A stretch of 58,831 nucleotides of DNA, filler included, from Dugesia japonica (lineage: Eukaryota), in the NCBI GenBank assembly GCA_001938525.1. It is 5 parts of 5 records of this genome, joined end to end, with 100 filler letters (N's around TTAATTAATTAA, not from the genome) between each part and the next. Parts side by side here need not be neighbours in the genome. Positions count along the whole stretch, not along the records: positions 35,289 to 49,136 come from MQRL01429821.1; 4 more parts are not named here. The stretch is one strand, 5' to 3'. The notes under the pieces were generated by a model. It saw only the letters and a program-made list of their open reading frames with translations. It was not told the origin of the DNA and did not search any database. Of this stretch, positions 1 to 58,831 are shown in pieces. How positions within the stretch are numbered: the stretch's first letter is position 1; each line of letters opens with the position of its first letter. Both the position numbers and the translations under genes were made by a program.

Positions 1-26169: not shown

Positions 26170-26400
26170 TGGCTTTTTTTCTTGGAACTTTTGTCCATTC
26201 AAATGATTTTGAAGAGATAAAAATAAATAATAATCCCATGGTGAGATGTAAGGAGAATATGGTGGATATTGTAAGACCTCATATCCAACTTTTTATATCT
26301 TCTCTTGAGTCAATATATCAGTAGGCGGTCTCGAATTATTGTATTGCACGAACACATGTTTCCTATTAGTTAGAGTAGATATTTTGACAGTTTTTCTCTA
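26170..26400 (-). pseudogene. mariner transposase catalytic C-terminal fragment
   Basis: LGYEVLQYPPYSPYISPWDYYLFLSLQNHLNGQKF, matching the YSPDLAPxDY motif. Confidence 0.85.
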
Positions 26401-26767
26401 ATTGTTGAGTATAGAGTTTTACGATTTTCTTCTAATAATTCTCAANNNNNNNNNNNNNNNNNNNNNNNNNNNNNNNNNNNNNNNNNNNNTTAATTAATTA
26501 ANNNNNNNNNNNNNNNNNNNNNNNNNNNNNNNNNNNNNNNNNNNNATTTAAGAGCATTTCACTGACATAAAAAACAATTGCTCTAAGAATTCAGCATTTG
26601 TCAGATGATATTGCATTACAGCTGAAAAGTGTTTTTTGCTGACACTTATGGAAATTCGAAATAACGTTGTTGGAATAATACGAATTAACGGCATATTTTA
26701 TATTTAAAAAATATTCTAATCACTTAGTTATTCTTCAAATATGATAGAGGACAAGGATATTGTAACT

Positions 26768-29700
26768 GGCAACCACACTAGAACTGTTACAAGGCAACAG
26801 TATCAACGTAAAGCAATTTAAGATGCGTTACCAAAAAAAGCGCAAGAAAAAATAAATTTAACTTCAGAAAATATGATGGAAAAAGGACAGAAGAAGCTTT
26901 AAAATGATTTAAGGATATCGACGAGTGGACTATCGTTAACGATTTCAATTTGTTGGATATCTTTGATTTACTATCGTCAGATGAAGCAGGAGGTCTTTGA
27001 AAAGATTTAAAAAAAATTGAGATCACAATGGAGGAAGCCAAAAGATAGTTCACCGACACATTTATGATAAAAAATCTTTTTCAGAGCTGATTTTAGAATT
27101 AGCAATGACAAAGCAAGAAAAAAAGTTCGCAACATTAGAAATCAGAGCAAAAAATCTGATATATAATGTCATTAATTCAGGACTAANTAAAGATTAAATA
27201 ATTAATGATGTACTCTCAAAGAAGGTGAAAAATACAAAGTTGAGAGATACATTGACAACACGTCTTGATATCCAGATCACAGAAATAAGATCCCTAACAA
27301 ATATTTACGAGGACAAGGAACATTATCAATGAATTTCCGAAAAGGAAGATATCTGTATGATACAAAAAAGATGAGTTATGCAAATGTAAGGAAACTAATA
27401 ATTAAATAGAGTTGAACAGGATAGACATATAATACGTGTAAATAATTTGCCAGTAAAAATAGTATATTAGAAGAACACACAATCAGTGATGATGGAAGAT
27501 AGAACACAGGTGATAAGGTCAAAACCGACAGTATCGATTATATATTTGGTAAGATGATATTTTAATAGACAGAGAGGATTTCCAGAACCTCGTGAAGAGA
27601 AACTTCGAGAGGGACAATGTTATTGCTGCGAAGAAAGTGAGCATAAACGATACATTAAAATAAAAATGTTTAATTTGCGGCTAGTTTGGCCATAATATTA
27701 GATCTTATTTGGTATTACAGGGCTCGTCTAGTAGAAGAAACACTAAAATTTTGTGTATTCAATAGGAATTGGACGATTCAAAATAAGATGATGTGAGCGT
27801 GACAGATCATGATGTAGTAATGGAAAAACCCAGAACAAATCCATAATGATGAAAGAGGAGAGATGTTTGAAAAAGTAGATGGGCAAAAGTGGAGTAGATT
27901 AGATGTTAATGGAGTAGAGTTAGAGATATTGTGGGATTAAGGAGCTTTTGCGACAGTCATAAATGAAAACTATTGGATTAAAATTGGAAAACCGTTGTTG
28001 TCGATGTGCAATATCAGATTTAATGGAGCATTTAATAAGGAGAGAAAATAACCGTTGGGTATTGCAGAATTAAGTTTACATTGGAATAAGAAAGTCAGGA
28101 AAATTAAAATCATGATATGTAGACAGATCCATCCAGAATTAATAGGCGGTATTGATACAATGCCAAGTTTTGGAGTGAAATTAACAGAAATAAATAACAT
28201 CGAAAATGAGAGTCTGAAGATAACACATTCTTATAAAAATAGAAAAAATAACGCATTGAAGTTTTTTCAAGGAATAGATAACAGAAAAATGGTTTATTTG
28301 ATCCAGAATTTCAGTGAGATATTCATGGCTTTAAAGTTCGATATTGGGCATACGAAAAAAGTAATACATGAAATAAAAGTTAAAAAAGATCCAATGATAC
28401 AGCACCCTAGAAGACAGCCGACGCATTTAGAAATGAAAATTGAAGATGTGATTACAGAATTAGCAAGATTGATGTGATCAGCAATTGTAATAGTCCTTGA
28501 AAATTTCCATTAGTGATTGCGTGTACAAAGGACGGCTAGATAAGAATGCGCGTGGATTACAGAAAAGTGAGTTTGACGACAGGAAAAGTCTCTTTTCCAA
28601 TGTCAGATATTTAATTATTATTAGACTGTTTTTCTGGCTTGAAATTATTTTCATCGATTGATATGAGCCAAGCCTATTACCAAGTGGAGTTAGCGTAAAA
28701 GTCAAGGGATGTCACTNCTTTCAGTACAAAGGAAGGTCAATTCAGATTTAACGTATGCCTTTTAGATTAGCTACAGCACCGGTCACTTTTCAAAAGTTAA
28801 TGCATGAGTTATTAGAGGATTTAAATTTCAAAGGAGTTATTGTATATCTGGATGACATTCTGGTGTACGAAAAGACTTTGAAGGATCACGAAAAATGTTA
28901 GAGACAGTCTTTTACAGGATCAGAGACTCGGGATTAAGAATAAACCTGGAAACATGTAAGTTTTATCAGAAAGAATTGTTATTCTTGGAGCATTCAGTTA
29001 GTGCAACTGGTATACGCATTAATGAAGTTAAGATCCAAGAGATTAAGAATGTTATAGTTCCAGAATGTTCTTCAAAACTTCTTTTGTTTCTCGGACTAAC
29101 GAACAATTACAGACGTTTCATAAAAGATTATGCAAAGACAGTAGCTCCTTTATATGAAGCAACGTCAGGTTGCAACAAACCCTTAGTTTGTACAGAAGCA
29201 TTCCAGAATAGTTTCAATGCGTTAAAAGATAAGTTGTGTAGTGCTCCAGTATTAGAATATCAAAGGAAGGATCGGATGTTCATGTTAGATATTGACGATA
29301 GTTTTGGCGCTATAGGTGCAGTCCTTAGTCAATGCAAAGTGAAAAAGAAAGTGGTAATAGCGTATGGATCCAGATATTTGACATGCTCATGAAAAAGAAT
29401 ACTGTGTGACAAGAAAATAACTATTAGCTATAAACGAATTTGTACAATAATTCAAACAATATCTGTATAGAAAGAGATTTCTAGTAAGAACGGACCACAA
29501 AGCGTTGGTATTTCTGAACAACACAAAGAAACCAATCAGTTCACAATTCCAGACGTGGACGGCGAACTTCTTAGAGTATAATTTTGAACTGAAGTATAGA
29601 AAAAGCGAAAAAATTAACAATCCGGACGGATTGTCAAGGCTAAATAAAAGTTTGTGTTCACAATGTAGCATGAAACACATAGACTCAAAAGGAGAAAAAG

Positions 29701-30720
29701 CCAGAACGAAACATATCTATGGAAGTCAACATGAGACCGACACAATTACAATCATTTGACAAGCTCAGACCAAAGATTTAAAAATACAAAGCTGTTTAGC
29801 AATGTTGGGAGAAGAAAGTTTAAAGCCAAAAAATAGTAAACTAGGAAGCTACTGGAATAAACTGAAGCACGAATTAAAAATAGTGGATGATTTGCTAGTA
29901 GTGGAAAAAGAAAATAAATTTTTGTTAGTGGTTCCGACAAGCATAGTTGTTAAAGTTATAAAGGAAATTCATTAAGATTTATGACATGTGGGAGGAAAAA
30001 GTTATTTCCATACGTACAAGATAGTTTTTTCTGGCCAGGAATGCGCGAGACAATTAATAAAAGTAATGATAAATTTGAGATGTGTGCCAAAAAGAAAGTA
30101 GTACAAAAACTTACAAAAGAAAAACGTATACCGCTGAGAAACCAAATTTTTTTAGAACTAATCCTAGTGGAAATAGCTCATATGGAACAAAGCACGTCTA
30201 AAAAGAAATATGTGGTGGTAATTATTGATCGTTTTAGCAAACCAGTCAGCTAATCTGCAGTTTCAAAAATAGATGAAAAGACGATTTTTATGATAATTTT
30301 GAACAAATGAATATACCGTTTTGGTAAACCAAAATCCATTCTTACTGACAGAGGTAAAGTGTTTGAAAGAAACTAGAAAAATTTGGAATTGTACAGGAGT
30401 TTAATTCAATTCCAGTCAAATGGTTTGATAGAATGGATGATTCAAACAGTGAGCGGCATGATTACGATATCAATAAAAGGTAAATGTAATGAGAAAGATT
30501 GGAAGACATTATAACCGAGAGTAGAATTTAGTATTAATGCTGCAATACACGAGTCAACAAAATTCTCCTTTTGAAATCGTATTTGGTCGAACGATAAATC
30601 TGCATATCAAAGAGGAAACGTTCTCAAAAGAAAGGACAGACAGAGAAAAGATGAATGGATTCAAACGACAAAAGAATTTGCCGCGTTTAATTAAATGGAG
30701 CTACCATTCGCGTTTGATAT
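26768..30720 (+). mobile_element. Decayed Ty3/Gypsy retrotransposon (gag-PR-RT-RH-INT)
   Basis: PBS-like tggcaacc at ~26768, zinc knuckles, LWD*GA protease, YLDD at ~28843, RNase H DDSFGAIGAVL and RTDHKAL, integrase VVIIDRFSK and TDRG. Confidence 0.92.
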
Positions 30721-30729
30721 GTTAATGAG

Positions 30730-33700
30730 ACGAGATGCGAAAGAATTATGGGTGGNAAAATGCAAAGAAGATGTAATTTTGATGAACGAGGTCTGCAAAA
30801 AATGGTTTCGTGAATCATTTGTGATTTAAGAGACACTAGTGGATAAAATAACACTTTTGTCGAAGATTACATAAACCCCAACTGAAAAATATCGTATTTT
30901 GAGTTAAGAGAAAGAAAAATAGTAAATGAAGTTTTTACTAGTAAAAACATTTCAGATGTAATTGCAACAATATTTGTAATTAATGGTGTAAAAAGCGAAA
31001 AACTGAAAGAATCTTTTGTTCTTCAATCAGAACTTACTGATATTTAAAGACGAGAATTAGCTAACAATTTGGATAAATTGATACTGGCGTATACTGTTAA
31101 TGTGGTAAAAAAACAGTTATGCAAATACAGTGAAGAAAGATGAGTATCAGTCAAAGTTTTCAAAAGATTATCCATAAATGAATACTCAAAACGATCCAAG
31201 TACAAGAAGTCAATCAATTGTTTTCCAAGAGAATCAGTATTGCGCAAATGAAATTTAGACCCAAGGACAAGCGCAAAACAATTGTTTTCCTCGATACTCA
31301 ATGAAGTGTATAGCCAATAAGCTATATTGTGAACCAAAGGAAAGAATCTTCCTCACGAAGACGTTTTAGCAACGGTAGCATGTTTCTGCTGTAGAGATAC
31401 AAGACGTAGAAGAATGAATTGTCCATTAAAAGACAAATGTTTAATATGTGGAAAAGAAGGTCATAATTTTCGAGATTGTCNNNNNNNNNNNNNNNNNNNN
31501 NNNNNNNNNNNNNNNNNNNNNNNNNNNNNNAAGATATTATGTATTGCAGGAGAAGATGATATGTTATCTCACAGTGGTGAACAAATGGAGTATTTACACG
31601 ATGTTTCTTTAGATGATGATGATAAAAAACGATCAGCAACCCACTGCATACATCTCCTCAGTGAGGTTGNNNNNNNNNNNNNNNNNNNNNNNNNNNNNNN
31701 NNNNNNNNNNNNNNNNNNNNNNNNNNTTAAGAGAGATGGAAAAGAATGGAATTTGATCCGTTGCAATGAATATGGCATTGAGATGTTGTGGGATTCAGGA
31801 GCAGCAATATCAATCATGAGTGCGGTTGTGTGAAGAAGAATTGGATCATTTGATCTATCGTCGTCACACATTGTTCTAACAGGAGTGTTTTCTGAAAAAG
31901 GAGAAAAATGTATCGGGAAAACTAAACTGAAATTACAATGGAATGGGAAGCTAAGAGAGAAAGAAGTAGTAATTGTTAGAAATATTTATCCAAAATTTAT
32001 CGGAGGTATTGATATCATGAAGCTCTTCGGAATGAAAATCACTGAAGTTGATTTTATTAACTCAGACGATGGAAATCTATTACCAATAATACAGAAAAGG
32101 TGAAAATGACTTTAATACTTCAAATAAATGTCAGCCAAGAAGTAAGAAAAAGGATAGAAACTTACAAAAATTTATTTATGTCATCAAAATTTTATCTTGG
32201 ATATACGAAACTGATGCAACATCACATTGAAATGACAGGACCTTCGATAATGATAAACCCGAAAAGACAGCCAATGCACTTGGAAAATGAAATAGATGAA
32301 TTTTTAGAAAATTTTAGAAAATTAAATATTATAATCAGTTGCAAAAGTCCATGGTATTCCCCATTGGTAATTGTACCAAAGAAAGATGGGACGATACGAA
32401 TGTGTCTTGATTTTAGAAAATTGAATTCAATTACAGAAAAGTATTCGTTTCCAGTTCCAAATATTCAACTATTATTAGATACGCTTGAAAGATCAGTCTT
32501 ATTTTCTTCTTTAGATTTAGGGTAAGCATATTATCAAATTGAACTAAGCAAAGAATCAAAACTAAAGATGGCCTTTAGTAGAAAGATGGGTCAATCTTGT
32601 CTGAATCAAATGCCCTTAGGATTATGTACTGCACCACCAACATTTCAAAGCTTGATACATAAAATATTTGAAGGAATGTTGTACAAAGGAGTATTAGTAT
32701 ATCTAGATGATATTTTAAAACAAAAGAGGAGCACGACAAACGAGTTGGTAAAGTTTTTAGCTACTAAACGATGCGGGTTTAAAAATAAATCCAAGTAAAT
32801 GTGTGTTCAATTCCAAGAAGCCGAAATTTTTAGTACATACAATTAGCGCCAAAGGCATAGAGACAAATGACGAAACTATCAAAGAAATTCAAGAAGTTGT
32901 AACGCTAAAATGCGCCACGAAAATGCGAGCGTTCTTAAGATTAACAAATTATTACACACGTTTCATAAAAGATTATGCTTTACTTGCAGCATCATTGTAT
33001 GCAGCTACGACAGGACAAGAAAAGAACATTGAATGGACAAAATAATGTGAGGATAGTTTTCAATCTTTGAAGATAAAATTGTGTAGTGCTCCGATTTTGA
33101 CTTTCCCAAATAATAGGGGCGAAATGATATCGGATACTGATGCTAGTTTTGAAGCAATTGGAGAGGTTTTGAGTCAAATAACGTATAATGGATTGGAACA
33201 GGTCAAAGCATATGGTTCTTGAACTTTAAAAAATCACGAAAACGGATATTGCGTTACTCGCAAGGAATTATTAGATCTACATGAGTTTATGGTGTATTTT
33301 AAACACTATTTGTATGGCAAGAAATTTAGAGCAAGAACGGACCATAAAGCATTGACTTTTATGACGAAGAGTAGTAAGCCCATTATTTCTCAGTTTCAAA
33401 CATGGATAACAAATCTAGTAGAATTTAATTTTGAACTAGAATTCCGAAAAAGAGCAGCTCATAGAAATGCTGATGGACTTTCAAGGATAGGACAGAGTCT
33501 TGGTTCGCGATGTCAGACTATGCATCAAGATGCCAAAGGGGAACGATCTCGAGTTAAAAGAATCAACACTTTAGACAAAACAAACTTTGATAGAAGTACA
33601 GAGAAATGATCCAATAACTGGAGAAATCATTGAATATATTGAAAGTGGAATGATAAATAATAAGCTCAGAACAATGGTGACCAAAAGTAAATATTTTACC

Positions 33701-33965
33701 AAACTGGAAAAGTTTGAGTTGGATGATGAGATACTGATTATCAATGAAGAAGACAAGAAAAGAATTGTACTGGCAGAAAAATCGACAAATGACCTTATTT
33801 ATTGTATACACGATGCGTTATGTCATGTGGGAGGCCAAAAACTGACGGAGTATTTGAGTATAAGTTATTTTTGGCCAAATATGCAAAGAAATGTAGAACA
33901 TCAACTAAAAAAATGCATAATATGCTACATGCGTAAAACATACACTGGGCGAACAAAGGAAAAAG
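30730..33965 (+). mobile_element. Second decayed Ty3/Gypsy element of a related family, truncated in integrase
   Basis: CLICGKEGHNFRDC knuckle, LWDSGA, SPWYSPLVIVPKKDGTIRMCLDFRKLN, YLDD, DTDASFEAIG and HDALCHVG..C..C. Cut at ~33970 by hAT sequence. Confidence 0.92.
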
Positions 33966-33974
33966 TATTATTTA

Positions 33975-35141
33975 ACTTTCGCACCCCAATTAAATAAATA
34001 TTATTTTATGGCATGTGATTTATGGTAAAAAATAGTAAATAGGTTAAAAAGTTGTAAATCAAACAAAATTATTAAAAATGTTATTAAACATAAAATGAAA
34101 TCATATTTATTCACTTTGTTATTCTTGTTTTTGTTTTATTAATTTTTCGAATATTGGAAGTTTTTCGCTAATTGCAGTTCGCAGATCTGATTTTGGATTC
34201 AAGCAATTTCTATGCTTGGTTTTTATTGATAGAAGGGAATTAAATCCAGATTCGCACAAGTAAGTTGTGCCAAATGGAATAAGAAGAGATAGTGATTTCT
34301 TCCCCATCTTTGGGTACAAATTTCCTAAGTCTTCTCAAAATTGTTTAAAAATACGATGATTTAAAGAACATCCTCTTATCCAGTTGATAACCTTGACACA
34401 AGTATCAAGTGTTTTCTTTAATCAGTGCAAAGGGAACCAATAACTCTGATATGCAAATCATGACTAGCAAATAAATTCTCAGTCTCTGTTTTTTATCTTT
34501 TGCTGTCGTACTAGTTTTCAAAACAGGAAATCTTCAATAATTTTATTAATTTTGACGTATCTAATCATAGTCATAAATTGACTACAATTAGTGATATCGG
34601 TAGATTTATCCAATTAAAGGAATATTTTTACAGGACTATCTTTGATGTCGGAGATGACTTGATCTAAAATTTCACTACTCAATTCACAGATTCTTTTTTT
34701 GAATGATATTGTTTCATAAAAGAACTTGCTCAAGTTTTTTAGCTTCTATGCCGACAATAATTGTTGCCATTTCAAGAATGCATGGTTTTATTAAAGTTTT
34801 TCCAATTATATACGACTTCGTGTTTTTCGCTATCATATAAGCGACTTTACATGAAGCCAATAGTAATGGTTTGTCAACAGAAACATAACACAATTTTAGA
34901 AGAGTTCCCAAAGAATCAAAACTAGTTTTTTGCTCTTCAATGAATCAATATCCTGTTCTCTATTTTCAGAACCGCCATGTTTGCTCTTAAAAGGTTCTTT
35001 TAGTTTTAATGATTTTAAATTTGAATTAAAAAATTTGGCACTACAAATAATACATTGAGACCTTTGTATATTATCATTATTTGTTGTGCAAGTGAAACCA
35101 AACTGCACATACTCCTCATTCCACTTCCTTCTTTTTGACAT
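33975..35141 (-). mobile_element. Internally deleted hAT Buster/Charlie (ZBED5-like) transposon
   Basis: MSKRRKWNEEYVQFGFT..QCIIC, SCKVAYMIAK..IGKTLIKPC, QLDKSTDITNCSQ, and the dimerisation motif LIPFGTTYLCESGF. Confidence 0.9.
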
Positions 35142-35650
35142 AATAAACTAAAATTTAAATATTAAATTAAGTAAAATTAAATTTAATANNNNNNNNNNNN
35201 NNNNNNNNNNNNNNNNNNNNNNNNNNNNNNNNTTAATTAATTAANNNNNNNNNNNNNNNNNNNNNNNNNNNNNNNNNNNNNNNNNNNNTAATAAAGAAAT
35301 TTATAAAAAATAATATTTATAGCATAAATTATATGTATAAAAAACACAAAACAAAATAAAAATTTTTAAAAATTTTCAGAAAAGTACAAAACAAAATGGA
35401 CATTTTTGAAAATTTTCAAAAAAATACAAAAAATCAAAATTAAAAAATGCTAAGTATAATATATCTATAATATCTAAAAAAGTTTTCTGTAATAATCAAA
35501 AAAAAAATTTTTTGAAAATTTTTTGAGTTGATTTAAAAATAAAAAATTAAAATCATTAAATTTTAAAAAAATAAATCAATTAAATTTTGATAAAATTTAA
35601 AGAATTTAGTAACAAAGATCTATTGCACTGAATATCTCAAGAAGCCAACA

Positions 35651-35686
35651 TGTTCCTGAAGAAGACTATTGTCGAAAATTTGAACT
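35651..35686 (+). ncRNA. Minimal hammerhead ribozyme-like motif (family 1 arm)
   Basis: gttc-CTGAAGA-a-gac tatt gtc-GAAA-attt-gaac, with perfect helix II and a 4-bp helix I. Confidence 0.55.
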
Positions 35687-36574
35687 TTTTTTGCAAATAA
35701 ATTTTTTTTGATCGAAGCTTTATCTTATTTTAATGAAAAATATTGGCAAAATAAAAATGGGATAAATAGTAACCTTTCCTCTAAAAAAGAATTAATTGTT
35801 TGTTCTATACATCAAGACTAATAAAAAGTAATCGTTAAAGCATTCTTAAATTTTCAGACAGTTTATTTATCTTACAAATTTTTCCCTTTGTTGGATTTTT
35901 CAATATTTGTAAAGCCATCTCAAATGAATTATGAACAATTTGATGAATGTAAAACACTTTTTTAAATGGTTTTGATAGAATAAACCTGGAAACGAATTCT
36001 AGTACAAAATTATTCACTGGTTAATCCAAGACCTACTGTTTAGAAAAGCACGTGGTTTCATTATTGAGAATAATCGACAATATATTCAATAATTTATAGC
36101 TATTCAAAACTTATATCATCTTTGAAGGCGACAATATGATTATAATTAATAACTATAAGACATTATGAAATTTTTCAATTAAAATTATTGAGAGAATAAT
36201 TGTTGGACTTAAACACTGATCAAATTTTAGATTTCATTAAATTAAAAGTTTTGATCAAAATGTTGTTTCATTTCTTTTTGGTTCTTTTTGTTANTTATTC
36301 GAATATTATTAATGTTTGACATGATACATTTGATTTCGACAAATATGAAGATCCTTTAAAAATTGTTATTCTTTTCAATTTAATTTATAGAATTTAGCGT
36401 AATTCTCATTGCAATTTAAAAAAAAATATTTTAATAAAGATGAGTAAATACATTTCATTTCAGAAATTAAAATTTTAAAATTTTCATTTCAAAATTTATT
36501 TTCTAAAAATTAACTTTCGATTGATCTGTAAATTAAACGAATATTTTGAAATTTGTTTTTCAAAATATTTGTAT

Positions 36575-37016
36575 AAATACTTTCCTGTCTCCTCTGAAAT
36601 AACTTACAATTTTTAGAAGATTGTCTCTAAAATCTTGAATATCGAAAGAATTTAATTCTTTGTTTAAATTGAAATATCGTGGAAAATAAATTTCATTAAA
36701 AATATTTTGTCGGAAAGTAGAAATATTTTCATCTTCATGTTTTATATCATCTATCAAATATATTATCAATGAAAAGTTCAACAAACAATAGACCTCTTAT
36801 TGTGTTCTTGATTATTTCTAAATTTTCATTAATCATTTCGATAATCGAATTTGTAAGATTTTCGTATTTTATTTCAGATTCTGGTAGAGTTAAACATTGA
36901 ATAATTAACAGTTCAAAAACGTTTTTAATTATTTGAGAAATAATTTTATTAAATTTTTCTTTAAATCCTTCAATATTATCCAACTCGGATGTAATGTGTT
37001 TTGCTATATCCGATCT
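36575..37016 (-). pseudogene. Exon of an unknown helical protein with one frameshift
   Basis: Acceptor tttcag at ~37016, overlapping ORFs 36747-36983 and 36560-36784, and donor gtattt. No recognised family. Confidence 0.35.
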
Positions 37017-37949
37017 GAAATGAAAATTAAAACAAAATTAAACATAACTATAAAACACATTCAATTTAATTTTTTTTATTTCTATAATTAACATTTTTAA
37101 TTGTTTTTTTTAATTTTTGTTAATTCTCTTTCAAAGGTTTATTCTTCCTGTTTCTTGAGCAAATTTCCTAAGTAATGTTGTAACGTTTTTTTTATACTAG
37201 AAACGACTTGGTTAGTTAAACAAAAACCAACAATTAAATTCGTAATAGATGCAAAGTCGATTTTCAATTTTAGTTTGGTATACACTGGTTTCAATCTACA
37301 AGGTAACGCGAAATTTGAAAGCATTCTTTTTTATGAAAATTCAAAATCAGATGTCTATTTTCCAATTCATCGACTATACAGACTTTCCAATTTGCTGAAA
37401 AGATAGTGGCAGTAAACCTCTGCACACATTCAGTAATGTAACGAAACTTAATCCTAATGCATTTAGTTGGGAAATTACAAATGACATCATATTTGGTAAT
37501 ATTATGTCAGAGATGTTGTTTTTTCTCTGTGTATTTAGTTAGGAAATGTTTTGTAAATGTTTTGTAATGTAAATTATTTCATGAGATTAATTTAATCGAT
37601 GAAATTTTATGTAATATGATTAAGAAAGACTATGTTTTCTAATGATTTTATTTGACAAAATTTTTTTGCACACAAATTGTGTAATTTTTAATCGTGTTTT
37701 GAAAAGTTTGGCTAATTATTTTTAAATTTAGGCTTTTAGTTAAGAAAATTTTTCAGGCTTTTGAAGCAGCAATATTTTTTCAAGCTTTTTAATTGGGAAA
37801 AAATTTTATTGGGAATTTCTTATATGAATCCTGTCTACCGTTCATGTTATTTAAATAATATGAAAATTTAAAAAATTTGTATATAAAATTTTTATACGAA
37901 TCTGGCTAATCAGTCTAAAATTTTGAAAATATATATTCGTCATCTCAGA

Positions 37950-39420
37950 TTTAAAAGATTTCTTTACCAAACGGATACCAATGTAGAGCTGGTGTTTCTG
38001 CTTCCAATTTAGCTACTGATAAAATGTCATCAAAGGTTCTCTATCGTGGCAATTTCTAAATTACTGACTGGCTTTTCTTAAATCAAGTTAAGACTAACAT
38101 TCTTCCAGTTAATTGAAGTCCGCATAATACTAAGAATGAAAAAAACTGCGAGAAATTTAGATATGATATTGAGTCACAACATTACGTGCTTGAATTGTGT
38201 CCGGCTAATATGCATTTTATCCTTAATAGACATAACGCAGCACTTAATCTTCTCTTTGCAATCGCAGGATACAAGTCGCTGTTGAAAAAGTTTTAAGGAC
38301 AAACACTGTGTCCTTTTAAACTCTATGATGCGAGTAGATCTACAAATCGAGATAAAAAAACGCCAAGAACTTCGACTATAAGATTTCAAAGCCCCCTGTG
38401 ACAATTTAAAAAATGTGGAAGAATGTCACCAAGCTAATATTTCAAAGTATAAAATACTTAATGATGGAAAATTGTTCTTGACACATTTACGGTCGAATGC
38501 CTCGGCTCTAGGAAAGCGAAAAATGATGATATCCTGAAAAGTCTGAAATTTATGAAATCAAAGATTGGCCAACTGAAAAGTAACATGATAATTTCAAATA
38601 TCGAATGGAGCCACCTAACATGGAATGTACATAACACTAGGAGTATTGTGAGTGGTGCTCCCTCTTACATGGAGCTGATTTATATTAATCAAAAACTTAC
38701 AGCGGAAAACCTCAATAGAATTTATCCTCATTTAAAGCTAATTGACGATAAAAAGATTTCGATAGATTGGGATCGCATGGAATCAGAAATGTATAAAGTT
38801 CTTTCTAATTGTACAAATCCAACAATTAATAAGTCAGCTACAGATTTCAAATCAACAGACGATATTTATTCAACAATTGATATCTAAAAACGGAGCTTTT
38901 GATTTGTGATTTTTGTGGAACACTGTAGTTGAAAGCAGAAGAAGTGCACTTGTACTTGTAATTATTTGGTGGTATTTTAAATATCTTTGTCCTCTAAATC
39001 ATAAAGTCATCTCTGATGTTGATCATTTTGAAACAAACTTTACTAAATGGATATTTTTGGACTTGATTATCCCGATTGTAAATGATAATTGGTTTATTGA
39101 ATCATAAATCGGAACAAAATTTGGAAATTTTCATTATGAATCTTTTTGAATTCGTAGATAATTTTCTTAACGACCAAAATGATTTAAAGGAAAGTCATGA
39201 ATGCTCGCAAATGTTTCCCGAGATCATCAAAAATGGGATATGTAAATATCATTTCAAGTTTGGCTCACAAGTGCGACAATGGATGTAAATGGAAATCTAT
39301 TTAAGTAGAAAAATACAACTTGTTGATATGCATAAATCATTTAAAATTTGGAGCAAAATTCAGAAAGTGCTATTCGAAATGCCAAATTTATGCTCGTATC
39401 GATTGTGAGAATGATGAGAT
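37950..39420 (+). mobile_element. 3' fragment of an RLE non-LTR retrotransposon (NeSL/Utopia-like) with a C-terminal extension
   Basis: DWLFLNQVKTNILPVN, decayed CCHC CEKFRYDIESQHYVLELC..RHN, RLE RVDL..DFKAP..KY and SHLTWNVH, then ~250 further codons. Confidence 0.82.
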
Positions 39421-39935
39421 ATAAAATAAGGTTTTTAAGATTTTCTAAATTACTAATTTCTTTCAATAACACTCATTATTATTTAGCAAGACGTTTGTAA
39501 ATATTTTGAAGCAATTTTTTGTTAGTAGCTATAAAAATAAGAGTAATGTAAACATCTTTATCTATTTCTATAAATGTTTCCACAGTGTTTCTGTTAATAA
39601 TCATTCCAAATTTTGTAAAATAATTGAATAATACTAAACCAAATCACATTTACAAAACGATACAAGTACTTAAATAATTAGTAACAAAAAAGTATTTCGA
39701 CCAATAAAATTCTGTGAAACTTTTTCAACAAATTTCTTTTTGAAATCAAAATGCAAAATTTCTAGATCACTTTACCCGCGGCAGAGGGATGATCCAGTGC
39801 TGACGTGTCCAACTACTTTCTGATATTGATTTTATAAAGTATTTTTTTTGTAGTCAGATAAATTTTTAAGAGTGCATTTCAGATAAACAACATTTTAATT
39901 AAAAAGATAATAATTAACAATTATTCATTAATTAC

Positions 39936-41327
39936 GTTTTATATTTCATTTGAGAAACACGATTTCGACATTGATCAATACTTAATGCCACCATAGATTT
40001 TAGATTTTTTAAATATTTATAATTCTTTGTAAACAAACTTTCAGACATTTTCTCCTAGAAAACATTAATAAATAAAATATTAATAAATTATAACACTTGT
40101 AAATAATTAAGAAAACATTGAAAGGATTTGTTACGTTCATCCCATTTAGATTCAGAATTTGCTAAAATTAATTTAAATTGTTAAACAAAATCAAAGAAGA
40201 ACAAAGATTCACGCGCAATAAAGCCTGTAAGAATTCTTATTCGTTCAGATGCTGATAAAAAAAATATGGACGAATCAGCCTCAGCATCAGTAAGTTGCAG
40301 CATATTACAAAGAATATTTTTAGCATTGGTATTACATTGCTCTTGTAATGAAATATNNNNNNNNNNNNNNNNNNNNNNNNNNNNNNNNNNNNAAACAATA
40401 ATTACATTTAATTTTGTATATCTAGTTCTGAAATCTTTGAAAAATTGTTCATCCTATCAACATATAAATTAGTTATGATAAATTTTATGTTACCAATGTA
40501 GTTATGCCGCTTTGTGCATTGACAACTAGTACAACTACATCAGCATCTTTGAAATATTCCTCCATTGAATTTTCATTTATAAATGTAGAATTAATTCCTG
40601 GAGCATCAATTATAACAATGTTATCTTTTAATAGTTCACATGTGTTTTTATCATAATACATGGTTATTAGAGAACCATTTTTCAAATGATTTGTTGATTT
40701 AATATTATTTAATTCTTTCAATTCTTCAATGCTCCTTGTCTAAAAATAAAATACATTTATAATTAATTACTGATTTATATTTACGATAAAAAATTAAACT
40801 TTAATTAATTTTGTTTTAATTTGATAACATTTAATTAAAATTATTTTATTTGAACTTTTATTCTTTAAAAAGATCGAAAATAAGAATGAATGATAAGAAA
40901 TATTTATAATAAATAAACCTAACCACAAAATCACTGGTTAATAATTATAGATTAATAATTATAGTTTTATACAAGTAATTATTAAAATATTTAAAAATAA
41001 ATTCACTTCTTTAGATCATTTTTTAGATAATTTGAATTATGTTCGTGAAAATTGTAAATTTAATAATGAATTATAATTAATGAAATATTGTTAAGTATAA
41101 TAAAGCAATTTAATTAATAAATAATTAAATTGTCTAAAATTTATCATTTCTATTGATAATAATCAATCAAATATTACAAACAAACCTCATTGTTTACAAC
41201 AAGATAATTTTCATTGGTCGGACTAGCTGTAATTTCAACAAAACAATTTGATGTTGATCCGAAATCTGTTGCTAAAATTTCTTTAGCTATTAGAGCATTT
41301 ATCAATGTTGATTTTCCAGAGGATACA
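39936..41327 (-). CDS. MFN: Mitofusin/Fzo-like dynamin GTPase exons (partial, possibly pseudogene)
   Basis: In-frame GT-AG exons 41186-41327 (VSSGKSTLINALIAKEILATDFGSTSNCF), 40494-40739 (CELLKDNIVIIDAPG..DADVVVLVVNA), and from 40453 (DEQFFK..), then IFFLSASE. These are colinear with the mitofusin GTPase domain. Confidence 0.82.
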
Positions 41328-43699
41328 CTGAATATAGAATTGTTATAAATAAATCAATTATTGGAAAATAAAACTTCATAAATGTTTACAAATATCCAAG
41401 GATTAAGTTTCTTTTTTAAAAATTGTATACCATGTTTATTTGTTATTATTCTTTTAGTCTTTATAATTAGTGGACATGTAAATATAGTATGTACAAGTTT
41501 CTTTAAAAATTATTGAACAATTCTAATTTAATAAAAACTAATATAGGATAGAATTTAATATAATTTCCAAATTAAATGAAAGTAAGTCTAAATTTAATAA
41601 ACAGTTTTATACATAAAAACAGTTGTTATACATAAGAAAATAAGTCAATTTTTACAAATAATAGAAAAAAATTTAATTTAATATTATATTTTAATTAAAG
41701 TTTACAATTATTATTATTAGTGTTATTAGGTAAAAAGTGGCGCGCTGAATCCCTTGATCTTCCTCCTCTCGAGGATGAAGTGATCTAGAAATTTTTTTTG
41801 GTCGACACGCATACGCGTGTATGTATGTAGAATATCAATCGAGCGATGAGACATTTATTGTCTGTTGCTGTAAGTATTTGGTTGGTTATTTATCTTAAAT
41901 TTATCTCAAACTGTTGTAATGGAAGAATTTAGTAATTTACAATTTTTAATAAAGAGATAAAATAATTTAAAACAATATAAAGTTATATATTTTCGATATT
42001 TAAAATAAAATATTATACTTAAAAATTAGTAAAAGATATATTCAAATTAATACAGTCTTGTAAATAAGCATATTTGCATCTCTCGGATCAATTCCAAAAA
42101 AAAACCAATAAAATTCTGATAAACATTGGTATAAGAAGAGACAGAGTAAATAAACTAATAAAAAATATGCCCTTTTCAACATATTAGACTGGACTAAAAT
42201 TTGGTATTTTTACAAAAATGATGCTCTACCTTGTTGTCAATAATGTAAAATATTAAATTTAATGAAGAATAAAAGTGTAGAAAGAAATTTGTTAGGGTGA
42301 AACACCCCAGTAAAGAGAGAAAAAGAAAAACAGACTAAAAGCAATAAGAAGAAAAAAGGAGGAAAAATACAATGAGGCCCTCAACAAATAGGCGATCAAC
42401 AAATTAATAATAAATTTAATTTGAAATGGAAAGAAAATGATTACAAATAATTAATTAAGAATATTGAAGAAGAAATTAGAAGAAATATGGAAAATAAGAA
42501 GAAAATAAATGATATCATTTAAATCAATATTTTGACTGTAACTTATACATTATTATATGGTTCCGTTATTGAAAATATAAGTTTCAACATTAGAAAATAA
42601 TGGTTCATCGTTGAAAGTACTAGCTTTATCATAGAAAAGTAATGGAATTATTAAAAATAAAAGTTTATCATAGAAAATACTTAATAGAACAAATATATTC
42701 ACTAATTATATTACATTTATTTTATACATGGTCATTGAATTTGTTTAATTAATTTGTTTAATTTAATTTTTTTAATTTGTAGTTTTATTCTTTTCTTATC
42801 TATTTTATACCATGTTGCTATGTTTTTAGTCATTTTTCATCATTTACCCTCATTTTCCTTATTTCCCACTATTTAGCCGTATTTAGCTATAATCATCTTA
42901 TTTAGCTATATTTTCTCTATTTTTTCCATCATTTTACGTTATTTACCCTTTTTAGCTACATTTATCTATATTTTAGTATAATTTCTACTGGGTCTTAATA
43001 TTTAATGAGTAATATTTAAAGATAAAATGATACATTAATACTGAATGATGGTGAGTAAGAGCTGATATGGCATGCTTCTTATTTAAAATAATATAATCAT
43101 TTCAGTCTATTTTAATCAATTGATTATTCTTCTGCTTCTTTGCTTGCTCATTAGCAATCCTGTTTGCTCTTTAGTTTCTTCGGCTTTATTTTCTTTTAAC
43201 TAGCTAATTATCAGTTACATTGTTAGTAAATAAGAGTTCAACATAGAAAATACTTGATGCATCATTAGTTATACTTGATTCGTCATTAAAAATTTTGATC
43301 TCAACATTAAAAATATAGGTTTAGTTCAAAATACTTGTTAAAAGGCAAATATGGGTTTTAACAAGAACATAATGGTTTCAATATAAAAATAATGGTCTTA
43401 TCATTGAATAATACCACTAAACTAGATATATGCAATAAACCAATTGTTGTAAGTAGGCTCCATTACATTAGCATTTATTAATATTTTCAACACTTAAACC
43501 AATATATTGACAAACAAGTAATACCTATTTTTATTATTATTATTTATTTATTCACCCATTCTACTTAAATTTTGTATTCACTTATCTTAACCAATTCTTA
43601 CAAGTAAATCAATACAACCATGTCATCTATAAATCCCTAAGTAAAAGTCACTATTTTTATTAAAAAAAAACACTAAGTAGATGTTTACTATGGTTAACA

Positions 43700-46600
43700 T
43701 TATTCTATAGTCTACCATCATAATCTATTTGATCTTACAACCAATGATACAGTAAATCCATTTATTTATTAAGACAACAATTTTGTCAAGACAGAGACAC
43801 AAAGTTAATCCATTAATCAAAGACACAGCAAAGCTAATGGATAGTGTAAACATATGTGATACAGCAAAAACCAATGTGTTACAAAAGAAAAACAATGTGA
43901 TACAGTAAACCAATGAACACTACACATTACATGATAGTTAGTATTCTATCACAGTACCTGAATGAATCAATTTGTTAAAGTAAATTATTTGACTTATTAC
44001 TAATTTATTAGTATAACATCCAAATTGTTACTATATATGCCCAATTTGTAGACACCTATGTATGAATTGTAACTACTTATGTATAAAGTGTAGCATGATA
44101 TATGCAAATTATAATCACCTATTGATTTTATAGAGATCATCAAAAGAAAAATATTAAAGTTAATTGTTGGGAAACATCACATAGAAACATCAAACAAATA
44201 ACTCATGCATATAAACAAACCCATACAAATTAGTGGCAATCCAGCAACTCCGGCTGCTCAGATGAGAAAACTGATGAACCTAACAATTCAGAACAACCTG
44301 ATCAATCCAAATGTATATTATTTGACTTCTCGTATCAATCAAAGCAATCTGACTTTTTATTATTCTATTTGACTTTTCGTATCAATCTGACTTTTATTAT
44401 TATTCATTTATTTTTGTACAAATCTTAATTTTATTTTTATGTACAAATCTTATTGTGGCAATATTATGTAATAATTACAACTTTACAATTTTTATGATAA
44501 TTTTACTTTATGTAACAATTCTATTTCAATAATTTCATTATTTCAACATAACTATTACTATATATCCTGTTTATTTTATTAGTATTATCAATTTTGTGGA
44601 AATACAAATTATTGATTAATAAATAAATATTATTACTTTAGTTAAATTATTACTTTTTTTAATAAGCTTTATTTGGTATACAATAGACCAAAACTAAATA
44701 AGCAACAAAAGTTTAGGTTTGTATAGATGTAAGAATTTTATTGGGTAATGGAAGTATAACATAAATGTTATCTGATTGGTTGAATCTTTATATAAAAATA
44801 TTGTTAATTTGAATATATTTTTACTATCATTTATTTTGGCTAATAAGACGTATAATGCAGAACGGTGCACAATTATTTCAAAGGTATTTTCTTTATTTTT
44901 CATTTATTTTCAAATAGTTTTACTTTTTATTAAATTAAGCATGAACAATGAATAAGCAGGGGAAGAATTCGTAAGGGAAATAATGACACAATCTTTAGGG
45001 AAATTATAATAAATAGGTTTTTAATTGTATTAATTTAGAAATTTAAAAATACATCTGATAATATAGAAAGAATAAACGAATGTCACAGTAGCGAAGGAAA
45101 AGAAGGAATTTAAAAAAATATTTGAAAATTTGGATGAAATTAGTGACAATTCTCCAACTCGTTTTAAAATACGCCGATTATCAAACGTAGCAAGTCAAAA
45201 GCGACTTGAAGAGAATGAACATTATATGTTGAAAAATGGACCGGTAACTCAAGAATTTAATGATGAAATAAATCAAAGATATAGAAATTTTTGATTTCAG
45301 TTATCAACAAATCATTTTATCTGTGATTACAAAGATATTATGAAAATATTTCATCAAAAAACTAAATTTTTTATTGGACAAGAAGAATTATGTCCTAATG
45401 GAAACAACGTAATGNAATGTTTTATTACGTTTCTAAACAATATAACCTGTCAATCTGTAAAGAGATTATTAAAAGTGACATCTGTAAAAATTATATATAT
45501 TTTTATTTAAATTGTAAAGAGTACTAAAATTATTATTAATAGGTATTAAATATAGTGATGTTACCGTAGAAATGAAGAGATGTAACAATGTAAATAAAGC
45601 AGTTACTAGTGGTATTAAGATAAAATACGGTTATCGCAAAAATTTGGAGGATGAAGCATTCTGGATTAGATTTTTGGAAAGTGGCACAATTGAAGAAGGT
45701 CAGGAGATGGTCGAATAGGAACGTCCACTTGAATATATCAGAATGCAATCTAAATTGCACTCCATTCTGAACATGAAAATTGGAAACCCTAAAATACCTC
45801 AATTCAACAAAAATTGGAAGATATATCTTTTCAATTGACAAGATCAGCGCACCAAAGTGTTCATAGGAGGCACAGGTAATAATTAATTACTAAATAATTA
45901 TTGTAAAATAATAATGATTTATTTTGGCTAAACAAATTTCGCTCTAAGTCATTTTGAAAATCCGATTCATGTTACGATTCGGCAAGATTTCAAAAAGATG
46001 GGCACAAATAGATATCAAAATGGTGGATGTGTTATTGATTATTTAATACTACACATGTAGGCACGCGAATAAATAATAAATTTAACAGATACCTCTTGTG
46101 CAACTTCAATAAATATGAAGTATGGTACAGGTACTATTCCAGCAAATACTAGAAATATATTTTGTTGCAATACAATTGAAGATTTTATTAATGAAAAATG
46201 GAACAAAGGAAGAGAACGTGCAATACGTCGACGATGTCACTTTTATTTATTCGGTTCTGGACCACTTTTTAAAGACGAACAATTAAGAGAAGCAACGATG
46301 AAACCTATAGTATCTAAATTTAATGATAAAATGGATGAATATTTACCACAAGACTTTGAATGAAGCTATATATGAGAACGTATAATGTCCCTCTTTAGGA
46401 CCACAAATAATGATTGATAGTTGTATTGAATTATTATTATTGTACTAATTTAATATATTTATTTTTAGTCTGCAAATGTTATCTAGCCAAAATGTGATCA
46501 ACAAAAAGATGTGATTTATCAATAAATTTTGTAAATTAAAATTGTGTTTATTTTGTTATATGTCACGTTTTGTTATTTTATAATGGAAATAGTATTTAAG

Positions 46601-48466
46601 CTTTCAAATTTGACTTAAGTTTGTATTTTTGTTTAAATTTAAGCTTTTCTAATAATTATTGAAAAATTTTCTACTTATTTATAATGTTTATCAATAGTTT
46701 TCAATTATATCAATAAAATAGGAAATGAATTTCGATTATAAGTAAAAATTACTTTAAAATTTTATTATACAAGTAATAATATTTCAATGTAAATTGTACT
46801 ATTTTAAATTTGAAATGTCAGTGTTTACTGTTGTCAATAATAATATTTTAATAATTATTAGTTTTTTTAATTTTTATCAATTTAAAATAATCATGATTTT
46901 TGTTTACAGTGTAAAGACTACTGTTTTATAATATAAAGCCTACTATTTTNAATTTTATATAGTCAATTATATTAAAATAATATATAAAGTCTATAATTTA
47001 ATGTGTTAATTGGGTTTTGAAAACTCATCGAATCATTAAAAATCAGAATTCAAATTCATTACAACGATTTATTAATATAAAAAACTATAACAACACTAAT
47101 TGAGCTTTTAAACAAATTAAATTCCTGTTTTAAATTGGTTATCGTTTCTTAAGATTTTTTTAAAATTTATTTAAAGTTATTTGATTTTATATAAAGATTT
47201 TTAAAATAAATTTTCTTTTTAATTTCAAAATTTAAAACAATTACTTATTCGTTATTTAATTTTTCATTTCAATTTAAATCTTTTTCAAAAAATATTTTAA
47301 GAAAAACGATCACCAACCACACAAAAATTTCAATTCGCTCAAAACATACTCACATACTGTAAAATTATAATGTTAATTGTATTAATTTAGATTTCGCTGT
47401 ATCAACAGTAAAAATTTGAAATTTTAACGATTTTTCTTTTTTAAAGAATCTTTAAGAATTAATATAAAAAAATTCAAAATACATTAAAAAAGCTACTCAT
47501 AAAATGTACTGTAGAAATAATGAGTTCAAGTTAAGAATGAAATTAAAAAATTTAATAAATTATATAATTATACTTAAACAATGAAAATCATTTCTAAAGT
47601 TTCTATTGACATTTTTACAAAAGGAAGCATTTTTCATTATAAGTACTTTAAGTAATGTATAGATAGTTTTCATTCTGGTTTTATTAGTGTAAAAATAATA
47701 TGATGAAATTACGATTAAAAATATAATGAATGATATATTGTTTCGAGAACCACGCATTTTCTTCAGTAAACCATATGTGAAATATGTTCAGATTTTAATT
47801 CTTAGTTGAATTGTTTAAAAATATTTTAAAAATTATTATTTTAATTATAATTTATAATTAATTTTATAATTATATTATTTCTTGAACTAAGCATTTTTAT
47901 ACTTCAAACCCTGCATGAAATGAGTTCAGTATTTTATTCTGAGTTCAAAGATACTAAATTTGTTTGTTTATCTAAATTATTTACGGATTAAATAATTTAT
48001 TATATTCAAGGTGGGGCCATTTTCTATCTTTTGAACCAAGCATATTTATACAACAAACCCTATACAACAAATGTTCAGAATTTTATTCTAAATCAAATCC
48101 TATCATTTTCAGAGCTATACAATAAGTTTTAACTGAGAAATTTGAAAAACCAGTCAAATTGTTTTTCCTGTTTTGCACTACTTTTGCCCAGAGAACCAAA
48201 AATATGCAAAAAAGGATCACATTTCAATTCTAAGACGGTCAATACAAAATTCGAATTAATATGATAAAATTTGACCGAAAAATTTAAAAACAAATTTTCG
48301 ATATTCGGCCTTCCCAAGCAAATTTTCGACCGATCCAACCCGATTTCTAAAACATTTTTCATGTATTCGTAACGTTCAATCAAAATTCTACTTTTCAAAA
48401 ACACCAAATCAGTCAAATTGTCAAAAACAGTCAGCGACGGGGGCTACTGTTCCCGTGCTACACTAT
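43700..48466 (+). mobile_element. Rep-encoding repeat element (candidate rolling-circle transposon or endogenous CRESS virus); left boundary uncertain
   Basis: Minisatellite, decayed Rep gene, ~140-bp-spaced subterminal repeats (47765, 47905, 48055) and a terminal hairpin at 48433-48459 followed by acactat. A homologous copy lies at 16123-17459. Confidence 0.6.
44941..46363 (+). pseudogene. CRESS-type Rep (HUH endonuclease + SF3 helicase), decayed, apparently intron-containing
   Basis: RYRNF*FQL (motif I), FIGQEELCPNGNNVMxCFITF (motif II region), Walker A VFIGGTG..G*TNFALSHFENP, Walker B-like GCVIDY, INMKYGTGTIPANTRNIFCCN (motif C) and AIRRR (Arg finger). Confidence 0.8.
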
Positions 48467-49289
48467 CTATCTATCTACTAATCATTGAGTCTCCTAAAAC
48501 CATTGAGTATCGAAAACGCAATAGAATACTCAGAAAACCATTTAATAATCTACACCTTATAGTCAAAAAATAAAAACATACAACAGTATTTTGATTTTAT
48601 TAACAATCAAATTGATTACTCGGTATTTAGATAAAAGAAGGTAGATGAGTAGAAGGAAGAGGAGCAAGCGGTGGGGTCGACAGATGATTATGAACGATGT
48701 ATATTTTCTGGTAAGGGATACATGGCAACTCTAATGATAAACTAGTACTTTATTGTTTTAAATTTTGAAACTCATTTTCTCTAACGAGGCTATACAATAT
48801 GTATAAGTTATAGTCAAAAAAATTGACTTTACTGACTGATAGTTAGGTATTTAAAAGAAAATAAACCCATACACAAACAAAGTGCACGCAAGGAACCGAG
48901 GAGCAAGAAGGGATGCAAACATATGATGATAAATGATATACTGTGTTAGTTAAAGATTAGGAATTTTAGGAATTATTTCTTGGCTTATTTTATGAAAAAT
49001 TATATGGTAACACTTTTTTCTGAGGTCGTCTCGTTTCAAAGATATACACATTTAAAGATTTGAAAAACACAAACAATTTCAATACGCATAATATAGAATT
49101 GCATGCAAAGAAAAAATCAAAAAAGATCATTTGAAANNNNNNNNNNNNNNNNNNNNNNNNNNNNNNNNNNNNNNNNNNNNTTAATTAATTAANNNNNNNN
49201 NNNNNNNNNNNNNNNNNNNNNNNNNNNNNNNNNNNNTGTATTTATTTCTCTTTTATATTTAATAGTAATATTCGATTGACTATTATTCT

Positions 49290-49552
49290 TTTCATTAAAA
49301 TAAGATAAGAATTCGATCAAAACAAAATTTATTTGTAAAAAAGTTCAAATTTTCGACAATTTTGTTTGTCGAAAATTTGAACTTTTTTACAAATAAATTT
49401 TGTTTTGATCGAAGCCTTATCTTATTTTAATGAAATCTNNNNNNNNNNNNNNNNNNNNNNNNNNNNNNNNNNNNNNNNNNNNNNNNNNTAATGAAATCTC
49501 AAATCCGATCAATGGTTAAGTCCAACAATTATTCTCACAATAATTGTAATTA
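49290..49552. repeat. Near-perfect hairpin formed by two family-1 arms joined at hammerhead helix II
   Basis: ttcattaaaataagataag..aagttcaaattttcgacaa|ttttgt|ttgtcgaaaatttgaactt..cttatcttattttaatgaa, then the family terminus after the gap. Confidence 0.85.
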
Positions 49553-49596
49553 TAATATTATTCTTTTGATTATTATTCATTTGTAAAGCATTTAAT

Positions 49597-49640
<44 letters not shown>

Positions 49641-49879
49641 CATTACATTCTTAATTACCTCTTCTATTGATTTTACTTTACTTCTTGTAAATTCTATATA
49701 TTTAATAAGCCTATCTTTATCTTCGGAATAATATGTTGTCTTTAATAATACTAAAGCTAGTTTCAAGTAAATAATATACATATGTTATAATGTGCTTTTA
49801 ATTGTATAACCATTATTACATTGGCAGTTATAAATATATAAATAGTAGAAGTCAAAACACCAACACACAATCAGTAGCC

Positions 49880-52218
49880 TCCACNNTCCTTATTTTTCTG
49901 TGACAATACTGCTCTACTTTTATCAAAACTGGCATCTGTTTCTAATATAAATTCTTTGTTTATTACTGAAAAACACAACATTGATGCAGCCGTTAGAGAT
50001 TTGATTCAATACACAACTACTCTGAGATCCTTAATTTACTTGCGTAGTTTTCTATATACTTTCTGTAATATTACTTTATGTAATATTAATTTCTGTAATA
50101 ATACTATTCTGTAATAATATTCCTAAGAAACCTCTCTGGATTAATTCTTAGACCAGCCTTCNTTTTTTCCGTCAATACTCTTTCAATTACTTCATAGTGT
50201 TGGTCTTTATTGTTCGTAAAAATCAGAATATCATCAAGGATGGTCAATTGATTCCGCCTACCACTTTTGCCATCATCTCTTAAAATGTCCCTGGTGCCAC
50301 TGCGATGCCAAATCGCATTCTATTTAAACAATATTGTATGTGCTTCTTTGAAAACGCCGTTTTCTTGATATTCTACTTCGAGCTCTACTTAATAGTACGC
50401 ATTTCCCAAATTTATTGAACTAAAATATTTGGCTCAATCTAACTTTTCCAGCTTGTCTTTTCGTTACTGCATTCAATTGTCTAAAATCCAAGCATATTCT
50501 TATGTCTTTCTTTTCCTTTTTCCAAACACAAATCAGTGGGGTATTCCATAGAAAGCTGCATTTCTGGATTATTATTCTCTAAGTGGTTTTGGATAGCTTC
50601 TTCATTTTTAGATTCTAAGTTCATTGGTTGTCTATACGGTTTTACATTGATTGGTTCACCACTTATGATTATTTTGTGTTTTGTCAGATTTGTGCGTCCT
50701 TCATCTTATTTATCTGCCATAAAAGCATCTTCTTTACTTTCAATTATTTTCAATAACCATTGATCCTCTTTAATCTTTAAAATATTTAAAGTTCTTGTCA
50801 ATCGCTCTCCTTTTTTAATTTGTCTTCCAAATTTTGCTTCAATATTATAAATGTAATTTTNNNNNNNNNNNNNNNTTTTGTTATTGATCTTTTGCATAAG
50901 CTGGTATCAAAAAATCTTCTGCATATCTATTCTTTCTATCAGATCTGGTGTTACTCTTTCAATAACTAAGAAAGTAATATATTTGCGAACTTCATCAATT
51001 ATCACTCTAATTCTAACTTTTCCAACAATTTCAAGTGTACTATTATTTGCACAACGCAATCTTTCATCACTAATTTCTAAATAAACTTCTTGCAATTTAT
51101 TAAAACAACTTAAACTCATAAAGTTGATTCTAGCCTTTGTATCTAATAGATATTCAACTTTATTTCCTTGAATTGATACCATAACCCTTTTAAGAACCTG
51201 TATACTTTTTCTGTAACTTTTCCGATATCATCCCACGTTTCGACCCCTTGAGGATAATTACTCACTTCATTTAACAATGGATGGCTCTAATCAACTCCTT
51301 TAATGGTGGACCCAAGCCTTTTTAGTAGAATTACTTTCATACAATTCTATATATCCATAGTTTGTATTGACATATTATCTTCAATTGTATATACTCAATT
51401 ATATTGGTTTCTTGATTGGTTTCTGCAGTCATAAATCTCTCACATGTTTTTTTCATTTTTAAATTTGTGTAGCTCTCTTCTACCCTATGTCCACCATTAC
51501 CACATCGTTTACACTTCACCTCTTGACATTACCTTTTAATATGGCCAACCTTTCCATAGCTAAAAGATTTTGATGGATTTATGTTTGGACAATCTCAGCT
51601 TATATGTCCAGTTTTATAACATGTCCAACACTCTAGCACTTTTTGGTTTAACAATTTGCTTTAGTATGACAAATTTTATGACATAACCAACATTTGATAT
51701 TTTGTTTTACCTTTCTTTATTCTACATGTCTATTCACGGTATGATTTACAGGTTTCTGATAATTTGGATCTGTAACTCTCGCGTACCTTCTAACTTGTAC
51801 CTAACACACAAATGTCATTGCTTCTTTAATTTCTTTTATATTTTTTTGTTTCTACAAAGTCACTACTTTTTCAAACTTTTTTTATCTGAAAAAAACTAGC
51901 ATCTTTGCTACCATTTTTCCTCAGTAAAATCTTTTTTTGTAAATAATCTTTTCACTAAATATTTTACATTTTTAAAATAAACTTAATTCTCCGCATTTCC
52001 ACGCCTGCAGTTAATCAAATTTTAAAAGTCTTTGATAATATCTTTCTCTATTTCAAATGCCAACAAATTTTAATCTAACAAACAAGAGACGCGAGTGATG
52101 TTTTAGGCTTCAAAGAGCAATTCAACCCACTCGATGAATTTTTCAATATCATCTCCTCTGCAGAATATTTTCGGCAATAACCTTTCTGTAATAGAATCGG
52201 TATTTACTGCTGCCACCA
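49880..52218 (-). mobile_element. Third decayed Ty3/Gypsy element (gag with ~4 CCHC knuckles, PR, partial RT/RH)
   Basis: ..taaCA|TGGTGGCAGCAG PBS at 52218, knuckles such as CKRCGNGGH, YLLDTKARINF protease, RMRFGIAVAPGTF and FILETDASF. Confidence 0.85.
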
Positions 52219-52625
52219 TGTTAGGTAAATCTTCAATTGGTAATTCATTTTCCAAATCAGAACTAATATTTTGAGACATCTTTTATTTTACTACTACAAC
52301 TCTACTATTTGAAAATAATTATAATTGAAAAGAACTGATTGAAACTTTTACCGAATTAACTCACTTTCTATTGATTAAAAATATTAAATAATAATTATTT
52401 CCTTATAATTATAATTGTAAAACATGTAATTCTGCTTATCAACGATATACATATTAAAATTGAAAATTCAATTATTTGGTATTTTATAAATTTTCCAATT
52501 TTAATTTGTAAAAAATCTCACAATATTTACATTTTTTCAAAAAAAAAACAAATAAAAAGAAAATTGTTTTATTAAAATAAATATAATTGGGTGGAGTCTA
52601 ATTAAACTTGATGGTTTTATATTTT

Positions 52626-54137
52626 TTAATTGTCGTTTTGGATAATTTTTTGAAGATTTTTCATTATGGTTTCATTCACTTGAAATTGCACCAAACGTTG
52701 GCGTATTTCATAAATTGGAAATTCACCAATTGAAATAACTGGGAAATATTGATATTTTTCTTTAATCATTTCATTTATCGGTGCTAATTCTTCTAAATTT
52801 TTAAAATTCCATATTTTATTTTGACATAATCTATTTAGTTTAATAAACGAATTAATTAAGTCACAATAATCTTTATAAATTATTTTCATGTTATCAGGAA
52901 GAATTCCAAAATTTCTTTTACAAAGTTTAAAAACTGTGAGAATGTTATCAATTTGATAACTTTCAATTTCATTTAAATAAAATTGATTATGAAAGGATAT
53001 TTGGGATAATTGATGAGACTTATTTAAGAAATTATCTTCGATGAATAATTTTTTTTTCAAAATAATTTCTATAAGTTTGCCAATAATATTTTCAAATTTC
53101 AATTTCAATATTTTCCCAATTAAATCTATATTAGAGTTACTATTAACATTTCCATCAAAATGACAAATGATGTTTGNTAATTCAAACATCTCGTTACATT
53201 TTTTACAATATTTTTGACATTTATCGATTATTTGGAAATCGTTTTCCGTAATAATAGTATTACAAATAAAGCATTGATCAATAGAATTTGCAAATAAATC
53301 AATTAATTCAACATCAATTTCTGTTCTCGATATTTTAGATACTAATAATTTGGTTAATTTTATAAAATCGAGAATAATAACATAAGATTGCTCAATTATA
53401 TCAAGTCTCTCATAGCTGATTTTACCGAAATTTTTTTCAAATTTCTTTGGTTTAAATTCATCAAAAATTATTTCTAATTTTTGATATTTCAGTTTTAGTC
53501 TCACCATAGCATTAAAACATGATTCTAAATAACTGAGATCATTTTTATATCGAAAAAGCAATTGGTCGCCTCTAAATTTATTGCGAACAATTGATTTGAA
53601 TTTTTTAAAAAACATATTGAAATCCATAAATTCAGTAGGCGAAATTGGAAAATCTTTAAGCATTTCTTCAAAATCTAATCGCGGAAATTCCAAAATATTT
53701 TTATTATAATTTTTTAGAAGTTCATTTGATTTCTTATTCAAAGAACTTTGAAATAATTCTTTTCCATAAAGTATTTTAATTCTTGAGAAATAATCAATAG
53801 TTCGTTTGATTGGTTTTTCAAATTCTATCAATTTCTTTAATAATTTGATAATTTCTTTTAACTTTAATTCAATTATTGAATCGCATTTATTAACATAAAG
53901 TTTATGAATAACAGTAGTGATCGGTGTAGTGACATATTTATTTTCATTATCATCAAATATGGTAATACTGATTATTTCTCGGCGATCGAAAGGACATTTA
54001 GCATTTTTATTTGTAATTTCATTTAAACAATCCAAACAAATTTGATGATTACATGGCAAAAGTTTGACTTGATATTTGAAATCAAAAAATGAATAACAAA
54101 CAAAACATTCGCTATTTTCATTATTTTCATGTATCAT
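52626..54137 (-). CDS. 503-aa intronless RING-finger protein (putative E3 ligase) with a second degenerate RING
   Basis: CFVC..LLPCNHQICLDC..KCPFDR (C3HC3D RING) at the N-terminus, and CFIC..CQKYCKKC..ICHFD near aa 290. Open ATG to TAA frame. Confidence 0.85.
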   Translation of the reverse strand: MIHENNENSECFVCYSFFDFKYQVKLLPCNHQICLDCLNEITNKNAKCPFDRREIISITIFDDNENKYVTTPITTVIHKLYVNKCDSIIELKLKEIIKLLKKLIEFEKPIKRTIDYFSRIKILYGKELFQSSLNKKSNELLKNYNKNILEFPRLDFEEMLKDFPISPTEFMDFNMFFKKFKSIVRNKFRGDQLLFRYKNDLSYLESCFNAMVRLKLKYQKLEIIFDEFKPKKFEKNFGKISYERLDIIEQSYVIILDFIKLTKLLVSKISRTEIDVELIDLFANSIDQCFICNTIITENDFQIIDKCQKYCKKCNEMFELXNIICHFDGNVNSNSNIDLIGKILKLKFENIIGKLIEIILKKKLFIEDNFLNKSHQLSQISFHNQFYLNEIESYQIDNILTVFKLCKRNFGILPDNMKIIYKDYCDLINSFIKLNRLCQNKIWNFKNLEELAPINEMIKEKYQYFPVISIGEFPIYEIRQRLVQFQVNETIMKNLQKIIQNDN

Positions 54138-54379
54138 TTATATATTGTTGAAATATTAGAAATATTTTTATATTTATTTATAATCAAACAAAATTTTTAA
54201 TTATTATTTTTTTNNNNNNNNNNNNNNNNNNNNNNNNNNNNNNNNNNNNNNNNNNNNNNNNNNNNNNNNNNNNNNNNNNNNNNNNNNNNNNNNNNNNNNN
54301 NNNNNNNNNNNNNNNNNNNNNNNNNNNNNNNNNNNNNNNNNNNNNNNNNNNNNNNNNNNNNNNNNNNNNNNNNNNNNNN

Positions 54380-54830
54380 CGGAATAACCGTCATCGTCAG
54401 TCAATTAAACAATATTAAAACAAACTTTTTACAAAGTTAAAATGATTATATAATTTTTATTGTGATATCTCAATAAAAAATTCAAAAAAATAATTTTAAA
54501 AGCGATGTTGAATCCGTCAACTGAACATTAATTTTAGGATTTAATGCCCTTATCTACAAATCTTCGCANATCACTCTCTCCCAATAATTATTAAATTCAC
54601 TGCACAGAATTTTAAAATCAGAACACCCTATTGATTTTGTACATTTTCTTTGATGCTATAATAGTAATATTGTTATAATAGTAATATTATGATTATTTTT
54701 TTAATTGAACTTTTTATTGAGATTGCAAAATTAAAATTTTCTAATCATTTAAACTTTGTAAAAAGTTTGTTTTAATATTGTTTAATTGACTGACGATGAC
54801 GGTTATTCCGTCGAAATTGATAGCAAATAA
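54380..54830. mobile_element. Penelope-like element remnant: 3' end of GIY-YIG ORF plus inverted pLTR with hammerheads
   Basis: Minus strand 54484-54655 reads HQRKC..SDFKILCSEFNNYWERVxCEDL*IRALNPKINVQ..LLKLFF*, the PLE endonuclease C-terminus. 54380-54450 is inverted at 54740-54810. Confidence 0.85.
54783..54828 (+). ncRNA. PLE-type minimal hammerhead ribozyme
   Basis: CTGACGA-t-gacgg ttatt ccgtc-GAAA-ttga-TA: perfect 5-bp helix II, 1-bp helix III with tetraloop, imperfect helix I. Antisense copy at 54380-54400. Confidence 0.72.
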
Positions 54831-55329
54831 ATATTTTAAAAATGGTTGTCAATTATTTATTTAAACAGATTACCGTTATTTTATGAGTAATTATTAAATG
54901 TTTCAACTTTTTAAAAATAAATTCTTCATTCAACATTTTGATATTATTGAAATTAATTACTTTTTCCATTTGTAAGTTTTAAGAATAATTTTTTTAAAAT
55001 TCAAAATTATAATAAAATAGAATGTTTAATAAATTTAATGAAATAATCATTATTTAAATANTTAAAAAATTATTTCAAATTTTAGTAAATTACAATTAGT
55101 AAATTACAGTTATTAATTAAAAAAGGAAACTTTCAAAATAGTTAAATAAAAAAAATTTTAAAATCAAATTATTTAAGGAAGAAATTAAATTAAAATTAAA
55201 AATTAAAAAAAAATTTTTAATGGATATTTGTAAAAATAATTACAAATTTAAATTTATATTTATTGTTTTAAATAAAGTAATTTATATAAATATTTTTAAA
55301 ATTTTTTCAATAATCTAATTTAAAATATT

Positions 55330-57440
55330 TTTTTTATCCTAAAATTCATCCCGAGTTTAAGGATACCAAATTTATTTTTATACTATGAAATTAACGCACA
55401 AAATAGTCAAAAAAGTATGAAAAATTTTTGAAAATTGATTACGTAAACATTTAATTGTTACGTAATTGATTATGTAATCGAAAAATAAATAAATTTTCAA
55501 ACACCATTTTAACATGGAAGCATGAATTTTAGGATATGAGTTCACGAGACATTCCTATCTTACTTTATTTTTCTCCATCTATGCTGAAAATTTCGATGCA
55601 ATTGGACGTCATCGCGTGTGGGTGGGTTTGGATATGCATTCTGCACCATGGGGTCATGCTGACATACCTTTTGCGGTGAGTTGAAGCATTTTTCGATAAA
55701 AGTACTCTAGGTAATGTATAGGTAGTTTTTAATTTTAGGNAGATTGCCACAAATTTCGAGTCAATATCTTTCAAAATGGCGGTGGTTTTCAATTTAAATA
55801 TTTAATAACTTTTGAAGGGTCTGTTCGACAAACATATTAAATGAATAACATTGCGCGTCTACTGATACTAAATTTGCGACTGTTCGACAGATTTTGTAGA
55901 CAATACTAACAAAGAACTGCAAATTTTTTTAAAAATTGATTACGTAACTTATTACGCAATCAAAACAATTAAGTTTTTTTGAAGCGTTTTTAATGGGGCA
56001 GGAATTATTTTACGATACAAGTTCATTACAGATTCCTATGTTACTTTTTAATTCTCTACCCGATGGTGCTGCTCACTAAAAAACATCGAAAAGAAATCAA
56101 AAAAAAATCGAAAAAAAAATTCGAAAAAAATGAAAAAAATTTTTAAAAAAAATTAAAAAAAGGAAAAAAAAAGAACAAAAAATTCTTGAAAAAGATTTTC
56201 CCCACGGGGGGGGTATGCACTCTGCACCATGGGGTCATGCTGACATGTCTCACTACTTTTGTATTATTCAAACAAAGATTTGTGCAAATTATACTGAATA
56301 TAAGATGGCATTAAACAAAATTAAAATTACTTTTCTAATTAAATAATACAATATTTTAAAAAAATTTTAAAAATCTATTTTCTATATATTTTTCAAAAAA
56401 AATATATACAAAATTTTAAAAACCAATATAAAAAATAAAATTGTCAAATTATTTTGAAATATATTCAAAAATTACGGACCTAAAAAATAAAAAATCTATA
56501 AAACACCTGTAAAACGTATAAAAAATTTAAAATCTAAAATTTTTTATTAATTTAGTCGATAGAGATAGATGAGAAATTCATCTAATCATTAACGCCTCAT
56601 AAAACACTATCGTTTATACCAACCATTTAATATACAGCATCATTTTTCAATTCAATTTTTTATTTTTAATAATTAGGTATTATTTTTGTTTATAAATGAT
56701 ATCAATTTCTATAAATGTTGAGATACTATCGAAATTATTTTATTTTTTCGAAAAAGTTGCATAATTCGGTAGGGTTGTTGCATATCTTCGTTAGGAAGCT
56801 TTTTTCTTGAGACGATATTTTAACTTTGCACAGTCACATTTTACTCCTGAGTTAAATGATACCAAATTTGAAGACATACAGGTTATAAAAGCCAAGGAAA
56901 TGGAGCGCCAAAATTCAAATTTCGAGATTATTTGAGAAAAAACCTCATTTCTTTCAAATAAGATAAAGTTTGCGATTTTTAACTAGAACCATTATGATCA
57001 GCAAAGAATTGACTATCTAATAGACATGTTTATTTTATTTAAAGATGAGAAAAAAGGTTTTAGAAAATTTTAATTTTTGAAAAATGATCCCCATCAAAAT
57101 CTGCATCGATTGATGTCAAAATCCGGACAACAATTTTGTTCAAAAATTTCTAAATTTAAAATTTTCATCCAGATTCACATAAAAATTTGATTTCAAAATT
57201 ATGAATTCAAAAATTTAAACAAAGATTAATTTTTTTATTTATATTTTTTTATTTTTTCTGAAATTTTTTAATAAAAAGATCAATTAAAATAATTCAGTAT
57301 AAAAAATACAAGCAAAAGTTATGTAATCGCACATAAATTTGCACGCTGCTTAAAAAGCTTGAAAAATTCTAAATCATCTACATAATAATTTTTGGAAGGT
57401 ATGCCCACACAGGTAATTCAGTGTGCCACTATCTACCTTA
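55330..57440. repeat. Unclassified DNA-transposon-like repeat region
   Basis: Direct repeat ctgcaccatggggtcatgctgacat at ~55641 and ~56222, recurring ttacgtaa, and a possible TTAA-flanked end ctacc|ttaa near 57438. Confidence 0.35.
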
Positions 57441-58831
57441 AAATTTATCCTTTCACTTTTAAAAATTTATTCTTTTTACAGATCACTTTAGTGTTTTGGT
57501 TAGTGATTTGATTTTATTATTTTATTGTTAATATTGTCGGAGAGCAACTAGTATAACAGGGAACATCTAATGTCTAATATAGTCAAGACATCTCATGATT
57601 TGAATCCTTTAACAACTAATGTTTCCTACTAACATTTCATAGTATAAACCCTGAAACATCTAATAATCAAAAAGCTCGAAATACATGAATGATAATGTTA
57701 ATTTTTTCCATGCTCGACTAATTTAAGTATTACTATTGCCCGGTGCGGCTAATGTTAATATTACTTGGGAGGATATTTGCTTAAAAAATCATTATTTTAC
57801 TTAATTAAAAAATAAATCATTAATTTCGCTTAATTTAAACAAAAGCACATTGAATTTATTTAAGTTAAACAAAAAATAAATAATTTGGCATAATTTAATC
57901 AAGAAATGTCGTACAAAATACATCTGTTAAAACCAAAGTAATTATTACGCGATTATTATACAATAATTACGTAACCCTGTCGTCGTCAACACACGCGACA
58001 ACTTTGACAATAAAGTTGCAGTATTTTTTTACAATTATGTAATCACACACCTAAATCCGTAACCAATCAAATCGATGTAAAAATTTTTGTGGCCAATCAA
58101 AACTCTGTCACAAAATTTTTCTATACCTGTGGGTTTGTAGCATTTTGCTACTAACTACCTACTAAAAGGAAATTTCATACATAATAATAAATCAAGTTTC
58201 AAGAGAATCTAGAATTAGAGACACAGCACTAGCAGAAAAGGATCTGTTAAAACAAAAAACGACAATTATATAAATGACGAAGTTACAAAATTAAGGAATT
58301 CAAGACGACCAAAGAAGATTGTTTTCAGAATGCAGATATCGCATAATTTGAAAATAAAAACAAAATTTTAAATATACGTTTTTAAATATTGTAGGAATTT
58401 TAGAGAAAACATATTTTTATTGTGAGTGTCAAAGTAGATACAATCGATGTAACTGAATAAATTAATGGTGAAATTATATGATTGTTTTTAATAAAATATT
58501 TAAAAATCTATAAATCAAATTAAATTCAAGAAATTTAAAAATTATTTTTTTAAATTTAAAATAATAATTATAAATTTAAATTTGCTAATATTTTTTTGTA
58601 TCTCGATTTTTAAGGATCCATTTAAAATTTTTAAACTTCTTTAAATAATTTGATTTTAAAATTTTATTTATTTAATTATTTTAAATATCTTCTTATCAAA
58701 AAATAAATTTTATTTTATTTTATTTGAAAAATATTTGACGAAAGAAATTAATTAAATTAAGTTTTCATTAAAATAAGATAAGGCTTCGATCAAAACAAAA
58801 CAAAATTTATTTGTAAAAAAAAGTTCAAATT

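Follow-up and report, generated by a model that had tools for sequence, protein, structure and literature searches.

The closest described relatives of the locus studied here are PEVE, a planarian virus-like element which was not found integrated (Liu 2011), and PIVE, a virus-like element integrated in Schmidtea mediterranea (Repbase 2008, via PMC3198968). PIVE is discussed there among ssDNA-virus-like transposable elements, and comprises a parvovirus NS1-like protein, PIVE_1p, as well as PIVE_3p, which clusters with the PEVE large-segment Reps. A geminivirus-like element of Tuber melanosporum contains a CRESS Rep remnant amplified within a transposon that has terminal inverted repeats (TIRs) of 37 bp and separate transposase ORFs (PMC3198968). 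Autonomous Helitrons encode RepHel, a Y2 Rep joined to an SF1/Pif1 helicase. The eukaryotic Replitrons have a Y1 Rep related to CRESS Reps, no helicase, a right-end hairpin and short terminal direct repeats (PMC10288648). A hairpin followed by CTAG|T is the Helitron 3' signature, and the right end of the repeat studied here resembles that of an ordinary non-autonomous Helitron (PMC4778049, PMC4289320). Capture of foreign genes by Helitrons, viral domains included, has been described. Captured Reps with dead nuclease motifs and better-kept helicase motifs are exemplified by apvRep of avipoxviruses and U94 of HHV-6, both of them carried by large DNA viruses and either expressed or under selection (PMC10193959). 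A transposon combining an HUH nuclease and an SF3 helicase with a Helitron-type end was not found in a literature search with Repbase reports and most subscription journals outside its scope.

Here we report the analysis of a Rep gene that belongs to the PEVE lineage and has decayed, and of the repeat that surrounds it in Dugesia japonica. The window is the whole stretch of 58,831 nucleotides, joined from five parts of assembly GCA_001938525.1; the Rep and its host repeat (copy A) lie on MQRL01429821.1, and a Rep-less sister locus (copy B) on a different scaffold (Table 1). The explanation we favour, to which we give about an even chance, is that a virus-derived, nuclease-dead Rep is the cargo of a non-autonomous Helitron-like element.

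Table 1. Features of the Rep locus (copy A) and of its sister locus (copy B), in window coordinates
Feature	Position	Strand	Remark
Minisatellite, units about 18-21 bp	43740..43915	+	Common to copy B; left limit of element undefined
Second 5' block	43905..43997	+	Common to copy B (16680-16586), E 1e-6
Rep gene, decayed: HUH nuclease, oligomerisation region, SF3 helicase	44941..46363	+	Start approximate
Intron-like segment 1	45000..45040	+	AT-rich, GC 0.12; weakest of three, no homolog alignment spans it
Nuclease motif I and II region	45277..45477	+	Metal-binding histidine of motif II missing
Intron-like insert 2	45484..45541	+	GC 0.09, starts GT; between motifs II and III, limits approximate
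Motif III region, oligomerisation region, first half of Walker A	45542..45875	+	Catalytic Tyr and Lys missing
Intron-like insert 3	45876..45925	+	GC 0.08, starts GT; within Walker A
SF3 helicase remainder	45926..46363	+	Walker B, motif C, Arg finger, stop
Spacer 3' of Rep	46364..47004	+	At least one further, diverged copy (about 90%)
High-copy 3' region	46984..48432	+	Block 48033-48075 common to copy B
GC-rich subterminal hairpin	48433..48459	+	Varies between family members; loose ends at 48432 in 11, 8 and 11 contigs
Family right end	48460..48479	+	Last base 48466-48478; depth minimum; two contigs depart at 48473
Copy B, without Rep	16112..17459	-	Possible end 16112
Copy B minisatellite	17400-16670	-
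Copy B second block	16680-16586	-
Copy B N gap	16525-16585		61 N, assembly gap between 5' and 3' blocks
Copy B inner copy of terminal motif	16221-16237	-
Copy B block	16209-16167	-
Copy B hairpin; CTAG	16147-16129; 16126-16123	-
Truncated Gypsy integrase zinc-binding segment	16004..16108	+	Integrase_H2C2, E 3e-4, below Pfam cut-off; cut by copy B end

The identity of the Rep rests on comparisons with its relatives. In tblastx searches against three metagenome loci, the nuclease and helicase parts of the window Rep were both covered (E 4e-46, 2e-45 and 2e-32), and its N-terminal piece matched a profile built from four intact relatives (hhalign probability 95, E 2e-8). An HUH nuclease is fused to an SF3 helicase whose motifs A, B and C and Arg finger can be aligned, the architecture of a CRESS-type (Cressdnaviricota-like) Rep; the helicase type separates it both from RepHel and from the helicase-less Replitron Rep. 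Among named proteins, the PEVE Rep comes nearest to the family profile (E 1e-71); it is 35% identical to the window piece and 44% to L001, one of three intron-bearing Reps (L001-L003) from one other metagenome sample. In a tree of 33 rows, the window Rep falls within a PEVE-like group of 12 rows (support 100/99), which places it in the PEVE large-segment clade, and groups with P0013, P0014, P0015, P0017 and L001-L003 apart from PEVE (88/91, not starred). An exon of L001 scores 0.97 to Cressdnaviricota Rep clusters, and a PEVE Rep model matches CRESS Reps at E 1e-11. The virus-related, CRESS-type nature of the Rep proposed by the sequence-only reading is thus borne out by tblastx, profile and tree; the lineage itself is not new, since PEVE and the integrated repeat PIVE had already been published (PMC3198968).

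Other searches were less informative. Pfam returned nothing relevant for the window Rep pieces and just sub-threshold Viral_Rep or Gemini hints for the relatives, PDB sequence searches gave nothing useful, and an Rfam scan had no match. A single-sequence fold was unusable (pLDDT 30); a four-row fold of the PEVE Rep (pLDDT 55) matched no PDB entry at E<=0.001, and its top match was the PCV2 Rep ATPase (E 0.011). Viral scans for relatives yielded 0/14 with P0003, 0/10 with P0006 and no pattern matches with P0011; a scan with A5 yielded 1/37, PEVE alone, and a scan of prokaryote genomes 0/169.

PEVE measures 5.7 kb and has 243-bp inverted termini, intact Rep motifs and, upstream of Rep on the other strand, a capsid-like ORF that scores 0.95 to ssDNA-virus capsid clusters; given these termini and this ORF, the PEVE lineage includes viruses. 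In contrast, just the Rep of PEVE was matched by tblastx on the window scaffold, where the Rep has extra intron-like inserts, has lost its nuclease residues and sits in a hairpin-ended repeat. The proposed lack of a capsid gene held in this search and in a Pfam six-frame scan of 35289-49136, a scan of limited sensitivity that also missed the capsid-like ORF of PEVE itself. Unlike PIVE, known here by description alone, the Rep scaffold encodes no PIVE_1p-like NS1-like protein detectable by Pfam.

The Rep gene contains stops and frame changes. A decayed Rep with an HUH region and alignable SF3 motifs is indeed present; its helicase motif set, previously described as full, is not intact, as Walker A is broken by a 50-bp insert and a stop and Walker B is altered. 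The integrity of the HUH and YxxK motifs also fails in the window copy, where the alignment shows the losses listed in Table 1. The motif II His is likewise missing in P0019, which is 81% identical to the window Rep, and hence in both of the close copies visible over motif II. Both the motif II His and YxxK are present in PEVE and L001-L003, with E replacing the third motif II residue in L001-L003. Nuclease motifs II and III are required for nicking (PMC6668415). Because the window copy lacks its DNA-cutting residues, the Rep is likely a passenger and not the engine of the repeat.

The Rep is further split by two or three AT-rich intron-like inserts, which the earlier reading had overlooked. 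Insert 2 is missing from the intact relatives, P0019 running into the same insert, and insert 3 is missing from PEVE and L001-L003. L001-L003 carry short GT..AG segments of their own, and P0013 and P0015 start or stop at the position of the Walker A insert, which suggests a common intron site. Between the window Rep and P0019, the insert is conserved to about the same degree as the coding sequence beside it, which gives no indication of selection after these copies diverged. The motifs of the PEVE Rep are also spread over different frames, as though spliced; since PEVE nevertheless has a capsid-like ORF, introns do not mark a transposon. Two RNA runs were uninformative on expression or splicing: X19, with 1,242 reads (93% diverging), had no listed joint at the inserts, and X22 had 7 reads over 48290-48590.

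The repeat around the Rep was defined by comparing copies A and B. The four colinear blocks proposed earlier (43831-43913, 43905-43997, 48033-48075 and 48442-48479) were all recovered, each with 0/100 shuffles scoring as high, while three further region pairs were not convincing (4/100, 11/100 and 24/100). Both hairpins fold, with z -2.7 (3/200 shuffles) in copy A and z -1.9 (10/200) in copy B, whose end is the best non-self match to the copy A end in the 58.8-kb window. The hairpin part of the proposed hairpin and CACTA(G) terminus stands; CACTA(G) may not be the last bases, since the A/B alignment passes it by about 11 nt to a common ATCTAC|T (48478; 16112), and on this alignment the family end may lie beyond it. 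Copy B has CTAG|T at 16126-16122, and the alignment of both copies runs on to CTAC|T. CTAC|T, if it is the true end, differs from the canonical CTRR, which counts against placing the Rep in a Helitron-like element. CTRR lies within 16 nt of 4 of the 20 GC hairpins in the window. The compensatory stem change claimed between the copies is less secure, as it depends on two sequences with a 3-nt loop indel. Copy B does adjoin the truncated Gypsy integrase, as had been described; the integrase match stops near the possible copy B end.

The longest inverted pair in 43400-48500 is 40 nt and AT-rich, and long inverted terminal repeats are absent. Of seven nonamer-like NANTATTAC matches between 42000 and 49200, every one lies in AT-rich DNA and none within an obvious GC stem; these matches and a 10-bp direct repeat flanking the Rep on both sides were set aside, both being expected in AT-rich DNA. 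No circle junction was found among the listed joints of public contigs, and no DDE transposase on the Rep scaffold by the Pfam scan of 35289-49136. A search of two scaffold stretches turned up no RepHel/Pif1 gene, an observation that counts against a Helitron-like carrier.

Linkage and abundance were judged from public contigs, in which summed depth does not equal copy number and the contrast alone was used. Over the Rep, summed depth was 44-469 in seven bins (44264-46167), the contigs of the locus itself having depth 7-19. It reached 1,105-2,717 over the 5' blocks (1,423-2,717 in bin 43720-43991), 4,497-62,948 over 46984-48343 and 1,641-4,521 over the last 30 bp before the hairpin. Few Rep copies thus face far more abundant family ends, a contrast in favour of cargo; such a low ratio is also normal for autonomous versus non-autonomous copies, which speaks against it. 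At least one diverged copy has Rep and also the spacer behind it, as far as the border of the high-copy zone, in pieces on separate contigs, as would be expected of an autonomous element, which again speaks against cargo. No public contig bridges Rep and terminus. Together, the A/B blocks and abundant contigs confirm the proposed multi-copy family with a rolling-circle-like right end around the Rep.

Non-autonomous Helitrons of the Helitron1/Helraiser type resemble this family in their subterminal hairpin, CTAG|T (in copy B), abundance and internal cargo, and differ from it in that here the cargo is a CRESS-type Rep, the end is perhaps CTAC|T, and RepHel is missing from the scanned scaffolds. 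In the cargo explanation, a PEVE-like virus would have integrated or been captured, nuclease function would have been lost before the visible Rep copies split, and the few Rep copies would have arisen as the unit transposed as a whole; the element would probably be moved in trans by a conventional RepHel transposase whose gene lies elsewhere. Cargo status is supported by the intact-motif relatives, which lack this terminus: no GC hairpin was found in L001 (2900-3760) or in the PEVE 3' part. Similarity of the window 3' region to those of PEVE and L001 was not convincing (2/60 and 24/60 shuffles as high), and a match of L001 to the inner edge of the PEVE inverted terminus, above 60/60 shuffles, was not relied upon since TA runs drive its score. 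If the Rep is cargo, the locus represents a viral fossil carried along by a Helitron-like repeat, which is of modest interest; the little-studied PEVE/PIVE lineage then also includes genomic copies that are nuclease-dead and rich in introns, and additional hosts.

A less probable explanation, which we consider possible at best, is that the family transposase is, or once was, an HUH+SF3 Rep of the PEVE lineage with introns and no capsid, nicking the ends, unwinding with its own SF3 helicase and mobilising copies like B, with the visible copies being dead descendants of an intact master. The 5' and 3' blocks that enclose the Rep are indeed found again in unchanged order in copy B, the depths of the 5' blocks and of the last 30 bp before the hairpin are similar, the 3' spacer is also found in a diverged copy, and no capsid match occurs on the scaffold. 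The separate subgroup of the window Rep with P0013/14/15/17 and L001-L003, the candidate intron site shared with P0013 and P0015, and the GT..AG segments of L001-L003 fit as well. L001-L003 retain the His of motif II and the Tyr of motif III, and one of them lies within a retrotransposon remnant, a combination that counts against cargo; their introns and this setting hint at a genomic mobile lifestyle of the lineage. Against a transposase stand the missing motif II His in both visible close copies, the terminus not kept in L001 or PEVE, the seemingly spliced Rep of the capsid-coding PEVE, and the upstream DNA of L001-L003, too short to rule out a capsid, whose PEVE counterpart is upstream of Rep. 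The placement of the Rep between the blocks was upheld and its mobilisation of the family was not, given the missing catalytic residues and the missing terminus in intact relatives.

It is correspondingly doubtful that a PEVE branch shed its capsid and gained spliceosomal introns to become a third eukaryotic rolling-circle transposon group with a CRESS-type HUH+SF3 Rep. Such a group would occupy several hosts (the D. japonica genome, the L001-L003 host and the sources of P0013, P0014 and P0017), and would account in D. japonica for non-autonomous copies numbering in the hundreds, with a hairpin end like that of Helitrons. It would show a virus turning directly into a transposon with a CRESS Rep that bears a helicase, and would bridge the gap between the Replitrons, which have no helicase, and the Helitrons, whose helicase is SF1; the old question of whether CRESS Reps can serve as transposases in eukaryotes could then be tested through a comparison of copies within a single assembly.

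It is improbable that the locus is a chance composite, in which an old PEVE-like viral insertion lies in or among abundant repeats that are unrelated to it, segmental duplication having produced its few paralogs. Families differing widely in depth form a mosaic in this region, another abundant family lies on both flanks, an assembly gap divides the 5' and 3' parts of copy B, and Rep and terminus are unbridged; yet both block sets appear at two window loci with order and orientation unchanged, which one family explains best. Least probable of all, a nuclease-dead, helicase-preserving Rep once used by host or element (e.g., as a dominant-negative antiviral factor or accessory helicase) and now a pseudogene would suit the lost nuclease residues, well-aligned helicase motifs, long stem branch (0.48), introns suggesting nuclear expression and the precedent of apvRep and U94 (PMC10193959), but unlike these the window Rep is a nuclear pseudogene, with no sign of selection since the P0019 split and no intact syntenic ortholog seen.

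The flanking family lies in opposite orientation at 42515-42601 and 48835-48752 (76%); this inverted pair was judged unlikely to represent TIRs, being asymmetric and missing beyond the copy B end. Copy B is cut off by the scaffold end, and the terminal motif recurs in degenerate form 101 bp inside it. Three to four degenerate tandem units of 140-150 bp each occupy 47734-48275 in the high-copy 3' region of copy A.

A decayed Rep gene was indeed found where the sequence-only reading had placed it. Three-frame translation gave pieces resembling a Rep, interrupted by stops and shifts of frame. A Pfam search recognised none of these pieces, and tblastx matches to three metagenome loci, L001-L003, span the nuclease and helicase parts (E 4e-46 to 2e-32). 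These loci, all from one sample, were the 3 confirmed among 339 pattern matches, and the open L001 exon lies nearest to Cressdnaviricota Rep clusters with very high confidence. The helicase part matched 3 of 27 candidate proteins, of which two are annotated as Gemini_AL1 Reps, and a profile of window-related Reps found 21 among 3,946. A tree of 33 rows places the window Rep within a 12-row group of Reps like that of PEVE, a planarian virus-like element (support 100/99), in a midpoint-rooted alignment where five rows fill less than half of the columns and PEVE is the only named CRESS family included. A comparison of the predicted PEVE Rep model with BFVD gave CRESS Reps as matches (E 1e-11). 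Four unnamed close relatives of the PEVE Rep in public assemblies (P0011, P0027, P0029, P0030; contigs of 1.4-2.6 kb) are probably further PEVE-like viruses.

The sequence-only reading overlooked several features of the gene. Two AT-rich inserts that interrupt the window Rep are missing from intact relatives and would be introns; L001-L003 carry short GT..AG segments at other positions. The public relatives P0019 and P0015 (81% and 80% identity with the window; the two share a 1,758-bp contig record) extend into the two inserts, and P0013 starts at the Walker A insert site. The window Rep lacks the motif II histidine and the motif III tyrosine and lysine, which are needed for nicking according to the available text of PMC6668415; PEVE and L001-L003 retain them. 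P0019, whose visible part excludes motif III, also lacks the motif II histidine, so the loss is likely older than its split from the window copy.

The repeat, too, holds up. The Rep-bearing copy A and the Rep-less reverse copy B share four blocks in the same order, as originally described, each above 100/100 shuffles; three other region pairs did not exceed shuffles at this level. Copy A also holds 3-4 degenerate tandem units. Summed contig depth (three runs from three studies; not equal to copy number) is 44-469 across seven bins of the Rep region (44264-46167), 1,105-2,717 across 43720-44263 and 4,497-62,948 across 46984-48343, a contrast of one to three orders of magnitude, and the locus's own contigs have a depth of 7-19. 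An alternative letter occurs at two helicase sites in 6-9 contigs per run and at N-terminal sites in 1-4. Diverged pieces (~90%) on separate contigs cover parts of both the Rep and its 3' spacer, which indicates that the two were duplicated together.

At the right end, depth drops from 1,641-4,521 (48400-48432) to 89-132 (48466-48476) and climbs again from 48488 with another family. At 48432, 8-11 contigs per run go on with a variable GC-rich hairpin, and at 48473 two contigs depart from the reference, one of them for 382 unlike letters. The depth minimum and the departures place the family boundary at ~48466-48479. Of the proposed hairpin plus CACTA(G) end, the hairpin and boundary held up, but the exact terminus may lie 11 nt further, because the A/B alignment reaches a common ATCTAC|T and B's match to the Gypsy integrase ends at 16108. 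The terminal motif recurs as a degenerate copy 101 bp inside B.

The explanation that we favour, with roughly even confidence, is that a PEVE-like viral Rep is cargo of a non-autonomous Helitron-like element. Such a Rep would have settled in the genome, with introns either brought along or acquired, lost its nicking ability, and moved a few times with the element, served by a RepHel (conventional Helitron transposase) encoded elsewhere. Helitrons pick up viral and other foreign sequence (PMC6431247, PMC4289320, in part), and captured nuclease-dead Reps have a precedent in the portion available of PMC10193959; the accessible parts of PMC11410931 and bioRxiv 551184 hold no data on planarian Helitron ends.

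The original proposal, that the HUH+SF3 Rep itself mobilises the family, is possible but doubtful. In its favour, the Rep sits between blocks common to A and B and was duplicated with its spacer, and relatives in another sample, one of them inside a retrotransposon remnant, keep the motifs and carry introns. Also in its favour, and as initially noted, no capsid gene was recognised on the Rep scaffold, nor was any DDE or RepHel match (PEVE tblastx; Pfam scan). However, the nuclease residues are gone in the copies seen, the family terminus is missing from L001 and PEVE, the upstream DNA of L001-L003 is too short to exclude a capsid, and a hairpin plus CTAG|T is the exact Helitron 3' signature (PMC4778049, PMC4289320, as far as available). 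The literature searches turned up no transposon that combines HUH+SF3 with a Helitron-type end; Replitrons, as described in the accessible part of PMC10288648, have terminal direct repeats and no helicase, unlike the window Rep with its SF3 helicase. A chance composite with segmental duplication is improbable, and a once-functional, nuclease-dead gene even more so.

The L001 Rep is embedded in the remnant of a non-LTR retrotransposon, which gave matches to an Ulp1 protease (E 7e-5) and zf-RVT (E 3e-3). Three 109-bp repeats follow the Rep, whose 5' part is apparently truncated. The PEVE segment L012 (5.7 kb, 243-bp inverted termini) matches the window in the Rep alone. Its CRESS-type Rep, inverted termini and capsid-like ORF form an unusual hybrid layout. 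Large-segment PEVE Reps group with PIVE_3p, a protein of PIVE, which is an integrated repeat in Schmidtea (Repbase 2008), and both elements are discussed among virus-like transposable elements (Liu et al. 2011, PMC3198968, in the part available). Therefore, an integrated repeat with such a Rep was already published.

The window consists of short AT-rich scaffolds separated by N spacers. Scaffold 35289-49136 carries the Rep locus, and scaffold 1-17459 ends in copy B. The viral relatives suggest that the host may be a planarian-like animal.

Coordinates of features in the window, or in L001 and L012 where named
Position	Strand	Feature
44941-46363		Decayed Rep
45484-45541		Insert, GC 0.09, GT start
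45876-45925		Insert within Walker A, GC 0.08, GT start
45000-45040		Probable third AT-rich insert
44809-45100, 45262-45642, 46169-46527, 46575-47004		Covered by diverged pieces
46370-46416		Abundant ~45-bp motif right after Rep stop; summed depth 12,000-19,000 at 46388-46389; also inside unrelated RNA reads
42521-43500, 48490-48870		Another very abundant family bracketing the element in opposite orientations (depth up to 2-3e5; 76% over 88 bp, 88% over 34 bp); left copy looks truncated (70-86 contigs/run run on left of 42521)
~40200-41400	-	Dynamin_N in two frames (E 2e-6, 1e-5), ~1 kb from repeat cluster; read as spliced host gene of dynamin superfamily, which we take to be possibly mitofusin-like
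52626-54137	-	One 503-aa ORF, N-terminal RING finger (PF13920 E 5e-8)
27000-34500	+	Pair of decayed, mutually related Gypsy-like pol regions (64% across 1.2 kb); RT_RNaseH match
~3770-4000	+	Integrase core match (rve E 4e-7, below cut-off) amid decayed ORFs; at a guess, possibly Polinton-like remnant
8735-8970, 19275-19811, 49290-49435, 35569-35739		Palindromic MITE-like repeats, several related copies within window
21105-21399, 21450-21744		295-bp duplicate, 99.7%, flanking 50-N gap; probably assembly artefact
L001 1-1720, 3650-4596		Non-LTR retrotransposon, Ulp1 protease; RT core apparently missing where Rep segment sits
L012 207-1040	-	Upstream ORF on opposite strand, ssDNA-virus capsid-like with high confidence (language-model search lead); nearest smacovirus and densovirus capsids

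What the first reader, a model, noticed from the sequence alone, without database searches (positions are those of the whole stretch)
45470..45935. Spliceosomal-type introns in a viral-type Rep, one splitting Walker A
Seen: the P-loop GGTG-x-G[K>stop]T is interrupted by a 45-nt AT-rich insert (45876-45920). It starts with a canonical G|GTAATA donor, contains an in-frame TAA, and matches the host intron size (40-61 nt in this window). Its AG acceptor is not intact. A second AT-rich gt..aatag segment (~45475-45542) separates HUH motif II from the rest, though its phase does not resolve, and a third may end at ttag 45038. Inference: the Rep was expressed through host splicing with several introns, implying long nuclear residence.
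Basis: partly seen in the sequence, partly recalled or inferred. Interest (0 to 1): 0.7.

Follow-up and report, generated by a model that had tools for sequence, protein, structure and literature searches.

The report
Spliced, histone-tailed Rep inside a Polinton
The introns are real: they lie in a decayed copy of a single-stranded-DNA-virus replication gene carried by a virus-like jumping element (Polinton), where the gene family lost its DNA-nicking residues, kept its helicase motifs and ends in the same hairpin signal as the host's histone genes, so it likely served as a helicase expressed in dividing cells.

Summary
Confirmed, with corrected coordinates, and part of something larger. The Walker A insert is a family-wide intron: 44 of 52 copies read keep GT and 49 of 52 keep AG at one site, while the interiors have diverged to near chance. 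The window copy has lost its acceptor by a 14-base deletion. The second intron is 45491-45542 and is in phase; one probable-RNA contig of this locus skips it exactly. Intron-less relatives, including the Rep of the planarian virus-like element PEVE, place the gain on one branch, with one precise loss. On that branch the HUH histidine (37 of 37 copies) and catalytic tyrosine (35 of 36) are gone, helicase motifs stay under purifying selection, and a 44-base cassette matching host histone 3' ends follows the stop codon (42 of 44 copies; 0 of 22 relatives). Eight contigs join such Reps to integrase, pPolB, ATPase-like or TBP-like genes, and copies end in a Polinton-type terminus. Best reading: a Polinton captured a PEVE-like Rep as a helicase, likely expressed through histone-type 3' processing (untested). 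The scan earlier noted histone hairpins in an oyster Polinton.

The parts
44645..48479 (+). Remnant of the right arm of a Polinton-type element (left part missing); left limit is only where similarity to sibling L146 stops
   Evidence: Chain of sibling matches 44645-45290, 46402-47004, 47361-48141, 47884-48473; terminus at 48479; no left end found on this contig
44884..44939 (+). Probable further GT-AG intron (56 bases) near the 5' end of the gene; unverified
   Evidence: GT..AG here and a 52-base GT..AG at the same place in L146
45000..45038 (+). Probable intron (39 bases); donor non-canonical in the window, phase unresolved
   Evidence: GT at this position in L011/L146, AG acceptor in the window and L005; 13% G+C
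45039..45490 (+). Exon with Rep motif I (45277-45291) and a motif II region without its first histidine (45409-45423); holds a frameshift and a stop
   Evidence: Translation; motif survey
45491..45542 (+). Intron between motifs II and III, 52 bases, phase 1; TT donor in the window
   Evidence: Family table; contig of run X8, 357 of 358 bases identical to the window, skips it exactly; run X2 holds the unspliced allele
45543..45875 (+). Exon: motif III without the catalytic tyrosine (45578-45580), oligomerisation region, first half of Walker A; two stops
   Evidence: 35% identity to PEVE Rep over this and the next exon, E 4e-46, with the gap at the insert
45876..45923 (+). Remnant of the Walker A intron (phase 1); acceptor removed by a 14-base deletion
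   Evidence: contig of run X9 identical to the window is unspliced here
45924..46363 (+). Last exon: rest of the SF3 helicase (Walker B, motif C, arginine finger regions); three stops before the true stop
   Evidence: 152 matches among 150 scored of 667 candidates in the genome
46373..46416 (+). Histone-type 3' cassette: upstream motif, 6-pair stem with 4-base loop (46387-46402, two stem bases altered in the window so it folds poorly), downstream motif
47005..47360 (.). Unrelated ~350-base repeat inserted into this copy
   Evidence: Absent from siblings L146, L147, L148, L136, L140; many copies elsewhere
47884..48479 (+). Terminal region ending in a Polinton-type terminus (reverse complement begins AGTAG)
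   Evidence: Matches L151 to its end; related termini with unrelated flanks; 6-bp target-site duplication around a 323-base derivative

Best explanation
The locus is a decayed copy of a Rep gene with real spliceosomal introns, carried by a Polinton/Maverick family that likely captured it from a PEVE-like single-stranded DNA virus and likely used it as a plain SF3 helicase, with an mRNA that would end in a histone-type stem-loop. Shown: the introns, their fixed sites, the loss of the HUH histidine and catalytic tyrosine across the clade, kept helicase motifs under purifying selection, the 3' cassette shared with host histone genes and with pPolB genes, and physical linkage of family members to Polinton genes and termini. 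Inferred: direction of capture (virus to Polinton), one gain of the two core introns on the stem of the clade with later subfamily-specific gains near the N-terminus, loss of the Walker A intron in L006 through a spliced RNA, helicase function beside pPolB (the route by which papillomavirus E1 and polyomavirus large T are thought to have arisen; recalled), and SLBP-dependent, S-phase-linked expression, which in a planarian would mean stem cells. The window copy itself cannot make the protein (six stops between motif I and the C-terminus, a frameshift, a lost acceptor) but seems still to be transcribed and partly spliced.
For: Rep identity: profile of 73 relatives hits PCV2 Rep (7LAR) over its length, E 1.5e-20; closest named relative is PEVE Rep (P0007), 35% identical to the window exons. 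Introns; exact 52-base skip in a contig of this locus, no such joint in runs X1 and X2. Gain and loss: intron-less L055, L056, L079, L080, L161 are sister to the clade; two changes suffice; AU test rejects the intron copies as a clade without L006, p 0.0018. Dead nuclease: first His absent in 37 of 37, Tyr absent in 35 of 36, against His in 20 of 20 and Tyr in 19 of 20 intron-less relatives; Walker B, motif C and arginine finger patterns in 45, 44 and 44 of 58 decayed copies; median pN/pS 0.27 over 55 pairs with pS 0.78. Cassette: 42 of 44 clade copies with enough 3' sequence, 0 of 22 relatives (labels corrected); same cassette after host H3 and H2B genes (8 of 30 top histone loci) and an H4 gene and after pPolB genes; 377 pattern matches against 0 for the control; host encodes SLBP (4 matches over cut-off); the C. 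elegans histone loop is also CTTT (PMC1924863, passages). Polinton: 8 contigs join an intron-clade Rep to integrase, pPolB, ATPase-like, TBP-like or neighbouring Polinton genes; 6 of 20 copies examined have a same-strand terminus 1.3-4.2 kb downstream; 484 exact termini against 0 control; 6-bp duplication.
Against: No complete element was seen: the assembly is fragmented, no left terminus was found for any Rep copy, and the window's own subfamily showed no Polinton core gene beside the Rep; its link rests on the terminus and on the tree. 14 of 20 copies examined had no terminus downstream, five of them with 2 kb or more of sequence. The splice evidence is one contig at depth 3.2 from a run only guessed to be RNA, at a TT donor; no RNA junction independent of L006's DNA form was found for the Walker A intron. 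Rfam did not call Histone3 on 17 Rep loci or on the window (host histone loci were not scanned), pair covariation is not above shuffles, and no U7 snRNA was found. 22 of 30 top histone loci lack the hairpin (variants, fragments or pseudogenes not sorted). Clade support fell from 97/96 to 89/97 in the smaller tree, the root is a midpoint, and the AU group was named after the first tree was seen. One copy (L057) keeps the tyrosine. Helicase activity and 3' ends were not measured.
Confidence: 0.72

Rival explanations
1. The introns and the Polinton link are as described, but the hairpin cassette is not used for histone-type processing: it was picked up once and is kept for another purpose (RNA stability, an SLBP decoy, a DNA signal), and the mRNAs are polyadenylated and not cell-cycle linked.
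For: No U7 found; Rfam silent; no 3'-end data; replication-dependent histone genes lack introns (recalled), so splicing plus stem-loop processing would be unusual; oligo-dT reads pile on the cassette from other transcripts.
Against: All three parts of the cassette and their spacing match host histone genes, just after the stop codon, in subfamilies whose synonymous sites are saturated, and again after pPolB; SLBP is present.
Confidence: 0.14
2. The Rep belongs to an independent PEVE/PIVE-like virus or element that nested repeatedly in Polintons, and is not a Polinton gene.
For: Nesting is common here; L055 shows an intron-less Rep abutting pPolB while its 89%-identical relative L056 is followed by an E1/NS1-like helicase; no full element seen.
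Against: The same gene order (ATPase-like, TBP-like, small genes, Rep) recurs in two subfamilies (C589031, C628734); termini follow on the same strand at similar distances with shared blocks between subfamilies; a nuclease-dead Rep could not replicate a single-stranded genome alone; no NS1-like gene was seen beside an intron-clade Rep.
Confidence: 0.08
3. The protein is the transposase of a rolling-circle transposon (Helitron- or Replitron-like) and the hairpin is its 3' terminal signal.
For: High copy number; similarity between distant subfamilies often stops at the cassette, as at a Helitron end.
Against: Catalytic His and Tyr are lost; subfamilies share sequence for 1-2 kb past the hairpin up to a Polinton-type terminus; the cassette is the host histone signal; Replitrons lack a helicase (PMC10288648, passages).
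Confidence: 0.04
4. The inserts are post-insertion indels or low-complexity decay, not introns.
For: The window copy has a defective splice site at each of the three inserts.
Against: Conserved GT/AG with diverged interiors in over 50 copies, exact intron-less forms, an exact skip in a contig.
Confidence: 0.02

Closest known systems
[quoted passage not shown]
   Same: Closest named protein; 35% identical to the window exons, 45% to intron-less L055. Intron-less relatives here sit beside an E1/NS1-like helicase, the kind of gene PMC3198968 (section 8 read) shows for PEVE/PIVE.
   Different: PEVE Rep keeps HUH and YxxK; the window's clade has lost them, has core introns, a new N-terminal region, a histone cassette and Polinton neighbours. 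The PEVE paper could not be read, so whether it reports splicing is unknown to me.
Polinton/Maverick elements
   Same: AG...CT termini, 6-bp target-site duplication, integrase, pPolB and ATPase-like neighbours (definition from PMC8097293 and PMC6431247, passages).
   Different: Intact vertebrate Mavericks are reported as intron-less (PMC8097293, passages). Here the Rep and small neighbouring genes have short host-type introns, the element carries a CRESS-derived Rep and a TBP-like gene, and pPolB and Rep end in histone cassettes. Introners in dinoflagellate Maverick-like proviruses (PMC11957031, passages) are mostly post-integration insertions of repeated elements; these introns are ancestral to a clade and their interiors are not alike.
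Replication-dependent histone mRNA 3' end (stem-loop, SLBP, downstream element)
   Same: 6-pair stem, 4-base loop, conserved flanks and a downstream motif as in host H3, H2B, H4 genes; same loop as C. elegans.
   Different: Follows non-histone, intron-bearing genes of a mobile element; PMC4604434 (abstract start in the search listing only) calls histone mRNAs the only known non-polyadenylated cellular mRNAs. Use not tested.
Papillomavirus E1 and polyomavirus large T (inactive HUH fold plus SF3 helicase; recalled)
   Same: Same inferred conversion of a Rep into a helicase on moving to a double-stranded replicon; both appear among Foldseek hits of the L055 model.
   Different: Independent and much younger event; sequence still clearly CRESS-like.
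Replitrons and Helitrons
   Same: Multi-copy eukaryotic elements with a Rep-family protein.
   Different: Replitrons lack a helicase and have short direct repeats; Helitrons have a Y2 Rep and SF1B helicase (PMC10288648, passages). This protein has an SF3 helicase and a dead nuclease.

Membership tests
Spliceosomal (GT-AG) intron | Conserved GT and AG at a fixed codon position with a free interior | tested here: met
   (family); the window copy itself has one defective end at each site
Spliceosomal (GT-AG) intron | Removed from RNA | tested here: inconclusive
   One contig of a run guessed to be RNA skips 45491-45542 exactly; none in X1 or X2; no independent junction for the Walker A intron
CRESS-type Rep | HUH domain, oligomerisation domain and SF3 helicase in one protein | tested here: met
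   on intron-less L055; links the window to PEVE Rep
CRESS-type Rep | Catalytic HUH/HUQ histidine and motif III tyrosine | tested here: not met
   Absent in 37 of 37 and 35 of 36 clade copies; present in the intron-less relatives
PEVE/PIVE-like element | Rep paired with an E1/NS1-like helicase gene | tested here: not met
   Seen for intron-less L056, L104, L164, not beside any intron-clade Rep among the loci held
Polinton/Maverick | AG...CT termini and 6-bp target-site duplication | tested here: met
   the duplication was seen on one 323-base derivative only; window terminus is a variant at 48479
Polinton/Maverick | Integrase and protein-primed PolB in the element | tested here: met
   For other subfamilies: rve E 1.2e-6 and 1.1e-7 (just under the curated cut-off) on Rep-bearing contigs C589031 and C621699; pPolB beside Rep in L061, L067, L035. 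Not seen beside the window copy
Polinton/Maverick | Packaging ATPase, capsid proteins, protease | tested here: inconclusive
   ATPase by a weak A32 hit (E 0.008) on a homologue; capsid-like and PZ-like names are my recall, Pfam gave none; protease not sought
Polinton/Maverick | Complete element with both inverted termini | tested here: inconclusive
   No left end found; contigs too short
Histone mRNA 3' end | 16-base stem-loop with conserved flanks just after the stop, matching the host's histone genes | tested here: met
   the window's own stem is damaged
Histone mRNA 3' end | Rfam Histone3 match | tested here: not met
   No match on 17 Rep loci or the window; host histone loci were not scanned, so the model's reach in this organism is unknown
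Histone mRNA 3' end | SLBP binding, cleavage after the hairpin, S-phase regulation | not testable with these tools
   SLBP gene present; U7 not found
Replitron / Helitron | Active HUH transposase without SF3 helicase; direct-repeat or hairpin-CTRR ends | tested here: not met

The most novel reading that the evidence does not exclude
A planarian Polinton lineage turned a single-stranded-DNA-virus Rep into its replicative helicase and routes both that mRNA and its DNA polymerase mRNA through the host's SLBP histone pathway, making spliced, non-polyadenylated, S-phase-restricted mRNAs that confine its replication to dividing stem cells, while gaining new introns subfamily by subfamily.
Probability: 0.45. 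Interest if true: 0.88.

Novelty: new variant of a known kind. Interest (0 to 1): 0.76.

Why it matters
It would join three things not expected together: a Polinton gene with heritable spliceosomal introns, a captured CRESS Rep caught in the conversion from initiator to helicase, and the histone 3'-end signal on mobile-element replication genes. The family gives a tractable series for intron gain and loss (intron-less outgroups, shared core introns, subfamily-specific ones, one exact loss), and the histone cassette makes a direct test of how an endogenous DNA virus times itself to stem-cell division, in an animal where RNAi and sorting of dividing cells are routine.

Tried and rejected
Pfam and the word-indexed protein search found nothing with the window's read-through frame; identity came through intron-less L055. 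A single-sequence fold of L055 was poor (pLDDT 32); the alignment-based one was good (92). No relative in IMG/VR viral contigs. No RNA holder listed for the stretch; raw RNA runs X21 and X22 (6% and 25% read) gave 24 and 105 laid reads, mostly under 90% alike, and no junction: no evidence either way. The Walker A joint in X10, X11 and X1 equals L006's DNA form, private 7-base deletion included, so I do not count it as splicing. My first reading of the 3' hairpin as a Helitron-like end was dropped once host histone genes showed it. The site-2 regex was too loose (226 rows) and was replaced. Automatic labels miscalled L006, L079, L080, L161, L102_3104 and L112 as intron-bearing; corrected and re-run. 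U7 searches were inconclusive: two hits under the cut-off and a pattern no commoner than its control. L055 as the ancestral Polinton-Rep junction was not accepted, since L056 has a different neighbour. The conserved N-terminal region of the clade remains unidentified. Literature: ten searches listed no paper on this family, on introns in planarian Polintons or on histone stem-loops in Polintons; one search showed 25 of 346 and 25 of 43; the PEVE paper and Repbase entries were not available, so prior description there is not excluded.

Full report
What is there. The stretch 45039-46363 translates into pieces of a Rep-like protein with six stops between motif I and the C-terminus and a frameshift upstream. 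The host genome is 854 Mb, AT-rich and fragmented; I take it to be a planarian because the closest named protein is from a planarian element and earlier notes on this genome say so (unchecked).

The family. A DNA search gave 42 matches (40 of 156 candidates scored) and a protein search with the last exon 152 (150 of 667 scored). The closest siblings carry a 59-base GT-AG intron in Walker A; the window lacks 14 bases that cover its acceptor. Of 52 genuine copies read, 44 have GT, 49 AG and 41 both, at the same phase-1 position, lengths 41-59 (six spurious rows dropped). Interiors of eight subfamily representatives are hardly more alike than shuffles (0.61 against 0.56 +/- 0.05). A third (45000-45038) and perhaps a fourth (44884-44939) have support from one or two siblings only. 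N-terminal introns differ by subfamily: in the 420 bases before motif I, L154, L110, L069 and L071 show two, L023 three, L013 and L070 one, and L058, L065 and L072 none (picked by eye, not checked against RNA).

RNA. No holder was on record as RNA. In run X8 (RNA is a guess) one 358-base contig, 357 bases identical to the window, skips 45491-45542 exactly. Run X2 (DNA guessed) holds the unspliced allele with the TT donor, and neither X1 nor X2 shows that joint. So this locus is probably still spliced there, at a non-canonical donor or from another allele. A contig of X9 identical to the window runs unspliced through the Walker A intron, as expected with the acceptor gone. The Walker A joint in X1, X10 and X11 is the DNA form of L006 and is not counted.

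What protein. Intron-less L055 has an open Rep frame. A profile of it and 72 relatives matches PCV2 Rep over its length (E 1.5e-20), and its model (pLDDT 92) matches CRESS Reps, with PEVE Rep at 43% identity. P0007 is PEVE Rep and aligns to the window exons at 35%, with the gap at the insert. PMC3198968 (section 8 and passages read) describes PEVE and its integrated relative PIVE; the PEVE paper was not held.

Gain and loss. In a tree of last exons (110 rows) the intron-bearing copies form a clade of 59 rows (97/96) whose sister holds L055, L056, L079, L080 and L161, all intron-less at Walker A on inspection; L055 and L056 also lack the second intron and have the same flanking codons. With corrected labels (38 rows) two changes suffice, clade support is 89/97, and the AU test rejects the intron copies as a clade without L006 (p 0.0018; group named after the first tree; midpoint root). 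So one gain and one exact loss is the simplest reading. A more distant PEVE-like clade has an uninterrupted core but apparent short introns near its ends, so splicing as such is not special to the window's clade.

A dead nuclease on a kept helicase. The first histidine of motif II is absent in 37 of 37 readable clade copies and the motif III tyrosine in 35 of 36 (L057 keeps it); intron-less relatives keep them in 20 of 20 and 19 of 20 (counted by hand from the printed rows; unreadable or mis-anchored rows left out). Walker B, motif C and arginine-finger patterns survive in 45, 44 and 44 of 58 decayed copies, and pN/pS between 11 single copies is 0.27 (55 pairs, pS 0.78, uncorrected). The intron-bearing gene was therefore under selection as a protein while subfamilies diverged, most likely as a helicase.

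The 3' cassette. Just after the stop, 42 of 44 clade copies with enough sequence carry a 44-base cassette with a 6-pair hairpin, often twice; 0 of 22 intron-less relatives do. The same cassette follows host H3 and H2B genes (8 of 30 top histone loci) and an H4 gene, and pPolB genes (L224, L217, L281/L366, L299). The pattern occurs 377 times against 0 for its control. The loop is that of C. elegans histone genes (PMC1924863, passages) and the host has SLBP. Against: no Rfam call, no covariation above shuffles (66 of 500 as high), no U7. The window's own hairpin is damaged (-3.7 against -9 to -12 kcal/mol for four others).

The carrier. Subfamilies share blocks downstream up to a terminus found 484 times exactly (control 0) with unrelated flanks; a 323-base derivative has a 6-bp duplication, the Maverick hallmark (PMC8097293, passages). 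Six of 20 Rep copies examined, the window among them (48479), have such an end on the same strand; 14 do not. Upstream, contig C589031 reads integrase, small gene, ATPase-like, TBP-like, small intron-bearing genes, Rep; C628734 repeats the latter part in another subfamily; six more contigs join a Rep to such genes (C621699, C594177, C506039, C611522, C589977, C202577). No left end and no complete element were found, and the window's subfamily showed no core gene beside its Rep.

Mechanism and standing. The best account is capture of a PEVE-like Rep by a Polinton, loss of nicking, use as an SF3 helicase beside pPolB, gain of host-type introns and of the histone 3' signal that the element's polymerase also carries, giving expression in S phase. 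The first steps rest on sequence shown here; helicase use and S-phase control are inferred. SF3 helicases are listed among replication genes of Polinton-like viruses, and HUH genes among Mriyavirus-like ones (bioRxiv 10.64898/2026.06.19.733378, passages); intact vertebrate Mavericks are reported intron-less; introners occur in dinoflagellate Maverick-like proviruses (PMC11957031, passages). Passages of PMC11296320, PMC13525598, PMC6431247 and bioRxiv 10.64898/2026.10.14.759114 did not mention this case; no supplements were read, and those of the last may cover flatworm histone ends. Ten searches listed no description of it, but the PEVE paper and Repbase were out of reach. An earlier scan note reports histone hairpins in an oyster Polinton (not tested here); it came after my own reading and is not independent proof.

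Noticed in passing
L224, L217, L366:5015, L299, L297: pPolB genes of a Polinton family in this genome end in the histone-type cassette; other unidentified genes do too (L200, L202, L209, L215, L285, L292).
   Followed up: partly
L359:4831-5085 (-), L156:1693-2172: The Polinton family carries a TBP-like gene (Pfam TBP E 2.4e-8) next to its ATPase-like gene; 2319 first-look candidates for that stretch.
   Followed up: partly
L006: Same subfamily as the window but exactly without the Walker A intron, with a private 7-base deletion nearby and a truncated 3' end; present as DNA. Looks like intron loss through spliced RNA.
   Followed up: yes
window 45491-45542: A contig of this locus skips an intron whose donor is TT in the assembly and in run X2: possible splicing at a TT donor.
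   Followed up: partly
L094-L109, L164, L056: Many PEVE/PIVE-like elements with open Rep cores, E1/NS1-like helicases, tandem arrangements (L099, L102, L104) and, in L109, a parvovirus VP1-like phospholipase ORF.
   Followed up: partly
L055:645-1205, L164:1769-2062, L105:6114-6518, L358:2819-3115, L361:1576-1884, L292:1027-1725: An unnamed ORF occurs both beside PEVE-like Reps and among the Polinton genes, suggesting a second gene shared between the two.
   Followed up: no
L072, L073, L074, L154 upstream of motif I: A conserved ~70-residue N-terminal region is shared by most intron-clade subfamilies, truncated in the window and absent from L055; unidentified.
   Followed up: no
window 1804-2300: Decayed fragment similar to a capsid-like ORF of the same Polinton family, on another contig of the window.
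   Followed up: no
window 39935-41353 (-): Host gene pieces resembling a dynamin-like GTPase (mitofusin-like; name recalled), with introns of 40, 62 and 446 bases read by eye.
   Followed up: partly
window 27000-34000 and 50000-51500: Decayed Gypsy-like LTR retrotransposon reading frames (class recalled from motifs).
   Followed up: no
window 42515-43551 and 48753-48940; 47005-47360: Two other repeats; the first also abuts Rep-element fragments in L009 and L140, the second is inserted in this copy and in L163.
   Followed up: no
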